Below, piece by piece: positions 1-64,000 of a DNA stretch of 64,000 nt. The notes beneath the pieces were generated by a model. The model did no database searches and was not told the origin of the DNA. It saw only the letters and a program-made list of their open reading frames with translations. This DNA comes from a virus. How positions within the stretch are numbered: position 1 is the stretch's first letter; each line of letters begins with the position of its first letter. The stretch lies in IMG/VR virus record IMGVR_UViG_3300045988_076381; one strand, given 5' to 3'. The position numbers and the translations under genes are program-made.

Positions 1-248
1 TAAATCCGGATTCATTACCTTCTCTATCCTTCTTTGATGCTCTTTTTTGGACCATAGTATTTATCGCTTGGCGTAAATGCTTAAATCCATTCTCTGTTTC
101 TGTATTTAAATAATCCAATTGTACCCAACATTTCTCTAATGTCTTAGCTAAGAAATCACTAGTTGCTGCGGTATATATAGATTGAGACTCTGGTTCACAT
201 GTATACATTGCAACTCCATTATTTGCTCCCATTTCACTGAAACCGCTT
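1..248 (-). CDS. terL: terminase large subunit-like ATPase, exon 2 (partial, continues left of window)
   Basis: The minus frame is open from about 248 to the window edge (SGFSEMGANNGVAMYTCEPESQSIYTAATSDFLAKTLEKCW...). It continues the P-loop begun in 538..1346 once 249..537 is removed. The junction is uncertain by about 5 nt. Confidence 0.55.
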
Positions 249-537
249 CTGTTATCATAAAGACTTTTTATTCTTTATTTCCTGGAGTTTCCTCCTTACT
301 ATATTTAGATTTAATCATCTAAAGGATCGGCGCACGTTTTTATCTCATATTTAAATAAGATATTCCGAACTCATGGGAAGATTATTACTCTCTTAACGTT
401 CACTTCCTGCGCTCTACGATAATTAATTGATATTTAATCATCTCGGCATTAACATAGTTTATATTTAAACCTTAGTCTTTACCGATATTTCGGAATTTAT
501 TACCCTTAAATTACTTTAAGGGAGGCCCGGTATTTTA
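249..537 (-). mobile_element. ORF-less group-I-like intron in the terL Walker A codons
   Basis: About 289 nt with no ORF splits ...LVLKGRGL / SGFSEM.... The 5' exon ends in U and can pair (GGGCU/GGCCU with G.U) about 8-10 nt into the insert. The 3' end (aaaaagtctttatgataacag) matches the shared tail of the other introns here. Internal blocks resemble cgtaacgcgtag / ccaagagtg / gtacgctgaac. Confidence 0.6.
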
Positions 538-1346
538 AGCCCACGTCCCTTTAAAACAAGAGCATCTTTATTTGTTTTCCTACATAATTCCAGATAATGA
601 AAATATTCATATTGTTTTGCTAGAAACATTGGAAAAGATGTAGCACGTTTACCTTTTTTTGTTCCTCCTGTATCTAATATAATCGGAGTTTGCATTCGAT
701 AGAAATTTAAATAAAAATAATTCCATCCAGTTATAGTATACCCATGTGAAGTATAGCCCTCAGTACATCTTCTGAATCTCTCATCCCAGAAATTATTATA
801 TGCAGGACCTTTATAAGCATACATCTCATACTTCCCTGTAGCTTCTTTAGTCATTGCATCTTCTCTGAACCAATCAGGATTAAAATCTAATCCTTGTGTT
901 TCTGTTATAGGTCTATACCCAGTAAGTTCATACGAAAGTTCGGGATCAAAGAAATCTACTGGATCTCCTATTTTAACATCCCAATCAGTAAATGCTTCTG
1001 ATTGTTCTAGAGCTTTAGTCTTTAATTTACTATATAAATAATCATCTATTTCAACTTCATCTCTAGCAATTTTATAGTTAGATAAATCTTTAGATATATA
1101 AGAATTATCATATAATTTCTGCTCTTCCGATTCCTCTTCTTTTAACTTTTCGGGGGTATCATAGGTACTAAGATCTCTTACTATTGTTTCAGTATCTAAA
1201 GAATTTAAAAGTTCCTTTGTAGTAGGTTTCTTTTTTACAACTCTTTTAGGTTTTTCTGGTTCGGAATCTACTTTTTTAGGAATATCTTTCTTTGCCTTTA
1301 CTTTAGATACATTACCTTTTGCTCCATATGTAATTTTCCTAGCCAT
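538..1346 (-). CDS. terL: terminase large subunit-like ATPase, exon 1
   Basis: The ORF 516..1346 ends ...KDALVLKGRGLKIPGLP*. The last residues and the stop codon lie inside the predicted intron. The terminase call rests on the P-loop context and position only. Confidence 0.55.
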
Positions 1347-1348
1347 AT

Positions 1349-1930
1349 TTAATCTCTATATCCAGGTTCATAATCCCCTTTTATTTTAGATTGTTTTTCT
1401 ATATCTCTCTTATATCTATCCTCTGCTGCCCTAACTTCATCCAGAAGAGGGCCTATTCCTTTAGCTTCTGCGATTACGTCTTTAGCTTTATATCTTAATT
1501 GTCCTGTTTCATCATTTACATCACTTAAATCAACTAAGTCATTAAAATATATCGTTAATTTATCTATTACAGTATATACGGATTTAAGTAATTTATATGT
1601 TCTAAAAGAATCTCTTAATTCCTCATATTTCCTACAAGCTGCTCTAAATAAAGGATCAGAAAATTCTTCATCTGTTATAGCTGCTTGCCTTCTTGCTTCT
1701 TTATTCCTATTTTGTTCTGGGAAATCATATATAGGAGATTGCCAATCTAACATTAAATAAATATATTTAAATTCCCTAAACGCTCGTAATTTAAACCTTC
1801 CAGCAGGATCTTCTGGACATTTATTTCTCTCAGACTCCATTAAATCATTAAATTCTTTAAGTAATAGAATCTCCTCCTTATTTAATTCTAAGGATCCGGT
1901 TTGATTATTATAATTAAAAAACTTTACCAT
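1349..1930 (-). CDS. hypothetical protein (immediately upstream of terL)
   Basis: 193-aa ORF with a 2-nt gap to terL. No motif recognised. A small-terminase role would be a guess from position alone. Confidence 0.65.
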   Translation of the reverse strand: MVKFFNYNNQTGSLELNKEEILLLKEFNDLMESERNKCPEDPAGRFKLRAFREFKYIYLMLDWQSPIYDFPEQNRNKEARRQAAITDEEFSDPLFRAACRKYEELRDSFRTYKLLKSVYTVIDKLTIYFNDLVDLSDVNDETGQLRYKAKDVIAEAKGIGPLLDEVRAAEDRYKRDIEKQSKIKGDYEPGYRD

Positions 1931-1997
1931 AGTACATATCCATATTTAGCAAGAAAGAGTGATATAAATAAGGAGATTACTTATATCACTCTTCATA

Positions 1998-2225
1998 TCA
2001 TACCTTTTCTAAATCTTTAGTCGAGAATACTCCTTCGCACATATCTCGATTAGAATTAAACCATACACACCTCATTCCAAGAAATGAAATTTCATTTTCT
2101 GATGAATCTACAACTTTTTCCACTATAAGCATTTTAGGCTTAAATGGCATATCGTGTTTTAATTGAACCAAATCTCCTGGTTTTAGAAATATTTTAGGTT
2201 CTTGATATTTAAGACAATTCTTCAT
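1998..2225 (-). CDS. hypothetical protein
   Basis: 75-aa ORF that overlaps the upstream gene by 17 nt. Confidence 0.55.
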   Translation of the reverse strand: MKNCLKYQEPKIFLKPGDLVQLKHDMPFKPKMLIVEKVVDSSENEISFLGMRCVWFNSNRDMCEGVFSTKDLEKV

Positions 2226-2748
2226 GGTTATTAATTTTCTTAGAACTACAAGCTAATACATTTTGCTCTTGAATAATCCATAAAACAGTATCTCCAGTTC
2301 CGTCAGTATCAATTGGGAGATCTCTTTCACTATTAGCTATATACATTATATCCATTCCCGGGGTAACTGTTTTACAATCGGGACCTACATCTATTACACT
2401 ACCTACAGAAATAAAGCGTTCATTCCAAATATCTATATCTTCTCCAGAACGAGGATCATGTTTAACGTCCCGTTTTAATATAATTCCTCCCTTAGATTTA
2501 GGGTTTTCATAAGGACTAGCAGGATATTTAGAGAAGATTAAATAAGTTCCCATTGGTTTAATTTCCCAATTATTTACTTTATCCTCAAAAAACTCTACTT
2601 GTTTCTGGAGTTCTTCGTCAGAGACATTTTTTATTTTCTCATCGATTCCTATCGATTTAAGAGCTTTGTCAGTATTTAATTCTGACCTAACATTCTCCGG
2701 AACATATAATCCGGAATAATCATTTTTCATTACTTTTCCCATATACAT
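2209..2748 (-). CDS. hypothetical protein (weak GroES/co-chaperonin-like pattern)
   Basis: 179 aa. The segment KGGIILKRD....GSVIDVGP....PGMDIMY loosely resembles the GroES GGI.L...G.V.AVG...GD.V pattern. Confidence 0.4.
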   Translation of the reverse strand: MYMGKVMKNDYSGLYVPENVRSELNTDKALKSIGIDEKIKNVSDEELQKQVEFFEDKVNNWEIKPMGTYLIFSKYPASPYENPKSKGGIILKRDVKHDPRSGEDIDIWNERFISVGSVIDVGPDCKTVTPGMDIMYIANSERDLPIDTDGTGDTVLWIIQEQNVLACSSKKINNHEELS

Positions 2749-2768
2749 TTAAATTTAACATAAAACAT

Positions 2769-3035
2769 TTACCATTTATTTAATACACAATGATTATTTT
2801 TATTTCTTGTCTTTGCCATTAGTCTACATCCACATCCTTTAACCCATCCAACCATTTCTACATTAGATACCTGACCAGTACGAGGATTTATCCATAATTT
2901 AGGATCACAATAGCCTCCATATTTTTCTGAATATAAAGGACATTCTTTACATATCTCCAATCTTTTTAAATATAATTTTTCATTTATATTTAAAAATTCC
3001 TTTGCGTGTCCTGATAATATATCTTTAATACTCAT
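2769..3035 (-). CDS. small Cys-rich (zinc-binding-like) protein
   Basis: 88 aa containing CKEC...C...GCGC...HC. Confidence 0.55.
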   Translation of the reverse strand: MSIKDILSGHAKEFLNINEKLYLKRLEICKECPLYSEKYGGYCDPKLWINPRTGQVSNVEMVGWVKGCGCRLMAKTRNKNNHCVLNKW

Positions 3036-3040
3036 GATAT

Positions 3041-5020
3041 TTAAAATATTATAGGTTTATTTTCTTCTTCATATTTCCGGAGAATTAACTGCTTTTTATA
3101 GTATTTAAGCATCTTCTCTATATCAGATTTTAAATATTCTAGAACATACTCATTAACTTCACCATCGTGAGTAAAGTGAACAATTCTTAGCTCATCAATA
3201 ATTAAATCCGGATTTTGTTTTTGAAGCATCCATGCGTAAAGAGATAATTGAAGAGTATAATGTAAGAAGTTACAATCCATTATATTATTTAAAGGGTATT
3301 TCATCATTTGATACTTCTTCTTTTTAGGATCAAAATAGGATTTTTGTTTTAATTTCTTATTAGTATTATGTGTTGGAATCATAGAATATCCAAACAAAAA
3401 AGTATGAGAAGGACTATCTACTTCAATACATTGTGTTGGAATAGTATCTACTTTTTCTACAGATTTAATATTTCTATAATGATTCTTAGACCCATTAGAT
3501 AATTCAATATTTTGATTTCTAGTTAAAAAAGGGTTTAAATCATTACTAGAAAAACAAATATCATATCCTAGAAAAATTTTACCATCACACTTCTTTTTTA
3601 CATTAAATATTGTTCCTTTTAAACCTAAACTAGATATTAATTTAATTGTATCGTCTGCTTGCCATCTTTGAGTAGTTGACATTACAAATCTTCTCCTTTC
3701 TTTATGATAGTATCCGTCAGTATCCATCAGTCCTCTAAGAAGATCTAATCGTTGTTCAAATGAAGCCCTCAGATATATATCAGGAATATGTTTATATTCT
3801 AATACTCCTAATTGTTTTAGCTTTGTACGTAAACCATAAATTGTTTTACATTCTACATTAGCTCTATCTGGATTATGTTGAGCATTTTCTCCTATATCAT
3901 ATCCTCTAGATTTAATTTCTTCCCATAATGGAGAATCTTTTCTTTGAGTAATTAGTCCACATGATTTTGAACCGTCACCAAGCCAACAACCTAATACATA
4001 TGGATCTATAGGTAAATCTGCTTTTGGGAGATTTAAAGGTTTAGCATTAAGTATTTTTGGAAGTTCTTCTGATTTAATTTTTATTCTTTTTTCTTTTCTA
4101 TTATTTATATCTTCTAATAGATAATGTAATTCCTCAGTTGTCATTACTTTATTTGTATATTTTTTGTTTTTTAAGAAGGATATAAACCAACGATGTTCGT
4201 GATCTGCTATAATACTTTCAGAATTATCAAAAGTTATTTTATAACAAGGATTATAATGTATTTCAGATTTATGTACTACTTTAGTTATATTTCCATCCTT
4301 ATCAAAAATTTCTTCTCCTTCTTTAATATCCTTTATAGTTGTCCATCCAGATTTAGTTGCAATTGGCGTGTCTAAAGGTAATCCTTTCCAGTCCCATACT
4401 TTGATATGATTTCCATTTTTAATAATTAAATCAGATTGTCCAGCAATACGTAACATTCCTTCTGGATCTATATAAGAAATTAACATTTCCGGTATAATTC
4501 CTGTATCTATATCTAAATTATGATGATTTTTATATACAGGAATAGTTCCTCCTAAATTAAATCTCTTAATCATTTTCTCAGCATGATTATAAAATCCAGT
4601 TTCTTGTTCTGCATGTATCTCAGTACCATACTCACAAGCTATCCTATTTGTTTCTCCCCAATCTTTTACATATTTATTACAAGTCTCTTCAAATACTTCT
4701 TTTGTAATACTATCTGGAATATAAGAATCATCCCATTTTTTAGTATTTAATAAAGAACTCTTTACATTAATAAAATCATTTCCCATTAACTCTTCTAACG
4801 CCTTATACTTCTTCCAAAAATCTGAATCAAACTTATTCTCGAACTCTCCAATTAAAGTAGTTACAGAAATAAATTTTTTTCCTTCACCTACTCCCTTTTT
4901 ACCTACATACACATGTTTCTCATCATTGTATGTAACATCATCGTTTTCCTTATCGACGATTAAATCATTACCATCGAAGGAGAAGTATTTAACATCTCCT
5001 TCATTCATACTCATAGTCAT
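3041..5020 (-). CDS. PD-(D/E)XK (RecB/Cas4-like) nuclease precursor containing an intein
   Basis: Extein motifs are GTEIHAEQE, SDLII..., VWDWK|...|TNKK (D-x-K-T) and HYTLQLSLYAWML (QxxxY). A 340-aa insert follows the catalytic Lys. Confidence 0.75.
   Translation of the reverse strand: MTMSMNEGDVKYFSFDGNDLIVDKENDDVTYNDEKHVYVGKKGVGEGKKFISVTTLIGEFENKFDSDFWKKYKALEELMGNDFINVKSSLLNTKKWDDSYIPDSITKEVFEETCNKYVKDWGETNRIACEYGTEIHAEQETGFYNHAEKMIKRFNLGGTIPVYKNHHNLDIDTGIIPEMLISYIDPEGMLRIAGQSDLIIKNGNHIKVWDWKGLPLDTPIATKSGWTTIKDIKEGEEIFDKDGNITKVVHKSEIHYNPCYKITFDNSESIIADHEHRWFISFLKNKKYTNKVMTTEELHYLLEDINNRKEKRIKIKSEELPKILNAKPLNLPKADLPIDPYVLGCWLGDGSKSCGLITQRKDSPLWEEIKSRGYDIGENAQHNPDRANVECKTIYGLRTKLKQLGVLEYKHIPDIYLRASFEQRLDLLRGLMDTDGYYHKERRRFVMSTTQRWQADDTIKLISSLGLKGTIFNVKKKCDGKIFLGYDICFSSNDLNPFLTRNQNIELSNGSKNHYRNIKSVEKVDTIPTQCIEVDSPSHTFLFGYSMIPTHNTNKKLKQKSYFDPKKKKYQMMKYPLNNIMDCNFLHYTLQLSLYAWMLQKQNPDLIIDELRIVHFTHDGEVNEYVLEYLKSDIEKMLKYYKKQLILRKYEEENKPIIF
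3365..4384 (-). mobile_element. intein (class-3-like) with LAGLIDADG homing endonuclease domain
   Basis: The N-terminus GLPLDTPIAT matches block A but has Gly in place of Cys1. Block B is IIADHEHRW (Trp at B12). LAGLIDADG motifs are LGCWLGDGS and LLRGLMDTDGYY. Block F is QCIEVDSPSHTFLF (Cys at F4). Block G is IPTHN|T (Thr at G5). Confidence 0.8.
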
Positions 5021-5032
5021 AATATATAAATT

Positions 5033-5743
5033 TTAATTTCCTTTCACTATAGCTAAATCTATTATAGCTCTTGCACAAGTTGTTGTATAATAAAACATTT
5101 GATCATGCGAAAGTGGGGATTCTTTTGAATAACTTATTCCAATAAATCCTCTGGGAGTTCCATCAATTTCTATTAAATAAAGAAATAATTGTTTAGCTCC
5201 ATTCTTTTTTAACATTGTATATAAAATCGGATCTGATTCTTTAATATTCTCTATATCTAATAGATTATATACTTTCTTTTCGTTAAGTTCTACATTAAAT
5301 CTAAAATTATCAGTACTTTGTTGTTGATATTGCTGTTTAATTCCCGCTACTCCAGAAGCATTTTGTTCATTCCTCATTGTGAAGTATGTAAAAAGATTTC
5401 CGCTTAATGAAGTTAAACTATTACCATATTCACAGAAAAATACCCTATCAGCTTTAAGAGTTTGTTGAAGTTTACGTAATTCATTATCTATTTTAGGGGG
5501 AATAGTTAGTGCGGTATTTACTAATTCCGTATGTTTCTCAGATCTCTCTTTCTCTCTTTGATTGAATACATTACTTATTTCAATTCTAACAGTTTCCTTT
5601 ATCGTTTCGTTTAAATATCTTTCTACATAGTTAGAAAAATATAAAGTACATAGTACAATAACTACACAAAGTACCAATTTAGAATCTTTTATAATTTTAG
5701 ATTTAATCAAACTATTTATGAGGGGTAGAATTTTGTCTATCAT
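5033..5743 (-). CDS. hypothetical membrane-anchored protein
   Basis: 236 aa with an N-terminal hydrophobic segment (LVLCVVIVLCTLYF). Confidence 0.6.
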   Translation of the reverse strand: MIDKILPLINSLIKSKIIKDSKLVLCVVIVLCTLYFSNYVERYLNETIKETVRIEISNVFNQREKERSEKHTELVNTALTIPPKIDNELRKLQQTLKADRVFFCEYGNSLTSLSGNLFTYFTMRNEQNASGVAGIKQQYQQQSTDNFRFNVELNEKKVYNLLDIENIKESDPILYTMLKKNGAKQLFLYLIEIDGTPRGFIGISYSKESPLSHDQMFYYTTTCARAIIDLAIVKGN

Positions 5744-5787
5744 TTAACTTATTTTCTATTTTTAATACACACTTATTTTGAATAGTG

Positions 5788-5795
5788 CAAATATA
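5788..5795 (-). promoter_or_regulatory. Bacteroidota-type -7 box TAtaTTTG
   Basis: The reverse complement reads tatatttg. It lies about 45 nt upstream of the 5743 start. Confidence 0.4.
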
Positions 5796-5881
5796 TTAAT
5801 AACTTGCAGTCAAAACAAGATTTATATATTTAAATTTAAAAATATAAGAAATAATATGTTTAACGCGTTAAATTATAGAGT

Positions 5882-6196
5882 ATGAAATTTAATCTTAGTA
5901 AAATAGACTTTAGTCTATTAAAAGTTCCAGATTTGGATTTAGAGGAATTTAATAATGTTATAGAGAAGTATTTAGGTAAAGAATCTGCGGAATTTCTTAA
6001 AAAGGGCGGGAAAATTTATATTAAGAAAAAGAATCGTGGAAAATTTACAGAGTCTGCTAAAAGAGCTGGACAATCTGTTCAAGAACATGCTAGATCAGTA
6101 TTAAATGATCCAAATGCTACACCTCTACAAAGGAAAAGAGCTAACTTTGCACGTAATTCTGCTAAATGGAAACATAAAGGAAAAAAGAAGAAGTAG
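5882..6196 (+). CDS. hypothetical basic protein
   Basis: 104 aa with a Lys-rich tail. It ends in TAG. Confidence 0.55.
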   Translation: MKFNLSKIDFSLLKVPDLDLEEFNNVIEKYLGKESAEFLKKGGKIYIKKKNRGKFTESAKRAGQSVQEHARSVLNDPNATPLQRKRANFARNSAKWKHKGKKKK

Positions 6197-6532
6197 GATT
6201 TATATATAATCTTATATTTAAATGATATCTAATACTTCCAATAGCAAAATCCCACCCCTTCCTGTCTGGGCGATATTATTTAAATCTTCTTCCAAACCAG
6301 AACTCTTTCTACTAATTCTCAAGAAATTCAATATTTTACATCTAAAGAATCCGTATATAAAGAAATGATTCAATCTAATCCAAAATTTGATGCTGAAGTT
6401 GATTTGGATAATATAAAACGAAGGGTTCTTTCATAAGAATTTAATAAAGAGTAGGAATATTATATATAATAAACCTTCAGGAATAATGTCTAATATTATA
6501 TAATAATATAAAAACAAGTAATATATAAATAA

Positions 6533-6979
6533 ATGAGCACTGATTATTTAAATGAGGATAAAATAATAGCATTATTAAAAAAGACTCAAGCAATGGTTGC
6601 CGGAACAGCCAATGTTTCAAGTGGAACACTACAAACAATCTTTTATAATCACGAATATATAAATAACGTTACTGCTTCTATAATCTCTAATTCAGATGAT
6701 AAAGGGATAAGAATAACAGTAGGATATAAAAACTCTACTTTAGCTTCTAGATATAAAAATTTATTATGTATAACTCCTTTTCTATCAGAGAATGTAAATG
6801 TCTCGGATGAAAATTATCTATCTACAACATTTAAATCTGCAATAAGTGGAAGTACTGTCGTCTCTTATTATATATATATTTATGATACAAATAATGGAGC
6901 AAATCTTAAACAAGGTAACTATATAAGCTTCTTAATTCCTAATATTAATGATTCTAATGAACTATTAAGTAACAACTAA
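6533..6979 (+). CDS. hypothetical protein
   Basis: 148-aa ORF only. Confidence 0.55.
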   Translation: MSTDYLNEDKIIALLKKTQAMVAGTANVSSGTLQTIFYNHEYINNVTASIISNSDDKGIRITVGYKNSTLASRYKNLLCITPFLSENVNVSDENYLSTTFKSAISGSTVVSYYIYIYDTNNGANLKQGNYISFLIPNINDSNELLSNN

Positions 6980-6992
6980 ATAATATTTAACT

Positions 6993-7217
6993 ATGAAAAA
7001 TTTTTGGAATAAAGTAAAGGGATTCTTTTATAAAATCCTAAATTATAAAGCTGTTAAGGTTATTATCTCAGTTTTATTATCTGCCGGATTAACTTATTTA
7101 TTTAAATCTGCATTAGTATTTTTCTGCTTCTTAGTATTATGGTATTTATTATATATCTTAATAGATAAGTGGGTAAAGAAAAATGACAATGAGGAATTAA
7201 ATAAATTACATATTTAA
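6993..7217 (+). CDS. small membrane protein
   Basis: 74 aa with two hydrophobic stretches. Confidence 0.5.
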   Translation: MKNFWNKVKGFFYKILNYKAVKVIISVLLSAGLTYLFKSALVFFCFLVLWYLLYILIDKWVKKNDNEELNKLHI

Positions 7218-7231
7218 ATTTTATATATAAA

Positions 7232-7267
7232 AAAATACCCTATAACAATTAAGTTATAGGGTATTTT
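7232..7267. terminator. bidirectional stem-loop terminator between convergent genes
   Basis: Perfect 15-bp stem aaaataccctataac / gttatagggtatttt with a 6-nt loop, flanked by A and T runs. Confidence 0.7.
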
Positions 7268-7308
7268 CATTTAACATTATTAACACATAAATAAACACGC
7301 AAAGAAGA

Positions 7309-7938
7309 CTACTTGCTTATATTTTCAATCATCTCCTTAATAAAATTAAGGGATTTAAGATAATCGTCATTTGTTATATATTCTATATCAGAACTTTTTA
7401 ACATTTCCTTTACCATCTCTCCGAAATTAGAAAATAACTCATTTATATCAGGACTAGTACATTTAACCTGATCTATCGGTAATTTATTACTAGCTATAGG
7501 TGCTCCGATAGTAATCCCAACTTTAGCATAATCTGGAATTTTATCTAAATCAGGATTATTTAATTTATTTTCTAACTCATCTAAAGAATCTTCTTCTTCG
7601 TTAGGAATTTTATTTAAAGTTCTATCTAATTTCTCATCGATAAGATTTAACGATGTCTCTATATCAATTCCATCATAGTCTTCTTCTCTATGGAAGTTAT
7701 CTAACTTAGATAATATCACTTTAAGTCTATCCTCAATCATATCAAAATAATCAGAGAAGCTCTTATTCATTTCTAATAGTTCTCTTAAATTCTTTTTATT
7801 CTCACAATCTCCTTCATTAAAATACTGAATAATTTGAACTAATTTCTCAATTCCGATTTTAGCATTATTCATTACATCCATCATAGAAGCATTTATACAT
7901 TCTAACTCCTTATCACTAATAAGTTTTTCCATAATCAT
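7309..7938 (-). CDS. hypothetical acidic protein
   Basis: 209-aa ORF only. Confidence 0.6.
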   Translation of the reverse strand: MIMEKLISDKELECINASMMDVMNNAKIGIEKLVQIIQYFNEGDCENKKNLRELLEMNKSFSDYFDMIEDRLKVILSKLDNFHREEDYDGIDIETSLNLIDEKLDRTLNKIPNEEEDSLDELENKLNNPDLDKIPDYAKVGITIGAPIASNKLPIDQVKCTSPDINELFSNFGEMVKEMLKSSDIEYITNDDYLKSLNFIKEMIENISK

Positions 7939-7957
7939 ATTTTTAATTTAACATATA

Positions 7958-7965
7958 CAAATATA
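7958..7965 (-). promoter_or_regulatory. -7 box TAtaTTTG
   Basis: The reverse complement reads tatatttg. It lies about 20 nt upstream of the 7938 start. Confidence 0.4.
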
Positions 7966-8005
7966 CTAAGATTATAGATCTAATCCTAAGATTAAATGTT
8001 AAATT

Positions 8006-8245
8006 TTATAAATTAAGATTTTTTCTTAATTCCGGAATAATATTATTCAAATCCTTCTTCACAGCCCCTTGTCTATCTAAATACGATAGTTCTGGATATT
8101 TAATCTTTCCAAATTCATCTATAAACTCTATTGAATCCTGAGATTTAAATTCAGGATCTGATATTATTATTGTTTTTATTTTATTTAAGTTATTCATTAC
8201 ATAACTATACATCACTAATACATTTTGCATTATATTACCGTCCAT
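8006..8245 (-). CDS. hypothetical protein
   Basis: 79-aa ORF only. Confidence 0.5.
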   Translation of the reverse strand: MDGNIMQNVLVMYSYVMNNLNKIKTIIISDPEFKSQDSIEFIDEFGKIKYPELSYLDRQGAVKKDLNNIIPELRKNLNL

Positions 8246-8280
8246 ATACTATTTGTTTAACTTTATAAATTATGTCACTA

Positions 8281-8288
8281 CAAAGATA
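8281..8288 (-). promoter_or_regulatory. -7 box TAtcTTTG
   Basis: The reverse complement reads tatctttg. It lies about 36 nt upstream of the 8245 start. Confidence 0.45.
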
Positions 8289-8354
8289 GTATATCTTTAA
8301 TATTTAAAGAATGTATATATTATATAACAATAACATGTGCAATTTAATTTATAC

Positions 8355-8807
8355 CTAATCAATTGCCCCTCCATTTGCTGGCGGAAGTTTTGGAGAGGTA
8401 TTAGTTACAATAGTATCTAATTTAGTATTTGCCTGAATTAAATTAGTATCTATACTAGAGGTATTCGTATGTATAGAAGTAGTTGTATCCTTTATCTGTC
8501 CTAAAGTTTCTTTAACAGGATCTAAATCAACATCAATATTAGCTAGAGATGCTAATGCTGTATCTAATTTAGCACTAAATGTAGTAGTTAAATTCTCTAT
8601 TTTAGTTATTAAATCTTGTATTTTAGTATTTGTCGTATCTATCTTAGTATTAGTAGTATTTAATTCATTTACTACTGCTGATAATTTCTCTGTTAATAAA
8701 GCTATATTCTCTGTATTAAAATCTCCTACTCCTTCCTTAATCCCTTGTAAAAGTTGGAGGTATAGCTCATTGTAATTGGTTGTTTTATAAAAATCGTTTA
8801 CGTTCAT
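8355..8807 (-). CDS. Thr/Asn-rich coiled, repeat-containing protein (fibre-like?)
   Basis: 150 aa with NTKIDTTNTKIQ-type repeats. The fibre role is speculative. Confidence 0.5.
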   Translation of the reverse strand: MNVNDFYKTTNYNELYLQLLQGIKEGVGDFNTENIALLTEKLSAVVNELNTTNTKIDTTNTKIQDLITKIENLTTTFSAKLDTALASLANIDVDLDPVKETLGQIKDTTTSIHTNTSSIDTNLIQANTKLDTIVTNTSPKLPPANGGAID

Positions 8808-8817
8808 TGTGATATAT

Positions 8818-9027
8818 TTAAATTATAAGTTCTATTATTTTAGTATTGTCTGTATTTAAAATTTCTTCATTTTTGCATGGTTGAAGTTTATATGTATAAC
8901 TCTCCTCTTCTGGAGTATATTTAGGTTCGGAGATTATTTTATAATATCGTTGTAGTCCTTCTTTTATATAAAATGATTCTGGAAAAGTTAATGTTATTGG
9001 TGTAGATTCAAAAGTTGGATTTTGCAT
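8818..9027 (-). CDS. hypothetical protein
   Basis: 69-aa ORF only. Confidence 0.5.
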   Translation of the reverse strand: MQNPTFESTPITLTFPESFYIKEGLQRYYKIISEPKYTPEEESYTYKLQPCKNEEILNTDNTKIIELII

Positions 9028-9051
9028 AAAAGGATTGATTGTTATGATTTA

Positions 9052-9059
9052 CAAAGGTA
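9052..9059 (-). promoter_or_regulatory. -7 box TAccTTTG
   Basis: The reverse complement reads tacctttg. It lies about 25 nt upstream of the 9027 start. Confidence 0.4.
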
Positions 9060-9089
9060 TGTGGTTTTTGTGAGAAATCCTAAAGAAGA

Positions 9090-9844
9090 TTAAGATTTAA
9101 TTATATTATCATATTTAACTCCATTCCAATAAGGATATAGATAATAATCATCAAGTTTAGCATTTCCGATTCCTACATATTTTTCAAATTCGTCTAATTC
9201 ATTTATTGGAGTATTCTTGAAATCATCTATTAAACGAGTATAAAAATCTAGAATAGTAAAATTATTAAATAATACTGTACTTTCTTTATATCTTTCTACT
9301 TTTATAAAACCTAAATCCTCTAACAATTTCTCTCTTTTAATTAAAATATTTTTAGATTTAATCTTTAAAAGTTTTTGTAATAGAGATTTAGTAATAATTA
9401 ATTTTGGATTTAAGTTATATTGTTTGAAAAATGAAGTTAGTAATAAACATATAACTCTAATTTCTATATTTCCAACAGGACTACATACAATATATAAATC
9501 ACTAAAATTATCGCAGAAAGTATATTCATAAACATACTCTCCACTATGAGAGATTACATTTTCTTCTGCTTGTTCTTTTGTTTTATCTTCTTCTTTTTTA
9601 TCTTCTTTGATTGGGATATAATCTTTAAAGATTGTAACAACTTTATCTGAATTAAACCATTCTGGCGATCTATTCTATATTCTTCACATAATTTATGTAA
9701 ATTAGATTCATCTTTACGACTTCCTTCTTTCGAATCTAATAATATGGCTGTAGGGTTATGTTGTTTATATTGATCAAATCTATGTTCTAAATTAGTAGTA
9801 TATCCTATTTTATATAAATTTCCTGATTGAATTAAGTATATCAT
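9090..9844 (-). pseudogene. frameshifted GIY-YIG/T5orf172-type nuclease-domain gene
   Basis: The N-terminus MIYLIQSGNLYKIGYTTNLEHRFDQYKQHNP is GIY-YIG/T5orf172-like. Near 9664-9670 the frame changes: ...EEYRIDR then (other frame) PEWFNSDKV.... That second frame stays open, with no ATG, down to 9090 and contains the listed ORF 9090..9326. Confidence 0.6.
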
Positions 9845-10302
9845 TCTATTTCGTATTTAATAATAGTGTTAAATTCTCTACAATTTTTTAATGCTTCTTC
9901 AATTTGGTTTGTATTTCCTTTAAAAAAATATCTCGGATTTAAATAATAGATTCCTTTATATGTAGGATCTTTAAATATAACATTTTTTTTACATAAGGAA
10001 GTTAAACAATTTTTTATTGTTCCTTCTGTAATTCCACAATTATTTATTATATCCGCTTTTAATTTCATATTAATAACTATCTGATTTCCATATTCCTTAT
10101 CTACTTCTTTTATATATTGTGAATTTTTCCATAAATATAAAAGTACTTTATATTCACTCATCGTTTTTATTCCAAGTAATCCTGTTATATCCTCTAAATA
10201 TACTTGAATAAATTCACTAGATTTAGTTTTCTTTACTATTTCAAACTCTTGAAGAGTTTCTCCCGCAAAAGTGTTAGTAATTTCTTCTTTAGTTATATTC
10301 AT
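9841..10302 (-). CDS. putative winged-helix DNA-binding protein
   Basis: 153 aa. The ...NNCGITEGTIKNCLTSLCKKNVI... segment looks HTH-like. It lies next to a repeat-rich intergenic region. Confidence 0.35.
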   Translation of the reverse strand: MNITKEEITNTFAGETLQEFEIVKKTKSSEFIQVYLEDITGLLGIKTMSEYKVLLYLWKNSQYIKEVDKEYGNQIVINMKLKADIINNCGITEGTIKNCLTSLCKKNVIFKDPTYKGIYYLNPRYFFKGNTNQIEEALKNCREFNTIIKYEIE

Positions 10303-10322
10303 AATTATTTAATTTTACATTA

Positions 10323-10330
10323 CAAATATA
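10323..10330 (-). promoter_or_regulatory. -7 box TAtaTTTG
   Basis: The reverse complement reads tatatttg. It lies about 21 nt upstream of the 10302 start. Confidence 0.4.
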
Positions 10331-10380
10331 ATAATATAAATTTATATTACCAAATATAAAAGACTGAAATTTTTAATCAC

Positions 10381-10430
10381 TCCCCAAATGACTTATGTCA
10401 TTCCCCAGATGACTAACCATAATTTGGGGA
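10381..10430. repeat. two direct repeats plus one inverted copy of TCCCCA(A/G)ATGACT
   Basis: tccccaaatgact (10381-10393), tccccagatgact (10402-10414) and inverted tttgggga (10423-10430). Confidence 0.7.
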
Positions 10431-10554
10431 ATTACTAATTCTCTTGTAACTAGTTGATTGTCAGTATGTTATATAAAATTCTCTTATCTAAAGATTTAAC
10501 CTCAATCATCTCCGATGATTTCGGATCTACCCCTACCCCCTTCAAAGGGGTAAG

Positions 10555-10574
10555 TTTTTTTGCTTCGCAAAAAA
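10555..10574. terminator. palindromic hairpin tttttttgc-ttc-gcaaaaaaa
   Basis: Perfect stem flanked by symmetric T and A runs. It is preceded by the hairpin cccc-ttcaaa-gggg (10537-10550). Confidence 0.5.
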
Positions 10575-10593
10575 TCTTGAGCTGGGAGTCTCT

Positions 10594-10685
10594 TTATATT
10601 TAAAATTTATCTATTATATAAAATTTATATTTAAATACCTCATATATTTAAAATTCCCATATATCTTAAATATTTTATATTTAAT
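10594..10685. repeat. AT-rich iteron-like repeats (t)tatatttaa(a), 4 copies
   Basis: Copies start at about 10594, 10625, 10642 and 10675. Confidence 0.55.
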
Positions 10686-10799
10686 ACAATCTTCATACCT
10701 CATTCCGAAGAAAATTTAAAAATTTTATTTTATTTAAATCCTAAAATTTCATACTTTTCCTCTTAAGAAATTGTAAAATGGAGGAGAAATTTATTGTAT

Positions 10800-11828
10800 T
10801 TATATTAAATCTATATTATTTAAGTTATTATATATATTCACAATCCTTTCCTTAAATTCTTTAATAGATAAATTACTCTTCATTACATTAATCTTATCCT
10901 CACAAATAACAATATTTCCTTTTATATATCCTTTATTAGAATCTATCCTATCCACAGAAGGTCTATAATCTTTTGAAAACGGGATTCCAGAATAATAACA
11001 TTTCCCCTCTTGTGCTTTGTACATCTCATTTAAATATTCTTCTGTAATATCCAATTCCTTTTTTATATTATTTTTATTACTATAATTATATTTTCTATAC
11101 TCACAATTTCTTTTACATTTATCTAATAACCACTTTCCTATATTTTCCCATTTCTTTTCTTCCTCTTCATCTCGTGCACACTTACTACATAAGAAATTTC
11201 TATGCTTATCAAATTTAGAAGGATCTGTTTCTCCACATTTTATACATAATTTATCAGAGTGTTTATATATAACCCTTTCTTCAGTATTCTCACCTTTTAA
11301 TAATTTAGAATTAACTTGATATCCTTTAGGTGTTTTTAAAAGAGTGTACTTAGGATGTGAGATTTTTAAAGTTATATCTTTTGTATTCTTAAGTATTCCA
11401 AATAAACCTTCTGTATTAAATTCTTTTAATCTTCTTGTAATATTATAAATAGTTCCAATAACACAATCTATATTATTATCATCTAAAATTCGTTTTAATT
11501 CTCTAGCTGGAATTTTATCATATGATGGTAGAATGTTATAAAACATTAGAATGAAAGCTTTGTTGTTTAATGTTAGATCTGGATTAGTTAAAAAATCTGG
11601 ACAAGATAATGATGTATGAATTTTAAATCTTGGAGCGAAGCCATTGCTGGAACAATCTTCAATATCTCCAGATGAAATTAAATGTTTTGTGGATACTTTT
11701 ATTACTTCATCACTTATACCGTAAGTAGATAATTGGGAAGATAAAATACTTGCAATTTCGTCTTCTTCTTTAAATGCATTAAGGATTCTTAATACTACTT
11801 CTAATTTAAAATTTTCAATTGTTTTCAT
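10800..11828 (-). CDS. free-standing HNH-type endonuclease-like protein
   Basis: The C-terminus reads EGKCYYSGIPFS...SVDRIDSNKGYIKGNIVICEDKINVMKSN (HNH-like). Zinc-ribbon CxxC pairs occur at CIKCG...CSKC. Confidence 0.55.
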   Translation of the reverse strand: MKTIENFKLEVVLRILNAFKEEDEIASILSSQLSTYGISDEVIKVSTKHLISSGDIEDCSSNGFAPRFKIHTSLSCPDFLTNPDLTLNNKAFILMFYNILPSYDKIPARELKRILDDNNIDCVIGTIYNITRRLKEFNTEGLFGILKNTKDITLKISHPKYTLLKTPKGYQVNSKLLKGENTEERVIYKHSDKLCIKCGETDPSKFDKHRNFLCSKCARDEEEEKKWENIGKWLLDKCKRNCEYRKYNYSNKNNIKKELDITEEYLNEMYKAQEGKCYYSGIPFSKDYRPSVDRIDSNKGYIKGNIVICEDKINVMKSNLSIKEFKERIVNIYNNLNNIDLI

Positions 11829-11854
11829 ATTATGTTTTTTGTTGTTTAGTTATA

Positions 11855-11862
11855 CAAAGATA
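11855..11862 (-). promoter_or_regulatory. -7 box TAtcTTTG
   Basis: The reverse complement reads tatctttg. It lies about 27 nt upstream of the 11828 start. Confidence 0.45.
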
Positions 11863-12072
11863 GAGTAGATAATCTAAATAAAAAATAATTTTTAAAATTT
11901 TTTGTATTTTAAAGTAGATAGGGTTTTTAGTTTTATATTGTTCTATAATAACTAAGCAAAAATAAAAATTTTTTTATAAAAAATTTCTGTAGCTCTGAAA
12001 ATTTAAGATCTATCACACCCTACACCCCGTGACCATCTTTGAATAAAAAACATTAAATAAAACGTAAAGATT

Positions 12073-12498
12073 ATGAAAGGTAGAAGTAAATTTTCACAAG
12101 GTCTGTCTAAAGAATTATTAAATTCCCCAGTTATAGTTCGTAACGCAGAAGGCGGACGTGAAATTGGAGACGTTGTCGACTTAAGTAATGCAACATTTAA
12201 CCCTGAATATAAGTTCACAACTCAGGATGGACAAGAACGTGTTGTTCAAGGTTTTGTTCGTGGAGAGGGAGAAGCACAAACACTGGTTATCTCTTTATCT
12301 CAGCTCGTAAACAGAGTCAATGGACTGGATGAGGCAAAATCGGGGTTAATGAAGCAACTCCGGAAATGCACGACCTTAGGAGAAATCCTAGAGGTTATGG
12401 ATGATGTTGAAGCTGTCAAAGTCATTGACGTGAAACGCGTCCCGAATCGTTTCGTTCCTGGCACAGAAAGAACTCTGTGTCTCTGGGATGAGGCTTAA
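12073..12498 (+). CDS. hypothetical protein in a compositionally foreign (higher G+C) segment
   Basis: 141-aa ORF. G+C and codon choice are visibly different from the neighbours (roughly 40% by eye). It has its own terminator. Confidence 0.65.
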   Translation: MKGRSKFSQGLSKELLNSPVIVRNAEGGREIGDVVDLSNATFNPEYKFTTQDGQERVVQGFVRGEGEAQTLVISLSQLVNRVNGLDEAKSGLMKQLRKCTTLGEILEVMDDVEAVKVIDVKRVPNRFVPGTERTLCLWDEA

Positions 12499-12501
12499 TA
12501 T

Positions 12502-12525
12502 AAAGGATAGCTAATGCTATCCTTT
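12502..12525 (+). terminator. stem-loop terminator
   Basis: aaaggatagc-taat-gctatccttt, a 10-bp perfect stem followed by a T-rich run. Confidence 0.7.
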
Positions 12526-12568
12526 ATTTATATTATGTATTATTATTAAAAAATTAACACAAGATATC

Positions 12569-12979
12569 ATGAAAAAGATTAAAAATTTAACACAAGAAGA
12601 TTACAAAGAACTGAGTCAAAAACTTAACTCACTCAAAAGAGAAAATCTACATCATCCAATGGAGAAATCCTATATAAGAAAGGAATTAGCTAAAATTCTC
12701 CCAATTAGAGAAGGATTAATTTTAAAATTCCTGTCTGAGGTAGGTATTTTAGAAAATACTTCCACAAGAACTGTGGACTGGACTGATGAAAATCCTATTT
12801 ATGTAGGAAAAGTTAAAAGTGCTCTGGAATTATTTAGAGAATATAATCTAGAACGTAATATGAGTATTACAGAAGCAAGAAAGCAAAAATCATTCTCTGT
12901 TGAGGATGCGATAAAACTATTGCTCGAAACAGGAGAGTATAAAATATATAAAAGAAAAATCGAATGGGTTGAAATATGA
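12569..12979 (+). CDS. hypothetical protein
   Basis: 136-aa ORF only. Confidence 0.6.
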   Translation: MKKIKNLTQEDYKELSQKLNSLKRENLHHPMEKSYIRKELAKILPIREGLILKFLSEVGILENTSTRTVDWTDENPIYVGKVKSALELFREYNLERNMSITEARKQKSFSVEDAIKLLLETGEYKIYKRKIEWVEI

Positions 12980-13288
12980 CCTATTCGATTTACCTAGAAT
13001 GGTTAATGAAGGTTCGTTTCCTTCACTAGGTACTAAGGGAGTTGTGATAATATTTTTTAAGTGATAATATTTTTCAAGTGATTAGAAGTGAGAGATGGGA
13101 TTTTTGTGATTCTAAACCACAAATTTCCCCCTTCTCACAGCATTAATCCACAACACCACTAAAAATTTTCTCCATAGTTCGTAAAACCATGGAAAATCCT
13201 GTGTTAATGAAAGAGGTGAGACAAGTTCTAATCTTGAACCCTAATCACCTCTTATTTGCCTCTAGTATCAATAAATATATAAGCTGTC

Positions 13289-13471
13289 GTGTCTATAATT
13301 TATAACTTTAAATTTAAAATTATGGAATCAATATTAATTATTTTAACAGTACTTAATGCAGTATGTATAACTGCGTTAATAGTATTATTACAAAACATTA
13401 AAAAGACAGCTAGTCCTTGGATGTATAGAATATATCTATTCTTTACAATATTAGCTCTTCTCTTTTGTTAA
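13289..13471 (+). CDS. small hydrophobic protein
   Basis: 60 aa with a GTG/ATG start ambiguity. An internal MESILIILTVLNAV... start is plausible. Confidence 0.35.
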   Translation: MSIIYNFKFKIMESILIILTVLNAVCITALIVLLQNIKKTASPWMYRIYLFFTILALLFC

Positions 13472-13628
13472 ATAAGAGTTATAATATAAATTACAAGGAT
13501 TGTTAGATAAAGATCTATGATATATTATCTAGATCAACATATTCAGATCGCTAGAAATATGATTATGATATATGTTTAAACATATGATGATAAGTATATA
13601 ATTATATATCTTATTTAAGGATATGTAA

Positions 13629-13701
13629 GGTCCCATAGCGTAAAGGTTAACGCAAAACACTCATAATGTTGAGATTCTAGGTTCAAGTCCTAGTGGGACC
13701 A
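13629..13701 (+). tRNA. trnM: tRNA, anticodon CAT (Met / fMet / Ile2 not distinguished)
   Basis: Hand-folded cloverleaf. Acceptor ggtccca/tgggacc, D stem gcgt/acgc, anticodon loop cTCATAa, T arm ctagg-ttcaagt-cctag. Confidence 0.8.
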
Positions 13702-13824
13702 CGATATTGATTTTCAGGATTTCTGAGGTTTAGAATTTCTGGATTAATGTTTTTTGTAATTTTTTTCATGATCAGTGTTTAACATTAGCAACATTTAATG
13801 AGATGTGATATCTCCTTCCTTATT

Positions 13825-13849
13825 AAGGAGAGTTAATACTCTCCTTTTT
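13825..13849 (+). terminator. stem-loop terminator
   Basis: aaggagag-ttaata-ctctcctt followed by ttt. Confidence 0.55.
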
Positions 13850-13965
13850 AAATTTGTTTATTATGAGAAAGATAGATATAAAATACATAATGACAATAAT
13901 AGGAATATTTATATTTCTATTATTATTATCTTCATTAGAATCAATCATTAATTCTATTTAAATAA

Positions 13966-14039
13966 GAGCGAATATCCAAATTGGTTAAGGGAATAGTCTG
14001 CAAAACTATATTGTGAGAGTTCGAATCTCTCTTCGCTCT
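13966..14039 (+). tRNA. trnC: tRNA-Cys (GCA)
   Basis: Acceptor gagcgaa/ttcgctc, anticodon arm atagt-ctGCAaa-actat, T arm gagag-ttcgaat-ctctc. Confidence 0.8.
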
Positions 14040-14156
14040 CATTAAATATTATATTTAAAAGGTTATATTCGGAAATATATAAGAATGATATCTTTTAAAT
14101 ACTTTAAAATTATATTAATTAAAATAAATAAAAATAATCTTTTAAATATAATAATT

Positions 14157-14426
14157 ATGAAGATCGTGATTAATAGATCCGGAATTGGATTAAATCTATC
14201 TCTACCAGCTATAGAGTATTTAATTAAATATAAAGTAATTAAGTCTCCATTAGATATGAGAAATATTAATAGGAGTAGCCCAAGATTGGTAAGATGTATC
14301 GAAGTATTAGGAGATAACGCATCTTTAGATATGTTAGAAACGATAACAGTTAGAGATGATTTTAAATATAAAATCTCTGAAATCCAAATAGGTAACATCC
14401 ATAGAGAAATTATCCTCATGGAGTAA
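14157..14426 (+). CDS. hypothetical protein embedded in the tRNA cluster
   Basis: ORF 14085..14426. The internal start MKIVINRSGIGLN... at 14157 is more plausible. Confidence 0.45.
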   Translation: MKIVINRSGIGLNLSLPAIEYLIKYKVIKSPLDMRNINRSSPRLVRCIEVLGDNASLDMLETITVRDDFKYKISEIQIGNIHREIILME

Positions 14427-14594
14427 GATATTTACATATGTAAATCTAATTAGTGTACAATAATTAGATATTCCAAGCTCTACTGGTTACAGAGTATAAA
14501 TAAACCTAGATTTTTAGATTTCCAAATTGACCTAAAATCTAATATCTTAGGATTAGATATAAAATAAGCGTGGAATACTTATTGTTAAATCAAC

Positions 14595-14664
14595 TTCTTA
14601 GTAGTTTAACTGGTGAAAATGTCATATACAGTAGGAAATATTAGTTCGAATCCAATCTAAGAAG
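14595..14664 (+). tRNA. aberrant tRNA-like sequence (anticodon arm not foldable)
   Basis: It has a 7-bp acceptor ttcttag/ctaagaa, a D arm gttt/aaat and a T arm attag-ttcgaat-ccaat. I could not form a 5-bp anticodon stem. Confidence 0.3.
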
Positions 14665-14824
14665 TGATAAAGAAACTCATATAATTCATATCTTAATATT
14701 AACCCGAAAAAAGGGCAACAGTAGGGTTGGGGTGGGTTCAGTGCCCTTGAGATAGTATCAAAATCAGCAATAATGCAGATGAGCTGTAACCACCCCTTTT
14801 ATTAATAATTTTGTTTATATTCTA

Positions 14825-14896
14825 TGCGAGATAGTGTAAAGGTAACATCCTAGGCTCATAACCTAGAGGATGGTGGTTCGAATCCATCTCTCGCTA
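14825..14896 (+). tRNA. trnM: tRNA, anticodon CAT (second copy, 1:72 mismatch)
   Basis: Acceptor tgcgaga/tctcgct with a T:T mismatch at 1:72, anticodon arm ctagg-ctCATaa-cctag, T arm ggtgg-ttcgaat-ccatc. Confidence 0.75.
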
Positions 14897-15132
14897 CTAT
14901 ATAATAGACTTCAGATATTTAACGCGGAATATAGAAGTTTGTTATATTTTATAATTATGCATGCTAATTATAAATCCCAACTCATCCTATGTCTAAGGGG
15001 AGTATAAATTAAAAGCAGATCCATCTTTTTGAGTTTGTATTGGTAATGAGAATAACTCTATAACTTAGAAATGTTATAAAACTTTCTTGAATTTAAGATA
15101 TAAGGTTTGGGAACTTACATCATTAAATTAAC

Positions 15133-15207
15133 TCCTCAGTAGCTCAGTTGGCTAGAGCAGCGGACCGTTAATCCGTAGGATCGTAGGTTCAAGTCCTACC
15201 TGAGGAG
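15133..15207 (+). tRNA. trnN: tRNA-Asn (GTT)
   Basis: Acceptor tcctcag/ctgagga, D arm gctc/gagc, anticodon arm gcgga-ccGTTaa-tccgt, T arm gtagg-ttcaagt-cctac. C at position 33 and a 6-nt variable loop are atypical. Confidence 0.7.
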
Positions 15208-15651
15208 CATAATAAAGAGTGTAGTACTAGTGTAGGACTCAACGTAACTTATAGGTTTTGTATTGTACATATAAATTTAGTCCTATTGGGTGTCGTATAA
15301 CCCAACTTAGCTATCGAGTACGGTTAATGATAGCATTTTTATCGAACTTTCATAAAAATAATTATATGAGAAACAAGCATTATTTCCTAATAGATTAATC
15401 TGATAAACCGTATATTGGAGTTGATACACTTATAATTGTCTAATGCAGCTTCGTATTATAAGAAGCAAGTCAATATAAGAAATCAGTTCAGAATAATGTA
15501 TTGTATTCGACGTGGGATTTAAAATTGTATTTATGTGATAGATGTATAGAGAGAAGATTAAGACGGAAAATATCTGGAGAAGATCTAATTCCAAATGATC
15601 CTGTTAATAATTTATATATACAAATATGTCTAGATTTATAATTTATTAATT

Positions 15652-16035
15652 ATGAAAAAGAGAGAACTCCCAAAAGAAGTAAAGAGATGGATTAAATTTT
15701 TTATAAAAACTAATGCTTATTATAATTTTGATTGGGCATTTATGTTAGATGTAGAAAAAGAGAAATTAACTCAATGTATTAAATTTTTTACTGATAACGG
15801 ATGTCATATTAATAATTCCAGAATAATTTCGAAGATGCAATTGGCTGTGAGATTATTAGATATTGCTAGGGATGAGGATTTAGATTTTAAAGGTTATGTA
15901 AATACTAAGAATATAAATAGATTTATTTCTATAGATAAATATGATATTGATATTCTCCCAACTCTTCGAACTGAAAAAGCGTGGTATTTATATAATAAAT
16001 TAAGATATTATTATATGAAAGAATGGTGGGATTAA
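15652..16035 (+). CDS. hypothetical protein
   Basis: 127-aa ORF between tRNA genes. Confidence 0.55.
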   Translation: MKKRELPKEVKRWIKFFIKTNAYYNFDWAFMLDVEKEKLTQCIKFFTDNGCHINNSRIISKMQLAVRLLDIARDEDLDFKGYVNTKNINRFISIDKYDIDILPTLRTEKAWYLYNKLRYYYMKEWWD

Positions 16036-16044
16036 ATATATTAT

Positions 16045-16130
16045 GCTAGAATGGTGAAATTGACAGACACTCAGGACTTAAAATTCTGTGGATAGTAATA
16101 TCCGTGTGGGTTTGAATCCCACTTCTAGTA
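16045..16130 (+). tRNA. trnL: tRNA-Leu (TAA), type II with long variable arm
   Basis: Acceptor gctagaa/ttctagt, anticodon arm cagga-ctTAAaa-ttctg, variable arm tggatagtaatatccgt, T arm gtggg-tttgaat-cccac. Confidence 0.8.
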
Positions 16131-16422
16131 CTATCTAGATGTAGCAAAATCAGTGAAGTTAAATACAGAAATACGCTTCGTAAGAGAACCTGTAGTCCTT
16201 AAAGGATAGTGGTGACACTGAGCCAATCTATTTATATAGAAGGTGAGATTCCAAAAACTACAATATTTATAGGGAATCAATCATATAAGAAATTATATGA
16301 AATCTCTGATAATCTATAGTGCCTTATAGAAAAACAGGGGATGAAGTTAAGGCACAAACTTCATTGGGATATATTCCCGGCGAAAGAGATTTTATATATC
16401 TCTGGATCTGATTATTTAATAG

Positions 16423-16485
16423 TACTTTGTGCATCGGATGCACTCCGAGGGATGTGAGGTTAAGGTTCGACTCCTTACAAAGTGC
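16423..16485 (+). tRNA. truncated tRNA-like element (acceptor + T arm only)
   Basis: Acceptor tactttg/caaagtg and T arm taagg-ttcgact-cctta. It is only about 63 nt. The interior holds the palindrome tgcatc-g-gatgca and has no anticodon arm. Confidence 0.25.
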
Positions 16486-16515
16486 CTAAGTAGTAATTAT
16501 TTAAATATTCATATT

Positions 16516-17415
16516 ATGGAAATTAGAAATGAGAATAAAGTATTTTTTGGAGAGAGTGGTATTACTTCTACTTCTGCTACATATTTATGTAACATTGCTA
16601 GGGAGTTATTAAAAGATATAGAATCATCTTTAAATAATATCTCCTTCATTACTGAGGAAGTAACACTCTTTGGATCTGAGAATAAGATTAGAACTAAAGA
16701 AGGATATAATTTATCCGAACTATCTGATCTAGATTCTAAACTTACTAAAGCTGCACAACTAAAAGCATTTATAGCATGGATGAGTGAAGGAATCAAAGCA
16801 AAAGATGTGGAAAGTGAGAAACTTAGAGAATATACTTTATCTGATTTTATAAAGGATTTCCCTGAATATGTAGTACAGAGGTCTAAAGATTCTACACTAG
16901 ATCCTAATTATGGACTTGGGAAATTAGATGTTTCAGAACGGGTTAAATATCTCTTCTCAGAAGCTTTAACTTCTTCAATTGGGAAATATATTCATAATAA
17001 TGGTGCTTTAAGAAAAGCTTATAGCGAGCTTTTAAATATTGCACATAACAAAGTGAATATAACCACAGAAGCAAAAGATTCTATAGTTGTAGTCACTAAT
17101 AAAATCCCAAGTGTGGATACTAAAAAAGTAGAAAAGATTATGCTTAAATATCAAGATTTACGAAGAGAGAATGAGAAGGTTCTGAACTCTTTGAAATCTA
17201 AGATAAAAAGTTATGATCATGAATATCAAATATATCTTACTCTTGAAGATAAAGCAGCTTCAGAGTCGTATAATGAAAAGATGGAAGTAGTACGTTCAAA
17301 ATATAATGAATATGTATTAAATAAGAGATCGGAAATTGAGAAACTTAAAATCATCATCCCAGATGGTTTAAGGAGTATTTATAACGATCTTCATACCATC
17401 TCAAAAGAAAAATAA
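16516..17415 (+). CDS. hypothetical coiled-coil-rich protein
   Basis: ORF 16429..17415 trimmed to MEIRNENKV..., because its first 29 codons overlap the tRNA-like element. Confidence 0.6.
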   Translation: MEIRNENKVFFGESGITSTSATYLCNIARELLKDIESSLNNISFITEEVTLFGSENKIRTKEGYNLSELSDLDSKLTKAAQLKAFIAWMSEGIKAKDVESEKLREYTLSDFIKDFPEYVVQRSKDSTLDPNYGLGKLDVSERVKYLFSEALTSSIGKYIHNNGALRKAYSELLNIAHNKVNITTEAKDSIVVVTNKIPSVDTKKVEKIMLKYQDLRRENEKVLNSLKSKIKSYDHEYQIYLTLEDKAASESYNEKMEVVRSKYNEYVLNKRSEIEKLKIIIPDGLRSIYNDLHTISKEK

Positions 17416-17693
17416 ATAAAGTAGGTAATACTTAAATCCATTTGGATGGAGGTATTTTTATATGTATAGATTATATATATAATAAAATTTAGCTAAATAA
17501 TATAGACGATAATATAAACTATTAATGCGAAAGAATCCTCAAAAGATGTTTTTATTTAAATAAATATACTTATTTAAATATAAACTATACTCCTCTTTCT
17601 GTCTTAACCTTAGTCCTTGAGAGGATTCTTGCCCTTGACATATTCTTTGGCTGTATTTATATAATCTATACATAACTATTTTTAATAAACATT

Positions 17694-17764
17694 TGTCCTA
17701 TAGTATAATGGTAATACATCTGGTTTTGGTCCAGAGAATTGAGGTTCAAATCCTCGTAGGACAA
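17694..17764 (+). tRNA. trnQ: tRNA-Gln (TTG)
   Basis: Acceptor tgtccta/taggaca, D arm gtat/atac, anticodon arm tctgg-ttTTGgt-ccaga, T arm tgagg-ttcaaat-cctcg. Confidence 0.8.
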
Positions 17765-18147
17765 CAATTCTATAATGGGAATTTTTAGATTGATTATTTC
17801 TTATAGAAAAGTCTGGACAAATTTTGTTTGGACTTTTCTTTTCATTCAATAGATATTGAAAAATTCGAAAACATATGATAAATTCTCCAAATAGTTATTT
17901 AACTGAATATTATATAAATAAAGTTTTGTTTATATAACTCTTTAAAAGACTGTAAAATATTAAAATTTCAAAACTAAACGGATTCTATGGCTTATAAGTA
18001 GAATACCCCTTTCTGTCTATTTTATCAAGCCTAGATACTCTAAAACTATTTTTAAGTCAACTTCCAGATATGGTATGTTTGGACTATTATAGATTTTTGG
18101 AGTTCTAGGCTTTTTTATTTTCATTTTTCAAACTCGGATTTTCAAGT

Positions 18148-18501
18148 ATGATTATCGTGAATGTATTAATTAGATATAATGATCTCGTTTTATTATTTAA
18201 AAAGAGGCATAAAAATGTTTGGGATTCTCTTGAAGGTCCATTATTTAGAGCTGAAACAATGGAATCTTGTGCTAGTAGAATAGTGAAAGATTCTATTAAT
18301 CATAGGTTTAAAAGAGAGAAGTTTATAAGGGTTGATAGAGACAATGATTTAGATGGACAGAGATATTTCTATTCTATTACTTTAGATCATATTCCGGAAT
18401 TTATACAGCTTCCAGAAGATTTAATTTCTTGTAAATGGTTTAGTATGCAGGATTTAAAACATGTTAAAATATCTAAGAATTTAAAAGTATTGTTTAATTA
18501 A
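18148..18501 (+). CDS. hypothetical protein (weak Nudix-like pattern)
   Basis: LEGPLFRAETMESCASRIVKDSIN loosely resembles the Nudix box GG..E.GE....A..RE..EE. Confidence 0.3.
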   Translation: MIIVNVLIRYNDLVLLFKKRHKNVWDSLEGPLFRAETMESCASRIVKDSINHRFKREKFIRVDRDNDLDGQRYFYSITLDHIPEFIQLPEDLISCKWFSMQDLKHVKISKNLKVLFN

Positions 18502-18601
18502 ATATTATTATTATGGCAGAATATAAAAATGAAGATAGTGCTGGAGTAATTGCTTTTGGAGTTATTTTAATAATCTTAACTCTTTTAGGAATAATAAATC
18601 C

Positions 18602-19075
18602 ATGAGAATAACTTCCAGAGAGAGATTTAAGGATTATTTTAAATCTACTAAGACTATATATGGGAGAACTGTTAAAGGTACCTCTAATATATTAGATCTT
18701 AGAGAGAATAGGGTATTTAAAACAAATGGTAAATTTGGGGTTAATTGGATGGGATGGATGATATTAAAGTCCTCCGGATTTGGGTATTGGTCTATCTCAT
18801 CCATGAAACCTCATCCTATTTATTCTATAAAAGAGGATGGGGATAAATATGATTTAAATGTGATAAAAGATACCTTAAACAAGAGAAGTACTAAAGATTA
18901 TCCCAATTTATCTATAAAAGAATTATTCGATATAATCTCCCCAGAATTTAATGGAATGGTTTATATAGGAGATGAGCTTGATAGCGATCAATCATTCTTA
19001 AATTCTCTTAGATATAAATTAAATCCCAAATTTGATTTAAATAGTGTTAAAAGTAAAAAGATGTTTATATATTAA
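18602..19075 (+). CDS. hypothetical protein
   Basis: 157-aa ORF only. Confidence 0.6.
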   Translation: MRITSRERFKDYFKSTKTIYGRTVKGTSNILDLRENRVFKTNGKFGVNWMGWMILKSSGFGYWSISSMKPHPIYSIKEDGDKYDLNVIKDTLNKRSTKDYPNLSIKELFDIISPEFNGMVYIGDELDSDQSFLNSLRYKLNPKFDLNSVKSKKMFIY

Positions 19076-19087
19076 AATACACAAAAT

Positions 19088-19438
19088 ATGAATGAAGGAG
19101 TTACTAAAGCTACATATTTAAATAGCATCATTTCAAGTTTATCTGACAAAATTGATACTAGATTTATTTCGGATGGAAAACATACATTTGGGGAATTATA
19201 CGATTATATAGCATATTTAGAAGCTTTATATTTAACTCAGACCAATGTATATAAAGCAGTTAAACGTACCATAAATAATACTACTTTTATAGTAGTAAAA
19301 TCTCGTGAATTCCCTCAGGGAGATGTAATTCAGACAAGTAAACTATATCCGATTAAATATATAGATCTATTTGCAGATATTCCAGAGGATAAGGAAATAT
19401 CTCTAGTTAATATTCCACTCACTGATTTTTATATATAA
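19088..19438 (+). CDS. hypothetical protein
   Basis: 116-aa ORF only. Confidence 0.6.
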   Translation: MNEGVTKATYLNSIISSLSDKIDTRFISDGKHTFGELYDYIAYLEALYLTQTNVYKAVKRTINNTTFIVVKSREFPQGDVIQTSKLYPIKYIDLFADIPEDKEISLVNIPLTDFYI

Positions 19439-19440
19439 TT

Positions 19441-19680
19441 ATGAGTACAGAAATACTTTCATATAATAAATTCCAAGAGGTTTTAAATCCTTATAAGGAA
19501 TTTTGTGTGGAGATGTGTGAGGTTTTAGATACTACAAGAGTTCTTATATCTGAAATATTATCTATCACTCCTCTTAATTTAGAGCTTCCGGATATAAATA
19601 GAATTATTGAAGAGAATCAATTAGATTTAGATTTAACAACTGAGAAATTATTACTTGAAATTGATAAAATGTTTGTGTAA
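19441..19680 (+). CDS. hypothetical protein
   Basis: 79-aa ORF with a 2-nt gap to its neighbour. Confidence 0.55.
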   Translation: MSTEILSYNKFQEVLNPYKEFCVEMCEVLDTTRVLISEILSITPLNLELPDINRIIEENQLDLDLTTEKLLLEIDKMFV

Positions 19681-19916
19681 TGGATATTATATATTTAGAA
19701 TGTGAATGTAATTGCTCTGAACATTTAATTCGCTTCATCTCTTATGAAGGGGAAGAGGAGATTTATATAGAATATTATTTAAATCCGGAATTGAGTTTTT
19801 GGAAGAGATTGAAAATTGCTATTAAATATTTATTTAATAGAAAATGTAAATTCGGAGCATTTGATGAAGTAATTGTAAATAAGGAAAGATTAAAAGATCT
19901 TTTAAATAAATTATAA
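19680..19916 (+). CDS. hypothetical Cys-containing small protein
   Basis: 78 aa. The start overlaps the previous stop. Confidence 0.55.
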   Translation: MDIIYLECECNCSEHLIRFISYEGEEEIYIEYYLNPELSFWKRLKIAIKYLFNRKCKFGAFDEVIVNKERLKDLLNKL

Positions 19917-19920
19917 TAAA

Positions 19921-20091
19921 ATGTATATTATTGTAGGTTTTATATTATTATTATTGTCATGGGGTATATACTACCATGCTGAGAATTACTGTGAGTTAGA
20001 GCTTGGAGAATTTGAAAAGCTTATAGCCATAATACTAATGATGTTCAGTCTATTGTTAATTCCTATAGCAATATTTCAGAAATTATTATGA
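19921..20091 (+). CDS. small membrane protein (not in ORF track, 56 aa)
   Basis: MYIIVGFILLLLSWGIYYH...LLLIPIAIFQKLL. Its stop overlaps the next start (ATGA). Confidence 0.45.
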   Translation: MYIIVGFILLLLSWGIYYHAENYCELELGEFEKLIAIILMMFSLLLIPIAIFQKLL

Positions 20092-20759
20092 TAAATATAG
20101 CAGAAATAATAAAAAGATTTCCAGAAAATTTTAAGTATTATAACATACTTACTGGAATTTGTACAGTAGAAATACTTGAGAATGATGATATTGAAATTTT
20201 TCCAGGAAATATTATACTAAATAAATATGGACAACATTCATCTTTTGAAGCTTCTGAATGTATCTTATTTCCTAAAAAAGACTATCGGGATTGGGAGACT
20301 TATTTGATTGATTCTGGATATAGAATAAATATCTTTTCTAGATTGGCAGGATTAGATATATCCAATAGAATGTTTTATTATGAGGGTATTGGAGATTGCA
20401 AGATTGAATTGAATTTCGAAAAACATACTATTGAAGTATATACATCTACTTCACCTGATTGCGTAGATATATTAAATGAATTTGGATTTGGTTACACATT
20501 TTTAAAACTTTCTAAATATTCTTCTTATTTAGACTGGTTGAATATTCCTAAAGAGTTACCACTTGGAGCTTTAGTAGTTGCATCAAATAATAAAACATTT
20601 TGGTCAATAGGAACATATGAAGGAAATCAATGTGTAACTACAACTTTTCCAAAAAGGATAAGTACAAGATATCAGTATATAGTTCTATATAATTTATTCA
20701 ATTTAGAAACAGGAGAATTTCCGGAATCTGAAAATTATGGATGTGCTAAAAAGGATTAG
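20088..20759 (+). CDS. hypothetical protein
   Basis: 223-aa ORF that ends in TAG. Confidence 0.6.
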   Translation: MINIAEIIKRFPENFKYYNILTGICTVEILENDDIEIFPGNIILNKYGQHSSFEASECILFPKKDYRDWETYLIDSGYRINIFSRLAGLDISNRMFYYEGIGDCKIELNFEKHTIEVYTSTSPDCVDILNEFGFGYTFLKLSKYSSYLDWLNIPKELPLGALVVASNNKTFWSIGTYEGNQCVTTTFPKRISTRYQYIVLYNLFNLETGEFPESENYGCAKKD

Positions 20760-20818
20760 AATGAAGTATATTATATTCATTACCGGATATATTATAGCTA
20801 TATCTGCATTTATTAAAT

Positions 20819-21259
20819 ATGAAATATATAGTTTATACAGATGGATCTTACAGAGCCTCCAGAAAACAAGGAGGATATGCAGTAGTCTTTTATGATTCCG
20901 ATATGAATCTTATTAAATACGTATTTAAAGGAATTAAGAATACAACTAATAATCGTTGTGAGTTAATGGGATTTATTTCAGCATTGAAACATCTCCCATT
21001 TAACTCCGAAGTTGTTATATATTCTGATTCTGAATATGTATTAAATCCGATTAAAAAAGGATGGATTTATAATTGGATAAAGACTAATTTTAAAGATAAA
21101 AAGAATGAAGATTTGTGGAGAGAAGTTATTGATTTATTACCTCATTATAAATTATCTCTTGAGTGGGTTAAAGGACATGAGGAAGATGAAGGAAATAATT
21201 TCGCGGATATGTTAGCTCAACATTCATCAATAATTGATTTAAAAGATAATGAAGACTAA
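20819..21259 (+). CDS. rnhA: ribonuclease HI
   Basis: VYTDGSY...GGYAVV...NNRCELMGFISAL...IYSDSEYV...WVKGH...GNNFADMLA gives the DEDD catalytic pattern of RNase H1. Confidence 0.85.
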   Translation: MKYIVYTDGSYRASRKQGGYAVVFYDSDMNLIKYVFKGIKNTTNNRCELMGFISALKHLPFNSEVVIYSDSEYVLNPIKKGWIYNWIKTNFKDKKNEDLWREVIDLLPHYKLSLEWVKGHEEDEGNNFADMLAQHSSIIDLKDNED

Positions 21260-21494
21260 AAAGACATTAAACGATTTCTTGATATGGTTAAAGTGTTCTG
21301 GTTTATTAACGGTATATTTTGAAACAATCAATAATATATCATCTTCCTATAATATAATAAGAAATTTAGATGCAAATAATCCAGATACTTTATTTGATAT
21401 TATTCCTAAGGATCTAGGACAAGAATCAGTATTACCGAAAATAGATTGGGATTATATAAAAGCGTTATATACTCATTGGTTATTAGATATTTAA
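21249..21494 (+). CDS. hypothetical protein
   Basis: 81-aa ORF only. Confidence 0.55.
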   Translation: MKTKKTLNDFLIWLKCSGLLTVYFETINNISSSYNIIRNLDANNPDTLFDIIPKDLGQESVLPKIDWDYIKALYTHWLLDI

Positions 21495-21609
21495 TATATG
21501 TTTAACTAGATCTAATCTATATCAAAATAAGTAAAAGGAGTTTTTATTATAAAAATTATAATAATCTGTGTATAGCAGCTGAAATAGAATATTTACTAAT
21601 TTATTACAT

Positions 21610-21897
21610 ATGATAATAATAGAAAGCGACTTTAAAATAGAAGAAGGTTCATCTCCTGCTAGATATGATCTATATCTAAAGAAGATTATAAATAAAGGAA
21701 AAAAAGATACCTCCGGAAAGAGTTTAGAGAGAGAGGATTGGATATTAGAAGGATATGATATATCAATGCCTACAATCCTCAAAACTCTTTCTCATCATTT
21801 AACAGATAAAAAGTTAAACGAATGTTCCTTAAAAGAATATATAAAAGCGTATAAAGACACTATTAATCATTTAAATACTATAATAAATGATTGCTGA
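21610..21897 (+). CDS. hypothetical protein
   Basis: 95-aa ORF only. Confidence 0.55.
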   Translation: MIIIESDFKIEEGSSPARYDLYLKKIINKGKKDTSGKSLEREDWILEGYDISMPTILKTLSHHLTDKKLNECSLKEYIKAYKDTINHLNTIINDC

Positions 21898-22129
21898 AAT
21901 AAAAGTAATAATCAATAAGGAAGAGCTTGAACAAGCGGATAAAATGGGAGTATACAAAGAACCAGTCTATACCACTACTCCATTTGGATTTCATCTAGAT
22001 GATGTAGAATTATTTTACTTAAATGATAATAAGAATAAAGAAATAACACTTAGAATAGATAGAGAGTATTTTGTTATTAAATACGATCTTTCTATTTTAA
22101 ATAAATTAAAACTTAAATTTAATAATTAA
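21887..22129 (+). CDS. hypothetical protein
   Basis: 80-aa ORF only. Confidence 0.55.
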   Translation: MIAEIKVIINKEELEQADKMGVYKEPVYTTTPFGFHLDDVELFYLNDNKNKEITLRIDREYFVIKYDLSILNKLKLKFNN

Positions 22130-22434
22130 TGAAAAGTTGGTATGTATATATTGTAGATTTTAATTCTACTAAATTAGAGCAGTATGATGTAATGCCTTAT
22201 TTCTTAGGAAGTGCAAGACAGCAGAAATTTGAATCTTCTGATTTAGAAGAGTGTAAAAAATTTATAAAGAAAGAAGGTATGTATATGTTTTGGGCTAGAT
22301 GTGAGTGGGAAATTCTAATTTCTCCTTGGCCTTCTGTAAAAGATAAATACTTTAAAATAGATGTCTGGGATCAGATAAATATGAATTTAGATGTTTTTGC
22401 AACTGTATTTATTGAAAATTTAAATAATAAATAA
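22129..22434 (+). CDS. hypothetical protein
   Basis: 101-aa ORF only. Confidence 0.55.
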   Translation: MKSWYVYIVDFNSTKLEQYDVMPYFLGSARQQKFESSDLEECKKFIKKEGMYMFWARCEWEILISPWPSVKDKYFKIDVWDQINMNLDVFATVFIENLNNK

Positions 22435-22435
22435 A

Positions 22436-22786
22436 ATGAAAGAAATAATACAATATATAGAAGATGTTTTTACTGATAATAATGGGTGTCAACGAAAATT
22501 TATTATCTGTGCTGTAACCATCTCAAACTCATCTGGAAAATTTACTCGTTTCGGGATTTCTGTAGCAAGAAAGGAGGATATGGCTAAATATTCTTTAGAG
22601 TTAGGAAAGAGGATAGCATACGGAAAGGCTTGTAAACGTCCTTTTATATTTGTTGAATGTAACAGAATAGAAGGAATGAATCAAGAAATTTGCAATACTT
22701 ATTTAAAAACATTTGCTAAGTATTTTAAAGAAGATCCCTCATTTGCTCTTAAATGGTTTAAATCTCCACGTAATAATAAAAAATAA
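22436..22786 (+). CDS. hypothetical protein
   Basis: 116-aa ORF only. Confidence 0.55.
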   Translation: MKEIIQYIEDVFTDNNGCQRKFIICAVTISNSSGKFTRFGISVARKEDMAKYSLELGKRIAYGKACKRPFIFVECNRIEGMNQEICNTYLKTFAKYFKEDPSFALKWFKSPRNNKK

Positions 22787-23079
22787 TGTCTCGAATTTTT
22801 AAGAAGAATAATTCTTATATATATCCTACAGAAGAATTTATTTATGAAGTTTTATTATATAAACGAGAAGGTAATATTATCTCAATTCAAGATAGTAAAA
22901 CTTTAAAATCTAAGACATATATTCCGGAAAAGACAATAGCTCCTAAAAAGTCTAATACATTTACGTATATGGATTTAATAGGAGCTCCAGAAAAATGGTT
23001 ATATGATAATGGATATATTGAAACTGATTCGGAGGAATTAGTAAAAAAGAAATTTAGGAAAAATAAAAGTAATATTTAG
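22786..23079 (+). CDS. hypothetical protein
   Basis: 97-aa ORF only. Confidence 0.55.
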   Translation: MSRIFKKNNSYIYPTEEFIYEVLLYKREGNIISIQDSKTLKSKTYIPEKTIAPKKSNTFTYMDLIGAPEKWLYDNGYIETDSEELVKKKFRKNKSNI

Positions 23080-23106
23080 TATTAATAATTATAAATAAAA
23101 TATCTT

Positions 23107-23439
23107 ATGGAAAGTTATTATAATCTCGGAATCGTTAAAATGACAACTGGAGAATCAAGTAGAGGATTAATTCTTAAAAGAGAACTTTCTTTGGATGAAT
23201 GTAAGTATATTCTTTCTGAAATATTTGGAATTAAATTATACACACGTGAAGATTTTGATGATGAAGAAGAATATCAAGAGCAAATGGATAAGTATAAAGA
23301 TACTATAAACGCTTGGCTTAAGGGAGACCGTGACGATCAATATATATTAGATTCTTATATGAGTTATTTGGTGAATAGCCTAGGGATAATGAATATGGTT
23401 TTAATCATTGATTATTTGAAAAAATTATCAGTTATTTAA
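23107..23439 (+). CDS. hypothetical protein
   Basis: 110-aa ORF only. Confidence 0.55.
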   Translation: MESYYNLGIVKMTTGESSRGLILKRELSLDECKYILSEIFGIKLYTREDFDDEEEYQEQMDKYKDTINAWLKGDRDDQYILDSYMSYLVNSLGIMNMVLIIDYLKKLSVI

Positions 23440-23609
23440 AAGTTAAAAAGAAAAAGATTCTAAAGGAAATTACTTATGTTTACTACACCTTGTTTTATCG
23501 GAAAATACTTCAGAACTTCGCAAGAAGTTAGAGGAATTGGATACTATCTCCACCATCTGAAAAGAAACTTTATGAACAATAGTAGAAGAATTAATTTCAC
23601 ATTTTAAAC

Positions 23610-23888
23610 ATGAAAACAAAACTTCTTAAGAAACTTAGAAGAAAAGTAAAGAATGACATTAAATATAGCTATATAGATGACTTAGTATATTTATGTGATT
23701 CAAACCTTGAAATTTATCTTACTTTAAAATATCCAGAATTTATAAAAACATCTGATAAATATCTATATAAAGTATTAAAAGAACATAGAATAGAGAGAAT
23801 ACTAGAATATATTAAAGAACTTAGAAAGAATAAAAATTTTAAGAAGTCTAATATGGAGAATAGAATTAATTATATAAATAACTTATGA
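23610..23888 (+). CDS. hypothetical protein, paralog of 25116..25409
   Basis: The N-termini are similar: MKTKLLKKLRRKVKNDI vs MKVKLLKRLRKKSIKNI. Confidence 0.55.
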   Translation: MKTKLLKKLRRKVKNDIKYSYIDDLVYLCDSNLEIYLTLKYPEFIKTSDKYLYKVLKEHRIERILEYIKELRKNKNFKKSNMENRINYINNL

Positions 23889-24358
23889 AAAATATAACTA
23901 TTGAAGTTCAGATAATTGTAAATTAATTAAAGAAGACGATACAACTTTTAAAGTAATTACAGAAAGAGAACCTAAAACTTGGAAAGATTTTTGTGATATT
24001 GTACCAGTTATAAATGAATATTATATAGATCAATTTTCAAACGTGCGTTCGATAAGCTCTGGTAAAAGAGATCCTATGTATGATAGAAATTTATGTGCAA
24101 CCAGAGAAGAAGCAGAAGCTATTGTAGCCCTTATTCAACTAAGAAGATTAAAAGTTGAATGGGATAAATATGAGAAAAAATATTTGTTCAAAAGGTATTT
24201 TTAAATACTATATTATATGGGACTACGGCAATAGTTGTTTAACTATAGGTGAAGGACTTTCAAACCATCTCTTGGAATTTAACTCTAGAGATAGTGCCTC
24301 AGAATTTATAACTTGTTCCAGTTATTTACTTGAAAAAGCTAAATTATTTTTACATTAA
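23885..24358 (+). pseudogene. twice-frameshifted paralog of 33641..34111
   Basis: Three frames read in series: MKNITIEV.. / DNCKLIKEDDTTFKVITEREPKTWKDFCD...REEAEAIVALIQLRRLKVEWDKYEKK / ICSKGIFKYYIIWDYGNSCLTIGEG...LLEKAKLFLH. Together they parallel MKTVTIEIPDDSELIKEGNIYKI..PKTWEEFCN...EVEAEATLALTQLIRLRKAWVGEWD...YYIQSTIDGELTV...LLNRANRFLA. The second shift is at the A6 run 24175-24180. Confidence 0.6.
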
Positions 24359-24363
24359 TTTCA

Positions 24364-24723
24364 ATGAAGCAAGAATTAAAAGATAAGGAAGTAATATTAT
24401 GTGCAGCTATTCACTATGATAATGGATTAGAATATCCACATCAATCCATTTACGGAGTTAAAACTGGATTTGTTTTATGTGGATATAGACATCTAAATAT
24501 TATCGGAATACTTCCTACTAATATCTATTTTAAAAAGACTAATGAAAATAGTGTACAGGTAGCATGGAACGAAAATTGTCCAAAGCATGAAAGTTATCAA
24601 GGATTTCTTACTTCTACTGGTAGATTTGTTGGTAGAAGAGAAGCAGCACAAATAGCGTTACACTCAGGACAAATTAAAGAGTTAAAATTTGGAATTGAAT
24701 TATATAGTGAAGATTTATATTAA
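24364..24723 (+). CDS. hypothetical protein
   Basis: 119 aa. It has a GFLTSTGRFVGRREAAQIA motif whose family I cannot name. Confidence 0.55.
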   Translation: MKQELKDKEVILCAAIHYDNGLEYPHQSIYGVKTGFVLCGYRHLNIIGILPTNIYFKKTNENSVQVAWNENCPKHESYQGFLTSTGRFVGRREAAQIALHSGQIKELKFGIELYSEDLY

Positions 24724-24735
24724 TTAAAATATGTT

Positions 24736-25002
24736 ATGCCACTTATTATTGTTGTTAGTTTTATTATTATAGGTGTATATGTAATAATAAATATAATTGA
24801 TGAAGAGTTTGATTTAAAAGATTATATCTATTTTATCCTAATTACACTCGGAATATTTTTGGGAGGTATAATTGAAGACTACAAACAAGAATCTCAAAAC
24901 AGTTCTAAATCTAAAATAGACTACACAAAAAATTCAGAAGTATTAAATAGTATAGATACTCTAGTTACATACAGAGATAGTGTTCTCCTTATATTTAAAT
25001 AA
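24736..25002 (+). CDS. small membrane protein
   Basis: 88 aa with two hydrophobic segments. Confidence 0.5.
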   Translation: MPLIIVVSFIIIGVYVIINIIDEEFDLKDYIYFILITLGIFLGGIIEDYKQESQNSSKSKIDYTKNSEVLNSIDTLVTYRDSVLLIFK

Positions 25003-25115
25003 AGCATATTTATGGCTACAAGGATCTTTAATATGGAAGGATAATGGAAAGGTTTCTATTGTAGATCTATCTCTCATTCTAGAATATCTAAAGGGAATAA
25101 TATTATCTGAATAAT

Positions 25116-25409
25116 ATGAAAGTAAAACTGTTAAAAAGACTAAGAAAAAAATCTATTAAAAATATTTATATACGTCCTCCGAAATTTCCTTGGGAATCTT
25201 ATAAAATTATCACTCCTATACAAGATGATGTAGTAGTAATATATTTTTATACTCTAAAAGATATAAAAATCAGTGAAAGAATGCTTATAAATAAAAGGAG
25301 GGAGTATGTCTTAGATATAATTTATTCCATGCGATCACAATTTAATAAAATTATAGCTAAGAAATATTTTACTAAGGAATTAAATAGAATTAATAAATTA
25401 ATACCCTAA
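25116..25409 (+). CDS. hypothetical protein, paralog of 23610..23888
   Basis: N-terminal similarity (see 23610..23888). Confidence 0.55.
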   Translation: MKVKLLKRLRKKSIKNIYIRPPKFPWESYKIITPIQDDVVVIYFYTLKDIKISERMLINKRREYVLDIIYSMRSQFNKIIAKKYFTKELNRINKLIP

Positions 25410-25413
25410 ATTT

Positions 25414-25638
25414 ATGTGGATAGCGAGAGAAGAAAATGATGATTTATATTTATTTAGATATAAACCTTATAAATCTGTACGTCATTGGGTTGCTGATGAA
25501 CAAGATCCGTCTAAATATCGTTTTAGAATAGATAGAGAATTATTCCCAGAAATTACTTTTTATAATAGTCCCAAAGAAGTTATTCTTCAGCTTAAGGAGA
25601 AAATAACTAAAGTATCAATATTAAACCAGACTATATGA
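25414..25638 (+). CDS. hypothetical protein
   Basis: 74 aa with an ATGA overlap onto the next gene. Confidence 0.55.
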   Translation: MWIAREENDDLYLFRYKPYKSVRHWVADEQDPSKYRFRIDRELFPEITFYNSPKEVILQLKEKITKVSILNQTI

Positions 25639-26222
25639 GAAAAATAGGAATATTCTTAGGAAACTTTGATCCTCCTACTATATGTCATCAAAATATAATT
25701 AGGAATATTGTAAATTATAATTTCTTAGATGAAATCTTTATTGTTCCTAAATATAGAAGTGTTAAAGAATCATATTCCACACTTTTTACAGATAGAGTAA
25801 CTATGTGTAAGAGAGCGTTTAAACCATTTAAAAAGGTTACTATATCTAATATGGAAAGTTTAATAGCTTCTACAGATATGAAAACCTATAGAGAAGGGGT
25901 TCCATCTTGGAAGACTATTGAATTCTTTAAGAATATAAAAGATATTGAATTATATATAATAACTACATTCCCTGGATATTCCAAAATTCCTAATTGGGAT
26001 AAGGGTGAGGAGATATTAAAGGATAATAAATTTATTGTTCTTTGTGAAACTAAAGATTTAGGGAAATTATCTGAAGATATTATTAGTATACCTTTATATG
26101 ATCATATCAATATTACATCTAATAAAATTCGGAATTATATAAGATTAGATTCTAATCCGTTTCCCTTAGTTCAGAAAGATGTACTTGATTATATTTACAA
26201 ACATAATCTTTATATAGGATGA
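25635..26222 (+). CDS. nicotinate/nicotinamide mononucleotide adenylyltransferase-like (cytidylyltransferase fold)
   Basis: The N-terminus IGIFLGNFDPPTICHQNII fits the G.F.P.H.GH-type motif. The C-terminus NITSNKIRNYI fits the ISST.IR motif. Confidence 0.65.
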   Translation: MRKIGIFLGNFDPPTICHQNIIRNIVNYNFLDEIFIVPKYRSVKESYSTLFTDRVTMCKRAFKPFKKVTISNMESLIASTDMKTYREGVPSWKTIEFFKNIKDIELYIITTFPGYSKIPNWDKGEEILKDNKFIVLCETKDLGKLSEDIISIPLYDHINITSNKIRNYIRLDSNPFPLVQKDVLDYIYKHNLYIG

Positions 26223-26587
26223 GATATTATATTACAGGACATCGAGATTTATCTAAAGAGGAGTTTAGTAAAATTTATATTCCGGAAATAGATAGAATTA
26301 TTCAGGAAGATTCTAATGCAGTATTCTTAGTTGGAGTATGTGAAGGTGTTGATTTATATACTATACAGTATTTAAATAAATACTCTATTCCAGTTCAAGT
26401 ATACGGTCCGAATTTGGATATTAAAAATGATCTTATAAGATTACATTTATATCCAAGTTATGAAAAATCTGCTTTAGAGATGATTAAAAATTCAGATAAA
26501 ACTATCGGATTTATTAAACCTGGTAGAGAAAATTCTAGTTTTACTGCTCTAAATGTTTTAAAAAGGTATATAATAAACAAATCTTAA
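26219..26587 (+). CDS. SLOG/DUF2493-like small protein
   Basis: YITGHRDLS...VFLVGVCEGVDLYTIQYLNKYSIPVQVY resembles the ..TGSR....vvhGga.GaD..a..wa pattern. It has a 4-nt overlap with the NMNAT-like gene. Confidence 0.4.
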   Translation: MRYYITGHRDLSKEEFSKIYIPEIDRIIQEDSNAVFLVGVCEGVDLYTIQYLNKYSIPVQVYGPNLDIKNDLIRLHLYPSYEKSALEMIKNSDKTIGFIKPGRENSSFTALNVLKRYIINKS

Positions 26588-26598
26588 ACTTAAATAAT

Positions 26599-27008
26599 AT
26601 GAATAGAAAAGAAAGAACTATCTCCGAAAATATGGAGAAATTAATGATAGACCAAATCTCAAGAGAATTATATAATCATAATGTATATAGAACATATGCG
26701 AATTACTATTATGTAAGAGGATTGTTTAAATTACATCTTTATTATGAGATGAGATCTAACGAGGAATATAATCATCATCAATGGATTGTTGATAGATTAT
26801 ATAGAGCCGGAGTTGATTTTAATTATCCAGAAGTACCAGCTATTAAATCTAATCATGTTATATTAAAGCCAGAAGATAGTTTTCAGAAAGTAGTAGATTT
26901 AGAGATTGAAACTACTATGTATATAAATAAAATGATAGAAACTGCGAAAGAGGAGAAGGATTGGCAGACGGAGGGATGGTTAAAGAGGACGTTAAATGAA
27001 GAGCAGAT
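26599..27008 (+). CDS. ferritin, exon 1
   Basis: ISRELYNHNVYRTYANYYY...EMRSNEEYNHHQWIVDRL...DLEIETTMYINKMIETA...WLKRTLNEEQ parallels bacterial FtnA up to the EQ.EEE motif. Confidence 0.8.
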
Positions 27009-27200
27009 AAACTTTTGTCTGAAAGTATGGTAACATACAGGTGAATAGATCAAAATCGATGAAGTCTAATTTAGATAATATCGAGGTAAGTATGAATTTA
27101 AAGGATTCATACCACTGTAACGCGTAGGTGTTGAAACTATTAATTATTTATAAATTATATTTTTGCAGAAGAGATAATTGTTTTTATCGTGGAAGAATAT

Positions 27201-27208
27201 TAACTTTG
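27201..27208 (+). promoter_or_regulatory. -7 box TAacTTTG inside the intron, upstream of the endonuclease ORF
   Basis: It lies 31 nt upstream of the ATG at 27239. Confidence 0.4.
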
Positions 27209-27238
27209 TATTTATTACATTTTAATATTTAAATTCTT

Positions 27239-28006
27239 ATGGATAAAAACAGAAAACTAGAATTTGAGGGAAAGATATTTCCTACGAATAATTGTGGCGA
27301 GCTAAAAATCATCGAATATAATGGAGCAACTAATGTAGTGGTGGAGTTTATTACTACTAAAACTATACATTCTACCACTATGAATAACATCAAGAAAGGA
27401 TCAGTATCCGATCCTATGTATCCAACAGTATATGGAATAGGATATATGGGTATAGGAGAGTATAAAAGTAGGACTGGGACTAGTCCTCAAACAACTTGCT
27501 ATAAACGATGGAAAGAAATTCTTAATCGATGCTATAATCCTAAATGTTCTGCTTATAAATTTTATGGAGGAAATGGAGCAATTATATGTGAAGAATGGAA
27601 AAATTTCCAAAATTTTGCATCTTGGTGGTATTCTAACTTTCCAAATTGGGAAGGAATTAAAATTGCTATAGATAAAGATTTATTATGTAAGGGAAATAAG
27701 GAATATTGTCCTGAATACTGCTGCTTTTTACCTCAAGAAATAAACGAAGCTCTTACTTTAAGAAAAAAGGAAAGAGGGGATTATCCAGTTGGAGTACGGT
27801 TAAAAGAAGGAAAAATTATTGCTCAAATTAATTACATGGGAAATAAAAAACATTTAGGAACATTTTCCACTGTTGAAGATGCTTTTGCAAAATATAAAAT
27901 AGAAAAGGAAAAGTGTATGAAAGAATATGCTGATAAATACAAAAATATACTTTCGGAGAGAGTGTATCAAGCATTATATAACTACACTATAAATATAGAT
28001 GATTAA
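27239..28006 (+). CDS. intron-encoded homing-endonuclease-like protein with AP2 DNA-binding domain
   Basis: YKRWKEILNRCYNP....YKFYGGNGAIICEEWKNFQNF is common in phage proteins annotated as HNH/AP2. The C-terminus YPVGVRLKEGKIIAQINYMGNKKHLGTFSTVEDAFAKY is AP2-like. Confidence 0.55.
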   Translation: MDKNRKLEFEGKIFPTNNCGELKIIEYNGATNVVVEFITTKTIHSTTMNNIKKGSVSDPMYPTVYGIGYMGIGEYKSRTGTSPQTTCYKRWKEILNRCYNPKCSAYKFYGGNGAIICEEWKNFQNFASWWYSNFPNWEGIKIAIDKDLLCKGNKEYCPEYCCFLPQEINEALTLRKKERGDYPVGVRLKEGKIIAQINYMGNKKHLGTFSTVEDAFAKYKIEKEKCMKEYADKYKNILSERVYQALYNYTINIDD

Positions 28007-28177
28007 TAGAATAAAATATACCCAAGAGTGATCTACTCCTACAGGTAATGCTGAGGATGAAAATGTACGCTGAACCGTCTGATGATTAAATCAGAATATC
28101 TTTATTTACATCTTCAATAAAGTAAGGAGGAGACTCCCGGAAGTAAGAGATAAAAAACTCTTACGATAACAAAATTG

Positions 28178-28340
28178 GGAAGAAGAAGATGTTAGCCGAA
28201 TAATCCTAACAATGTCTGAGGAAGATACTGACTGGCAGACTAAGGAAGATACTATTCTATCATATTATAATGGATTGAATAGAGTAATAGAAGGAGATAG
28301 AGATATTATTGACAATAACTCTTTTCTTAAACAAAGATAA
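28178..28340 (+). CDS. ferritin, exon 2
   Basis: In frame after splicing: (at+g=M)EEEDVSRIILTMSEEDTDWQTKEDTILSYYNGLNRVIEGDRDIIDNNSFLKQR*. Confidence 0.7.
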
Positions 28341-28359
28341 TAATTTAATATAATAACTT

Positions 28360-29004
28360 ATGTTAGTTCTAGATAATATTAATTCAGTCTCGGATGTAAT
28401 TACAAATTCCTCATCGGAATTATTTGTAATAAACGATAAAAATACTACATTAGACCATCTTAAGAATATAATCAATCCTATATTAGATGGTTATTATGAA
28501 CCATTTGTATTTAATTTAGATACGTTTAGAAAATGGGTAGAAAGTTCCGAAGAGGATAATTCTACGGATATAGACGCATGTTTTCAGACTATATACGACT
28601 GGTTCATTGATTTAGAGTGTCCTAGTGGTTTAACTTACTATATTAGGGATACTCTTTATAAGTTACGGTTAGAGGACTATATTAAATTAGAAAATAGTCT
28701 ACTTAAAGAATTATACGCGGAATTAATTAAAAAGTATGATACTAATTATTCCTCATATAAAGAAATTGAAGCTTTTCTTCAAACATATGATGAAGACAAA
28801 ATAAACAAAATCATAGACTATTTGCTAAATACAAATTTCGAATATGACATTCGAAAATTAAATGGAAAGATTATTCTCCTTTCCGAGGAGGAGAATTCCA
28901 TTTCATGTAGTAGAAAATTTAACCGCTCAGAATTTGCGGAAGATTCTGATGTATTTCAATGGCTTGAGCATAATTTTAATATTACATATTATCATTTAGG
29001 ATGA
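28360..29004 (+). CDS. hypothetical protein, SD(I/V)ITNSSSE family member 1
   Basis: N-terminus MLVLDNINSVSDVITNSSSELFVI. Confidence 0.6.
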   Translation: MLVLDNINSVSDVITNSSSELFVINDKNTTLDHLKNIINPILDGYYEPFVFNLDTFRKWVESSEEDNSTDIDACFQTIYDWFIDLECPSGLTYYIRDTLYKLRLEDYIKLENSLLKELYAELIKKYDTNYSSYKEIEAFLQTYDEDKINKIIDYLLNTNFEYDIRKLNGKIILLSEEENSISCSRKFNRSEFAEDSDVFQWLEHNFNITYYHLG

Positions 29005-29426
29005 GATTTAAAATACATTCAATATCAGATATTATAACAAACAGTAGTTCAGAAGTATTTCTTGTTTCTAAAGATAGTGAGATAAAGAATATAAAAGGAT
29101 TGCAAGAGAAACTGAATTTAGGAGACGTATCTGATTTACTAAAGTTTATACATACTTATAGTTGGGGTATAGATAAAGACTATAATTATGGAGATTTATG
29201 TATAACACTTGATCATATACGTGATATAACTAATGCTTTCAGTAACTACTTCAATGATAGTGACTGGGATGATAATATCTCAAAAATAGGTATATTACGT
29301 GATGAGATGTACAAAGTATTTGCTGAGAGTTTTAAAGATATAGTAGCTATAGTAATAGATAATGGCTATTATTATGAATTTATTGCAAATAATCCAAATT
29401 TAAAATATGAAAACTTTCCATATTAA
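29001..29426 (+). CDS. hypothetical protein, SDIITNSSSE family member 2
   Basis: N-terminus MRFKIHSISDIITNSSSEVFLV, with an ATGA overlap onto member 1. Confidence 0.6.
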   Translation: MRFKIHSISDIITNSSSEVFLVSKDSEIKNIKGLQEKLNLGDVSDLLKFIHTYSWGIDKDYNYGDLCITLDHIRDITNAFSNYFNDSDWDDNISKIGILRDEMYKVFAESFKDIVAIVIDNGYYYEFIANNPNLKYENFPY

Positions 29427-29715
29427 AATTCATTCTATTTCAGATATTATTACTAATAGTAGTTCCGAGACCTTTTGTTTTATTTATAGTGAAGATATAT
29501 CTAAAGTATTAAAAGTATTATCTCCTTATTTTGGGAACTATGATGTTTTTGATGAATGTTGTGCACAAATATATGGTCCTTTTCAAGAAGGTATAGAGGA
29601 TCCTTATATTGAAATTAGATGTTCCGAAGATTATAGACCTTCGTTACTAGAAGAAGGATTAAGATATGTATTAGATAAAAATAATATTGATTATACAATA
29701 TCAAAAGAAGAATAA
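29407..29715 (+). CDS. hypothetical protein, SDIITNSSSE family member 3
   Basis: N-terminus MKTFHIKIHSISDIITNSSSETFCF, with a 20-nt overlap onto member 2. Confidence 0.6.
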   Translation: MKTFHIKIHSISDIITNSSSETFCFIYSEDISKVLKVLSPYFGNYDVFDECCAQIYGPFQEGIEDPYIEIRCSEDYRPSLLEEGLRYVLDKNNIDYTISKEE

Positions 29716-30007
29716 AAAATATCTTTATATATGGAGTCAATAATAGAGTTCCAATAATTTTTGTATTTGATTCTAAATACTATAATGAAACTACTATAAG
29801 TAATATATTAAATAAACTATTAGAGCCTGAGGGAAGATCATACGAAGATTTCTTTAGAAAGATCCAACCGGCTATTGAAGTAACAACATGCTGCAATCCT
29901 AAAGACTTAGTAGTACTAACTTATGAGATACCCTATTGGATGAGACTTTATTTAGAGAATTTACATAATGTAAAAGGTTATAGTTGTTTAACTTTATAAA
30001 TTAAGAG

Positions 30008-30475
30008 ATGAAAGATTTTAAACACTTTGGAGTTAGGTTTAAAGGTATAAGTAGTTGTAATTATACCGCAATATGGAGTAATTTAATTACAATACGTCTT
30101 GGAGATAAAGAGATTAAAGAACTTCCAGCAGATAAAGCTGAGTTTTATGACGTTTCATTAGGAGATAAATGTGTTACTGGGAAATGTAATTTCTGCTTAG
30201 TACCAGAAACACATATACTTACTAATGAGGGTGATAAATATATAACAGACATAAAAACAGAAGACTTAGTGTTTTCTTACAATGAGTGTAGTGGAGATAT
30301 TGAGTTAAAAAAAGTAGACCAAGTATTTGAAAGAGTATATGAAGGAGAACTTATTGAAGTGGTTACAGAAATCGGAACTTTAAGACTGACTCCGAATCAT
30401 AAAATATATACTAGAAATAGAGGATGGATTGCAGCGTGTAATCTACAAGTGTCAGACGAATTGTTAGAATTTTAA
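30008..30475 (+). CDS. radical-SAM-like protein N-extein (aa 1-62) fused to split-intein N fragment (aa 63-155)
   Basis: The extein ends ...LGDKCVTGKCNF. The intein half starts at 30194 with CLVPETHILTNEGDKYITDI (block A), then TLRLTPNHKIYT (block B), then a stop codon. Confidence 0.7.
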   Translation: MKDFKHFGVRFKGISSCNYTAIWSNLITIRLGDKEIKELPADKAEFYDVSLGDKCVTGKCNFCLVPETHILTNEGDKYITDIKTEDLVFSYNECSGDIELKKVDQVFERVYEGELIEVVTEIGTLRLTPNHKIYTRNRGWIAACNLQVSDELLEF

Positions 30476-30509
30476 TATCCGAAAAGTTGGAAGTATTAAA
30501 ATAGATTAT

Positions 30510-30517
30510 TATTTTTG
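30510..30517 (+). promoter_or_regulatory. -7 box TAttTTTG upstream of the free-standing HNH gene
   Basis: It lies 31 nt upstream of the ATG at 30548, in the 72-nt spacer after the N-intein stop. Confidence 0.4.
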
Positions 30518-30547
30518 TATATAAAATAATAACTAATTTTAATACTT

Positions 30548-31669
30548 ATGAAAACATGTAAATATTGTGGATGTGATATATCCCACCTAAGAGCTAATGC
30601 TACCACTTGTGGATCGAGAGAATGTATAAATGCGTATAGAAGAGAACGTAAATCCAAACCTAAGGAGCCAAGAACTTGCGAAATTTGTGGAACGTCTATA
30701 GACGATCTTCCTGGACAAAGGAGAATTTGTAAAAATCCAGAATGTGAAGCGGAGCAAAAAAGAAGAAAATATGCACAGGCCTTAAAAGAAAAAATATGTA
30801 AAAAATGTGGAGATACTTTCCTTGGCACTTCTAAACAAACCTGTTGTGAAAACTGTAGAAAACATAAAGATATAACATTTAAAGTTATAGAACAGAAAGT
30901 AGTTTGTGAAGATTGTGGAGCCTTACTAAGGACCGAAAGTAAAAAAGTTAATGGAAAAACTAAGGAGATTATAGCAAAAGGAATGTGTGATGATTGTAAA
31001 CAAAAACATAGAGAGAAACTTAGTTTACAAATGAAAGAACATAATCCTATGTTTGATCCTGAGATAGTTAAAAAAACTTCGGAGACAAGACGATATAAGT
31101 ATCTACAAAAATGTGAAGAAGAAGAAAGGCTTCCTTATGTAAGAAAAGGATGTAAAGGTGAAACTAGGGAAGAAATGATTCAAAGAATGAAAGAACACAA
31201 TCCTATGTTTGATCCTGAAACTAGAGCAAAGGTCAGCAAAACTCTTAAAGAAAAAATTTTATCTGGAGAAATTATTTATGCTAAAGGTCCAGAACATCAT
31301 TTGTGGAAAGGTAATAGAAATTTTAATAAGGCAGTACGTATAGAATTAAGAAAATGGGTTAAAGAACAAATGGAAAAGGTTCATTATATATGCCAAAAAT
31401 GTGGGAAAACACGCACCGAATTACATGTACACCATTTACATCCATTAAGGGATATAATTTTGGATACTTTAAATAAAAATAATTTAACTATCATAGATAT
31501 AAATAGTATGGAGGGTTCAGAACAATATTTTGATATAATTAAACAAATAATTGAATATCATTATCAACATAATGATATCGGAATTGTTGTTTGTCCCCAA
31601 TGTCATAATGAACTAGATAGTTATTATAAAAGAAAAACTCATGAAAATAGTAAGTATAAAGAAAGTTAA
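30548..31669 (+). CDS. free-standing HNH homing endonuclease with zinc ribbons and NUMOD3-like repeats
   Basis: At least four CxxC...CxxC ribbons. MKEHNPMFDPE occurs twice (NUMOD3-like). The HNH core is HVHHLHPLRDI...VCPQCHNELD. The gene lies between the two intein halves. Confidence 0.75.
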   Translation: MKTCKYCGCDISHLRANATTCGSRECINAYRRERKSKPKEPRTCEICGTSIDDLPGQRRICKNPECEAEQKRRKYAQALKEKICKKCGDTFLGTSKQTCCENCRKHKDITFKVIEQKVVCEDCGALLRTESKKVNGKTKEIIAKGMCDDCKQKHREKLSLQMKEHNPMFDPEIVKKTSETRRYKYLQKCEEEERLPYVRKGCKGETREEMIQRMKEHNPMFDPETRAKVSKTLKEKILSGEIIYAKGPEHHLWKGNRNFNKAVRIELRKWVKEQMEKVHYICQKCGKTRTELHVHHLHPLRDIILDTLNKNNLTIIDINSMEGSEQYFDIIKQIIEYHYQHNDIGIVVCPQCHNELDSYYKRKTHENSKYKES

Positions 31670-32522
31670 TTATAATGGAAAGGTATATAATATTGGAGTG
31701 AGAGATAATAATAATTATTTTGCATCTAATATTTTAGTACATAACTGCTATGTATCTTCTAATCCAAATGGGGAGTATTATACTAATGTATGTGAAACAT
31801 GGAAGAAGTTTATTGCTACATTTGCTCCAGATAAGAAAGAAAAGAATATCACTATCACAGAAAAACCCTTTCAAATAGCGATTGGATCTGAAGGCTCTGC
31901 GGACGAGTCGCCGGAGTTCTGTGATTTCTTGGAAACTGTATATAATACTGGAGTAGTTCCTAATTATACTACTAACGGAGTAATTCTATCATATTATGAT
32001 AAGCCTGGAACAGAATATTATGACTTGGCGAATAAAATCCTTAAATATACTCACGATTATGTAGCAGGAGTTGCTGTCTCGTTTGGAAACAAATCTCTCC
32101 GATCTTATGCAGAAAATGCTATAAAAGGATTATTAGAAAAAGGAGATTGTCATATTAATATTCATCATATAATATCTGATAAAGCCTCTGTACAAGACTT
32201 TATAGATAGTTGGTATAATTACTCAGACGATATAAAATATCATGTCCTATTGCCTCTAATGCCCTCTGGAAGGTCTACTAAAGGATTAGAACCAGGAGTA
32301 TGGGAAATTCTAGAAAAAGCGATTAAAGATTTAAATATTACAAATGTTGCCTTTGGAGCTCATTTTTATAAATATCTAACAGATTCATCAATTAAAGCTT
32401 GGATATATCCTCCCGAAAGTTTAAGTAAGAATATGATTCTTAAAAATGGGAAAGTTATTATTACTCCAAGCTCCTTTGATTTAACTCCTATTAAAACATT
32501 TGATTTTAATGAGAAAATATAA
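31641..32522 (+). CDS. split-intein C fragment (35 aa) fused to radical-SAM-like C-extein
   Basis: MKIVSIKKVNYNGKVYNIGVRDNNNYFASNILVHN|CYVSS matches blocks F and G with a +1 Cys at 31746. The extein has IGSEGSADESPEF and YTTNGVIL (radical-SAM-like). Confidence 0.7.
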   Translation: MKIVSIKKVNYNGKVYNIGVRDNNNYFASNILVHNCYVSSNPNGEYYTNVCETWKKFIATFAPDKKEKNITITEKPFQIAIGSEGSADESPEFCDFLETVYNTGVVPNYTTNGVILSYYDKPGTEYYDLANKILKYTHDYVAGVAVSFGNKSLRSYAENAIKGLLEKGDCHINIHHIISDKASVQDFIDSWYNYSDDIKYHVLLPLMPSGRSTKGLEPGVWEILEKAIKDLNITNVAFGAHFYKYLTDSSIKAWIYPPESLSKNMILKNGKVIITPSSFDLTPIKTFDFNEKI

Positions 32523-32829
32523 AAAGAAAAAGAACAGGTATAGACCAAATAAGGTCTATCCTGTTAAGGATATGCTAATAATAATGGTGAATGAGGAATT
32601 AAGACCTTACAATAAAACAGTAGATGATATAAAGGGTATTGAAGAATGGTATAATTTATATACTTTTAACACTAAATCTCAAGAAGAAGTTTGGAAAGAT
32701 TATTGTAATAAATTAATTCGTAGACATTTAACTCCTTGGTATATAGATAAAAAACATGCGAGAATACAGCTCAGTTGGGTAGCACTACAAGTTGGATTAT
32801 ATCCGAAATATTTAAAATATGAAAATTAG
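32500..32829 (+). CDS. hypothetical protein
   Basis: 109-aa ORF only. Confidence 0.55.
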   Translation: MILMRKYKKKKNRYRPNKVYPVKDMLIIMVNEELRPYNKTVDDIKGIEEWYNLYTFNTKSQEEVWKDYCNKLIRRHLTPWYIDKKHARIQLSWVALQVGLYPKYLKYEN

Positions 32830-33613
32830 AGTAATAGGAGATCTTCATGGTAGAGATTGGTGGAAGAGAAAAGTTGAAACTGGAGATTCTGATTTAAATA
32901 TTTTCTTAGGGGATTATGTTGATTCTTATATTGTTTCTGATGAAGGAATAATAAATAATTTATTAGATATAATTGAATTTAAGAAAGCATATGAGGATAA
33001 AGTAATATTATTATTGGGCAATCATGAATTTAATTATATTTCTCCTTATATAGGTTATTGTTCTGGATATAGATATAGTATATCTGATAAACTCCAAGAT
33101 ATTTACAGAACCAATCTGCACTTATTTAAATTAAATTACAATATTAAGATATATAATCCAGAAACGGAAAAGATAGATAGAACTTACTGGTTTTCTCATG
33201 CCGGAATTACAAGTAAATGGTTATCTTTTTATGGACAAATATTTAATAATATTGAGAATGAAAAAGATATAGCTTTTAATCATTTATACTATCCTAATCT
33301 CTGCGAAAAGATAAATTTATCTATAGATTCTTATAGATATTTATCTCAAGTAATGTCTATATCTATGTGTAGAGGTGGTAGTAATTTCTATGGTGGACCA
33401 TTATGGTCAGATATGTTAGAATCTAAAAGAGATTTTCTTAAGTATGATCCAGAAATTCCTTTATATGATGCTCCTGTAATACAATACGTAGGACATACCA
33501 CAGTAAATCCAGAAGAACAAACAGTTTTCAGAGATAAAGACTCAAGAAGTGAAATTCATTATTGTGATTTTGGAAATAGTGCAGAATATAATGATATTAT
33601 AATCGAAGTATGA
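32819..33613 (+). CDS. metallophosphoesterase (PPP-family Ser/Thr phosphatase / ApaH-like)
   Basis: IRVIGDLHGR, FLGDYVDS and LLGNHE motifs. Confidence 0.8.
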   Translation: MKIRVIGDLHGRDWWKRKVETGDSDLNIFLGDYVDSYIVSDEGIINNLLDIIEFKKAYEDKVILLLGNHEFNYISPYIGYCSGYRYSISDKLQDIYRTNLHLFKLNYNIKIYNPETEKIDRTYWFSHAGITSKWLSFYGQIFNNIENEKDIAFNHLYYPNLCEKINLSIDSYRYLSQVMSISMCRGGSNFYGGPLWSDMLESKRDFLKYDPEIPLYDAPVIQYVGHTTVNPEEQTVFRDKDSRSEIHYCDFGNSAEYNDIIIEV

Positions 33614-33640
33614 AGAATATTTATGTAAATAAAAATAATT

Positions 33641-34111
33641 ATGAAAACAGTAACTATTGAAATTCCTGATGATTCAGAACTTATAAAAGAAGGAAATATC
33701 TATAAAATTTGTCAGGTAATACCTAAAACTTGGGAAGAATTTTGTAATAGAACACCTATTAGACGGGAGTATTTTATAGGTTATGATTCAAAAATAAATT
33801 TAAGAGAGAATAAAGGCAGAGCTTTTTGTGGGGATAGAAATTTATATGCATCAGAAGTAGAAGCAGAAGCCACATTAGCTCTTACTCAACTGATAAGGTT
33901 ACGAAAAGCTTGGGTAGGTGAATGGGATCCAGAGAAAGCATGCGCGAATATTTATTATATCCAAAGTACGATAGATGGAGAATTAACAGTATCATTTATA
34001 TCACGTTATGTATACCGTCATACTCTTACGTTCCCATCTAAAAGTATGACAACGCAATTTATAGAATGCTTTAGAGATTTATTAAATAGAGCCAATAGAT
34101 TTTTAGCATGA
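33641..34111 (+). CDS. hypothetical protein (intact paralog of 23885..24358)
   Basis: 156 aa (see the pseudogene entry at 23885..24358). Confidence 0.6.
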   Translation: MKTVTIEIPDDSELIKEGNIYKICQVIPKTWEEFCNRTPIRREYFIGYDSKINLRENKGRAFCGDRNLYASEVEAEATLALTQLIRLRKAWVGEWDPEKACANIYYIQSTIDGELTVSFISRYVYRHTLTFPSKSMTTQFIECFRDLLNRANRFLA

Positions 34112-34536
34112 GAGATCAGGTTTTATCAATAGATCAAATGAAACATCTAAAAGACTTAGATATTGATACTAGCGAAGCTACTTTATATTGGACACGTCGT
34201 TGTCATGGATGTAAAATTGACGACGATTCTACAGGAGAGTGGTTTCTTAGTCTACAGAAAGAGTTTCAGGTAATTGGATTTATATCTTATGAAGTGATTC
34301 CAACTTTTACCCTCCAAGATTTATTGAATGTTATCCCTCCCAGGGTATCCTCTAGATCAAATGAAGTATTTTCTCTTAGAATAGAAAGATGTATAGATGA
34401 GTGGGGAGTATACTACAGGACTATTGAGGATAGTGACGGAAGTAAACTTTTCGCTCCAATTTATGGGGATACGTTACTAGAAGCTGTTTATGAAACGCTT
34501 TGTTATCTTGCTGAAAATAATTTACTTAAAAAATAG
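34108..34536 (+). CDS. hypothetical protein
   Basis: 142 aa with an ATGA overlap. Confidence 0.6.
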   Translation: MRDQVLSIDQMKHLKDLDIDTSEATLYWTRRCHGCKIDDDSTGEWFLSLQKEFQVIGFISYEVIPTFTLQDLLNVIPPRVSSRSNEVFSLRIERCIDEWGVYYRTIEDSDGSKLFAPIYGDTLLEAVYETLCYLAENNLLKK

Positions 34537-34630
34537 AAATTATGATGAATAAGGACTGATAATATGGGATATATTGAAGACTATATAAAAGGAGGCTATG
34601 ATAAAGTAATTCTCAGAAGCCGTCTCCTAT

Positions 34631-34891
34631 GTGAAAGATAATATCAATTGCCCATTTGATAAAATATCCGGATATCCAGAGTATGCAGATACTAAGGAAC
34701 ACTCCGGATATGTATACGTTGAAAAATATACATTACACGGAGATACTTACTATGTAGCAAAAGGACGATCCAATCTCTCCTTAAAAAGAGAAGGTGATAA
34801 TAGCGAAGATAATTTTCATTGCCTTGTTGATAAAAAGACAGTATTTAAGCACTGCCATTTCGACTATTTCTACAAATTTATTATCAAATAA
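34631..34891 (+). CDS. hypothetical protein (GTG start; possibly frameshifted)
   Basis: 86 aa. A 25-codon ATG ORF (34565-34642, MGYIEDYIKGGYDKV...) overlaps it in another frame. Confidence 0.4.
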   Translation: MKDNINCPFDKISGYPEYADTKEHSGYVYVEKYTLHGDTYYVAKGRSNLSLKREGDNSEDNFHCLVDKKTVFKHCHFDYFYKFIIK

Positions 34892-34951
34892 AACATATTA
34901 ATGACGAAAACAAGAATTTGAACAATTAAAAAACCACTAAATATAATTGAG

Positions 34952-35704
34952 ATGAAAAAAGTAAACAAACCAGTTAAAGCATATAAAGGATTTAACAAGC
35001 ATATGCAATGTACGCTCAATGGGAAAATTTTCCAGTACGAAATTGGTAAGGAATATAAAGAAGATAAGGCTGATTTATGTCATTGCGGTTTTCATGCTTA
35101 CGAGAACCCTCTTGACGTTCTGAGTTATTATAATAACATTGATGACAAATTCTGCGAAGTAGAATTAGATAAAATTGATCCAAATAGAAATAAAGATTCG
35201 AAAATATGCGGAAAGAAAATAAAGATTGGTATTGAAATAGGATTCTTAGGCTTATTTAAAGCGGGAATTGAATGGATTAAAAATAAAACAATATTTACAA
35301 AAGAAGATTTTAAAAAATTACCTTCCAGTTATAATGCTAAGATCAGTTCTTCTGATTATAATGCTAGGATCGGTTCTTTTAGTGATTACGCTCGGATCGG
35401 TTCTTCCGGTGAATACGCTCAGATCGGTTCTTCCGGTGATGGTACTAAGATAGGCTCCTCCGGTAATGGTGCTAAAATCAGTTCTTCTGGTGATGATTGT
35501 GTCATAATGTGCGCTGGTATTAATTCATCAGCTAAAGCAAAAATAGGGTCATGGATTACTCTTGCAGAATGGAAGTATTCAGAAGAAAAACAAAGAGATA
35601 TCCCATTTTCAGTTGTAACAAAACAAGTAGATGGAATTGAGATAAAAGAAGATGTGTACTATACCTTACAAGATGGTAAATTTAAAGAATCAAAACAACA
35701 CTAA
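34952..35704 (+). CDS. phage repeat protein (YKGFNK...CGFHA N-domain plus SSG-x-A-x-IG repeats)
   Basis: The N-terminus KAYKGFNKHMQC...LCHCGFHAYENPLDVLSYY is a widespread phage domain of unknown function. It is followed by about 6 nine-to-ten-residue repeats. Confidence 0.55.
   Translation: MKKVNKPVKAYKGFNKHMQCTLNGKIFQYEIGKEYKEDKADLCHCGFHAYENPLDVLSYYNNIDDKFCEVELDKIDPNRNKDSKICGKKIKIGIEIGFLGLFKAGIEWIKNKTIFTKEDFKKLPSSYNAKISSSDYNARIGSFSDYARIGSSGEYAQIGSSGDGTKIGSSGNGAKISSSGDDCVIMCAGINSSAKAKIGSWITLAEWKYSEEKQRDIPFSVVTKQVDGIEIKEDVYYTLQDGKFKESKQH
35324..35497 (+). repeat. tandem 27-30-nt coding repeats
   Basis: SSYNAKI/SSSDYNARIG/SFSDYARIG/SSGEYAQIG/SSGDGTKIG/SSGNGAKIS/SSGDD. Confidence 0.8.
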
Positions 35705-36020
35705 TACCAGACAAAAAGCAAGAATCCGATGAAGTTGTAAGTATCCATCGGTTCGACATGCTTTCCAGGTATGTGAAAATGATATCATGAACAGGAAGAT
35801 AAATACATTTAAATGTCTTGTAAACGGCGATATTTCTTTATCTTGGAATGAGAATAATATTCTTAACTTATAATACTGATAAAAATTTAAAAAAATTGGA
35901 GAAATGTATACAGTAAATTTATGTAGATGTCCTTATTGTGGATCTTACCACTATGAATTAACAGGTTTTACATTCAGGGCTAATTATAATTACTTTTATT
36001 ATACTTATATGTAAAGGAGC

Positions 36021-36221
36021 ATGAATAAGTATAATTTTTTATTGCGTGCAATTTGTTTGTTTCTACTTAGTTACATCTTTGGGGTTTTGGTTTATGGTTA
36101 TATACACAAAGAAACACCATCCGCTATTGACGTATATCGTGGAAGAACGGAATTAGAAATAACTATGATTATTAGAGACTCTACTATAGTTAGTAGAGAT
36201 AGTATTGTAGTATTTAAATAA
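36021..36221 (+). CDS. small membrane protein
   Basis: 66 aa with an N-terminal hydrophobic helix. Confidence 0.5.
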   Translation: MNKYNFLLRAICLFLLSYIFGVLVYGYIHKETPSAIDVYRGRTELEITMIIRDSTIVSRDSIVVFK

Positions 36222-36228
36222 AACTTTT

Positions 36229-36699
36229 ATGAATGATATTGATTATTTAAGGTTGTTCGAAAGCCTTCCTCACTGTGATAGTATGTGTAATATCGTAGAA
36301 GATTGGGGTTATGCGCCCAATCTTTATTACTTTGATCAGGAATGGCATGTTAGTTGGATCGACAGTGCCGAAGGAGATTGCTTGTGTGATTTTGTAGGAA
36401 AATCTCCGGAAGAAGCTATCATTAACGCTCACAGAAGTATTATTATTACAGATAACTCTATAAAATTCTATAATATATTAATACCAAAAGATGAAAATAA
36501 CTTAGTAAATGATATTTGGAATACTGAAGAGGAATTACCAGAATATCATAAATTACTCTTATGTTTACATAAGAAAGGTAAATTTCTAGCTATATTACAA
36601 GAAAATCATTACTTATTCACCGTTCCTGGAAGTCTTATATATCATTTTGAGGATATTATAAAATGGGCATATGCTGATGAAATTTTTCCTAAAATATAA
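36229..36699 (+). CDS. hypothetical protein
   Basis: 156-aa ORF only. Confidence 0.6.
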   Translation: MNDIDYLRLFESLPHCDSMCNIVEDWGYAPNLYYFDQEWHVSWIDSAEGDCLCDFVGKSPEEAIINAHRSIIITDNSIKFYNILIPKDENNLVNDIWNTEEELPEYHKLLLCLHKKGKFLAILQENHYLFTVPGSLIYHFEDIIKWAYADEIFPKI

Positions 36700-36703
36700 A
36701 TCT

Positions 36704-37096
36704 ATGGGTAGAAATATAATTAAAAAGATTTTCTCTACTCCTAAATCTCCCAAACCATTAATATATAAAAATATTAAAAATTATATAAAAGAAAAACGTA
36801 ATTCCAAACACCATTCACAAAAAGAAATATATAACATATTAATAAAAGCAAAAGAAGCATACTTAGATTGTATAGAACATAATGGTGTATTAATGGGAAT
36901 GTGTTATTATATACGAAGTATTCCAGAAGTACTTTATTATATCCCAATTGCAGAACAGATTCCAAAATTTAATGAAAAGTTTTTACTTGGAATTTCTGAT
37001 ATACTAATTGGATATTGGTGGCCGCGTACTGATACAGAATCTAGAATCAAAGCATTTGATAAATTAATTGATTATTATAATCCAAAAGGAGTATAA
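36704..37096 (+). CDS. hypothetical protein, YWWP...SRIKAFDKLI family (short member)
   Basis: GMCYYIRS...IPKFNEKF...GYWWPRTDTESRIKAFDKLIDYY. The start is trimmed to the internal Met after the upstream stop. Confidence 0.55.
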   Translation: MGRNIIKKIFSTPKSPKPLIYKNIKNYIKEKRNSKHHSQKEIYNILIKAKEAYLDCIEHNGVLMGMCYYIRSIPEVLYYIPIAEQIPKFNEKFLLGISDILIGYWWPRTDTESRIKAFDKLIDYYNPKGV

Positions 37097-37346
37097 TAAT
37101 ATAGAAGTAATAATTTATATAAAATATGTTAAGTACACATGAAATATACAAACTATTTAGATTGCTCTTATCATCGTACAAATGAAGATGATTAGGATAT
37201 GATGAAGAAACAGAAATATATTGTTATCTATCAGATAGATATGTAGGGGTAACAAAGATACGATGGTTAGAGAATGGCTATAGTTATATTAATACTCCTA
37301 GTGATTATCCTCTAGGAGATATAAATAAAATTAATGAAAATTAAAT

Positions 37347-37748
37347 ATGAAGAAACAAGAAAATAATAAATATAAACCATTCAATCTCGAAGAAGCTAAA
37401 GCCGGAAGACCTGTTTGTACAAGAAATGGACAAGAAGTAAGAATTATTTGCTTTGATGCTAAATCAGAGAATTATCCTATAGTAGCTTTAGTTAAAGAAG
37501 GATATTCCACACAGGAATATTTATGTGCTTATACCAATGAAGGCAAAGTTTGTCGTAACGGTCTTATGCATACCTTAGATCTTGTAATGCCTTTAAAAAA
37601 GAAAACAGGATGGATTAATATATATCATGTAGATGGTGAAGATACTGTATCAGGCATAAAATGTATTTATACAACAGAGAAAGATGCCAGAACAAATGCG
37701 ATAATAAGCGAAGCTGTTGACACTATCCAGATAGAGTGGTATGAATAA
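37347..37748 (+). CDS. hypothetical protein
   Basis: 133-aa ORF only. Confidence 0.6.
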   Translation: MKKQENNKYKPFNLEEAKAGRPVCTRNGQEVRIICFDAKSENYPIVALVKEGYSTQEYLCAYTNEGKVCRNGLMHTLDLVMPLKKKTGWINIYHVDGEDTVSGIKCIYTTEKDARTNAIISEAVDTIQIEWYE

Positions 37749-37759
37749 AATTAAATATT

Positions 37760-38458
37760 ATGAGTGAACTTAAGGATCGATTATTAAAGCAATTAGAGAC
37801 AGACTATTCAGAGGATGCCAGAAACTGTCTTAAAATATATGAAACCATTAAAAAGTTAAATGGAGGGAGTATCCCTAGTGATCAATGGATGGTATTATCC
37901 AGAGTTCAACATTTAGGAACCCATATAGATCCTACGAGAGTTTATTCCCCTTCTGAAATAGGTTACATATTCCTAAAAGGATTAGAAAAAGATAACGAGA
38001 TGAAAGTATTATCAATAACAGAAGTAGAGGCTAGGATGATTTATTCAAGTATATCCGGAGAATTTAAGAAAAAGCTTGAAGATATCTTCGGAATAGAGAG
38101 ACTTACATTGAGTTTCCAGGACCTGGTGAAGACCTATGAGGATGCATGTGAAATCACAGGATCAGTTCCTGATATAGAATATGATGACAGGTCTGAATTG
38201 GCACGTTTAAAACTGATACAGATCTATAAGGCCTCTAATATATTGAATGATAATTGGAAGCTTACCCCTCTTGGTACTCAATGTGCATTTTACCCGTCTT
38301 TTATGTGGAAGGAAGGTAAACTTGTATGCGGTGATATATGTCATACTTTATACGGTGTCTCCTATGATCCTAAATTATGTTGCGGAAAAGAAGATGATGC
38401 TTTTTACATAGGAACTCATTTTATTGATCTATATAGGGATTACTTATTACTAGAGTAA
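37760..38458 (+). CDS. hypothetical protein
   Basis: 232-aa ORF only. Confidence 0.6.
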   Translation: MSELKDRLLKQLETDYSEDARNCLKIYETIKKLNGGSIPSDQWMVLSRVQHLGTHIDPTRVYSPSEIGYIFLKGLEKDNEMKVLSITEVEARMIYSSISGEFKKKLEDIFGIERLTLSFQDLVKTYEDACEITGSVPDIEYDDRSELARLKLIQIYKASNILNDNWKLTPLGTQCAFYPSFMWKEGKLVCGDICHTLYGVSYDPKLCCGKEDDAFYIGTHFIDLYRDYLLLE

Positions 38459-38459
38459 A

Positions 38460-38636
38460 ATGGAAATACAGGAAATAAAAATTGATGGGATAACGTATAT
38501 AGAGAACGAGGACTCAAGAGTATGTAATGATTGTGCTCTTAAAGATAAAGAAGAATGCTATATCCTTATACAGGGAGATGAAGTCACACTCTGTAATCTA
38601 TTCTCAGGACATGTACTTAAAATAAAGGAGGATTAA
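38460..38636 (+). CDS. small Cys-containing protein (58 aa, not in ORF track)
   Basis: MEIQEIKIDGITYIENEDSRVCNDCALKDKEECYILIQGDEVTLCNLFSGHVLKIKED. It fills the gap exactly. Confidence 0.45.
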   Translation: MEIQEIKIDGITYIENEDSRVCNDCALKDKEECYILIQGDEVTLCNLFSGHVLKIKED

Positions 38637-38638
38637 CT

Positions 38639-38971
38639 ATGTTTCCAATTAATTTTATAATAGCTTTTACAATAATTGTTTTATTTCTTGTTTTTGCTGC
38701 TCAAGAACTTCGTGATAGAGATATTAATTCCTATAACAAGTATAAAGTTTTAGAGAATGAAAACGGATGTTATGTTGTTAAATATGTAAAATATTATCTC
38801 TACGGATTTATTCCTATGTGGAGATGGCTTAAGAAGAAATGTCCTATTAGCTTGGATGAAGAGGTTGTCGAATTTCAACATAAAGAATTAGCACATAATA
38901 TTATGTTAGACTACTACGAATTGGCTCGCCATGATTATAATATAACTAAGATCAAAAATAAAACACTTTAA
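38639..38971 (+). CDS. membrane-anchored hypothetical protein
   Basis: 110 aa with an N-terminal TM segment. Confidence 0.55.
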   Translation: MFPINFIIAFTIIVLFLVFAAQELRDRDINSYNKYKVLENENGCYVVKYVKYYLYGFIPMWRWLKKKCPISLDEEVVEFQHKELAHNIMLDYYELARHDYNITKIKNKTL

Positions 38972-38974
38972 CAA

Positions 38975-39217
38975 ATGACAGAAGAACAAATTAGAGATTA
39001 TAAAATAGCAGCAAGAACAAAAATTGCTCTCTTAAACAAACACTCTATAGTTACGGAAAATTTAGACATGGATGGTATATTTACTTCTAATATACTTGAT
39101 AATTGTAGCAGTTTATCTTATAAGTGTTATACAACGTATACAGAATTACAAAAAGAAGTTGATGATGCTTTTAAAAAAGCTATTGAAAGAATCACTAATA
39201 TTATATCTGAAATATAA
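38975..39217 (+). CDS. hypothetical protein
   Basis: 80-aa ORF only. Confidence 0.55.
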   Translation: MTEEQIRDYKIAARTKIALLNKHSIVTENLDMDGIFTSNILDNCSSLSYKCYTTYTELQKEVDDAFKKAIERITNIISEI

Positions 39218-39219
39218 AT

Positions 39220-40032
39220 ATGGAAAGTTTACTATATTATTCTATTAAATTAATATACGGCTTCTTATATAAAGAGCCTTTAAATTCTATAAAGACATTA
39301 GAATTTTTTGATTCACATATAACTAAATCACTATCAGAAATTAAAGATTTTGATAAATATGCTATGGATTTATGTATTAGAAATCTAATAATATATATGT
39401 ATAATCCAACTAGTTTATATACAATAGACTGGATAAATAATATCGTCCGCTATATACGACATGTAATGGATAATACTGATATCTTAAATATTTTATATAA
39501 TACAAATAAATCATCAGACTATGATATTTTAGAATCAAGTTTTCAAGCTAGTTATGAAGATTATATAGATATAACATTACCAGATTCTCAAAAATATGCA
39601 ATATTTTCTCTATCCGGATTAGGAATAGATAGTGATACATATAACAAATACACTTATAATGAAAAATTTTCGGAATTATTACAAAGAGTGGTATATAGAA
39701 GAATTATAAAAATTGATAGACCACAGAAAATTACATTAGTAGACATTTTAAAAGATGCAAAAGAACTATATTTAAAAAGTATTAATAATAATATTGAAGT
39801 AGGAATGTGTGATTGTATCAAAACTGCTCTAGAATGTAATCCATTACTTCATATAGGTAGAGGACTTGGTAATTCTTTAGATATAGAACCTCTTTCAATG
39901 ATTCCGGAGTTTAATCCTGATCATTTTGGAATAAGCAAAAGATATGATCATTATTGGTGGCCAATAGACGATTATCATTCAAGGATAAAGGCTTTTGATA
40001 AATTAATATCTGAATATAGATTAAATAAATAA
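39220..40032 (+). CDS. hypothetical protein, YWWP...SRIKAFDKLI family
   Basis: VGMCDCIKTA...IPEFNPDHF...HYWWPIDDYHSRIKAFDKLISEY. Confidence 0.6.
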   Translation: MESLLYYSIKLIYGFLYKEPLNSIKTLEFFDSHITKSLSEIKDFDKYAMDLCIRNLIIYMYNPTSLYTIDWINNIVRYIRHVMDNTDILNILYNTNKSSDYDILESSFQASYEDYIDITLPDSQKYAIFSLSGLGIDSDTYNKYTYNEKFSELLQRVVYRRIIKIDRPQKITLVDILKDAKELYLKSINNNIEVGMCDCIKTALECNPLLHIGRGLGNSLDIEPLSMIPEFNPDHFGISKRYDHYWWPIDDYHSRIKAFDKLISEYRLNK

Positions 40033-40052
40033 CTAAATTAGTATTTAAAGAG

Positions 40053-40871
40053 ATGTTACCTATATTATACCAAATTAGATATATTCATAACGTTTGTATG
40101 AAATTTCTAAAGGAAGTAAACTTTGATGAGGCTGTAGATATGTACATAGATGAACGTACTAGATCCACTTGTTTAATTGAAAGAATTAGACTAAATAATT
40201 TTCGGAATCTTTTAATGGAAGGTGTAGAAAACTCTACAGATTTAAAGGTTTTTTCAAGAAATTGTGTAAAATTTCTTACTAAAGCTTTTAGTAGCTCTGA
40301 TATAATAGAAGCTTTTACTCATTGTAATGTAAATGGATCGTGGGAGGAATTTGAGTATAGTTATAGGATTTGGTATTCGAATATATTAGGATATAATGTT
40401 GTAAATCCTGATATATATAATCTTAATTATATACTACAAGGAGGAGAGGGGCTTAAAAATTCCTGGAAAGATAATTCCTGTAATTTTAATCTACTGCTCA
40501 CTTATATAAACAGATATAATCATGAACCTCCTAACTATTATCCAAACGAACTAAAAATATCTATTCTAAAAGATGCTAAACGTATTATAAAATTAAAAAG
40601 TATATCAGGGTTATGTTTAGCTCTTAAGGCATCTTTTCAATGTCAACCAAAATTTTACTATCATAATGGTATAAAAGAAATACCAAATCTATCTACAGCA
40701 TTACAATATTATTTTCCAGAGTTTAATAAGGATAGATTTGCTCCGTATTGTACTGATTATAATGGTTACTGGTGGGATCCTGATGATAAAACTTCAAGAA
40801 TGGAGGTATTATCTACATTAATAGATATATATGAAAGAAAACTAAATGATGAAAACCCTTTATCATGTTGA
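40053..40871 (+). CDS. hypothetical protein, YWWP family (divergent)
   Basis: GLCLALKAS...FPEFNKDRF...GYWWDPDDKTSRMEVLSTLIDIY. Confidence 0.6.
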   Translation: MLPILYQIRYIHNVCMKFLKEVNFDEAVDMYIDERTRSTCLIERIRLNNFRNLLMEGVENSTDLKVFSRNCVKFLTKAFSSSDIIEAFTHCNVNGSWEEFEYSYRIWYSNILGYNVVNPDIYNLNYILQGGEGLKNSWKDNSCNFNLLLTYINRYNHEPPNYYPNELKISILKDAKRIIKLKSISGLCLALKASFQCQPKFYYHNGIKEIPNLSTALQYYFPEFNKDRFAPYCTDYNGYWWDPDDKTSRMEVLSTLIDIYERKLNDENPLSC

Positions 40872-40916
40872 ATAAGTTTTTATTAGAACACATGAAGGAA
40901 AATAACTTATACTTTA

Positions 40917-40926
40917 GGGGGGGGGG
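40917..40926. repeat. G10 homopolymer tract
   Basis: tttaGGGGGGGGGGattt in an intergenic region of a very AT-rich genome. Confidence 0.9.
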
Positions 40927-41011
40927 ATTTAAGTAAAAATATAAGATCTCCAGCTATAGAATAATAAATATTGTAACTAAATTAATTATAAACCTTAAAT
41001 TTATTATATCT

Positions 41012-41332
41012 ATGGCAAAAGAATTTATAACAGAAAATGATATATCAAGTGCATTTACACAAGTAAATTCCTCAGACGGGTGTGTTATATTACCTGGAGG
41101 TATATGTTTTCAATGGGGAAGTGTAGTTGCTAATAGTGGTTCTAGGGAAGTAACTGTAAGTTTTAGTAAAACTTTATCTGCTATATATCAAGCATATGTT
41201 AGTGTACAACATTATGTAAGCGAGGGAGGTTATATAGCATATGTAAGAGGATTCTCTACTACAAATTTAACATTATATAAATATGGGTCCACTGCAAATA
41301 CACTTAGATGGTTTGTTGTGGGGAGAGTTTAA
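41012..41332 (+). CDS. small protein resembling a tail-fibre tip (gp53-like C-terminal) domain
   Basis: ILPGGICFQWGSV......VSFSKTLSAIYQAYVSV......W.VVGRV fits the P.GLI.QWG...F...F...V...W.A.G pattern. Recalled from memory, not searched. Confidence 0.4.
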   Translation: MAKEFITENDISSAFTQVNSSDGCVILPGGICFQWGSVVANSGSREVTVSFSKTLSAIYQAYVSVQHYVSEGGYIAYVRGFSTTNLTLYKYGSTANTLRWFVVGRV

Positions 41333-41416
41333 TATTATTTAAATAAAACGTATAAAAACTAATTATTCTAATAATTATTTAAATTCTTATTTATAAATGA
41401 AAGGATAAAATCTCTA

Positions 41417-41782
41417 GTGTATAATAAAAATATCTATGCACATCCTACTCCTATAACAGCAAGGGTAGAAGTAGTTGAGAAAGAAGAAGGATTATACAGT
41501 ACGTATATATTTAAAGATTTAGATCTGGAAAATGAATATTATATGATAACTAAATATCCAAATTGGAATCAAGGTCCTATAAATATCGGGGATATTGGAT
41601 ATGTTACTTATTATATAATAATCGCAGGAGTATCTAAATGGTATATTAATTCTGGAGAAAATGTAAAAGAAGTATATACTCCATATAATTATACTCATTT
41701 AGCTCTTGTTAAATTTATTAAAGATAATTCTAATATAATTAAAAAAGATAAAGATAATAAACTTAAAATAAAAATTATTTAA
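41417..41782 (+). CDS. hypothetical protein (GTG start)
   Basis: 121-aa ORF only. Confidence 0.5.
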   Translation: MYNKNIYAHPTPITARVEVVEKEEGLYSTYIFKDLDLENEYYMITKYPNWNQGPINIGDIGYVTYYIIIAGVSKWYINSGENVKEVYTPYNYTHLALVKFIKDNSNIIKKDKDNKLKIKII

Positions 41783-41794
41783 ACACATAAAGTT

Positions 41795-42655
41795 ATGACA
41801 TTATTAAAAGAAAGACTATTAGAAGCACAAGAAAGAAAAGAGAATGATATTAAAAACTTTACATGGTTATATCCGAAAGATAGAGATAATGGAAATGTTC
41901 AGAATGAGGTTAAATTAGTCTCTTGTACTGAGGAACAACTTAAAGGGTTCTATTCCCATTGTAATAAAATGTTATATAATGATTCCAAGGAGAATCCCGG
42001 AAGAGTTAATGTGTTAAAAATAATTCAGGACCAAATTACAAAGATTGGAGTCGAGTTAATGCTTCGAGATTTCGAAGCTAAGAATGAGAATTTCGATAGA
42101 TTCTCTTTCGCATTATCTATCGATGAATTCTTGGAAAAGAATAAAGATGTAGATCCCAAAGTTGCTACAATTAAGAACTTTATTAAAGTAGCTAGGAAAT
42201 ATGAAGATTTAACTTTACATTCTGTATATGAAGGATGTATTGGGAAGTTGGGATTGTTTGAGAATCCTCATATCACTAAATCTTTTATTCTTAGAATGGG
42301 GCTATGGATGAGTAAAATGGCTGGAGATCATAAGAAATTAAAAGAGTGGGCTGAATTAAATAAATTATCCAGCTTAAATCCTATGGATAAAGTATATAAA
42401 TATTTAAGACTTAAAGAACATGATAAATTAAGATCTAATCCAACCGGATTAACTTTATCCCAGATAAAAGGGATGTTAGAAATTACTAACCATCCTAAAA
42501 AGTATAGTGAATTAACTACAGAACAGCTAACAACTCTTAGATATAGGGTATTATTAGACTTAAGAACTAGTGTAAGAAGTCATATCTCAAGATGGGAAAC
42601 TTTAAAGCATCAGATTGAATTGGTTGCTGAATCCAAAGGATTTAAATTGCTTTAA
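41795..42655 (+). CDS. hypothetical protein upstream of DNA polymerase
   Basis: 286-aa ORF only. Confidence 0.6.
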   Translation: MTLLKERLLEAQERKENDIKNFTWLYPKDRDNGNVQNEVKLVSCTEEQLKGFYSHCNKMLYNDSKENPGRVNVLKIIQDQITKIGVELMLRDFEAKNENFDRFSFALSIDEFLEKNKDVDPKVATIKNFIKVARKYEDLTLHSVYEGCIGKLGLFENPHITKSFILRMGLWMSKMAGDHKKLKEWAELNKLSSLNPMDKVYKYLRLKEHDKLRSNPTGLTLSQIKGMLEITNHPKKYSELTTEQLTTLRYRVLLDLRTSVRSHISRWETLKHQIELVAESKGFKLL

Positions 42656-42656
42656 A

Positions 42657-44588
42657 ATGGATTATGAAGTATACGATATAGAATGTTTATCAAATCTATT
42701 TACATATACTGGTTACGATTTAAATTCTAAAGAATATTTTCAATTTGTAATACATGATTCTAAAAATGATTATGAGTTATTATATAATCATCTAAAAGGA
42801 AGAAAATTAGTTCAAATTGGATTTAATAATGAAGGATATGATTATCCTGTAATACATCATTTATTAAATCATTATGATGAATATGTAACTAAATCTGGAC
42901 ATCTTCTCTCTCAATGTATTTATCAAAAATCTCAAGAAGTAATTATGATGGAATTTTCTGAGATTGCAGATAGAAATAAATTTATTCAACAAATAGATTT
43001 ATATAAAATACATCATCTAAATAACAAAGCTCGAATTTGTTCTCTCAAACAACTAGAGGTTTATATGCGAATGAGAAATGTAGAGGAAATGCCATTTAAT
43101 CATACTCATTGGTGTTCAGAAGAGGATATTAAATCTATTCTTTTATATAATCTTAATGATGTAAAAGCTACTACTTTATTCTTTTTTATGACAATTGGAA
43201 AAACTGATAATCCAATATATAAAGGAAAGGATAAAATATCATTGAGATTAAATTTAAATAAAAAATATAAATTAGGATGTTTAAATTTCCCAGATGTTAA
43301 AATCGGAGAACAACTTATTCTTAAATTATATTGTGATAAAACTGGATCTAGAAAATGGGATATAAAACAATTAAAATCTCCTAGAAATAGTATTAATTTA
43401 AAAGAATGTGTTCCGAAATGGGTAGCATTTAAAACTAAGGAATTTAATCAATTGTTAAATAAGATTAATTCTACGGTTATATCTAATACTAAAGGGGAAT
43501 TTAATGAAAGTGTTATATTTCATAATATTAAAATGGAATATGGTACCGGAGGTTTACATTCTAATGCTGATCCCGGAATTTATAAATCTAACGATGAATG
43601 GATTATATATGATCAAGATGTTGGATCGCTATACCCCTCTTTAGCTGTTACATTAGGATTATATCCCGAACATTTAGGTAAAATCTTTACTGAAATTTAT
43701 AATGAGATAGTAAGTACTAGATTAAAAGAAAAAAAGAAACCTAAAAAAGAAAGAGATATGGTTATTATGGAAGGATTCAAACTTGCTGCTAATGGAATTT
43801 ACGGTAAGTCTGGAGAAGAGTCCTCTTTCTTATATGATCCTTTATATACAATGAAAACAACAATTGCTGGACAATTATTTTTATCAATGTTTACTGAAAA
43901 ATTAGTAAATGCTTGTCCAGAAATTAAATTTATACAACATAATACTGATGGACTTACGTATTTAGTTAAAAGGTCACATTTATCTTTAGTTAAAGAAGTA
44001 ACTAAAGAAATGGAAGACTTAACTGGATTATATATAGAAGATAATATGTACAATCTCTTAGTAATGAGGGATGTAAACAGTTACTTGGCTAGATACGAAT
44101 CTGGAGATGTTAAATATAAAGGAATATTTGAAATAGATTCCGAATGTTATAAAAATCCTTCGATGAGAATTGTACCTTTAGCTTTATCTAATTATTTCCT
44201 TAATAATATTCCAGTATCAGAAACTATATATAATCATAAAGATATATTTGATTTTTGTATGTTACATAAATCAAATTCAAATTTTACAAGTTTTATGAGA
44301 AACGGAGAAGATATTATTAAATTAGATAGAATTACTAGATATTATATATCTAATAAAGGGTATGAATTAATAAAAATAAAATCTAATGGTAAAGATTTAA
44401 ATTTATCTAAATTTAATCAAGGAGAAAATAGAATTAATGTCGGATACAGAACTACATTATTTAATAAATATATAGAACTTCCTATTGATAAATATGATAT
44501 AAATTATAAATTTTATATTAGAGAATGTAATAAAATTATAGATATAATAGAACCAAAACAAATGGTATTTGATTTTTGGAAATTATAA
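42657..44588 (+). CDS. polB: family B DNA polymerase
   Basis: Exo I VYDIECLSN, Exo II LLYNLNDV, motif A DQDVGSLYPSL, motif B KLAANGIYGKSG, motif C FIQHNTDGL. The start is set to MDYEVYDIE just after the upstream stop. Confidence 0.85.
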   Translation: MDYEVYDIECLSNLFTYTGYDLNSKEYFQFVIHDSKNDYELLYNHLKGRKLVQIGFNNEGYDYPVIHHLLNHYDEYVTKSGHLLSQCIYQKSQEVIMMEFSEIADRNKFIQQIDLYKIHHLNNKARICSLKQLEVYMRMRNVEEMPFNHTHWCSEEDIKSILLYNLNDVKATTLFFFMTIGKTDNPIYKGKDKISLRLNLNKKYKLGCLNFPDVKIGEQLILKLYCDKTGSRKWDIKQLKSPRNSINLKECVPKWVAFKTKEFNQLLNKINSTVISNTKGEFNESVIFHNIKMEYGTGGLHSNADPGIYKSNDEWIIYDQDVGSLYPSLAVTLGLYPEHLGKIFTEIYNEIVSTRLKEKKKPKKERDMVIMEGFKLAANGIYGKSGEESSFLYDPLYTMKTTIAGQLFLSMFTEKLVNACPEIKFIQHNTDGLTYLVKRSHLSLVKEVTKEMEDLTGLYIEDNMYNLLVMRDVNSYLARYESGDVKYKGIFEIDSECYKNPSMRIVPLALSNYFLNNIPVSETIYNHKDIFDFCMLHKSNSNFTSFMRNGEDIIKLDRITRYYISNKGYELIKIKSNGKDLNLSKFNQGENRINVGYRTTLFNKYIELPIDKYDINYKFYIRECNKIIDIIEPKQMVFDFWKL

Positions 44589-44596
44589 ATATTTGT

Positions 44597-44803
44597 ATGG
44601 TAACCAACGAAGAATTATCTCTTAAACTTGATCAAGTTCTTAGAAATCAGGAGGAATTAAAAACAATAGGATTAGTAACAATCCAAATTCTAAATAAATT
44701 TATAGAACATGAGAAAGGTCCAGAAGATTTTATCAGAAATATAATAGCTAATATAGCTGGAGATGAAATAGAATGGAATAGAAGAGGACAGTATATAAAA
44801 TAA
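44597..44803 (+). CDS. hypothetical protein
   Basis: The ORF is trimmed to the Met after the polB stop. Confidence 0.5.
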   Translation: MVTNEELSLKLDQVLRNQEELKTIGLVTIQILNKFIEHEKGPEDFIRNIIANIAGDEIEWNRRGQYIK

Positions 44804-44809
44804 GTTAAT

Positions 44810-45061
44810 ATGATAGAGTTAAAAATACTTCCAAAATTTTATGATGATATTATATATAAGGATAAGAGATTCGAAGTAAGAAATATTATAGATAGAACAT
44901 TTAAACTCGGAGATCTAATTCTTTTAAGAGAATATTACAAAGGAGAATATACTGATCGAGAATGTATTATAAAGATTATATATATTCTAAAAGATCCTGA
45001 ATATTGTAAAGAAAATACATGTATCTTTGGATTTGAATTAATTACCACTAATCACATATAA
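44810..45061 (+). CDS. ASCH-like (DUF3850-type) small protein
   Basis: LKILPKFYDDIIYKDKRFEVRNIIDRTFKLGDLILLREY matches the K..P.YF..I..G.K.FE.R..DR.F..GD.l.L.E pattern. Confidence 0.55.
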   Translation: MIELKILPKFYDDIIYKDKRFEVRNIIDRTFKLGDLILLREYYKGEYTDRECIIKIIYILKDPEYCKENTCIFGFELITTNHI

Positions 45062-46242
45062 TGAAAAAAGAAGATAGAATAAAAGAGTTAATAGAACTCT
45101 GGAGAAAAAATAATGGGAGAGGTAGAATAATTCTCCCTAATCAATTTGGGAAACAATTATTATTATCTAAAGTATTAGAGATTTTTTTAGATAAAAATCC
45201 TTCTTCTGAGGTATTTATTATAACTCAAAACTATTCTTCTTCTTATCAATGGAATATGTGGTTATATACTCAGAAGTTACATAATAAATGTAAAGCTTAT
45301 AGTATTTCTTATATATTAAGTAATTTATCTACCTTTACTAAATTCCCATTCTTGATAATTGATGATGTAACTAATGAGAAAAGTTTATACAGTATTTTAA
45401 AGATTCCTTATAAATTCTTATTATCTATAACTTCTTTTTACGATTTAAATTATTTAAAATCTCTTCCAATTGTTGGAGAAATTACTAAAGAGGAAGCAAT
45501 ATCTAATAAATGGATTAATAATTATAAAGAGTATAAAGTTATTATAAATGTAGATGATTTAGATTTATATAAAGAGCATGATCAGAAATTCTATAAATAT
45601 ATGAAATTATTTAACTATGATCTTACTCTAGCAATGAATTGTTTATCATCTAAAAAAGTAAGAGAGGAATTTAGTAAATTAAAAAATTGTAAAATCGAAT
45701 TAGTTAATGCTTGTACTTTTGGAATTTATAGAGAGCTTAAATGGAGAAAAGATTTCGTATTTTTTCATCCGAAGAAAAGAGAATTAACTGAAAAGATTTT
45801 AGAATATAATAAATTTAAAAGAGTAATTATATTCTCTCCAACTATAGAAGAATCATATAAATATGGGGATATTCAGTATAATAGTAAATTATCTGATAAA
45901 CAGAAATTTGAAGCACTAAAGTATATTAGATTTCCAAATCCGATATTAGTATCTGCTGTAAATGATATCTCTCATGAGATAAATGCACAATTTGATGTGG
46001 AGATTATTACATGTAATAATTCATCTAATATATTGAAAGAAAATAGATTAAAGTTAATAAAAGATGAGGGTAAAATTTTCACATTCGTCATCAAAAATAC
46101 TATGGAAGAGGCTTGGTATAAATTAAGTACTTTAGATAATGATTATATAACAATTACTGAAAAAATGCTACAAAGAGTTTTAGATGGTGAAGAAATTCTC
46201 GAAGAAAGAATAGAAGGACCAGAAATGATTTTTAATTATTAA
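45061..46242 (+). CDS. SF2 helicase-like ATPase (degenerate motifs)
   Basis: RIILPNQFGKQ (Walker A-like), FLIIDDV (Walker B-like), RVIIFSPTIEES and ILVSAV (helicase-C-like). Confidence 0.4.
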   Translation: MKKEDRIKELIELWRKNNGRGRIILPNQFGKQLLLSKVLEIFLDKNPSSEVFIITQNYSSSYQWNMWLYTQKLHNKCKAYSISYILSNLSTFTKFPFLIIDDVTNEKSLYSILKIPYKFLLSITSFYDLNYLKSLPIVGEITKEEAISNKWINNYKEYKVIINVDDLDLYKEHDQKFYKYMKLFNYDLTLAMNCLSSKKVREEFSKLKNCKIELVNACTFGIYRELKWRKDFVFFHPKKRELTEKILEYNKFKRVIIFSPTIEESYKYGDIQYNSKLSDKQKFEALKYIRFPNPILVSAVNDISHEINAQFDVEIITCNNSSNILKENRLKLIKDEGKIFTFVIKNTMEEAWYKLSTLDNDYITITEKMLQRVLDGEEILEERIEGPEMIFNY

Positions 46243-46244
46243 TT

Positions 46245-46637
46245 ATGGAAGATTTATCCCCAAAAGTAGTATTAAAGAATTTATTGAGATTAGATCCTCA
46301 TAAATTCTCATTGGAAGATGATGGTGAGAGATTTGTATTAAAAACATCTTCTTCTGATATTACAAAGTATATTATTAGTTTTTATAAAAAGACTAATGTA
46401 ATCTTTTTTACAATCTCTAAAAATGTACAGACTTTTAGTTACATGATTATAGAACAGGATATTGCAAAAAAGATACGTACTTTGATAGATACTATAGAAC
46501 TAAGTGTCTTAGCTACTAGTTTATGTGAAATACTTGATATTCTCGATGAAAATGACAAAGCGGAAGAATCATCCACGAAAATATGTGAGGCATGTGGATT
46601 TCCTATAGATGTAACTACATATACTAAAAATGGATGA
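46245..46637 (+). CDS. hypothetical protein
   Basis: 130 aa with a C-terminal CEACG. Confidence 0.55.
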   Translation: MEDLSPKVVLKNLLRLDPHKFSLEDDGERFVLKTSSSDITKYIISFYKKTNVIFFTISKNVQTFSYMIIEQDIAKKIRTLIDTIELSVLATSLCEILDILDENDKAEESSTKICEACGFPIDVTTYTKNG

Positions 46638-46675
46638 GTACGTACTAGATGTAAAAATTGTAAAATTTAAATATT

Positions 46676-46939
46676 ATGCCATATTATAAAATATTAATGA
46701 ATGTACCATGTACACAAGTTAAAGAAATTGAAGTATATGCCGAATCAAAAGATGAGATTAAGGAGCTTTTCAAATATGATATGTGTATAGATAGAGATCC
46801 TAAACAAGGAGAATTTGGGGATATTGCATATTATAATTGTATAGAAGATCTTGTAGAGATATCTACTACCGTAGATACATACTATGATGAACCAGTTATA
46901 TATGAGGATCTTGAATCTATAACAGAAATTTCAGATTGA
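46676..46939 (+). CDS. hypothetical protein, MPYY family member 1
   Basis: MPYYKILMNVPCTQVKEIEVYAESKDEIKELF. Confidence 0.55.
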   Translation: MPYYKILMNVPCTQVKEIEVYAESKDEIKELFKYDMCIDRDPKQGEFGDIAYYNCIEDLVEISTTVDTYYDEPVIYEDLESITEISD

Positions 46940-46942
46940 TTT

Positions 46943-47194
46943 ATGCCATATTACGATATATCGTTAACCATTCCTTGTGATGTAAAAGTCTCAACTACTG
47001 TGTATGCAGAGTCCGAAGAAGAAATTAAATGTTTCATAAATAAGGGCTATATAAATAGAAATGCTACAAATATAATTGAAGATATTGGTAACTTTTATAA
47101 TGCTTATGATTTAGTTGAGCTTGCTAATATAGTTGATATAGAACCAAACGCAATTGGAGAACAATATATAGATCTTATAGAAGAATTAAACTAA
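46943..47194 (+). CDS. hypothetical protein, MPYY family member 2
   Basis: MPYYDISLTIPCDVKVSTTVYAESEEEIKCFI. Confidence 0.55.
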   Translation: MPYYDISLTIPCDVKVSTTVYAESEEEIKCFINKGYINRNATNIIEDIGNFYNAYDLVELANIVDIEPNAIGEQYIDLIEELN

Positions 47195-47280
47195 CACTAT
47201 TCCATTCACGTAACATCTAATAAACTAGAATTAACCGTGCTTGTTTGTGTTATATTGTATAACAATATAAACAAACATTA

Positions 47281-47937
47281 ATGGAAAAAATCTCAATCTC
47301 ATTAGATCGTGAATTAGATCTAATGACACAATATAATCTATCAGCCGAGGAATGGTGGATTATACAATTATTATTTCTCGCTCAATATCCTGAGGGAAGG
47401 ATAGATCCTTTAGAACGATATAGTAAAATTATAGGTGGATTTAAATATGATATAATTGAATCTCTCCAATCTAAAGGAGTATTAAAAAAGATGAATATTA
47501 AAAAAGGAGATCATTTTGAGATAGATGATTTACAGTTTAATTATGTAAAAGGTGAAGATAAGAAAACATATCCATTAGATATTCCATTCACTGCTAATTT
47601 TATTAAGTCTTATTTAAAACATTCTGGGGAATTAGGGAAGGAATTGTTCCTAGAATACCCAAGTTTTATATACATTAATAATTCTCCTGTAAATGCTCGT
47701 AGTATAACGACTGGGAATCATTTCGGATCTATGGAAGATTTCTTTTTCTTTTACGGAAAGACTATAAAATGGAATCCAACATTACATAGAGAAATAATTG
47801 ACCTGCTACAATGGGGAAAAGAAAATGATATGATAAAAATGGGGATTTCTACATTCGTTATTAACCAATCATGGATTGCTTTAAAAGAGGCTAGGGATAA
47901 GGGTATGGGATCGGTGGATATAAATACTCTTATATGA
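47281..47937 (+). CDS. hypothetical protein upstream of helicase
   Basis: 218 aa with an ATGA-type overlap onto helicase exon 1. A loader or initiator role is only a positional guess. Confidence 0.55.
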   Translation: MEKISISLDRELDLMTQYNLSAEEWWIIQLLFLAQYPEGRIDPLERYSKIIGGFKYDIIESLQSKGVLKKMNIKKGDHFEIDDLQFNYVKGEDKKTYPLDIPFTANFIKSYLKHSGELGKELFLEYPSFIYINNSPVNARSITTGNHFGSMEDFFFFYGKTIKWNPTLHREIIDLLQWGKENDMIKMGISTFVINQSWIALKEARDKGMGSVDINTLI

Positions 47938-48080
47938 ATTTAATTGATTCTTTTTATCAAAAAGTAGAAGAAGGGAAGAAAGGGAATAATATGGGTATAC
48001 CATCCGGATTTCCTAAATTGGATAAGTATATATATGGTATACAAAGAAGGTTTATGAGCACAGTTATTGCCGATTCGGGT
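47934..48080 (+). CDS. DnaB-like replicative helicase, exon 1
   Basis: MNLIDSFYQKVEEGKKGNNMGIPSGFPKLDKYIYGIQRRFMSTVIADSG. It stops inside the Walker A motif. Confidence 0.7.
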
Positions 48081-48393
48081 AAATTAAGTGCCCCTATTTA
48101 ATACAAATAAATAGAAAACCATTTGAATTGCTAGGAACTCGCGAAGATTTAGTAACTAAAACATCAGAAGAAATTCTAAATGTAAATGTTAAAAATACTA
48201 AATTATGTGATAATTAGCAGCTAAGCTCCTAAGGATGTAATCTATGGAGAAAGTTCAACGACTATCTCGAAAGAGAGTAGGGCTAAGTAGCTCGAAGCGG
48301 ATGGTATAATATTTTAATATTATAATGAAATAGTCTAATCTTACACGAAAGTGTAAGAGTATATATGGAAACGATATATACGTAATATAATTG
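48081..48393 (+). mobile_element. ORF-less intron (group-I-like, different scaffold) in the helicase Walker A
   Basis: 313 nt with no ORF. The 5' exon ends gggT, which can pair with Gccc 9 nt downstream. The insert ends ...ataattG. Removing it restores ADSG-AGKSS. Confidence 0.65.
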
Positions 48394-49374
48394 GCAGGTA
48401 AGAGTTCTGTGGCCATATTCATGTATATCTATAAACCTTTAGTTTATTCCTTAGAACATCCAGAGATACCTGTAAATATTCTCGCATTAAGCTTTGAAAT
48501 GTCAAAAGAAGTACTTCTCGCTAAACTTCTCTCTCTTTATATCCTTGATAAATATCATATTGATATTAGTTATTCTGAAATATTCTCATTAGATAAACCT
48601 GTTTCAAACGATAAACTTAAATACATCTACGATGCTAGGGATTGGTTAACTAAAGTAGATGATAAATTAACCATCTACGATACTCCTTTAAATTCCACTG
48701 GAGTATATAATATCCTCAGAGCATGGGCTGGATATTTTGGGAAGTTTGAAACAGACGATAATGGTGAGAGGTATATAAAGAATGATAGAAATCAATATTT
48801 AATAGCAGTATTAGACCATTGTAAGTTATTAAAGAATAATGGTTCCGGAATTAAGCATGAAATAGATGAAACAGCTAAACATTTTATTTATTACCGTAAT
48901 CTGTGTGATATGACAATATGCGCTGTTCAACAAGCTAATAGACAATTTAAATCTATGGATAGAAGAAATTCCGAACATAATTATCTCGAATTACAAGATG
49001 CTCAGGATACTGCGGACATGACACAAGCATCAGAAATTGTTATTGGTGTCTATCATCCATTCAGAGAGAAGAAGGCTAAGTGTGAAGGGTTTGATATTAA
49101 GAAATTACGAGATAACTTTAGGTTGATCCAATTGCTTAAAGGACGATTTGGACAGTCTGATGTTGTTGAGGGTTGTATTTTCCAAGGAAGTATAGGATAT
49201 TTTAAAGAATTAGATCCTCCCGAAGATGGAAAGAGATTTGATTACGGTAGAGTTCTGAGAATGGATTATTTATTCGAAGAATTTGATAATCAACAAAAGA
49301 AAAAAGAAGAGTTAGATAGAGTTATTAAAGAAGATGAAGAAGATGAAGTACTTGAATTTAATTTTAATGTATAA
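48394..49374 (+). CDS. DnaB-like replicative helicase, exon 2
   Basis: AGKSSVAIF..., LIAVLDHCKLL (Walker B), AVQQANRQ (H3-like), LLKGRFG. Confidence 0.7.
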   Translation, partial: AGKSSVAIFMYIYKPLVYSLEHPEIPVNILALSFEMSKEVLLAKLLSLYILDKYHIDISYSEIFSLDKPVSNDKLKYIYDARDWLTKVDDKLTIYDTPLNSTGVYNILRAWAGYFGKFETDDNGERYIKNDRNQYLIAVLDHCKLLKNNGSGIKHEIDETAKHFIYYRNLCDMTICAVQQANRQFKSMDRRNSEHNYLELQDAQDTADMTQASEIVIGVYHPFREKKAKCEGFDIKKLRDNFRLIQLLKGRFGQSDVVEGCIFQGSIGYFKELDPPEDGKRFDYGRVLRMDYLFEEFDNQQKKKEELDRVIKEDEEDEVLEFNFNV

Positions 49375-49461
49375 ATGGCTATAGTATTACCAACAAGTAA
49401 AATACAACCAACAGAAACTGAACCTAGGGTATTAGTTATATTCTCGAAGCCAAAGAGTGGT
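49375..49461 (+). CDS. AAA_24/Sak4-like ATPase, exon 1
   Basis: MAIVLPTSKIQPTETEPRVLVIFSKPKSG. It stops inside the Walker A motif. Confidence 0.6.
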
Positions 49462-49501
49462 AAATTTTATTAAAATATTTGGATAAGTAAAATTTTATGG
49501 A

Positions 49502-49509
49502 TATCTTTG
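49502..49509 (+). promoter_or_regulatory. -7 box TAtcTTTG inside the intron
   Basis: It lies 29 nt upstream of the ATG at 49538. Confidence 0.4.
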
Positions 49510-49537
49510 TAATTATTATTAATACAAATATATAATT

Positions 49538-50761
49538 ATGAAGAATAAAATTTTACAACTAAGTAAGAATTGTAATAGTCTAGAAATAGCTAGAATACTA
49601 TCATTATCTCTAAATGAAGTAGAAAAAGTTTTAATTGATGAATATTTTCAAAAGAAATGGAAGATATCTAAAAAGGATCTTGAAGAATTAGCTGCAAGAA
49701 TCTATAATGAATCTCCAACTCTACTATCAGATGAATTTAATATATCAGAAGTAACATTAAAAAAATATTTAGCAGATTGCAAATTGTTTAATACTAAGAA
49801 AAATGTTATCTATGTTCAAAAATCAGAGGAAGAAATTGAAAAATTAGTTCCGGATATAGTTTTAGATTATAATAACCAATTATCTATTGCACAATTAATG
49901 GTTAAATATAAGTTATCTAAAGATAAAGTTAAAGAAATTTTACATAATAATGAAATTTCAACCGGAAAAGTGACCTGTAATGAACATATATTTGATATAA
50001 TTGATTCGGAAGAAAAGGCATATTGGCTAGGGTTCCTATATGCAGATGGAGCAGTGGGGAGTGCTGATAATACTATTGAATTAGCATTAAAACTTTTGGA
50101 TTGTAAACATCTATATAAATTCAAAACTTTTATAGAAGCCAAAAGGGATATAAAAATAGAAACTAGTAAAGTTAAAAGATGCAGATTCTCTGTAAGTAGT
50201 AAACATTTAAAGTCACAACTTATTAAATTAGGTTGTACTCCTCAAAAGTCCTTAACTCTTAAATTTCCAACTAAAGAACAAGTTCCAGATGACTATATCA
50301 TTCCATTTATAAGAGGGTATTATGATGGAGATGGAATATTAACATATAGTTGTTCTACCACTGGTAGAACAGTTTTAGCTACTGGTATGTTGGGAACTGA
50401 AAATTTTTTAACTGGAGTTTTAAGTAAGTTTAAGTATCCATTACATTCTATTTTGCGTTTAGCTAGTTTGGAAGGATCAAGCGAATGTAAACAAGTAAAT
50501 TGGTCAAAAACTGATTCTGAGGAGTTTTTAAATACTATTTACAAAGATGCTACAATTTTTTTGGATAGAAAATATTTACGATACAAATATTTTAAAGACA
50601 ATGGATTTGCCGTCCAAAAAAGTAATTTTTTGGATAATGACAGAGCAATATCGGAAGAGTCTAAACAATGGATTAATCAGTATTTTAGTATAGATATTGA
50701 TTCCTTATTGCATGATAATTCCGAGATAAATATAGAAAGTAACGATTCTATATCATCGTAA
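49538..50761 (+). CDS. intron-encoded double-motif LAGLIDADG homing endonuclease
   Basis: The motifs are KAYWLGFLYADGAVG and FIRGYYDGDGIL, with N-terminal HTH-like repeats. The stop codon TAA lies within the ribozyme block tcgTAAcgcgtag. Confidence 0.8.
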   Translation: MKNKILQLSKNCNSLEIARILSLSLNEVEKVLIDEYFQKKWKISKKDLEELAARIYNESPTLLSDEFNISEVTLKKYLADCKLFNTKKNVIYVQKSEEEIEKLVPDIVLDYNNQLSIAQLMVKYKLSKDKVKEILHNNEISTGKVTCNEHIFDIIDSEEKAYWLGFLYADGAVGSADNTIELALKLLDCKHLYKFKTFIEAKRDIKIETSKVKRCRFSVSSKHLKSQLIKLGCTPQKSLTLKFPTKEQVPDDYIIPFIRGYYDGDGILTYSCSTTGRTVLATGMLGTENFLTGVLSKFKYPLHSILRLASLEGSSECKQVNWSKTDSEEFLNTIYKDATIFLDRKYLRYKYFKDNGFAVQKSNFLDNDRAISEESKQWINQYFSIDIDSLLHDNSEINIESNDSISS

Positions 50762-50939
50762 CGCGTAGGTGTTGAAACTGTATTTATTTAAATACAGAAT
50801 AAAATATACCCAAGAGTGCTCTGCTCCTATTTAATAGGATGAAAAAGTACGCTAAACTGGATCAGAAATAACTGATCGATAATCAATGAGGGAAACCTCC
50901 AGAACTAAAAGATAAAAAGCTTTTAGGATAATATAATTG

Positions 50940-51731
50940 AAATCAACGGCTTTAAGCCTATTAGATAATAACTTAATACTAGATACAGAAAAGGGAACAG
51001 CGTATATTGAAGCATTAAAAGTAGATATTTCTTCAGTTAAAGATATATTAGAAGTATGTAAACAAGTTAAGGCAGCAGGATATCCTTATAAATATATAAC
51101 TCTAGATACTTTAACTTCTTTAGAGGAAATTCTACAACCGTATGCTTTAAATCTATGGAAGAAATCTAACGCATATAATCCAGAAAAGAATCCAGAACAA
51201 CTAAAAGTAACTGATGTATATAGTTTACCTTTTGGGTTAGGCCAAAAGTATATGAGAGATTCATATTTAGCAGTAATCGGATTATTACAACAAGTATGTA
51301 AAAGAATTATTCTAGTATGTCATTCAAAAGATGCGAAAATAAATGAAAATGAATTAACTATAAAAGATATTGATTTAGCTGGAAAATTATCTGATATTAT
51401 TGCATCTAGATATGATGGAGCTGGATATTTATATAGGGATATAAATGATAATACTATTATTACTTTTGATATAAAACAGCTTGCAGCAGAATGTAAATGT
51501 AGAGTTCCTAGATTAGATGGTAAGAAGTTTGTATTAATCGAGAATCGAAATGGGGAATTAATACCTCATTGGGATCGTATTTATTCTTCCGAACCTTATA
51601 GTGGAGAAGATGTAGTTACTACTCCCCAGATTAATGTTACAGATATTTTAGATAAGGAAGATCAATCTGAAAATTCTAACATATCTGAAGAGGAATCTGA
51701 AGTAGATAAACTTTCAAATATAGAATTATAA
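50940..51731 (+). CDS. AAA_24/Sak4-like ATPase, exon 2
   Basis: KSTALSLLDNNLILDTEKGTAYIE...YITLDTLTSLEE...ILVCHSKD. Confidence 0.6.
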   Translation, partial: KSTALSLLDNNLILDTEKGTAYIEALKVDISSVKDILEVCKQVKAAGYPYKYITLDTLTSLEEILQPYALNLWKKSNAYNPEKNPEQLKVTDVYSLPFGLGQKYMRDSYLAVIGLLQQVCKRIILVCHSKDAKINENELTIKDIDLAGKLSDIIASRYDGAGYLYRDINDNTIITFDIKQLAAECKCRVPRLDGKKFVLIENRNGELIPHWDRIYSSEPYSGEDVVTTPQINVTDILDKEDQSENSNISEEESEVDKLSNIEL

Positions 51732-51732
51732 A

Positions 51733-52419
51733 ATGGAAATAGAACTTAATCTTATAGTTACTCTATCGGATAATTTAAAAGTTACTGGAGTTAGAATTAA
51801 TAAACCATCCGACTCTTTTGAAGAAGCAGCTTCTAAAACTATTGCTGTAGTAACTCCTAAAAGATCTAAATCTAAAAAAGATCAGGATACAATAGTTCTG
51901 GAAGATAATAAACTAGTATTAACTCAGAAGTTATTAGATATAATTAATGCTGAACCAGGAGATAGATTACTAGTCTCTTTTAAAGAAGAGAATGGTATTT
52001 ACTTTCCAGTAATTGCTAAATCAGAAGTTTTTGCGGATCCAGAATCTGGAAATAAATTAACTAAAAGTCTTACTCTTTCTTATAGAGGAAAACAGAGAGA
52101 ACAGTTATTAATCTATGGTACAAAATTTAGATTCGAGGAAACTTCCGAAAATTCTAAAACATGTAAATTAATTGGAGATAAAGAAGTTAAAGCAGATGAT
52201 AAAGTTATTAAATCTAATAAAGATATTGTAACTTTTGATTCTAACGAATCAGAAGATGATACAAAGAAAACTTATACAAGGGAATTAAAAACTCCTTTTG
52301 AAGTTACTTTGGAAGATGAGGGAGATTATGAGATTCCGACAGATCTTAAAAATTTAGATTTAGAGGGATTAGAAGAAATAAATCTAGATGATGAAACACT
52401 TTTTAATTTAACTAATTAA
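51733..52419 (+). CDS. hypothetical acidic protein
   Basis: 228-aa ORF only. Confidence 0.6.
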   Translation: MEIELNLIVTLSDNLKVTGVRINKPSDSFEEAASKTIAVVTPKRSKSKKDQDTIVLEDNKLVLTQKLLDIINAEPGDRLLVSFKEENGIYFPVIAKSEVFADPESGNKLTKSLTLSYRGKQREQLLIYGTKFRFEETSENSKTCKLIGDKEVKADDKVIKSNKDIVTFDSNESEDDTKKTYTRELKTPFEVTLEDEGDYEIPTDLKNLDLEGLEEINLDDETLFNLTN

Positions 52420-52433
52420 TTTATTTAAACATT

Positions 52434-53159
52434 ATGGCACTAAATTTTGGAGCAGATTTTAACAACGCAGGAGAACACACATTAGCTAAAGGAAGTTATT
52501 TACAAGGTGATAAAATTCATATTGTTAAATTAAAAGAAGCGAAAGCTGATAGACAAAAATTAAAAGATGGAAGGGAAGTAGATACTATCAACGTAGTATT
52601 TGAGGATGAAAATGGAGCAACTTTTGAAGATAGAACCTTTGAATTAACACAAGACTCTATTGAAAGAAAAACATTCGGATGGGGAACTTCTGCGTCTATG
52701 TATGATTCCGCAGTATTAAAGTTCCGGTGTTATATTGAACACTTCGCACCTAAATATAATGAAAAACTAATTAAAGGAGAAGTAAAACTTGAAATGAAGA
52801 GCTGGAAACAATTCCGGGATTCGATGGTTGCAATTCTCCAAGCTGTTATTAAACAAAAGACTCCTGTATGGTGTAAACTTAAATTAATTAAGAATAGCTC
52901 AGGATTTGCCAGTCTTCCTTTCTTTGCAGCAGTAGATAAAGAAGGAAATGCGTATGTAAACAATAACTTTATCGGCAATGTAGAAATTTTGAAACAACAA
53001 GATAGAGATATTGCATTTACTGCTTCTGAAATCAAGAAGATTAAAGCTAGAGAAGAAGCTGCTTCTGGAACTGCTACTTCCACAGAAGAATTAATTTCTT
53101 CTAATCCGGAGGAAATTTCGGATATTAATATGGAAGATTTTGAAAATATGACTCTGTAA
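52434..53159 (+). CDS. putative ssDNA-binding protein
   Basis: The call rests on its position in the replication module and an acidic C-terminal tail (EEISDINMEDFENMTL). There is no direct motif evidence. Confidence 0.35.
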   Translation: MALNFGADFNNAGEHTLAKGSYLQGDKIHIVKLKEAKADRQKLKDGREVDTINVVFEDENGATFEDRTFELTQDSIERKTFGWGTSASMYDSAVLKFRCYIEHFAPKYNEKLIKGEVKLEMKSWKQFRDSMVAILQAVIKQKTPVWCKLKLIKNSSGFASLPFFAAVDKEGNAYVNNNFIGNVEILKQQDRDIAFTASEIKKIKAREEAASGTATSTEELISSNPEEISDINMEDFENMTL

Positions 53160-54217
53160 TGGGAGTTAACCTCAGTAAAGTAGATGTTTCTAGTCCTTTA
53201 ATAGCTGATTACGATTCCGTGTTCTCTGAGAAGTTAACTCAAGAATTATTACTTAGATATAATTCAGAAGAAACTTATATGGAACATTATTTGGGAATTC
53301 CAGTTAAAAAAGGATTATTTAAATCCCCACTTAGAAAAGATAATACTCCTACATGTGCATTTTTTAGAGATAGTGCAGGAAGATTGGTATTTAAAGATTT
53401 TAGGGGCGATTTTTATGGAAATTTTATTGAGGTAGTTAAGTATAAATATAATGTTTCTTATTCTAAAGCGTTAGCAATTATTGCTAATGACTTTGGGATA
53501 AGAAAAAATATTAACTTTCCAGTTAATAAATCTTGTATAAAAGAATATACTAATTCGAAATTTGAAAAAACAGAGGGATCTATTATTAAAGTTAAAATTA
53601 AGGATTTTACGGAAGAGGAATTAAAATGGTGGGGAAAATTTGGAATAAGTCTAAATACTTTAAAGAAATTCTTTGTGTTCTCCCTAGAACTAGTGTATTT
53701 AAATAATGAAATATTCTCATTTAGCACCTCTAAAAAGTTTCAGTTTGGGTATTACTATCCCACTAAGGATAAAGAGAAGCAATTGTGGAAAATTTACTAC
53801 CCGATGAATAAAAAATATCGCTTCATAACTAATTATAAGAAAAGTATAATTCAAGGTATTCATAACATGCCGAAGAATGGAGAATATTTAGTAATAACTA
53901 AATCCCTTAAAGATGTTATGTGTTTATATGAACTTGGAATACCCGCAATTGCACCTAATTCAGAAAATCAGTTTGTGAGTGATGTTTTATATTCTAAATT
54001 AAAAGAAAGATTTAAGAAAATATTCTTGTTTTATGATTCTGATTTAGCTGGGATTAGTAATATGAATAAAATTAGAAAGAAATTTTCTGATATACTTCCT
54101 ATATATATTCCGAGGAGATATAAGGCTAAAGATATATCAGATTTTTATTCTAAATATGGAAGTTTAAAAACTTTCGACTTAATAGAAAATACGAAAAGGT
54201 TATATTTAAATGGATAA
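53159..54217 (+). CDS. DnaG-like primase (degenerate zinc ribbon + TOPRIM)
   Basis: KSPLRKDNTPTCAFFRD...FKDFRGDFYGNFIEVV resembles the CHC2 finger region with the ligands lost. The TOPRIM-like parts are LVITKSLKDVMCLYELGIPAIAPNSE and FLFYDSDLAG. Confidence 0.5.
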   Translation: MGVNLSKVDVSSPLIADYDSVFSEKLTQELLLRYNSEETYMEHYLGIPVKKGLFKSPLRKDNTPTCAFFRDSAGRLVFKDFRGDFYGNFIEVVKYKYNVSYSKALAIIANDFGIRKNINFPVNKSCIKEYTNSKFEKTEGSIIKVKIKDFTEEELKWWGKFGISLNTLKKFFVFSLELVYLNNEIFSFSTSKKFQFGYYYPTKDKEKQLWKIYYPMNKKYRFITNYKKSIIQGIHNMPKNGEYLVITKSLKDVMCLYELGIPAIAPNSENQFVSDVLYSKLKERFKKIFLFYDSDLAGISNMNKIRKKFSDILPIYIPRRYKAKDISDFYSKYGSLKTFDLIENTKRLYLNG

Positions 54218-54404
54218 AGTACAAAAAATAGAATTAGAAGAATGTATAGTTGATATAGATGCTGCTTTACATAGTATTTCTAATTTTAGAAACAAATATC
54301 ATGATAGTGTTTTTAATACCTTAGAGATAATACATTGTCTTGACCTAATAAAAATATATACTAATTCTTTAAAACATCTCCTAAAAAATTCAGTAGAAGA
54401 ATAA
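54210..54404 (+). CDS. hypothetical protein
   Basis: 64-aa ORF only. Confidence 0.5.
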   Translation: MDKVQKIELEECIVDIDAALHSISNFRNKYHDSVFNTLEIIHCLDLIKIYTNSLKHLLKNSVEE

Positions 54405-54442
54405 CAAATATTTAATACATAGAGAAAGATTTAAAGTAATTT

Positions 54443-54946
54443 ATGAAAGATTTAAAAATCATCTGTGATATAGATGGAATAGTTGCAGATTTTATGGGAC
54501 ATTATAAAAAATGGTTTAATGTAGATACATATCCATCTAGATTACAAGAGTATGCAATATTAAAAAACGTATACAATTTAAGGAATAATAAGAAATTTTG
54601 GACAACCGTTCCTAAATTAAGAGATATTAATTTCCCTATAGTTGCTTATTGTACTAAAAGAATTAATTCTAAATCATATACTAGGGAATGGATAATTAAA
54701 AATAATCTTCCTGATAAACCTATTTATCAAATGGTATGTTACTCTGGAAATAAATCTAGATTGATCAAGGGGAAGTGTGATGTATTTATTGAAGACTCTA
54801 TAACTAATTTTATAGAGTGTAATAAATCAGGAGTGTTTACATTATTACTGACTACTCCAGAGAATAAATATTACGATACCTCTCTTAGAATCGATTCATT
54901 AAATTACCTAGATATTATAAATAAATATAATGAATATAATTATTAA
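54443..54946 (+). CDS. HAD-family 5'(3')-deoxyribonucleotidase-like protein
   Basis: The N-terminus IICDIDGIVADF fits the DxDxV..DF motif of NT5C-type nucleotidases. Confidence 0.6.
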   Translation: MKDLKIICDIDGIVADFMGHYKKWFNVDTYPSRLQEYAILKNVYNLRNNKKFWTTVPKLRDINFPIVAYCTKRINSKSYTREWIIKNNLPDKPIYQMVCYSGNKSRLIKGKCDVFIEDSITNFIECNKSGVFTLLLTTPENKYYDTSLRIDSLNYLDIINKYNEYNY

Positions 54947-54949
54947 ATT

Positions 54950-55402
54950 ATGGAACTCTCGCAATTAGAATTGGAACAATTAGAAGTTAATGAATTATTT
55001 AAACAATTAGCCACCTTTAATTGTAATCTTGGATGGTTATTATATGATATCTCTAAAACTAAATATAGATTTAATAATCAAAATTATTTAAATATTGCAT
55101 ACGGATTAGATCAATCTACAATAGTGCGATATAAATCTCCTACAGAGTATGTAGATATAATGAATTTATTTAACAGAAATTTATTTAGGAATATTATATT
55201 CGAATACTTAGATAATTATTTTGGAGAAAATTTTAGAAAATTTAAAAATATAGAAGTAATTCCAGAAGGTCAGGCATATATTCATATTACTGTTCAGAAT
55301 GAAGAATGTGAAAATAATATTAAAAAGGCTTTAAAAGAAGTACTTCCAGATTATTTTGATTACATTTTTATAGAAATTGTAGAGTATAATGAATATAATT
55401 AA
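54950..55402 (+). CDS. hypothetical protein (tandem family, member 1, divergent)
   Basis: 150 aa. Its length and C-terminal pattern are similar to the next two ORFs. Confidence 0.5.
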   Translation: MELSQLELEQLEVNELFKQLATFNCNLGWLLYDISKTKYRFNNQNYLNIAYGLDQSTIVRYKSPTEYVDIMNLFNRNLFRNIIFEYLDNYFGENFRKFKNIEVIPEGQAYIHITVQNEECENNIKKALKEVLPDYFDYIFIEIVEYNEYN

Positions 55403-55841
55403 ATATAAATCAGAATATAAAACCTTTGTAAATGATGCTATTTTATCGTATTTAAATAGTTATATCACAGATAGCGAAGAAAAAGGATTTTTAAGTCTCA
55501 TACATTATATTGCAAAAAATTATAGGTCTAAACTACAAGATATTAAATACTATATTAGAGAAGCATTTATAAATTATTCTCCAAATGGATTGGATAATAT
55601 ACTTAAATGTATATTTAGTGAAATGATTAAAGATATAATGGATAAAAAGATTTATAATACATGTAATGTATATAACAACATATCCTTTAATGCCCAATAT
55701 ATTAACTCAGAATTAAAATTATTCGTAGAACATGGTACTTATATAGATTATCATGAAGCAAAACAATTCTGTTCTGAACTAAAACGACTCTTCCCAGATA
55801 TTAATATATATAATACCATAAATAGAATAATTGAAGAATAA
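55389..55841 (+). CDS. hypothetical protein (tandem family, member 2)
   Basis: EKGFLSLIHYIAKNYRSKLQDIKYYIREAF. Confidence 0.55.
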   Translation: MNIIKYKSEYKTFVNDAILSYLNSYITDSEEKGFLSLIHYIAKNYRSKLQDIKYYIREAFINYSPNGLDNILKCIFSEMIKDIMDKKIYNTCNVYNNISFNAQYINSELKLFVEHGTYIDYHEAKQFCSELKRLFPDINIYNTINRIIEE

Positions 55842-56322
55842 AAGAAATATTTTAATTAAATTACATAATTGTAATAAAAATATGCTTATATATAAAGAAG
55901 AATATAAAGATGATTTCGATGATAATATCCTAAGATGTTTAACTTGTATCCAAACTAATAATGAGGTAAAGGGATTTTTATGTCTTATTCATTATTTAAA
56001 GGAACGATATAGAAGCAACTTATTTAATATCAAATATTATATATTGAATAACTTTAAACCAACTGCAATTGAAGAAGCCTTAGGAAAAATATATGAAAAT
56101 ACATTTATTGAAATAATTAAAGATTTATTAGATAATAAATTTAATGAAATTTGCGATTTTGTAGACTATTTTATTCTATATACTAATTCCAAGTTTGAAT
56201 TATTTATAGAATTTTATACGGATACAAGATTAATAGAAGGGAAGGAGTTTTTCGATAATTTAAAACAACTTATTCCTGATATTACTATACATAGAACTGT
56301 GAATGGAGAACTTCGGGACTGA
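55831..56322 (+). CDS. hypothetical protein (tandem family, member 3)
   Basis: VKGFLCLIHYLKERYRSNLFNIKYYILNNF. Confidence 0.55.
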   Translation: MKNKRNILIKLHNCNKNMLIYKEEYKDDFDDNILRCLTCIQTNNEVKGFLCLIHYLKERYRSNLFNIKYYILNNFKPTAIEEALGKIYENTFIEIIKDLLDNKFNEICDFVDYFILYTNSKFELFIEFYTDTRLIEGKEFFDNLKQLIPDITIHRTVNGELRD

Positions 56323-57097
56323 TTTAATATCTAGAGAAGTATTATCTAAATTTAAGATAAAAATATTATCAATAAATAGTTTAGATATAACTGATGAAGT
56401 ATATTTTTCTGATAAATATTCTAATTATATATCTAATTCTAAATTAAAACTGATAAATCCTAATGAAGGAGGATCATTTAAAACATATTTAGAAGGATTA
56501 AAATCTAAATCTACTGGATCTCTGGATTTAGGATCAGCAGTTCATGAGTTAGTTCTACAAAATGAATCATTTGAATTAAATTCTTATATCAAACCATCTG
56601 GTAAAATTGGGAAAGTTATAGAGGTTGTATTTAAATATAGAAATAAGGGATATTCCATATTAAATGCAATTCGAAAAGCTTCCGAAGAAGTTTCTTATTA
56701 CATATCTCAATTAACTGATACAAGAATATCTAATATAATCTCATCTGGATTTAAATATTATCTTTATTTATATAAAAATAAAGATATTAAATATGATAAA
56801 GAACAAATAATCTTGGATGAAAAATCTAGGGAAACTTGTATAAAATGTGTAGATTCTATTAGAAGAAATTCTGATGCAATGAATCTCCTTTCCCCAGATG
56901 AATTTTCATTAGATCAGTATTTAAATAAGAATGAGGATACTATAGTGATGGAAATAGTAGTAACCTTCCCTAACAGTACTTCCGATCCAAATGCAGAAGA
57001 AGTAAGTATTTTGTTAAAGTTAAAAGCTAAGATAGATAATTGGAATTTAAATATAGATGAGGGTTTATTAAATCTAAATGATTTAAAAACTACAGGT
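56303..57097 (+). CDS. PD-(D/E)XK nuclease (second paralog), exon 1
   Basis: GSAVHELVLQ..., ...LLNLNDLKTTG (D-x-K-T motif). The ORF stop at 57101 lies inside the intron. Confidence 0.65.
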
Positions 57098-58372
57098 AAG
57101 TAAAATTTTTTTATTGTATTTTATTTGTTTTATTTCATTAAATGTATTTAATTTGTATATTATTAAATTATACAATAAAAATACATTTATGAATAATCTA
57201 AATCAAGCTATTAGTGATTACGAACATTTATTTATAGGAATTTGTGAATTAAGTAAAAAATATAAAATTCCTAATAAAGAAATTAGAAAAGCGTTAGAAG
57301 ATAAAGGATATTATTTAGGAAAAGGAGTATCTCCAAAAAGTGTTGTGCATATTAAACTTGCAGTAGAGGAATATAAAAATATTCTTAATGCTGGTGAAGA
57401 ACCTAATATTCATCAACTGGCATTAAAGTATGATATTTCCGATACGTCTATAAAAGACAATTTAATTAGATTAAATCTTCCTGTTGTAAGATACCCTAAA
57501 AAAATCCATTTTGATGAACATGTCTTTGATGTTATAGATACTGAAGAAAAAGCATATTGGCTAGGATTTTTAACTGCTGATGGGTATATTTATAGTAGAG
57601 ATAATACATTTGGAATTAGTCTAGCTAGTATAGATAAGCATCATGTAGAAAAATATGCCACATTTCTTAAATGTCCTCAACATGTTAAATTTAAGAATAA
57701 CGAATATGCTGGAATATATAGATGTGATTTAGGAAACGCTCATGTAAAGCAAGTATTACAAAAATATGGATTTACTGCTTCTAAATCTTTTGACTGTACC
57801 TTTTTAAAAGACCAGTTTTTTGCAAATTCCGATTTAATAAGACATTATATTAGAGGATATTTTGATGGAGATGGCTGTGTCAGTTATAAAAAAAAGTATA
57901 GAAAAACAATTAATGCCACTATTTATATTCCGATAGTTTCTATAGTTGGAACAGAAGCTTTTTTACAAGAATTAAGAAATAAATCAAATTTAATTTGTCT
58001 TTTTCAGTCACAACAAAATCTATGGAATTTATATGGATCTGGAAAAAAGGCAAAAGATTTTCTTTATTACATTTATAATAACGCTACTATTTATTTAGAT
58101 AGAAAATACAATATTTATAGAAATTATATTGCCCCACACTTAGAGAAATCAAGTGTTCCGCAGTGGCCAATATCGGTGGATACTGAAATGTAAATACCGA
58201 GATAAATTCAGAGATTACGAAAGGCTCTGAATCATCGTAACGCGTAGAAGGTGAATAAATATAATCCTTCCAAGAGTGGCTGCCACCTTAAAGGGTGAAA
58301 ATGTACGCTGAACTATATCGAATAACAAGATATAGAAATAAAGGATAAAAAGCCTTTATGATAACAAAATTG
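57098..58372 (+). mobile_element. group-I-like intron carrying a LAGLIDADG endonuclease ORF
   Basis: It starts after ...acaggT and ends ...gataacaaaattG. It has the core blocks gtaacgcgtag (58237-), ccaagagtg (58270-), gtacgctgaac and gataaaaagcc. Confidence 0.75.
57189..58193 (+). CDS. intron-encoded double-motif LAGLIDADG homing endonuclease
   Basis: KAYWLGFLTADGYIY and YIRGYFDGDGCV. It is clearly a paralog of 49538..50761. The ATG at 57189 is preferred over 57114. Confidence 0.8.
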   Translation: MNNLNQAISDYEHLFIGICELSKKYKIPNKEIRKALEDKGYYLGKGVSPKSVVHIKLAVEEYKNILNAGEEPNIHQLALKYDISDTSIKDNLIRLNLPVVRYPKKIHFDEHVFDVIDTEEKAYWLGFLTADGYIYSRDNTFGISLASIDKHHVEKYATFLKCPQHVKFKNNEYAGIYRCDLGNAHVKQVLQKYGFTASKSFDCTFLKDQFFANSDLIRHYIRGYFDGDGCVSYKKKYRKTINATIYIPIVSIVGTEAFLQELRNKSNLICLFQSQQNLWNLYGSGKKAKDFLYYIYNNATIYLDRKYNIYRNYIAPHLEKSSVPQWPISVDTEM

Positions 58373-58684
58373 AAACCATGGTATTTATTCCCAGGATCTA
58401 TAGTAAAAGAAACAGGAGAATTTGTTGAAGGTTCCTTTCAACATTATCATTACTATCGCCAATTATCTATGTATTTCTGGATGCTCAAGCAATATCTAAC
58501 TTCGGAAGGATATAAATTAAACAAATCTTATTTAAATATAATCTCTGTACAAACTATTCCTAATTATTCTACAGTAGTATTTAGAATCCCAAATAAATGG
58601 TTTGTTAAAGGATTGAAGGAATTTAAAACCTTACTATCATACGCTGCTTATGCTGAATATAATAAAGAAAAAATATTATCATGA
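58373..58684 (+). CDS. PD-(D/E)XK nuclease (second paralog), exon 2
   Basis: KPWYLFPGS...HYYRQLSMYFWMLKQ (QxxxY), in frame with exon 1. Confidence 0.65.
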   Translation, partial: KPWYLFPGSIVKETGEFVEGSFQHYHYYRQLSMYFWMLKQYLTSEGYKLNKSYLNIISVQTIPNYSTVVFRIPNKWFVKGLKEFKTLLSYAAYAEYNKEKILS

Positions 58685-59088
58685 TCCCATATAGAGATGA
58701 TGTTTTAATATCAGAACAAATAGTGCAAGATTTAGTTAATCAGTTTAATAACTTAACTCAAGAAGAAAAAGAAAGATTTTTTAAAAAGGTTTTATGTATT
58801 GGTTCTCTAGCTGTAGACTCTTTAGATGCTGTTACAGCTTTAATATCTATACTTATTGCTGTATATAGAAAATATGCTGAGAAGCATCCGGATGTTTCTA
58901 TAGAGAAGTTTACTAAAGCATTTTTAAAGGATACTATATCTGCCTATGATGATTCATGGATGGAGAATTTTTTACCTTTATGTAAAGCTATCACAGATTG
59001 TAAAAAAGTAAATCTATGTGGAGCAAAGAATCTTGAGGAATGTAAATCTAAGATAAATAATGTATTAGATAAATTACTTCCATTTTAA
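58681..59088 (+). CDS. hypothetical protein
   Basis: 135 aa with an ATGA overlap. Confidence 0.6.
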   Translation: MIPYRDDVLISEQIVQDLVNQFNNLTQEEKERFFKKVLCIGSLAVDSLDAVTALISILIAVYRKYAEKHPDVSIEKFTKAFLKDTISAYDDSWMENFLPLCKAITDCKKVNLCGAKNLEECKSKINNVLDKLLPF

Positions 59089-59185
59089 TATAGGAGTATC
59101 ACTACTTTAGATAAAAACAATACCTCACTAGAAATTATTAATAAATTTTTAGTGATTACTATTTTGATAACATTAAAAATCCCCT

Positions 59186-59193
59186 TATCTTTG
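59186..59193 (+). promoter_or_regulatory. -7 box TAtcTTTG
   Basis: It lies 66 nt upstream of the 59259 start, in a 170-nt intergenic gap. Confidence 0.45.
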
Positions 59194-59258
59194 TACTATC
59201 AAATTGAGGGAAAATATAACAACTTAAATATTTATTAACCTATAAAAATTTTAGAATT

Positions 59259-59837
59259 ATGGCAAAATTGTTTATGACCAATGTAAAAGGATTTAGTAAA
59301 GAAGAAGCAATGTGTGAACTTCCGTTAGAAATTAATCAAAATGCAACTGCGAAATGGCGTGCTGCTGGAGAACCTACTTTTGGTTCAGATGATTTCCGAG
59401 CATTCGCTGAGAACTTCATCAGCAACAAACATATGATTACTGGAGCTGGTGCTTATATTCAGAAAACTTCTCCTGTAGCTGATACTCGTACGAAACCTTA
59501 TAAAATTGTAAACTTCAAGAAAGAAGGTAAGACTAAATGGGAAACCGTATATAATGTTTGTGAAGCAGAATTTAACTTAGATAAAGAAGGTAAATTTAAA
59601 TCAATTGAATCAATTGGTATGCCTGTAGATCAATCTGCTGTTAATAAGGCTGATGCCGAACGTAAAATGCGTGAATTGATTGCTCAAAATAAACGTAATT
59701 ATGTAGTAAGAAAGACTAAAGAAGTTGTTGAGGATGAAGCTTCTAAGAACGGAGAAATCTTGTGTGCAGGTGTTTATACTCCGTCAATTACTACTAAACA
59801 AGGAGAATTTTATGTATTTGGATTAGTTAAAGAATAA
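59259..59837 (+). CDS. hypothetical protein, stand-alone transcription unit
   Basis: 192 aa with its own promoter motif and a strong terminator. Its codon usage is less AT-biased than the neighbours. Confidence 0.65.
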   Translation: MAKLFMTNVKGFSKEEAMCELPLEINQNATAKWRAAGEPTFGSDDFRAFAENFISNKHMITGAGAYIQKTSPVADTRTKPYKIVNFKKEGKTKWETVYNVCEAEFNLDKEGKFKSIESIGMPVDQSAVNKADAERKMRELIAQNKRNYVVRKTKEVVEDEASKNGEILCAGVYTPSITTKQGEFYVFGLVKE

Positions 59838-59881
59838 TCTTAAATATAATAAAATATTTATATAAATATATAATCAATCAG

Positions 59882-59911
59882 AAGGGTGTAATATTAATTT
59901 ATTACACCCTT
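59882..59911 (+). terminator. stem-loop terminator
   Basis: aagggtgtaat-attaattt-attacaccctt followed by tattttt. Confidence 0.75.
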
Positions 59912-59973
59912 TATTTTTAAAAACATAACAGTAATAATTTTAACAGTGTTGCTACTTAAAGCCGTGATTAAAT

Positions 59974-61131
59974 ATGAAACTAGAATTATCTAAATCGATC
60001 TTAGAATCCATCTCAAGTAGAGTAAATAACGATATTTTTACATTTGATGATGTAGAAAGTGAATATAAATTCGATAATATTCAAGAAAAGTTATATAATA
60101 GATTATATAAAAACTATCAGGATTTAACTCCACCACAATTTGATTTAGATACATTTAGATTCACATATAAAATACTTTGTCAAAACTCTGGAGTGAAGAA
60201 GACTCCTCAGAAACAATTAAATAAAGTTAAGGATAGAAAAATTGTATATGATGCTACTACTGATGAATCTTTCGAAAGTAGAATTGTTGGTTCATCTGTA
60301 AGAGATGAAGAAGGTAAAGTAATACATTATGAATTTAGAATCCTTATTAGAGATAAAGAATCTTTTGAAGGTACTCTCACATTATCTGAAATGCAGGATA
60401 TTTATGTTGGATATTCTAATAGAGGATATAATTTATCAGCTAGGAAATTGTCTGAGAAATTCCCACAATATGATTTGATTCAATTAAAGAAGATTTTAAG
60501 AGCATTTCAGATTACTAAAGATTGTTACCCTTTTGCTCCACATATTGCAGAAAGTAAGAGTAAAGAGGAATTAGAAAGGATGTTATTAGATTTAAAATTA
60601 CATTCTGCTTCTAAGAACGCTGATAGAGATGAGATACAAGATAAGAATAAATATATCTTAGAATTAACTAAGGAACTTAACAAGTATAGGGATAAAGAAA
60701 CATTCGTTAAGGATTTACTTAGAATTCCTGTTAAATATAATACTCCTATAACGCCTTTATATTCCGATGCTAATGAATATACTAATACGTTAGTTATATT
60801 CTTATCTGATATGCATATTGGAGCTTATAATCCTAAATATGGATTTATACAATTGGAAGATTATAATAAAGAAGAAATTAGTAGGAGATTAGATAAAGTA
60901 TATAATTTTATTATTAATAAATTATTTGATAATTTAATTATCTGTAATTTAGGAGATAGTGTAGATTCTTATAAAGGTGAAACTGTTAGAGGTCATGAAT
61001 TACCTACTACTATTACTCCAAAAGAACAATCTAAGATGTATTTAGATGTTATGTTAGAGTTCTTTAATAAATTACTTGATTATGTAGAAAATTCTCATAT
61101 TAAATATATTTGTATTGGAGATTCAAATCAT
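59974..61131 (+). CDS. calcineurin-like metallophosphoesterase (Mre11/SbcD-like?), exon 1
   Basis: LVIFLSDMHIG (motif I), ICNLGDSVD (motif II), ICIGDSNH (first part of the GNHD motif). Confidence 0.65.
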
Positions 61132-61433
61132 TGATTGTATTTAAATACAATTTGTGCTAATAATAAGAAATTATTATTCGAAACTAGGTTAACTGCTGGG
61201 ACGCCTGAGATGGTAATCAGCAACCAAGCTACAGATTTAAATTCTGTAGAAGGCTCATCGACTATTCCTGAAATGGAAGTAGAATCAAGCGATTCGAAAT
61301 GCCTAGCCCTTAGCATTATATCTAACACAGATATAGATGAAGGTGAAGATATAGTCAGTTCTCATATTAATAAGGAAGTATGAGGAGGTTTTATTAACCC
61401 GTATAAGAGTAGCGAACTTATATGAACACGAAG
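61132..61433 (+). mobile_element. ORF-less intron (type unresolved) after GDSNH
   Basis: 302 nt, higher G+C, starting after ...aatcaT and ending ...cacgaaG. Removing it restores GDSNH-DGDWG (GNHD). Confidence 0.6.
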
Positions 61434-61571
61434 GACGGTGACTGGGGATGGCTAAATAATATTGTTCTTGCCTCTAAATTAGAGCAATTAAATATAGAAT
61501 CTTATATTTCCGATCTTCCAATTGATAAATTTGATGTTGGAAATAATTCTATACTATTCATGCATGGTGAT
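61434..61571 (+). CDS. metallophosphoesterase, exon 2 (46 codons)
   Basis: DGDWGWLNNIVLASKLEQLNIESYISDLPIDKFDVGNNSILFMHGD. It has no start codon of its own and is in frame with both neighbouring exons. Confidence 0.6.
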
Positions 61572-62141
61572 ATATTTTTCATATTTTTAATATAATTATT
61601 TGGGTTCCATAGAAATAATTTATATTTGTTAAATAATAATATATTTAATAAATAAAGATCATTCTAAAATGCTCCTTTCCTTATTAGGAACAGAAGATTT
61701 TTAAATTCTATACAAGATGTATTTTCTACTAAGTACACTTTGGAATATAATCATAATGATAAGAATTCTAAAACTAGAGTACTAGAAATAGCTTGTAGAC
61801 CAGGGCTTAACATTTTACATAAATTATATTCACACTCAAAAATATATTTAAAAAGAAAATATGAAAGATATTTAGAATATTGCCGTCTATATGAGGAATC
61901 ATATAGAGAATTAGAAACCAATAACGGGGAAGGCTGTGATGTCAATCCCGTGATAAGTACAGAAAGTAAAGAGTCTGTGCCATCGTAACGCGTAGAACTT
62001 GAACCTCGAAAGAGAATAAAATAGTTCCAAGAGTGGTTTCTACCCCAACACTTTTATAAGTAGTGGGTAAAAAGGTACGCTGGACTATAGCAAAAAGAAG
62101 CTATAGAAGTTAGGATAAAAAGCCTAACGATAACAAAATCG
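61572..62141 (+). mobile_element. group-I-like intron (shared scaffold) with a decayed LAGLIDADG ORF
   Basis: It ends ...gataacaaaatcG. It has the core blocks gtaacgcgtag (61985-), ccaagagtg (62028-), gtacgctggac and gataaaaagcc. It follows the HGD motif. Confidence 0.7.
61740..61988 (+). pseudogene. C-terminal remnant of a LAGLIDADG endonuclease gene
   Basis: LHKLYSHSKIYLKRKYERYLEY parallels IYKDATIFLDRKYLRYKYF and IYNNATIYLDRKYNIYRNY of the intact copies. Both LAGLIDADG motifs are missing. The stop is again in tcgTAAcgcgtag. Confidence 0.6.
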
Positions 62142-62438
62142 AAAGATAGCGATTCCCAGTTTAAAGGAATGCCTCTTACATTGAATGATAGAACAATAAA
62201 TTGGGTAAATGATTATATTTATGATTCTGGATTAAAATTTAAAGACAATCTCTATGTAGTAAAAGGAGATTTACATCAATATGCTATAACAGAATCCAGA
62301 AGGTTTCAATATATTTCTGTTCCAAGTTTATATGGATCTTCTAATTATATAGCTGCTAATTTTGGGAAGACTAAATGGGGAGTAGGTTTTATGGAAGTAT
62401 TTAATGACCATGTAACAACTGGAGTAATTAAGGAGTAA
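62142..62438 (+). CDS. metallophosphoesterase, exon 3
   Basis: KDSDSQFKGMPLTLND...VVKGDLHQYA (GxxH-like)...VPSLYGSS. The frame is open from 62142, 9 codons before the listed ATG. Confidence 0.6.
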   Translation, partial: KDSDSQFKGMPLTLNDRTINWVNDYIYDSGLKFKDNLYVVKGDLHQYAITESRRFQYISVPSLYGSSNYIAANFGKTKWGVGFMEVFNDHVTTGVIKE

Positions 62439-62959
62439 TGAAAGGATTTCTTGCAACATTCAGTACAAGAGAATATATTAATATAGATAATATTCAGAAA
62501 ATAGATACTTATTGTTATAATAATTATAATCTTACTTCAATATTATCATTTAGAAAATGTAAAGTTAATGAAGATATTGTTTTAGATTGTGGTGTAGATG
62601 GATTTTATATAGAATGCTCTCCAGAATTACGTAAGTTATTTTTAGATACTAAAATGTCTCTTAAAGAATTTTTAGATATCCTTAAATTAGCAACGACTCT
62701 AGACGATTATGAGTTATTTATTTGTTGTTTATATTATTTTAATAATCCTAGAAGGATAGTAGATCTTGAAGATGGATTAAAATATTTTTTACAGGAGTGT
62801 AATTCTAATTCTGATTATATAGATATCTATAAAGATATATATGGAACTTATATAGAAAGTATTCCTCTATATCCATTCTATATAAATTTTAAAGATTTTA
62901 TTGAAAATAATTACTTAGCTATTAACTTTAATAATACGGAATATATATTCGAAAAATAA
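62438..62959 (+). CDS. hypothetical protein (tandem family, member 1)
   Basis: SLKEFLDILKLATTLDDYELFICCLYYF. Confidence 0.55.
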   Translation: MKGFLATFSTREYINIDNIQKIDTYCYNNYNLTSILSFRKCKVNEDIVLDCGVDGFYIECSPELRKLFLDTKMSLKEFLDILKLATTLDDYELFICCLYYFNNPRRIVDLEDGLKYFLQECNSNSDYIDIYKDIYGTYIESIPLYPFYINFKDFIENNYLAINFNNTEYIFEK

Positions 62960-62973
62960 ATACAATAAACACA

Positions 62974-63519
62974 ATGAATGCATTTATATTTTTATCAGAG
63001 GATTCTTCTAAAACTCCTATATTATATTTAGATAATCCTCAGGAAGTTCGTGAATTTTGTAAGAAAAATGATATCGATTTAAATAGTTATACTGATGCAA
63101 ATTGGGATCTTACTTATGCTATTGAGGATTCTGATTATTCTGTATGTATATCTGATATAACTTCTAAGGAATTTAGAAACTTTTTAAAAGATTACTGCAT
63201 GAATCTTTGGGATGTAGTAGATTTTATTACATTATCTAAAAAACTTAATGAATTTGATTTATATATCAGTATTTTATATTATAGTGAGGATTTTATAGAA
63301 AATATACTTGAAGAATACCCAAAAGCTCTTAAACGATTTATAGGAGCTCTAGAGCTAAATCATAGTACAGAGAGTATTAAAGCTTTAGTAGACCTAGTTT
63401 TTAAAGAGAACATAAATACAGATTGTATAAATTATATAAATGTAGATGATATATTAAATGATTTGGATATAGTAGAAACTGAAAATTTAAGTTATTTATT
63501 TAATCCAAATATACAGTAA
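62974..63519 (+). CDS. hypothetical protein (tandem family, member 2)
   Basis: SKEFRNFLKDYCMNLWDVVDFITLSKKLNEFDLYISILYY. Confidence 0.55.
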   Translation: MNAFIFLSEDSSKTPILYLDNPQEVREFCKKNDIDLNSYTDANWDLTYAIEDSDYSVCISDITSKEFRNFLKDYCMNLWDVVDFITLSKKLNEFDLYISILYYSEDFIENILEEYPKALKRFIGALELNHSTESIKALVDLVFKENINTDCINYINVDDILNDLDIVETENLSYLFNPNIQ

Positions 63520-63556
63520 TTAAATAATAATAAAGGGATTTATATATAATAGAAAT

Positions 63557-64000
63557 GAGGGAATTGAACATCCTCTAATTTATCTCAATGATGATAACTT
63601 TTTTGAGTTTTGCAATAATAATCATATAGATACATCTTTTAAATTTGAAGAGTGTAAAGATACTTACAAAGGGATAATTTATAATATTCCAAATACACAG
63701 TTTTCTGTATGTTTGAATATCGCAGAAAAAGACCTAAAATACTTAATAATGGATGATTTAACTCCACTTGGTGTTGATATTAAGGAATTAAGAAATATTG
63801 TTATTTTTTACAATGATTGTTGGGGAGAAGATGTAGCTGCATTTATTCTATATCGTGTCCTTGGATGTATAACAAGCCTAGATACAGAAGATTTAGATTA
63901 TTGTCTAGAACAATATGTAGGAAAAGTATGTGATGAGGATTATTTTACATTGTTCACAAAGCAACTTAATATAGTTATCGATCCTCTATTAGAGGACTAT
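63557..64000 (+). CDS. hypothetical protein (tandem family, member 3; partial, start unresolved)
   Basis: The frame is open to the window end: EGIEHPLIYLNDDNFFEFCNNNHID...IKELRNIVIFYNDCWGEDVAAFILY. The only nearby ATG (63555) is one nt out of frame. Confidence 0.45.

What the first reader, a model, noticed from the sequence alone, without database searches (positions are those of the whole stretch)
27009..28177. Same ribozyme scaffold carries different endonuclease families in different loops
The ferritin intron and the ATPase intron share two 22-nt identical blocks. These are gtaacgcgtaggtgttgaaact (27117 / 50758) and gaataaaatatacccaagagtg (about 28009 / 50797). In the ATPase intron the two blocks are separated by only a short hairpin (tatttatttaaataca). 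In the ferritin intron about 880 nt lies between them, holding an AP2-domain endonuclease ORF with its own promoter motif. The ATPase and nuclease introns instead carry a LAGLIDADG ORF upstream of the first block, with the stop codon embedded in the core (tcgTAAcgcgtag). This looks like independent invasion of one intron backbone by two unrelated endonuclease genes at two peripheral loops.
Basis: seen in the sequence. Interest (0 to 1): 0.7.

Follow-up and report, generated by a model that had tools for sequence, protein, structure and literature searches.

The report
Phage introns carrying different homing endonucleases
Four related self-splicing group I introns in one phage genome carry unrelated homing-endonuclease genes in two different loops, which is a clear but unsurprising example of selfish genes colonising a shared ribozyme.

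Summary
Both 22-nt blocks are exact at 27117/50758 and 28009/50797; none is expected by chance.

The blocks are homologous ribozyme core. Block 1 is J6/7, the P7 5' strand and the P7.1 5' strand. Block 2 is the P7.1 3' strand, the joiner CAAGAGU and the first base of P3'.

The window holds four introns of one IA-like group I family: ferritin, ATPase, an exonuclease-VIII-like gene and a nuclease. The nuclease gene also has a fifth, canonical intron.

Covariation in more than 190 IMG/VR loci supports P3 to P9.1. Intron-less alleles confirm the ferritin and ATPase splice junctions.

The ferritin ORF is an AP2-domain, atypical-HNH-like protein. It sits in a loop closed by a 15-bp P7.1a helix. The LAGLIDADG ORFs start in the P1 loop and read into the core as far as J6/7. 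The nuclease-intron copy is only a deletion remnant.

Close relatives have ferritin genes with no intron, an ORF-less intron, this ORF, a T5orf172 ORF, or a 463-nt non-coding insert in the same loop.

This is a new member of a known kind. Rfam's group I model misses the family.

The parts
26599..27008 (+). Ferritin-like gene, exon 1. It ends ...GAG CAG AU.
   Evidence: Pfam Ferritin, E 1.7e-15. The spliced product is continuous. Intron-less alleles have the same junction.
27009..28177 (+). Ferritin intron A: a 1169-nt group I intron of the IA-like family, ending in omega-G.
27004..27021 (+). P1. Exon CAGAU pairs with the guide GUCUG, with the U.G pair at the splice site. The P1 loop is short and holds no ORF.
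   Evidence: 8 contiguous pairs, reached by a fraction 0.016 of random T positions.
27026..27037 (+). P2 hairpin UAUG-GUAA-CAUA. The exon reading frame stops at the UAA in its loop.
27046..27051 (+). P3 5' strand UAGAUC. It pairs with 28030-28035 (GAUCUA) to form the pseudoknot.
   Evidence: P3 differs and stays complementary in all four introns.
27056..27116 (+). P4-P5-P6-P6a domain. P4 is 27056-61 with 27079-84; P5 is 27064-68 with 27072-76; P6 is 27085-87 with 27114-16; P6a is 27090-97 with 27105-12.
   Evidence: RNAalifold on 53 family sequences shows many compensatory pairs.
27117..27138 (+). Shared block 1: J6/7 (GUAAC), P7 5' strand (GCGUA, 27122-26), P7.1 5' strand (GGUGU, 27127-31), internal loop UGAA, and the start of P7.1a.
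27137..27151 (+). P7.1a 5' strand. It forms a 15-bp helix with 27995-28009 that closes the ORF-bearing loop.
   Evidence: read. The helix is compensated in L122, L126 and L129.
27239..28006 (+). ORF A, 255 aa: an AP2-domain, atypical-HNH-like homing endonuclease candidate. Its last codons and stop lie in the P7.1a 3' strand.
   Evidence: PHROG 'HNH endonuclease' families, E 1e-60 to 1e-42. No Pfam hit of its own. AP2 hits in 11 of 47 homologues. The family profile hits plant AP2 structures. AF2 pLDDT is 93.
28009..28030 (+). Shared block 2: internal loop GAAUAAAAU, P7.1 3' strand (AUACC, 28018-22), joiner CAAGAGU, and the first base of P3'.
28030..28070 (+). P3' (28030-35), P8 hairpin (28036-28059), J8/7 AAAAUG, and P7 3' strand UACGC (28066-70).
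28071..28177 (+). UGAAC, an extended P9 (28075-28140), GAA, P9.1 (28143-28164, loop AUAAAAAA), and the tail GAUAACAAAAUUG with omega-G at 28177.
   Evidence: The order matches the Twort orf142 introns.
28178..28340 (+). Ferritin-like gene, exon 2.
49375..49461 (+). AAA_24 ATPase gene, exon 1. It ends inside the Walker A codons ...AGU GGU.
49462..50939 (+). ATPase intron B: 1478 nt, same family.
49538..50761 (+). LAGLIDADG ORF B, 407 aa. It starts in the P1 loop and reads through the guide (50605-13), P2 (50614-33), P3 (50641-46), P4, P5 and P6. It stops at the UAA in J6/7, giving a 157-nt overlap with the core.
   Evidence: phrog_4645, E 4e-52. 33% identical to ORF C, E 8e-39. Coordinates. P1 has 11 contiguous pairs, fraction 0.002.
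50758..50818 (+). Blocks 1 and 2 of intron B, flanking the ORF-less P7.1a hairpin (50780-50796).
50940..51731 (+). ATPase gene, exon 2.
   Evidence: Pfam AAA_24, E 2.3e-13. Intron-less alleles are seen in 21 of 23 related contigs.
57098..58372 (+). Intron C in an exonuclease-VIII-like gene. Same family, with the short form of P7.1 that has no P7.1a.
57190..58193 (+). LAGLIDADG ORF C, counted from the first ATG (ORF listing starts it at a TTG at 57114). It stops in the P5 region, giving a 65-nt overlap with the core.
   Evidence: Pfam LAGLIDADG_3, E 1.2e-10. phrog_4645. Coordinates.
61132..61433 (+). Intron D1 in the metallophosphatase-type nuclease gene: an ORF-less canonical group I intron of a different lineage.
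   Evidence: Rfam RF00028, 67 bits, E 4.9e-17, when searched alone. The spliced frame is continuous.
61569..62141 (+). Intron D2 in the same nuclease gene, 135 nt downstream of D1. It belongs to the family. The guide is 61877-86, P2 is 61887-906, and P3 is 61914-19 with 62035-40.
61740..61988 (+). Remnant of the LAGLIDADG ORF (C-terminal 82 codons). The rest was lost in a deletion of about 710 nt.

Best explanation
The window comes from an AT-rich phage with no close cultured relative. It carries four members of one family of self-splicing group I introns. These are IA-like, with a single P7.1 helix that is optionally extended by P7.1a, and a Twort-like P9/P9.1 tail.

Inferred mechanism:
- Each intron folds so that an internal guide sequence pairs with the end of the upstream exon (P1, with a U.G pair at the splice site).
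- A guanosine bound in P7 attacks the 5' splice site.
- The terminal G of the conserved tail GAUAACAAAAUUG then defines the 3' splice site.

The two 22-nt blocks are the P7/P7.1 heart of this fold.

The ribozyme tolerates large inserts only in loops that point away from the core, and different selfish genes have settled in different loops. A LAGLIDADG homing endonuclease gene sits in the P1 loop of the ATPase, exonuclease and nuclease introns. Its 3' end has crept into the core by 65 to 157 nt, and it is reduced to a remnant in the nuclease intron. An AP2-domain, atypical-HNH-type gene sits in the P7.1a loop of the ferritin intron.

The encoded enzymes presumably cut intron-less alleles of the host gene in co-infecting phages, so that repair copies the intron together with its ORF (homing).

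What is shown: the fold (by covariation), the exon junctions, the ORF positions and families, and the presence/absence polymorphisms.
What is inferred: catalysis of splicing, nuclease activity and homing.
For: Exact blocks.

Splice junctions:
- All four host genes give continuous proteins after splicing. The ATPase shows GKS/T, ferritin shows EEQ|MEEE, and the nuclease shows GDSNHD.
- Intron-less ferritin alleles in 3 contigs and intron-less ATPase alleles in 21 of 23 contigs carry the predicted junction.

Fold:
- P3 is different but complementary in all four introns. A 6/6 complement was found upstream in 69 of 97 unique relatives.
- All four Watson-Crick pair types occur at each variable position of P7.1.
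- RNAalifold independently recovers P4, P5, P6, P6a, P7, P7.1, P8, P9 and P9.1 with many compensatory changes.
- For P7, the double variant GCAUA/UAUGC occurs in 70 IMG/VR stretches. The single variant GCAUA/UACGC occurs in none.

ORF positions: coordinates. P1 pairing across the LAGLIDADG ORF is 11 pairs in B and 10 in D2, with fractions of 0.002-0.003.

ORF families.

Polymorphism and spread:
- ORF A homologues of 94, 80, 57 and 54% identity all sit in the same loop of ferritin introns.
- ORF-less ferritin introns exist in L010, L162, L163 and L174.
- LAGLIDADG frames lie upstream of at least 30 of 86 family cores and end at seven different core positions.
Against: - Rfam's group I model RF00028 does not match any member of this family, not even the complete ORF-less copy at E<=10. 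It does match intron D1 and the three Twort introns. Group I membership therefore rests on my own structural model.
- P1 of intron C is only 5 pairs, which is not significant (fraction 0.057).
- ORF A has no recognisable catalytic histidines and no Pfam nuclease hit. Foldseek against the PDB matches only its AP2 part, with E>0.1.
- No ribosome-binding site or verified promoter precedes ORF A.
- No splicing or cleavage experiment is available.
Confidence: 0.85

Rival explanations
1. The identical blocks do not reflect common descent of a whole scaffold. Instead they reflect recent recombination or gene conversion between the ferritin and ATPase introns inside one genome. This would have homogenised only the P7-P7.1-P8 segment.
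For: - The blocks share the otherwise highly variable 4-bp part of the P7.1 stem (GUGU/AUAC). Among the other unique cores fetched, only the ferritin intron copy L010 has that stem.
- The P8 of intron B matches the P8 of the L010-type ferritin intron, whereas P3, P4-P6 and P9 differ.
- Overall identity of the 3' halves of A and B is only 73%, no higher than to unrelated family members.
- Ferritin-intron alleles show reassortment of P8 type against loop cargo.
Against: - About 36 of the 44 identical bases are conserved across the whole family, so they carry no lineage signal.
- A shared 4-bp stem is weak evidence.
- Even if true, this rival does not change what the elements are or where the ORFs sit.
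Confidence: 0.25
2. Differential loss rather than independent gain. An ancestral intron carried ORFs in both loops, and the present introns each kept one.
For: - Loss clearly happens. Intron D2 in the window is a roughly 710-nt deletion derivative of an ORF-bearing intron.
- ORF-less ferritin introns coexist with ORF-bearing ones.
Against: - No family member examined has ORFs in both L1 and P7.1a.
- The ferritin intron has a 6-nt P1 loop with no LAGLIDADG trace, in every ferritin-intron copy whose P1 region was read (window, L010, L121, L122, L126, L129, L165).
- Introns B, C and D2, and more than 80 relatives, have short ORF-free P7.1 regions with no remnant.
- The P7.1a loop of the ferritin intron holds three unrelated cargos in close relatives, which needs repeated gain.
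Confidence: 0.1
3. ORF A is not an endonuclease. It would be an AP2-domain DNA-binding protein carried as cargo, for example a transcriptional silencer like the CapR/AP2 'CasPR' anti-CRISPR proteins, or a splicing helper.
For: - ORF A has no Pfam nuclease hit, and there is no histidine in the conserved centre, which is D145-K146-D147 ... N169.
- Only the AP2 part matches solved structures.
- AP2-domain phage proteins that only bind DNA are documented (bioRxiv 10.64898/2026.02.23.707548).
Against: - The best PHROG families are annotated as HNH endonuclease, E 1e-60.
- The AF2 model has a beta-beta-alpha unit (142-145, 162-165, helix 166-172) that carries the invariant residues.
- Atypical HNH domains that Pfam misses, joined to a C-terminal AP2 domain, are a described homing-endonuclease class (IPA-HNH; PMC10448857).
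- The gene shows the presence/absence pattern of a homing element, and it alternates with a T5orf172 gene in the same loop.
Confidence: 0.15
4. The repeated blocks are not introns. They would be a dispersed intergenic repeat or regulatory element between separate small genes.
For: Rfam gives no hit.
Against: - The flanking reading frames join precisely into conserved single proteins.
- Relatives have the same genes uninterrupted at exactly those points.
- Covariation supports a pseudoknotted group I fold.
Confidence: 0.02

Closest known systems
Staphylococcus phage Twort orf142 group I introns (subgroup IA2; AF132670)
   Same: - They are phage protein-gene introns, with several in one gene.
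- They have the same 3' architecture: P7 3' strand, UGAAC, P9 hairpin, GAA, P9.1 hairpin, then G(A)UAACAnAAUUG with omega-G.
- They have a similar J6/7 (..AAC) and an extra helix between P7 and P3'.
   Different: - Twort has the canonical R and S elements (GACUA/UAGUC, J8/7 GAUAUA), plus P7.1 and P7.2. Rfam finds these introns at 64-101 bits.
- The present family has P7 GCGUA/UACGC, J8/7 GAAAAUG and a single P7.1 (with or without P7.1a) followed by the unpaired joiner CAAGAGU. Rfam finds none of it.
Phage T4 td, nrdB and sunY (nrdD) introns with I-TevI, I-TevIII and I-TevII (from my own knowledge, not retrieved here)
   Same: They are structurally related IA introns in one phage genome. Each has an endonuclease ORF looped out of a peripheral element. 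The endonuclease families differ (GIY-YIG and HNH) and the ORFs sit at different positions. This is the classical argument that ORFs invaded introns independently.
   Different: The ribozyme subfamily, the host genes, the endonuclease families (LAGLIDADG and AP2/atypical HNH) and the loops used (L1 and L7.1a) are all different.
'Core creep': endonuclease ORFs that extend into ribozyme core sequence (Edgell, Chalamcharla and Belfort 2011, PMC3073962)
   Same: The ORFs start in a loop and end inside core helices, and the end point varies between related elements, as that model predicts. The paper's table lists a P1-inserted ORF overlapping P1/P2 by 61 nt and a P8-inserted ORF overlapping by 81 nt.
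   Different: - The overlap here is longer. In intron B it is 157 nt, covering the guide, P2, P3, P4, P5 and P6 up to J6/7.
- Seven different stop positions are seen across the family.
IPA-HNH (AP2-associated atypical HNH) and T5orf172 homing endonuclease genes of ICP1-like and other phages (Barth et al. 2023, PMC10448857)
   Same: - ORF A shares the architecture described there: a nuclease-like domain too divergent for Pfam HNH_3, followed by a C-terminal AP2 domain.
- The alternative occupant of the same loop in relatives is a T5orf172 protein.
   Different: - The genes in that paper are described as free-standing. Here the genes lie inside a group I intron loop.
- I did not compare ORF A directly with the ICP1 proteins. 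Its conserved motif is DKD...N, without histidine.
Bacillus thuringiensis nrdF group IA intron with a GIY-YIG ORF (PMC2248736)
   Same: It is a group IA intron of a Bacillota element. It has extra helices between P7 and P3' (that paper's figure labels them P7.1 and P7.2; the overlap table of PMC3073962 lists P7.1/7.1a), an ORF overlapping core elements, and an ORF-deleted allele in a sister strain.
   Different: Its ORF starts in P6a, it is from a different endonuclease family, and it keeps canonical R and S elements.

Membership tests
Group I intron | P1 helix between the exon end and an internal guide, with a U.G pair at the 5' splice site, and a terminal G at the 3' end. | tested here: met
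   All four introns follow a U and end in G. Contiguous P1 pairs are 8 (A), 11 (B), 10 (D2) and 5 (C); the last is weak.
Group I intron | Conserved core fold: P3-P8 and P4-P6 domains, with the P3/P7 pseudoknot supported by covariation. | tested here: met
   For P7, the double variant has 70 loci and the single variant has none.
Group I intron | Exact excision that restores the host reading frame, confirmed by intron-less alleles. | tested here: met
   Ferritin and ATPase junctions are identical to uninterrupted alleles. Introns C, D1 and D2 are supported by reading frame only.
Group I intron | A match to the curated covariance model Rfam RF00028. | tested here: not met
   No hit for A, B, C, D2 or the ORF-less L010, even at E<=10. 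D1 (67 bits) and the Twort introns (64-101 bits) do match. I read this as a limit of the model, because every structural criterion is met.
Group I intron | Guanosine-dependent self-splicing. | not testable with these tools
   This needs in vitro transcription and splicing, or RT-PCR.
Group I subgroup IA2 | P7.1 and P7.2 between P7 and P3', linked by G-U-A (criterion quoted in PMC3428280). | tested here: not met
   There is only one helix, P7.1, optionally extended as P7.1a. It is followed by the unpaired joiner CAAGAGU. The family is IA-like and possibly IA1-like, but it was not assigned.
LAGLIDADG homing endonuclease (ORFs B and C, and the D2 remnant) | Two LAGLIDADG motifs or a Pfam LAGLIDADG domain. 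| tested here: met
   ORF C hits PF14528 at E 1.2e-10. ORF B is sub-threshold (E 0.032) but is 33% identical to C (E 8e-39), and both hit phrog_4645. The motifs YWLGFLYADG and IRGYYDGDG are visible in the sequence. The D2 remnant keeps only the C-terminal tail.
AP2-associated atypical HNH homing endonuclease (ORF A) | C-terminal AP2 DNA-binding domain. | tested here: met
   ORF A alone gives no Pfam hit. At family level, 11 of 47 homologues hit PF00847 (best E 1.3e-10). The family profile hits plant AP2/ERF structures at residues 183-222 (E 6e-4). The AF2 model superposes on the TEM1 AP2 domain at 1.2-1.4 A over 38 residues.
AP2-associated atypical HNH homing endonuclease (ORF A) | HNH or beta-beta-alpha-metal catalytic domain. 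| tested here: inconclusive
   PHROG 'HNH endonuclease' families match at E 1e-60. The model predicts a beta-beta-alpha unit carrying the invariant D145, K146, D147 and N169. However, Pfam HNH_3 hits only 1 of 47 homologues (E 0.006), there is no histidine, and no solved nuclease structure matches.
AP2-associated atypical HNH homing endonuclease (ORF A) | Site-specific cleavage near the insertion site, and homing. | not testable with these tools
   Only the population pattern is available: empty site, ORF-less intron and ORF-bearing intron in close relatives.

The most novel reading that the evidence does not exclude
The P7.1a loop of the ferritin intron may be a recurrent cargo slot that mobile genes target directly, rather than a place that was invaded once.

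In phages whose ferritin exons are 93-99% identical in protein sequence, this one loop takes four states:
- empty;
- the AP2/atypical-HNH gene;
- an unrelated T5orf172 (GIY-YIG superfamily) gene;
- a 463-nt insert with no ORF longer than 43 codons. This insert begins with a promoter-like AT-rich stretch, has a GC-rich core of about 200 nt (38-52% GC), and ends in a perfect intrinsic terminator.

The cargos are reassorted against the two P8 variants that lie only about 40 nt away.

The most novel reading has two parts. First, endonuclease genes move between intron copies by recognising the intron's own loop DNA, so the intron acts as a landing pad. Second, the non-coding insert is a structured RNA gene carried as intron cargo.
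Probability: 0.2. Interest if true: 0.6.

Novelty: new member of a known kind. Interest (0 to 1): 0.4.

Why it matters
The idea that homing endonuclease genes and group I ribozymes have separate histories is well established. The finding therefore confirms that idea rather than overturning anything.

The locus has three practical uses.

1. It is a natural experiment. One ribozyme family in one uncultured gut-type phage lineage shows every stage of the homing cycle: empty site, ORF-bearing intron, decayed ORF and ORF-less intron. It also shows two loops used by unrelated endonuclease families, exchange of cargo within one loop, and a graded series of ORF ends creeping into the core. These features could be used to test the 'core creep' and intron-invasion models quantitatively.

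2. The family is common: more than 190 stretches in IMG/VR, plus 30 stretches in GTDB-representative genome contigs, mostly MAGs labelled Bacillota. It is invisible to Rfam's group I model. Genes split by it are therefore likely to be mis-annotated as fragments plus 'HNH endonuclease' or 'hypothetical protein', as in the GenBank phage records hit here.

3. ORF A gives an intron-borne example of the little-studied AP2-linked atypical HNH class, together with a defined candidate target, the intron-less ferritin allele.

Tried and rejected
- Rfam at gathering and E-value thresholds found only tRNAs and noise. This covered the whole window, the ORF-free 3' part of intron B, and six related loci including the complete ORF-less ferritin intron. 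The structure therefore had to be built by hand and tested by covariation.
- Megablast of the region against GenBank phages gave no match. The DNA polymerase is only about 34% identical to those of known phages, so the host could not be named.
- Pfam on ORF A at E<=10, and phmmer of ORF A against PDB sequences, gave nothing useful. Foldseek of the whole model against the PDB matched only the AP2 part, so the catalytic domain stays unassigned.
- The sigma-70 promoter scan around ORF A was not distinguishable from background. The 13-mer TTTGTAWWTATTA with one mismatch is not enriched: 13 matches against 7.8 expected.
- I considered that the 445-464-nt inserts in the ferritin introns of relatives were truncated copies of ORF A, and rejected this. 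BLAST shows no similarity to ORF A in the insert. One class encodes a T5orf172 protein. The other class has no ORF and no similarity to any of the endonuclease proteins.
- Rfam on the non-coding insert gave nothing. Its folding z-score is only -2.55. An exact 32-mer from it occurs only in the same ferritin-intron context.
- I did not build a covariance model, because a model of about 300 nt with a pseudoknot would exceed the calibration limit. I used MAFFT plus RNAalifold in scripts, and anchored pair counts, instead.
Full report
OBSERVATION

A third copy of the second string, with three mismatches, lies at 62014. None is expected by chance. A repeat search then showed four copies of a larger set of conserved segments, around 27100, 50741, 58220 and 61968, with matching 3' tails around 28140, 50902 and 58335.

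In the ATPase copy the blocks are 17 nt apart and flank a small hairpin. In the ferritin copy they are 870 nt apart and flank ORF 27239-28006.

WHAT THE ELEMENTS ARE

Reading the flanking frames gave five interruptions of four genes:
- a ferritin-like gene: 26599-27008 | 28178-28340;
- an AAA_24 ATPase, split inside the Walker A codons: 49375-49461 | 50940-51731;
- an exonuclease-VIII-like gene: 56303-57097 | 58373 onward;
- a metallophosphatase-type nuclease with three exons: 59974-61131 | 61434-61568 | 62142-62438.

Every join restores one long frame with the expected motifs: EEQ|MEEE, SGK|ST, GDSNH|D.

The joins are not just plausible. Three related IMG/VR contigs carry the ferritin gene uninterrupted with exactly ...CAGAT|GGAAGAAGA. 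In addition, 21 of 23 related contigs carry the ATPase gene uninterrupted at K-S-G|K-S-T.

All introns follow a U and end in G. The first nuclease intron (61132-61433) is a canonical ORF-less group I intron that Rfam recognises when it is searched alone (67 bits). The other four belong together.

THE FOLD

Rfam does not recognise the four introns. It also does not recognise a complete ORF-less relative. I therefore built the structure by hand from the four copies and tested it on relatives.

The same pattern retrieved 30 stretches from GTDB-representative genome contigs, mostly metagenome-assembled genomes labelled Bacillota.

The relatives gave the following results:
- In 97 unique cores, the helix that starts at the last G of the first segment (P7.1) is paired in essentially every sequence. 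All four Watson-Crick pair types occur at each variable position.
- The six bases after CAAGAGU (P3') have a perfect upstream complement in 69 of 97 cores, usually 69-78 nt before J6/7 and again with many pair types. In the window the P3 pairs are UAGAUC/GAUCUA, CAGAGC/GCUCUG, GUGGCC/GGCUGC and GAAACC/GGUUUC.
- RNAalifold, run independently on 67 3' halves and 53 5' halves, recovers P4, P5, P6, P6a, P7, P7.1, P8, P9 and P9.1 with abundant compensatory changes.
- P7 was fixed by my search pattern, so I tested it separately. The double variant GCAUA...UAUGC occurs in 70 IMG/VR stretches. The mismatching single variant GCAUA...UACGC occurs in none.

The order of elements is P1-P2-P3-P4-P5-P6-P6a-P7-P7.1(-P7.1a)-P3'-P8-P7'-P9-P9.1-omegaG, with the P3/P7 pseudoknot. 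This is a group I intron of the IA type.

Its 3' portion (P7', UGAAC, P9, GAA, P9.1, GAUAACAnAAUUG) has the same plan as the Twort orf142 introns, which I retrieved for comparison. It differs from them in three ways:
- P7 and J8/7 have different sequences (GCGUA/UACGC and GAAAAUG, instead of GACUA/UAGUC and GAUAUA).
- There is one helix between P7 and P3' instead of P7.1 plus P7.2.
- It is invisible to RF00028, which scores the Twort introns at 64-101 bits.

WHAT THE BLOCKS ARE

Block 1 consists of J6/7 (GUAAC), the P7 5' strand (GCGUA), the P7.1 5' strand (GGUGU), the internal loop UGAA and the first bases of P7.1a. Block 2 consists of the internal loop GAAUAAAAU, the P7.1 3' strand (AUACC), the joiner CAAGAGU and the first base of P3'.

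The blocks are therefore homologous core elements. Most of their 44 bases are conserved across the whole family. Only the 4-bp variable part of the P7.1 stem and a few P7.1a bases are specific to the ferritin and ATPase introns.

Overall, the 3' halves of these two introns are 73% identical, which is no closer than to many unrelated family members. The segment from P7 to P8 of the ATPase intron does resemble the ferritin intron of relative L010. Some exchange between introns is therefore possible, but I rate it a minor rival.

WHERE THE ORFS SIT

In the ferritin intron the ORF lies in a loop closed by a 15-bp helix, P7.1a (27137-27151 with 27995-28009). This helix extends P7.1. The last four codons and the stop of the ORF are part of its 3' strand. 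The helix is maintained by different sequences in relatives L122, L126 and L129.

In introns B, C and D2 the internal guide sequence is not near the 5' splice site. It lies after most of the ORF, directly in front of the P2 hairpin: AUUUGCCGU at 50605-13, UUGCC at 58129-33 and AUAUUGCCGU at 61877-86.

The guide pairs with the splice-site region over 11, 5 and 10 contiguous pairs respectively, including the U.G pair. The fraction of random T positions in the window that reach the same length is 0.002, 0.057 and 0.003.

The LAGLIDADG ORF therefore starts in the P1 loop and reads on through the guide, P2 and P3. In B and D2 it also reads through P4, P5 and P6 to the UAA in J6/7, an overlap of 157 nt. 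In C it stops in the P5 region, an overlap of 65 nt.

Across the family, at least 30 of 86 cores have a homologous LAGLIDADG frame upstream. These frames end at seven different positions relative to J6/7: about +8, +1, -10, -25, -55, -80 and -210. The 'core creep' model predicts this variable extension (PMC3073962).

WHAT THE ORFS ARE

ORFs B and C are LAGLIDADG proteins. C hits Pfam LAGLIDADG_3 at E 1.2e-10. Both hit phrog_4645. They are 33% identical to each other.

The nuclease-intron ORF in the window is only the C-terminal 82 codons. Relatives L008, L025 and L036 have the same intron with a full ORF. The window copy lacks about 710 nt relative to them.

ORF A gives no Pfam hit of its own, but several results place it:
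- It matches PHROG families annotated as HNH endonuclease at E 1e-60.
- AP2 domains are found in 11 of 47 of its homologues, and DUF723 in 2.
- The family profile matches plant AP2/ERF structures at residues 183-222.
- A confident AlphaFold model (pLDDT 93) superposes on an AP2 domain at 1.2-1.4 A.
- The model resembles many phage proteins, some named AP2-domain protein or HNH homing endonuclease.

The centre of the protein is predicted as a beta-beta-alpha unit carrying the invariant residues D145-K146-D147 and N169, with no histidine.

This architecture fits the 'IPA-HNH' class described for ICP1-like phages: an atypical HNH domain that Pfam misses, followed by a C-terminal AP2 domain (PMC10448857). 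I did not compare ORF A with those proteins directly, and the nuclease activity is inferred.

The 'own promoter motif' is not verified. The only hint is the 13-mer TTTGTAWWTATTA, found exactly twice in the window, each time about 20 nt upstream of the start codon of ORF A or ORF B.

EVIDENCE FOR SEPARATE HISTORIES OF RIBOZYME AND ORFS

- ORF A homologues of 94, 80, 57 and 54% identity all lie in the P7.1a loop of ferritin introns at the same exon position. More distant homologues (about 42-43% identical) appear to be free-standing.
- Eighteen related contigs carry the ferritin gene in five states. Three are intron-less. Three have a 320-nt ORF-less intron. Two, plus the window, have ORF A. Five have a different 129-aa ORF in the very same loop (Pfam T5orf172 E 6e-6, GIY-YIG E 0.014). 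Five have a 463-nt insert in that loop with no ORF longer than 43 codons.
- These cargos are reassorted against two variants of P8 only about 40 nt away.
- Contig 079148 has ATPase-intron ORF B 100% identical to the window's, but an ORF-less ferritin intron.
- Other family members carry an HNH-like ORF (L048) or an Endonuclease VII ORF (L051, Pfam E 1e-19) in the P9 loop.
- Intron-less ATPase alleles differ from the intron-bearing allele by a cluster of synonymous changes right at the insertion site: AAATCCGGG|AAATCT against AAGAGTGGT|AAATCA. This pattern would be expected from co-conversion or from cleavage-resistant targets.

MECHANISM

The steps that are shown are the fold, the junctions, the ORF positions and the polymorphisms. 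The steps below are inferred.

The RNA folds so that the guide pairs with the exon end. Guanosine bound in P7 attacks the bond after the U.G pair. The conserved tail places omega-G in P7 for exon ligation. P10 is possible: in intron B the first four intron bases, AAAU, are repeated as the first four bases of the downstream exon.

An in-frame stop occurs soon after each 5' splice site where this was checked: eight codons into intron A, three into B and one into C. The ORFs lie in loops that point away from the core. Their products probably cut intron-less alleles in co-infecting phages and are copied in by repair.

COMPARISON AND NOVELTY

Related introns in one phage that carry different endonuclease families at different loops is the classical T4 situation (from my own knowledge). 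ORFs placed in peripheral loops, overlap of ORFs with the core, and the gain-decay-loss cycle are all described in the reviews I read (PMC3984707, PMC3073962).

The finding is therefore a new member of a known kind. The less ordinary aspects are these:
- The ribozyme family is abundant in gut-type phages yet missed by Rfam.
- The overlap between ORF and core is very long.
- P7.1a is used as a cargo loop.
- Three unrelated cargos occupy that one loop in near-identical phages, one of them non-coding, with a promoter-like start and a perfect terminator.

The last point lies outside the window and is unresolved.

VERDICT

- The loops are L1 and L7.1a.
- The nuclease-intron ORF is a remnant.
- The direction of gain or loss is not resolved for individual alleles.

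Interest is 0.4.

Noticed in passing
L165:2542-2985 (also L166, L168, L169, L172; related IMG/VR contigs, not the window): In five close relatives the P7.1a loop of the ferritin intron holds a 463-464-nt insert with no ORF longer than 43 codons on either strand. It has a promoter-like AT-rich start, a GC-rich core of about 200 nt (38-52% GC, in a phage of about 30% GC), and a perfect terminator hairpin followed by seven T. There is no Rfam hit, no similarity to the endonuclease proteins, and the folding z-score is -2.55. It could be a non-coding RNA cargo or a decayed gene.
   Followed up: partly
L160, L161, L170, L171, L173 (ferritin intron, P7.1a loop): A 129-aa T5orf172 / GIY-YIG-superfamily ORF occupies exactly the loop that holds the AP2-type ORF in the window. 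The cargo has been swapped within one loop of one intron among near-identical phages.
   Followed up: partly
window 61132-61433: A fifth intron, ORF-less and canonical, lies in the nuclease gene only 135 nt upstream of the family intron D2. It is a group I intron with R and S elements like Twort's. Rfam scores it 67 bits, but only when the region is searched alone; both whole-window scans missed it.
   Followed up: yes
whole family: window 27009-28177, 49462-50939, 57098-58372, 61569-62141; L001-L120, L182-L251, L252-L281: This intron family occurs in more than 190 IMG/VR stretches and in 30 stretches of GTDB-representative genome contigs, mostly MAGs labelled Bacillota. Cores are also seen in Staphylococcus phage 6ec, Clostridium phages phiCP39-O and phiCP26F, Bacillus phage BMBtp13, Prevotella phage Lak-A1 and a phage record named cr6_1. 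Rfam RF00028 does not detect it. The GenBank records annotate the region as hypothetical protein, HNH endonuclease or tape measure.
   Followed up: partly
window 49450-49461 and 50940-50957, compared with L134-L156: Intron-less ATPase alleles in 21 related contigs differ from the intron-bearing allele by clustered synonymous changes at the insertion site. One is a TCC to AGT serine codon switch. Another is GGG instead of GGT at the splice-site position.
   Followed up: partly
window 27205-27217 and 49506-49518: The 13-mer TTTGTAWWTATTA occurs exactly twice in the window, each time about 20 nt upstream of an intron ORF start codon (ORF A and ORF B). Expectation is 0.27, and 3 of 100 shuffles reach two matches. 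It may be a shared expression signal.
   Followed up: partly
window 13629-17764: A cluster of seven tRNA genes on the + strand.
   Followed up: no
window 35322-35510: Six tandem copies of a 27-nt unit (reported as a 54-nt family with 27-nt spacing) lie inside ORF 34952-35704. This is probably a repetitive structural or fibre-like protein.
   Followed up: no
window 23970-24150 and 33721-33901: Two stretches 72-78% identical lie 9751 nt apart. This indicates a duplicated (paralogous) gene segment.
   Followed up: no
L048:700-1590: In a relative, a canonical group I intron 3' end (GAUAGUC UGAAC ... GAUAACAAAUUG) lies about 150 nt upstream of a family intron. That family intron carries a 173-aa HNH-like ORF in its P9 loop. 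This is another gene with introns of both lineages in tandem.
   Followed up: partly

Follow-up and report, generated by a model that had tools for sequence, protein, structure and literature searches.

How can a phage enzyme gene be read when its two halves lie in separate open reading frames (ORFs), with an endonuclease gene between them? The question is raised by positions 30008-32522 of a viral DNA stretch of 64,000 nt (IMG/VR record IMGVR_UViG_3300045988_076381; this whole stretch is hereafter called the window), which hold three co-oriented ORFs and a spacer. We read the locus, with a probability of roughly 0.85, as a fractured gene, in which a radical-SAM gene is interrupted before its third [4Fe-4S] cysteine by a split intein, with an HNH gene between the intein halves, and for which protein trans-splicing and homing are proposed. 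Three proteins would be translated separately, namely the N-extein with the N-intein (ORF1, 30008..30475, 155 aa), the HNH protein (373 aa), and the C-intein with the C-extein (ORF3, 31641..32522, 293 aa). The acidic N-intein (net charge -9) and the basic C-intein (+4) would associate to form a HINT fold, and trans-splicing through Cys1, the TPNH motif, the HN pair, and Cys+1 would then yield a 320-aa enzyme with the sequence ...GKCNF-CYVSS... restored. The HNH enzyme would cut the intein-free alleles of co-infecting relatives, and such a cut would lead to the whole cassette of intein and HNH gene being copied in.

All coordinates and sequences were recomputed and equal those of the initial annotation to the base, so that its ORF layout, from the N-extein to the CYVSS start of the C-extein, can be adopted as it stands (Table 1). 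ORF1 and the HNH gene share one reading frame, whereas the first 29 nt of ORF3, read in another frame, are shared with the 3′ end of the HNH gene. In every lineage, the C-half differs in frame and begins at its own ATG, which is residue 1 of the C-intein, and a purine-rich, Shine-Dalgarno-like stretch lies upstream of this start in all of them. The insert (30194..31745) measures 1552 nt, a length not divisible by 3, and its removal leaves a joined extein of exactly 320 aa, in agreement with the earlier estimate of roughly 320 aa and with the length of the uninterrupted homologs.

Table 1. Features of the interrupted radical-SAM locus, with positions in the window.
Feature	Position	Strand	Length	Description
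N-extein, radical-SAM gene	30008..30193	+	62 aa	Ends in ...DKCVTGKCNF; contains C55 and C60, cluster cysteines 1 and 2
N-intein	30194..30475	+	93 aa	CLVPETHILT...TLRLTPNHKIYT...ELLEF; Cys1 opens CLVPE...; block B TPNH; then TAA stop
Spacer	30476..30547	+	72 nt	AT-rich, 15% GC; four in-frame TAA codons; conserved TTATTTTTGTATATA block at ~30505-30523
HNH gene, free-standing	30548..31669	+	373 aa	Four Cys4 zinc-ribbon-like modules, two RMKxxNPM repeats, C-terminal HNH core
C-intein	31641..31745	+	35 aa	MKIVSIKKVNYNGKVYNIGVRDNNNYFASNILVHN (MKIVSIKK...NILVHN); start codon lies within the HNH gene near its 3′ end, out of frame with it
C-extein	31746..32522	+	258 aa	First residue is the +1 Cys (31746-31748), the third cluster cysteine C63

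The boundaries of the insert are set by alleles that do not carry it. Uninterrupted 320-aa homologs, 93-97% identical to the joined extein, are encoded on syntenic phage contigs, and the N-extein is colinear with their residues 1-62. Four such alleles (L002-L005) lack exactly 30194-31745, with 98% DNA identity resuming precisely at 31746, the +1 Cys codon; at the insertion site, the L002 allele reads ...GGGAAATGCTCGTTTTGTTATGTA.... Against these intein-free alleles, the insert can be delimited to the codon. Many contigs carry the interrupted allele, and many carry the uninterrupted one. The exact ORF1 protein occurs on 55 contigs. The locus is not an artefact, since the exact proteins recur on numerous independent contigs, the longest of 168 kb. 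The source phages are AT-rich (27.5% GC) and about 165 kb in size, and a megablast search with 10 kb against GenBank phages returned a 64-nt match only.

The two short fragments that the initial annotation took for intein halves were searched against profiles, and both belong to the HINT class. When fused, the N- and C-halves score 49.9 bits against Pfam Intein_splicing (cutoff 35.8) and 44.4 bits against PT-HINT (cutoff 27.7), and since both cutoffs are exceeded, the intein anatomy is not a chance resemblance. ORF1 alone reaches 32.3 bits with PT-HINT (cutoff 27.7), and the C-intein aligns to positions 122-155 of the 155 in Intein_splicing (E=1.1e-4). All PDB sequence matches of the intein are themselves inteins, including KlbA, RadA, and DnaX, and the best of them is the NrdJ-1 split intein (E=2.1e-8), the closest solved structure to the fused intein. 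An AF2 model of the fused intein, built from an alignment with N-halves only, is poor (pLDDT 61.9 overall and under 50 in the C-intein); with this low-confidence model as query, each of the top 50 Foldseek matches is a HINT domain (TM 0.6-0.78), and Npu DnaE is among the matches. A tblastn search of GenBank phages with the N-intein found only distant inteins (at most 37% identity) in other host genes.

The residues expected of a splicing intein (C1, T66-P-N-H69, H127-N128, and C+1) are all present in the window, and C1, T66, P67, H69, the terminal HN, and C+1 are invariant across six lineages. The C-intein is always 35 aa long, always starts with MKI, and keeps VYNIGV...LVHN without change, while the opposite charges of the halves recur in relatives (N-intein -5 to -10, C-intein +4 to +7). 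The break falls after ...SDELLEF, between blocks B and F. By these motifs, the element is a class-1 intein broken at the usual endonuclease-insertion point. Its 93 and 35 aa, which had been likened to natural split inteins, do lie within the ranges of 88-105 and 33-54 aa given by Dassa et al. 2009 (PMC2677866).

The host gene was identified through structure prediction because the extein alignment, searched as a profile against the PDB, gave spurious pentatricopeptide-repeat matches along with one weak radical-SAM match. The AF2 model of the joined extein is confident (pLDDT 92.3, pTM 0.91), and its top 39 PDB matches in Foldseek are all radical-SAM proteins (SuiB at 1e-8, DesII, NifB, PqqE, and MoaA), in support of the radical-SAM-like host proposed earlier. 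At the sequence level, Pfam Radical_SAM (PF04055) gave nothing at E<=1 on the window's joined extein; the domain is precomputed on many homologs of about 60% identity, and NCBIfam rSAM families match relatives only weakly. The cluster motif in the window has a variant spacing, C55-x4-C60-x2-C63, and relatives P0043, L009, L012, and L014 carry the canonical Cx3Cx2C. The three cysteines are invariant in 67 homolog sequences, and the +1 Cys is indeed the last of the Cx4Cx2C motif, as the initial annotation had it. The host is thus predicted to be an enzyme of the radical-SAM fold, for which radical-SAM chemistry would be expected.

The reading frame between the intein halves matches the HNH family PHROG 1271 (E=3.5e-16), and its core, C282-x2-C285 ... 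H295 H296 ... C349-x2-C352-H353 (CxxC...HVHH...CxxCH), is invariant in 21 homologs, which bears out its assignment as an HNH endonuclease; the Pfam HNH profile gives 17.1 bits on the window protein, below its cutoff of 21.4. The further label NUMOD3-like was not borne out, as Pfam NUMOD3 (PF07460) has no match to the protein at E<=1 and only a repeated RMKxxNPM motif is seen, present twice and conserved in the family (MKEHNPMFDPE is repeated in the window protein). Every sampled HNH homolog is located between radical-SAM split-intein halves, and a tblastn search of GenBank phages with the HNH protein found zero matches. The middle gene is described here as a putative HNH homing endonuclease, with cleavage and homing as its probable roles.

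How the downstream ORFs would be expressed was approached through the spacer. A TAttTTTG promoter motif had been proposed there, and the corresponding sequence TATTTTTG is present at 30510-30517; yet the Bacteroidota-type motif TAnnTTTG is unenriched in the window (81 found vs 91 expected), and a scan for sigma-70 promoters and terminators around the locus stays at chance level (17 sigma-70-like sites found vs 17.1 expected), so that neither scan demonstrates a promoter for the HNH gene or the C-half. The TTTGTATATA block of the spacer is kept in the distant L006 lineage while its flanks diverge, and with one mismatch allowed it occurs 46 times in the window vs 37 expected, which is not significant; the conservation of this block alone hints at a control element.

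The three-part arrangement is present in at least seven lineages, the modules of which have co-diverged to 41-66% identity. In the comparison with L007, the intein has a dN/dS of 0.05, the HNH gene one of 0.09, and the extein one of 0.23, and deeper pairs give 0.1-0.4; by these ratios, all modules are under purifying selection. Other relatives show different states of the same site. In P0246/L017, the intein is a contiguous mini-intein without endonuclease, and in L009-L011 a single ORF encodes an in-frame fusion of N-intein and HNH, with the C-half still a separate ORF. The L006/L015 lineage is a TAG-recoded phage in which the HNH copy contains six in-frame TAG codons. For the window's own phage, a search for TAG recoding gave no clear evidence; no suppressor tRNA was found in the window, where an extra Rfam tRNA (14595-14664) has a degenerate anticodon arm. 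In L007, L011, and L017, a second insertion is also observed, between IAIG and S; it was considered as a group I intron, for which Rfam gives no match in these three.

Could the interruption simply have killed the gene, so that a mobile HNH insertion left two non-functional remnants and no mature enzyme? Phages tolerate the loss of accessory genes, the radical-SAM gene is broken further in L007 and L011, and the SAM-binding GGEP-like motif of the window is off consensus (IGSEGSADE vs the family's IGSEGEPTE). However, the SADESP variant of this motif also occurs in the intact alleles P0001 and L006, both exteins and both intein halves are intact and evolve under purifying selection in seven or more lineages separated by dS>1, and all splicing residues are invariant, which makes a dead gene highly improbable. 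A functional enzyme might also be assembled without peptide-bond formation, the intein halves acting as interaction domains in the manner of Aeh1 NrdA. Functional genes-in-pieces that do not splice have a precedent, cited in Dassa 2009 (PMC2677866), and charge-complementary halves would dimerise anyway; but the residues that are invariant across lineages (Cys1, the TxxH of block B, the closing HN pair, and Cys+1) need to be so for splicing chemistry only, and the C-x2-C of the cluster would stay split by about 128 intein residues unless these were spliced out. We consider such non-covalent assembly very unlikely.

A continuous precursor, produced by recoding (readthrough, frameshift, or bypass) or by RNA splicing and amounting to a contiguous intein with an internal HNH domain, could draw on the common frame of ORF1 and the HNH gene, on the true N-intein::HNH ORFs of L009-L011, and on the reading of TAG as Gln in the L006/L015 lineage. 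Against it stand the four TAA stops in the spacer, an HNH gene that has no TAG codon in the window, a C-half that is off-frame in every lineage, with its own start and the Shine-Dalgarno-like stretch before it, and remains a separate ORF even where the other two parts are fused, and an Rfam search of the window that found no intron. This possibility appears extremely remote, and trans-splicing of separately translated halves remains the reading that we carry forward.

As the initial annotation recognized, split inteins flanking a free-standing endonuclease have been described before. Dassa, London, Stoddard, Schueler-Furman, and Pietrokovski (Dassa et al. 2009, NAR 37:2560, PMC2677866) reported such fractured genes at the gp41-1, gp41-8, NrdJ-1, IMPDH-1, and NrdA-2 loci. 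Those loci share with the present one the co-oriented order of N-extein plus N-intein, short non-coding spacer, free-standing endonuclease gene, and C-intein plus C-extein, as well as the break at the endonuclease-insertion point, the oppositely charged halves of similar size, the overlap between endonuclease and C-half ORFs, and the phage origin; one of them, NrdJ-1, supplies the best PDB sequence match of the window intein. They differ in their hosts (enzymes of DNA synthesis and repair there, a radical-SAM enzyme here), in spacer length (27-51 nt vs 72 nt), in source (marine cyanophage-like reads vs the AT-rich, 165-kb phages), and in their endonucleases, which are GIY-YIG and Vsr-like there, with HNH only predicted, and of a zinc-ribbon HNH type here. 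The assignment of the locus to the fractured genes of Dassa et al. is well supported, and the host enzyme class and zinc-ribbon HNH type are unreported in that study; the combination earlier called unusual is so in these two respects, whereas the arrangement itself belongs to the described class.

Other systems share only parts of this design. The cyanobacterial DnaE inteins (Ssp/Npu) are likewise class-1 split inteins that have Cys1 and Cys+1, an N half that is acidic, and a C half of 35-36 aa that is basic, but their halves are unlinked, whereas the two halves here are neighbours at a single locus, still separated by the endonuclease gene, and sequence similarity is low. Aeh1 nrdA (Friedrich et al. 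2007) also has a free-standing, HNH-type mobE-like gene between the halves of a phage enzyme gene; no intein is involved there and the halves associate non-covalently, whereas complete splicing motifs flank the break here. Contiguous inteins with HNH domains combine the same two components, as do the in-frame fusions of L009-L011, but the window encodes its HNH protein in a gene of its own. Campylobacter phage IBB_35 was also considered and set aside, its inteins and radical SAM being separate features.

The locus had further been called an intermediate between a contiguous endonuclease-bearing intein and a true split intein. Protein searches found no fully contiguous HNH-bearing intein at the radical-SAM site; the contiguous mini-intein and the N-intein::HNH fusions are seen instead. 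Both fit the Dassa et al. 2009 (PMC2677866) model of invasion of a mini-intein by a free-standing endonuclease, with in-frame fusion as a possible later step. The stages seen are an empty allele, a contiguous mini-intein, a three-ORF fractured gene, an N-intein::HNH fusion, and an HNH gene dependent on TAG suppression. A tentative and rather doubtful extension is that the family preserves nearly every step of endonuclease entry into inteins and of gene breaking, and that splicing on an Fe-S ligand gates cluster assembly: since Cys1 and Cys+1 adjoin two other cluster cysteines, splicing could depend on redox or iron state. This position makes the intein a candidate for conditional splicing, and if such splicing took place, a 'selfish' element would act as a post-translational regulator.

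With this locus, the range of fractured genes would extend from enzymes of DNA metabolism to one of the radical-SAM class, and from GIY-YIG and Vsr-like endonucleases to the HNH type that the authors in 2009 had only predicted. The window intein (93 + 35 aa), a compact split intein with Cys1 and Cys+1, is an addition to the structural group of gp41-1 and NrdJ-1, two widely used tools in protein engineering. With hundreds of contigs and both alleles co-circulating, the family is a well-sampled natural system for studying homing and the model of gene breaking and endonuclease capture. A sister radical-SAM family is also available alongside the lineages, at least seven in number, that have diverged from one another.

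The window carries the gene for a predicted radical-SAM-fold enzyme in two pieces, separated by the halves of a split intein and a free-standing HNH endonuclease gene, a layout described under the name 'fractured gene' by Dassa et al. 2009 (NAR 37:2560; PMC2677866). All three ORFs lie exactly where the initial annotation had placed them. ORF3 starts 29 nt upstream of the HNH stop codon and in a different frame, and since the inserted block (30194-31745; 1552 nt) is not divisible by three, one continuous in-frame intein is impossible.

Coordinates of the fractured radical-SAM gene, of the second insertion in related loci, and of neighbouring genes
Feature	Contig	Position	Size	Remarks
ORF1	window	30008-30475	155 aa	MKDF...SLGDKCVTGKCNF, then N-intein from 30194: CLVPETHILT...TLRLTPNHKIYT...SDELLEF and stop
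Spacer	window		72 nt	between ORF1 and HNH ORF; 15% GC; four TAA codons in ORF1 frame
HNH ORF	window	30548-31669	373 aa	
ORF3	window	31641-32522	293 aa	opens with MKIVSIKKVNYNGKVYNIGVRDNNNYFASNILVHN, then CYVSS...
Second insertion	L007	7880-9377	1.5 kb	with GIY-YIG gene
Second insertion	L011	6963-7432	470 nt	without ORF
Second insertion	L017	about 3556-3830	about 270 nt	
'TNSSSE' small genes (three paralogs)	window	28360-29004; 29001-29426; 29407-29715		directly upstream of radical-SAM gene
HNH gene	window	27239-28006		phrog_953, E=1e-60
Endonuclease VII/HNH-like gene	window	10800-11828 (-)		
'Endonuclease' genes (two paralogs)	window	49538-50761; 57114-58193		phrog_4645

Profile searches bear out the proposal that the two fragments are intein halves. 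ORF1 by itself exceeds the Pfam PT-HINT cutoff (32.3 bits; cutoff 27.7), ORF3 residues 1-35 align to the final 34 positions of Pfam Intein_splicing, and both curated cutoffs are exceeded once the halves are fused in silico (Intein_splicing 49.9 bits, cutoff 35.8; PT-HINT 44.4 bits, cutoff 27.7). The class-1 splicing residues are complete (Cys1, T-P-N-H of block B, terminal H-N and Cys+1), and among solved structures the NrdJ-1 split intein is closest by sequence (E=2.1e-8), ahead of the KlbA, RadA and DnaX inteins. The AF2 model of the fused halves is of low quality (pLDDT 62; C-part without alignment rows), and the HINT domains that make up all of its top 50 Foldseek matches, including NrdJ-1, gp41-1 and Npu DnaE, are supportive only. 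JGI's automatic label for the N-half was already 'intein/homing endonuclease'.

The joined extein (62 + 258 = 320 aa) has 824 homologs, the top ones being uninterrupted 320-aa proteins with 93-97% identity over 100% of the length, and their alignment is continuous across the junction ...GKC(N/S)F-CYVSS.... Four intein-free ('empty') alleles (L002-L005; contigs of 69-161 kb) encode one such protein and are all syntenic with the window, with the same 214-aa and 141-aa genes upstream and the same 106-aa, Metallophos, 156-aa and 142-aa genes downstream. DNA identity to these alleles returns at 98% precisely from 31746, where the +1 Cys codon begins; with 30194-31745 excised, the N-extein matches the empty allele base for base in the alignment, its final ~15 nt holding several differences that are mostly synonymous (TGT AAT TTC TGC vs TGC TCG TTT TGT). 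Proteins identical to those of the window occur on many independent contigs of up to 168 kb (ORF1 on 55), and halves of 293 aa and uninterrupted proteins of 320 aa fall together in the 90%-identity cluster of ORF3; therefore, both alleles co-circulate in one phage population.

A Pfam search of the window's joined extein gave no match. Homologs at ~60% identity carry PF04055 with the canonical Cx3Cx2C motif and show weak NCBIfam matches to the MoaA, viperin and rSAM-maturase families, and tblastn matches spanning the junction were obtained to radical SAM-annotated genes of T4-like Klebsiella and Citrobacter phages. By its AF2 model (67-sequence alignment; pLDDT 92.3, pTM 0.91), the host is a radical-SAM-fold enzyme, all of the top 39 matches in a PDB fold search being radical-SAM enzymes (among them SuiB, DesII, NifB, GDGT-MAS, PqqE, EpeE, MoaA and BlsE). 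Because C55, C60 and C63 are invariant in 67/67 aligned sequences, the intein +1 Cys is the third cluster ligand, in agreement with the earlier claim that it becomes the last cluster cysteine; the Cx4Cx2C spacing is peculiar to the window's lineage.

The 373-aa middle gene had been described as HNH/zinc-ribbon/NUMOD3-like. Its HNH character is supported by PHROG 1271 (HNH endonuclease; E=3.5e-16), the Pfam HNH score of 17.1 bits falling under the 21.4 cutoff, and its zinc-ribbon-like character by eight invariant CxxC pairs, equivalent to four Cys4 modules, in a 21-sequence family alignment that also contains two RMKxxNPM repeats and an invariant core CxxC...HVHH...CxxCH; NUMOD3 was not detected by Pfam in this gene. 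Judged by gene context, the endonuclease appears bound to the radical-SAM insertion site: every homolog with fetched context (L006, L007, L008, L012-L014, L015) lies between radical-SAM split-intein halves, as does the HNH of the sister radical-SAM family (L018/L019; 34% identity, E=7e-39). A search of GenBank phage genomes with the window's HNH gave no match.

Conservation and selection speak for a functional arrangement. The same break is found in at least seven lineages (window/L007/L008, L006/L015, L012/L013, L014, L009/L010, L011 and the sister family), in each of which the C-intein has 35 aa with an MKI start. Extein, intein and HNH have diverged in step (41-66% identity), and in all lineages the N-inteins are acidic (net charge -5 to -10) and the C-inteins basic (+4 to +7), opposite charges of the halves being a trait that Dassa et al. 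2009 (PMC2677866) pointed out for natural split inteins. In the unsaturated comparison with L007, the intein has a dN/dS of 0.05, the HNH one of 0.09 and the extein one of 0.23, and deeper pairs give 0.1-0.4. A purine-rich SD-like stretch precedes the C-half ATG in each lineage (AGGAGG in L014), and its location inside the coding sequence of the HNH C-terminus suggests that translation of the C-half is coupled.

We infer that the fractured locus yields three polypeptides, and that the intein halves would pair electrostatically and then trans-splice, producing the 320-aa enzyme with its cluster motif whole; in co-infection, the HNH endonuclease would cleave empty alleles, and repair would copy the cassette into them. 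A dead gene with non-functional halves is contradicted by the selection and conservation data, and recoding into a single precursor by the four TAA stops in the spacer, the changed frame of the C-half and the conservation of its separate start. Given the invariant splicing residues and a cluster motif that would remain interrupted, non-covalent assembly of the halves without splicing is also unlikely.

The 26 loci of Dassa et al. 2009 (PMC2677866) come from marine metagenomes, interrupt genes of DNA synthesis and repair, and contain GIY-YIG or Vsr-like endonucleases; the authors also stated that LAGLIDADG and HNH 'could fracture genes'. In contrast, the window combines a radical-SAM host with an HNH endonuclease, neither of which was found in a fractured-gene arrangement in a full-text literature search. 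The window's family adds further stages of their model. In their proposed step IIIa (PMC2677866), the endonuclease gene, its flanks lost, becomes an in-frame part of the intein; ORFs of 563-573 aa that join N-extein, N-intein and HNH in frame, with the C-half separate (P0155, P0163, P0191; L009-L011), are half of this step. Contiguous mini-inteins without endonuclease occur at the same site in the window's family (P0246/L017) and in the sister family (P0266, P0288; 618-624 aa). Of the 'intermediate' proposed in the initial annotation, the split intein with free-standing HNH stands, whereas no fully contiguous HNH-bearing intein was found at the window's insertion site in protein searches, and mini-intein alleles do occur there; a mini-intein invaded by a free-standing HNH is the better description. 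The finding is genuine and its initial interpretation correct. The host enzyme class and the endonuclease type are new, and the insertion lies on an Fe-S ligand, the arrangement itself having been described already; what the finding offers is a new split intein of the gp41-1/NrdJ-1 kind and good sampling of successive evolutionary stages, not a new principle.

In the sister family, a second and larger group of radical-SAM proteins (L018/L019, 4001-6884) found in a T4-like phage context close to rIIB, a related split intein breaks the gene at the homologous cluster Cys, and its HNH gene (316 aa) belongs to the same family as that of the window. With fractured and mini-intein forms in this sister family too, the radical-SAM cluster site is one where inteins insert recurrently.

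Three lineages carry a second insertion in the radical-SAM gene, exactly at IAIG|S in the GGEP-like SAM-binding motif; the window equivalent (31886/31887) is uninterrupted, and a substitution cluster relative to the empty allele L002 (31886-31916) lies right there. The copies share a conserved core, begin after T and end in G, and their RNA fold has a z-score of -5.2, with compensatory changes in 22/55 predicted pairs (three sequences only). Rfam gave no match for this insertion, which is a candidate group I intron; if so, intein and intron would occur in one radical-SAM gene.

In L006 (6543-7682) and L015 (10001-11137), six TAG codons lie in frame within the HNH gene of the fractured locus, which ends in TAA and shows no frameshift. 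All six positions are Gln in the database protein P0138 (97% identical), whose own locus does not give this protein under code 11, so the gene caller used TAG=Gln. Across 21 kb of L015 no gene has a TAG stop, and 9/11 of the in-frame TAGs fall in two HNH endonuclease genes, the second (19554-20468) lying between two RNR large-subunit pieces. The TAG-bearing HNH has a dN/dS of 0.19. These patterns suggest suppressor-dependent, perhaps late, translation of homing endonucleases in this lineage; one analogous TGA-recoded intron endonuclease was reported by Borges et al. (bioRxiv 2021.08.26.457843).

The three 'TNSSSE' paralogs, none with a Pfam match, have in common the N-terminal motif S-x-[ST]-D-[IV]-[IV]-T-N-S-S-S-E; L002, L006/L015, L007, L012 and L017 have 2-4 genes of this kind ahead of the radical-SAM gene. 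Because the radical-SAM domain of the sister family (P0250, P0256, P0288) carries an N-terminally fused domain of ~200 aa starting ...G(L/H/F)ATNSSS(S/T)HS, these proteins may be partners or substrates of the enzyme. L007 and L008 have an intact 89-aa ORF whose counterpart in the window (29731-30000) has lost one nucleotide of a T-run (GAGTTTCC to GAGTTCC, about 29748) and with it the reading frame, the alternatives being a pseudogene and an error in the assembly. The corresponding region of L002-L005 has been reorganised into a fusion ORF of 110 aa, and their close DNA match to the window breaks off at 29460, which places a recombination boundary immediately upstream of the fractured gene.

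The window phage (27.5% GC; relatives about 160-170 kb; DNA polymerase A, large terminase, primase, 6-7 tRNAs) is dense in mobile nuclease genes. L002 lacks the HNH gene at 27239, and L003 and L005 have a T5orf172-type gene in its place. Within the tRNA cluster at 13.6-17.8 kb, Rfam reports a seventh tRNA (14595-14664; 37.7 bits) missed by ARAGORN, which is a tRNA-like remnant or an unusual tRNA, since its anticodon arm is degenerate or shortened.

Follow-up and report, generated by a model that had tools for sequence, protein, structure and literature searches.

The window analysed here is a 64,000-nt stretch of viral DNA, which held at least six group I introns in its 64 kb. Positions 59974-62438 on its + strand very probably constitute one phage gene, encoding a calcineurin-type metallophosphoesterase of 529 aa after splicing, that is cut into three exons by two independent group I introns. 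Exon 1 (59974-61131, 386 codons) was 97.8-98.6% identical to its counterparts in the relatives L002 and L040, and it encoded an N-terminal domain of ~260 aa followed by motifs I (SDMHIG), II (LGDSVD) and III (GDSNH). The corresponding ORF, 59974-61134, ended with ...CIGDSNH and a TGA stop codon, as the first-pass annotation had described. Intron 1 (61132-61433, 302 nt) is a group I intron of the Rfam type RF00028 without an endonuclease gene. It is followed by a micro-exon, exon 2 (61434-61568, 45 codons, DGDWGW...SILFMHG), which contained motif IV (H430-G431). Intron 2 (61569-62141, 573 nt) was assigned to a group I family that is possibly phage-wide, with an endonuclease ORF in its P1 loop. 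Exon 3 (62142-62438, 98 codons and a stop) started with KDSDSQFKGMPL and contained motif V (GDLH). The outline that the first-pass annotation had proposed, with two introns around a micro-exon and an endonuclease gene in decay, was thus upheld by intron-less alleles, Rfam, covariation and comparison with L040.

Both junctions were fixed by natural intron-less alleles. Exactly 61132-61433 was missing in L002 and L005, which both read ...SNHDGDWGW..., and exon 1 also ran unbroken into exon 2 in P0001 and P0002. Intron 2 was missing in L128, P0004, P0010, P0011 and L001; exons 2 and 3 were unbroken in L128, whose sequence across the site is FMHGKDSDSQFKG. P0004, P0010 and P0011 showed SNHDGD and HGKD at the junctions, and the uninterrupted homologue in L001 aligned without gaps through both of them (42% identity, E 5e-109). 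The intron-less target sites have the flanks TTCATGCATGGT / AAAGATAGCGAT and GATTCAAATCAT / GACGGTGACTGG. Each insertion point lies directly after a catalytic motif (SNH/D in motif III, HG/K in motif IV), and each intron was found without the other among the relatives. These alleles refined the earlier proposal. The size and position of the 302-nt insert were exact, whereas the 46-codon exon had the right start (61434) but one codon too many, and the second insert was 573 rather than 570 nt long. The sequences said to be restored by splicing were not found as such: motif III reads SNHD instead of GNHD, and the D of 'HGD' is intron sequence because all uninterrupted homologues read HG/KD. A junction HGD/K was ruled out, as the extra residue occurred in no homologue and the partner of U61571 would be A instead of G. 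The term 'twin-intron' holds for the number of introns, but these are separate and not nested; a twintron was ruled out by the 135-nt conserved coding exon between them.

The micro-exon had no usable start codon, in line with its earlier description as start-less. Its conservation as coding sequence was confirmed in five related genomes, where it had equal length and zero stops, and synonymous codon differences outnumbered non-synonymous ones in all comparisons (11/7, 7/2, 13/9 and 15/9). The exon was oddly divergent, with 86-88% identity versus 98% for exon 1. The window copy came closest to that of L005, a relative without intron 1, rather than to those of intron-1 carriers. A co-conversion tract was considered as the source of the divergence and set aside, as no simple donor could be named.

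The spliced protein matched phrog_284 'exonuclease' (E 4.9e-22), and its PHROG relatives carry an exonuclease annotation. Pfam Metallophos (PF00149) scored 16.7 bits on the spliced protein, below the cut-off of 21.5, and matched 5 of 26 homologues at E <=0.01 (best 7e-5). Neither the protein nor a 26-sequence profile gave a relevant match among PDB sequences, and a fold search was therefore needed. An AlphaFold model (mean pLDDT 81) was compared with the PDB using Foldseek, and the best matches were GpdQ (1.4e-8), Rv0805, Mre11 and PolD DP1, with E-values from 1e-8 to 1e-5. Across 30 homologues, D279, H281, G327, D328, N385, H386, H430 and H476 were invariant, and K432, G473, D474, L475 and H476 were invariant or nearly so. 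The model thus points to a metallophosphoesterase fold with metal-ligand motifs I-V. Like Mre11/SbcD, GpdQ, Rv0805 and PolD DP1, the predicted enzyme combines this fold with the motifs DxH, GDxxD, (G)NH[D/E], H and GxxH; unlike these enzymes, it has the extra ~260-aa N-terminal domain, which is without known relatives, and SNH in motif III. A further difference is that a SbcC/Rad50-like partner was not identified adjoining the gene.

Detection of the introns by Rfam depended on the length scanned. A scan of the whole window at gathering thresholds returned tRNAs only and none of the six recognised introns, and a permissive 17-kb scan returned nothing. Scans of <=1.5 kb recovered intron 1 and an intron at 48071-48357, whereas larger scans did not; the misses are due to the Infernal speed filters and not to real absence. 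In such a short scan, RF00028 matched at 61137-61376 with 67 bits (gathering score 50, E 1.9e-16), covering the model at full length (1-253). Intron 1 is thus a canonical group I intron. In its fold, the P1 hairpin contains the wobble pair U61131·G61154, in which U61131 is the last exon base at the 5' splice site; P2 occupies 61159-61178, and the terminal G61433 stands directly before exon 2. The first-pass annotation had seen no similarity between this intron and the others. It is indeed unrelated to the intron-2 family, but it is of the same Rfam type as the intron at 48071-48357.

Intron 1 was 97.7% identical to its counterpart in L040 and L053. The homologous intron in L128 contained an intact 292-aa LAGLIDADG ORF, and intron 1 derives from an intron of this type that bore a LAGLIDADG gene and has since lost its ORF. 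The insert had earlier been described as ORF-less, although a mechanical frame of 82 codons (61135-61383) is present in it. The frame is the relic of an endonuclease C-terminus that overlaps the ribozyme core.

RF00028 did not match intron 2 at E up to 10, whether in its window form or as a 282-nt ORF-less allele, so its fold was built by hand and tested by covariation. The resulting structural model supports a group I intron to which the Rfam model is blind. In an alignment of 41 family members, the group I model with its P3/P7 pseudoknot paired 84.9% of cells, versus 31-42% with slid partners. The covariation score was 0.518, versus 0.08-0.11 with slid partners, and was reached by none of 500 shuffles. 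Many double changes were found in the inner six pairs of P3 and in P4, P5, P6, P7.1, P9 and P9.1. P7 was invariant and without covariation because it formed part of the search pattern, and is uninformative; P8 aligned poorly. In the model, intron 2 adopts the topology P3-(P4-P6)-P7-P3'-P8-P7'-P9 with a P3/P7 pseudoknot, and the 282-nt allele of L005, when folded by minimum free energy, gave P1-P9.1 unaided.

The 5' strand of P1 spans the exon-intron boundary (61564-61573, AUGGU/GAUAU), with predicted cleavage after U61568, which is paired with G61882. Its 3' strand, containing the internal guide, lies at 61877-61886 and forms a 10-bp duplex of -9.6 kcal/mol. A guide GCCAU at 61979-61983 was ruled out, as it sits in J6/7 of the covariation model and GCCGU at 61882-61886 gives the 10-bp P1. 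From family alignment and covariation, the ribozyme core was delimited at 61877-62141. It comprises P2 (61887-94/61899-906), P3 (61912-19/62035-42), P4 (61924-29/61946-51), P5 (61932-34/61941-43), P6 (61957-63/61974-80), P7 (61990-94/62076-80), P7.1 (61995-98/62024-27), P8 (62044-47/62064-67), P9 (62085-91/62100-06) and P9.1 (62109-14/62123-28), and it closes with the terminal G62141. Most family members have a conserved GATAACAAAAT(T/C)G end closed by G. The core was 100% identical in L002 and L040.

The earlier assignment of intron 2 to a shared family was borne out, as its group I fold is common to other introns of the window. We found this family in at least 120 viral contigs of IMG/VR. 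It is conceivable, although we would not yet count on it, that the family is a large phage-wide group I clade that is invisible to Rfam's model. Among the copies covered here, the LAGLIDADG gene is placed in the P1 loop, and roughly its final 36 codons also serve as P1'-P6. If neither the clade nor this arrangement has been described before, a good many phage genes that look 'split' would be mis-annotated for want of a model.

The P1 loop of intron 2 contained the remnant of a LAGLIDADG gene (61653-61988), corresponding to codons 241-351, with the stop codon, of an ancestral 351-codon ORF. In L040, whose exon 1 is 98.6% identical, the same place was occupied by an intact LAGLIDADG gene of 351 aa, and so it was in L002; the motifs of this gene are YWLGFIFADGYIY and FIRGYIDGDGCIS, and it was related to the window ORF at 57189-58193 (32% identity, E 4e-46). 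The window copy equalled L040 minus positions 3193-3926 (734 nt) and minus position 3972 (1 nt). The larger deletion left a scar at 61652/61653 with a 3-nt microhomology (TAA), wholly within the P1 loop; the smaller one, at 61697/61698, shortened a T-run from T6 to T5 and shifted the frame. Codons 1-240, with both LAGLIDADG motifs, were lost. The remnant thus amounts to 112 codons' worth of sequence split by the 1-nt deletion, of which the last 82 codons form an open frame (61740-61988) that holds ...IYLKRKYERYLEY... and neither motif; the remnant of about 80 codons noted earlier corresponds to this open part. On its own, the remnant matched no Pfam or PHROG family; judged by the family pattern of two LAGLIDADG motifs in about 300-350 aa, it is a pseudogene fragment of the LAGLIDADG family rather than a member. 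The remaining 489 nt compared 3' of the scar (61653-62141) were identical to L040, and likewise to L002, and the 734-nt deletion was present in the window only and in no retrieved relative. Judged from these sequences, it is very recent.

Other decay states were found at the same site. L053 had a nonsense allele (W142 to stop) with intact exons. In L005 and L006, an older lineage, an ORF-less 282-nt intron was kept in an otherwise intact, conserved gene; the deletion in L005 ended exactly at the 5' edge of the core (P1), leaving a minimal intron. The allele series at intron 2 thus comprised an intact ORF, a nonsense allele, a partial deletion and an ORF-less intron, with empty sites in other relatives. 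The first-pass annotation had proposed endonuclease degeneration after fixation. The degeneration was confirmed by the comparison with L040, but fixation applies only to the closest lineage (>=97% identity), because empty sites persist in relatives further away.

The first 112 nt of the core have a second role, as the final 36 codons and the stop codon of the endonuclease gene. These codons were retained because they also encode the ribozyme helices P1'-P6. The two independent natural deletions, in the window and in L005, both stopped short of the internal guide, and together they would be a direct natural indication of where dispensable sequence gives way to dual-coding sequence.

These observations are consistent with the following mechanism. 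After transcription, each intron would fold, and its internal guide would pair with the tail of the preceding exon, which creates a U·G wobble at U61131 in intron 1 and at U61568 in intron 2. The introns would then excise themselves, ending on G61433 and G62141, and the exons would be joined as 59974-61131, 61434-61568 and 62142-62438. Both introns may have spread by means of LAGLIDADG homing endonucleases that were encoded in the P1 loop and whose 3' ends ran on into the ribozyme core. Loss of the ORF part that doubles as P1'-P6 would kill the ribozyme, so this part has been kept.

Splicing maturases are known among LAGLIDADG proteins, I-AniI and bI3 being examples. If the lost protein had been a maturase, intron 2 might no longer splice in this genome and the broken gene would be a pseudogene in the making; the deleted allele occurred in the window only, and the identity of the 489 nt 3' of the scar leaves room for a deletion so recent that selection may not have acted. 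We consider this improbable, since the core was fully intact, L005 and L006 have kept an ORF-less intron in a conserved gene, L053 has intact exons despite its nonsense allele, and two paralogous LAGLIDADG proteins encoded in the window could act in trans. Slightly less probable still is that both deletions (734 nt and 1 nt) arose in assembly or sequencing and that the true genome has an intact endonuclease like that of L040. The restriction of the allele to the window would fit this as well, as would the homopolymer position of one lesion and the odd divergence of exon 2, mixed populations being able to give chimeric assemblies. Against it, two independent lesions fell in the same dispensable segment, the large deletion has microhomology at its edges and lies wholly inside the P1 loop, and natural decay states of a like kind were found in L005 and L053. 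Group II introns have the ends GUGYG...AY, whereas intron 2 has GAUAU...UCG; these wrong end sequences, together with stops in all frames of both inserts, ruled out an intein or a group II intron. That the inserts are not introns at all, but inteins, recoded or read-through sequence or another intron type, deserves practically no credence: stop codons are recoded in some gut phages (PMC7886860) and the frame past the exon 1 TGA is open for 82 codons, but read-through was ruled out as this frame never reaches exon 2 and is explained as an endonuclease C-terminus, no suppressor tRNA was found in the tRNA cluster, and group I identity is backed by the Rfam match of intron 1 and the covariation of intron 2.

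We compared the locus, as one gene with two group I introns, with known systems. Phage group I introns with homing endonucleases include those in T4 td, nrdB and nrdD and those of SPO1 and Twort, and multi-intron genes occur in the Staphylococcus phages Twort and K. The present introns resemble these in their predicted self-splicing group I architecture, in their insertion at codons of conserved active-site motifs in a DNA-metabolism gene, in the presence of several introns per gene and in presence/absence polymorphism among close relatives. P7.1 is characteristic of subgroup IA; intron 2 likewise has P7.1 between P7 and P3', and it may be IA2-like, with a P4-P5 resembling that of td. In contrast to the classic phage introns, which mostly encode GIY-YIG or HNH enzymes in ORFs looped out of P6a, P8 or P9, the endonuclease here is of the LAGLIDADG type, and its ORF, placed in the P1 loop, shares 112 nt with the core.

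The Goddard-Burt cycle describes the gain, degeneration and loss of homing endonucleases, as in the yeast mitochondrial omega element. As this cycle describes, empty, intact, nonsense, partial-deletion and ORF-less stages coexist here at one site, and the return by precise intron loss would be reflected in the empty sites; unlike omega, the series belongs to a phage population and to two sites of one gene. Intron-dense gut phages are also known: the Zeta and Delta crAss-like phages have multi-intron genes and LAGLIDADG ORFs (PMC7886860), and the Jug jumbo gut phages are intron-dense, with metatranscriptomes showing splicing in other gut phages (PMC12880540). Features in common with the crAss-like and Jug phages are human-gut contigs of ~160 kb, many group I introns per genome, genes in at least three pieces and LAGLIDADG intron ORFs. 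Intron sequences of the window were 70-73% identical to stretches of the crAss-like cr6_1, cr118_1, cr125_1 and cr114_1 and of Lak-A1. The family-A DNA polymerase of the window was closest (34%) to those of Sashavirus-type siphophages, which is uninformative for a crAss-like placement. A metallophosphoesterase host gene and the allele series are not described in the parts of PMC7886860 and PMC12880540 covered here.

Automatic annotation of this locus would list four separate products (a 386-aa truncation, fragments of 57 and 89 aa and an 82-aa orphan) in place of a single 529-aa enzyme. The relatives provide an unusually complete natural series of the endonuclease life cycle at two sites of one gene, and this series marks the part of the ORF that is protected by doubling as ribozyme. 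Although genuine and well supported, the case is an ordinary one among gut phages rich in introns. It leaves the current understanding unchanged; what it adds is a clean example and an alignment that can be used for an intron family so far modelled poorly.

The metallophosphoesterase gene at 59974-62438 (+) is spread over three reading frames. An ORF at 59974-61134 on the + strand ends in ...KYICIGDSNH followed by TGA; downstream of it lies a start-less frame (DGDWGWLNN...SILFMHG), and a third frame, KDSDSQFKGMPL..., runs to 62438. Joining the three gave a 529-aa protein. When this protein was used as a tblastn query, the human-gut phage record MT835492.1 was found to encode a homologue in one uninterrupted piece. 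Its 508-aa ORF aligned without gaps across both junctions (42% identity, E 5e-109), pairing IGDSNHDGDWGWLN with IGESNHGGDFEWLN at the first and FMHG-DSDSQFKGMPLTLN with YVHGKDSRNQTRQFPLTLN at the second. A large protein collection held 230 homologues of the joined protein. P0004 (60% identical, 537 aa), P0010 and P0011 have no interruption and contain SNHDGD and LHGKD; in P0001 (97% identical) and P0002 (85%), exon 1 is fused to exon 2 and the proteins then continue into intron 2. Global alignment with the contigs encoding P0001 and P0002 showed that exactly 61132-61433 is missing in the related loci L002 and L005, and a further relative, L128, is without intron 2 and has the junction sequence FMHGKDSDSQFKGMPLVLN. 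Because of these natural intron-less alleles and uninterrupted homologues, we placed exon 1 at 59974-61131 (386 codons), intron 1 at 61132-61433 (302 nt), exon 2 at 61434-61568 (45 codons), intron 2 at 61569-62141 (573 nt) and exon 3 at 62142-62438 (98 codons plus stop), all on the + strand.

The two-intron interpretation of the first-pass annotation was upheld, with small corrections. Its second junction, HGD|K, was one codon too far 3' and was rejected, as it adds a residue present in none of 30 aligned homologues; the homologues give HG|K, and H430, G431 and K432 are adjacent and invariant or nearly so among them. The proposed micro-exon is indeed a start-less coding exon, of 45 rather than 46 codons. 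It is conserved as coding sequence, keeping its 45 codons with no stops in five genomes and showing more synonymous than non-synonymous codon differences. Exon 2 (61434-61568) is only 86-88% identical to that of the closest relatives, L002 and L040, despite their 98% identity in exon 1, and is closer (93%) to that of L005, otherwise the more distant relative. The sequence between the introns is a local mosaic, for which no donor could be named.

PHROG searches with the host protein matched phrog_22398 (E 2.6e-26; function label unknown), phrog_284 'exonuclease' (4.9e-22) and phrog_704 'DNA repair exonuclease' (2e-9); Pfam Metallophos stayed below threshold, and PDB sequence searches gave no relevant match. 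A fold search with an AlphaFold model (mean pLDDT 81) gave matches at E from 1e-8 to 1e-5 to GpdQ, Rv0805, Mre11 and the exonuclease PolD DP1, and the metal-ligand motif residues are invariant among aligned homologues. These fold matches and invariant motifs argue that the C-terminal ~260 residues are a calcineurin-type metallophosphoesterase. A nuclease role, suggested by the neighbouring DNA-metabolism genes and the PHROG names, is plausible though unproven. Both introns lie directly 3' of catalytic-motif codons, and insertion just after catalytic motifs is usual for homing elements. A 192-aa gene directly upstream (59259-59837, +), without a Pfam or PHROG match, keeps its position in the 42%-identical uninterrupted relative L001 (1938-2618) and may be a functional partner of the phosphoesterase.

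Intron 2 had no Rfam match, either in the window or as the 282-nt ORF-less allele of L005. Its 3' half resembles window 58167-58375, 50717-50818 and 28005-28175, and a phage database search found ~70% identity to stretches of crAss-like phages, Lak-A1 and Staphylococcus phages. A pattern search of IMG/VR with GTAACGCGTAG-N20-50-CCAAGAGTG recovered at least 120 loci of this family. We aligned 41 diverse members and tested covariation for a group I model read from the sequence, consisting of the internal guide GCCGU; P2; P3 (UAGAAACC/GGUUUCUA) in a pseudoknot with P7 (GCGUA/UACGC); P4 (ACGGGG/CCCGU) flanked by P- and Q-like elements; P5 and P6; P7.1 between P7 and P3', as in subgroup IA; and P8, P9, P9.1 and a terminal G. 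Standard pairs filled 84.9% of cells, versus 31-42% when partners were slid by 1-3 columns, and the covariation score was 0.518 versus 0.08-0.11; none of 500 shuffles attained the observed values. Compensatory changes were numerous in P3 (its six inner pairs), P4, P5, P6, P7.1, P9 and P9.1; P8 aligned poorly, and P7, which the search pattern itself had fixed, was invariant. In P1, 61564-61573 pairs with 61877-61886 over 10 bp (-9.6 kcal/mol), with U61568·G61882 at the splice site, and free-energy minimisation of the 282-nt allele without constraints reproduced P1 to P9.1. Covariation, P1 and the free-energy fold together indicate that intron 2 is, by its modelled structure, a group I intron of a family outside the curated model.

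The first-pass annotation had also described a decaying endonuclease gene in intron 2, and comparison with relatives bore this out. Two relatives, L040 and L002, whose exon 1 is 98.6% and 97.8% identical, have the endonuclease gene intact: a 351-aa ORF in intron 2 that contains both LAGLIDADG motifs and is 32% identical (E 4e-46) to the ORF of another window intron (57189-58193). Relative to L040, the window lacks 734 nt at 61652|61653, including the start codon and codons 1-240, and has lost 1 nt from a T-run at 61697|61698. The remaining 489 nt compared 3' of the scar (61653-62141) are identical to L040, so the deletion is very recent. In L053 (2159-3214 of IMGVR_UViG_3300045988_060497), the endonuclease gene has a stop instead of W142 and, in all, 12 substitutions relative to L040; the stop marks a third stage of decay or else has been recoded. 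In L005 and L006, intron 2 has shrunk to 282 nt, made up of six bases at the 5' end and all the sequence from window 61876 on; L128, P0004 and homologues further removed have an empty site. The ORF occupies the P1 loop, the stretch from the 5' splice site to the internal guide. Its last 36 codons and stop, a UAA inside CGUAACGCG in J6/7, share nucleotides with the ribozyme from the P1 3' strand through J6/7. The C-terminal coding sequence was kept in both deletion alleles because the same nucleotides encode ribozyme helices.

For intron 1, the covariance-model scan suggested earlier gave an Intron_gpI (RF00028) match at 61137-61376 that scored 67 bits (gathering score 50; E 1.9e-16; whole model covered; permissive Rfam scan of 1.5 kb). 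It went undetected in the whole-window scan at default settings and in a scan of 17 kb because of Infernal's speed filters. The P/Q (AACUGCUGGGA/AAUCAGCAACC) and R/S (UCGACUAU/AAGAUAUAGUC) pairs in the Rfam alignment are canonical. In the P1 hairpin, exon CAU pairs with GUG, and a U61131·G61154 wobble falls at the cleavage site; P2 follows directly, and the terminal base is G61433. L128 has the intron at this site, with a core ~95% identical to the window's and an intact 292-aa LAGLIDADG ORF (motifs YVLGFLYADGCNY and FIRGYFDGDGCIW) that continues through the ribozyme core (...KKLLFETRLTAGTPEMVISNQ...). The 82-codon frame at 61135-61383 (+), directly after the exon 1 stop and in phase with it, is the relic C-terminus of the intron 1 LAGLIDADG ORF and not a gene. 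The intron is ORF-less in L127, L040 and L053 and absent from L002 and L005. Its history is the same as that of intron 2.

Other genes in the window are also interrupted. An ORF-less canonical group I intron at 48071-48357 (+) (RF00028, 83 bits, E 9.6e-22), undetected by the default whole-window Rfam scan, splits a DnaB-like helicase gene (ORFs 47934-48101 and 48391-49374). The ATPase gene at 49375-51731 (+) is interrupted within its Walker A motif (...SKPKSG|KSTALS...), with exon 1 at 49375-49461, an intron at 49462-50939 and exon 2 from 50940. This intron contains a 407-aa LAGLIDADG ORF (49538-50761), and its 3' portion belongs to the intron-2 family; in this copy the 5' P4 strand was looked for and not found. 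A DUF3799/PD-(D/E)XK-type exonuclease gene (56303-58684, +) is broken after ...LKTTG at 57097 by a family intron (57098-58372) with an intact LAGLIDADG ORF (57189-58193); the orthologous genes of L002, L005 and L127 (369 aa) have no such interruption. The fourth family member, at ~27030-28177 (+), sits at the 3' end of a ferritin-like gene (26599-27033); it has a different, 255-aa ORF (27239-28006), in the P7.1 loop and not the P1 loop, and its exact 5' splice site is ambiguous. ARAGORN found a tRNA cluster at 13629-17765 (+) (Met, Cys, Met, Asn, Leu, Gln), with one further weak Rfam call at 14595-14664 and no suppressor tRNA in the cluster.

It is established that phage DNA-metabolism genes can contain group I introns, that one gene may have several, that their presence or absence can be polymorphic and that homing-endonuclease genes degenerate. 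Published gut phages carry as many as 14 introns in a genome and have multi-intron genes and LAGLIDADG ORFs (PMC7886860), and in other gut phages the splicing of predicted introns was verified in metatranscriptomes (PMC12880540). For the gene studied here, we infer splicing, past homing and the enzyme's substrate. The metallophosphoesterase locus is a further case of established phenomena; it adds a well-resolved allele series at two sites in one gene and documents an intron family missed by Rfam, with a P1-loop ORF that overlaps the core.
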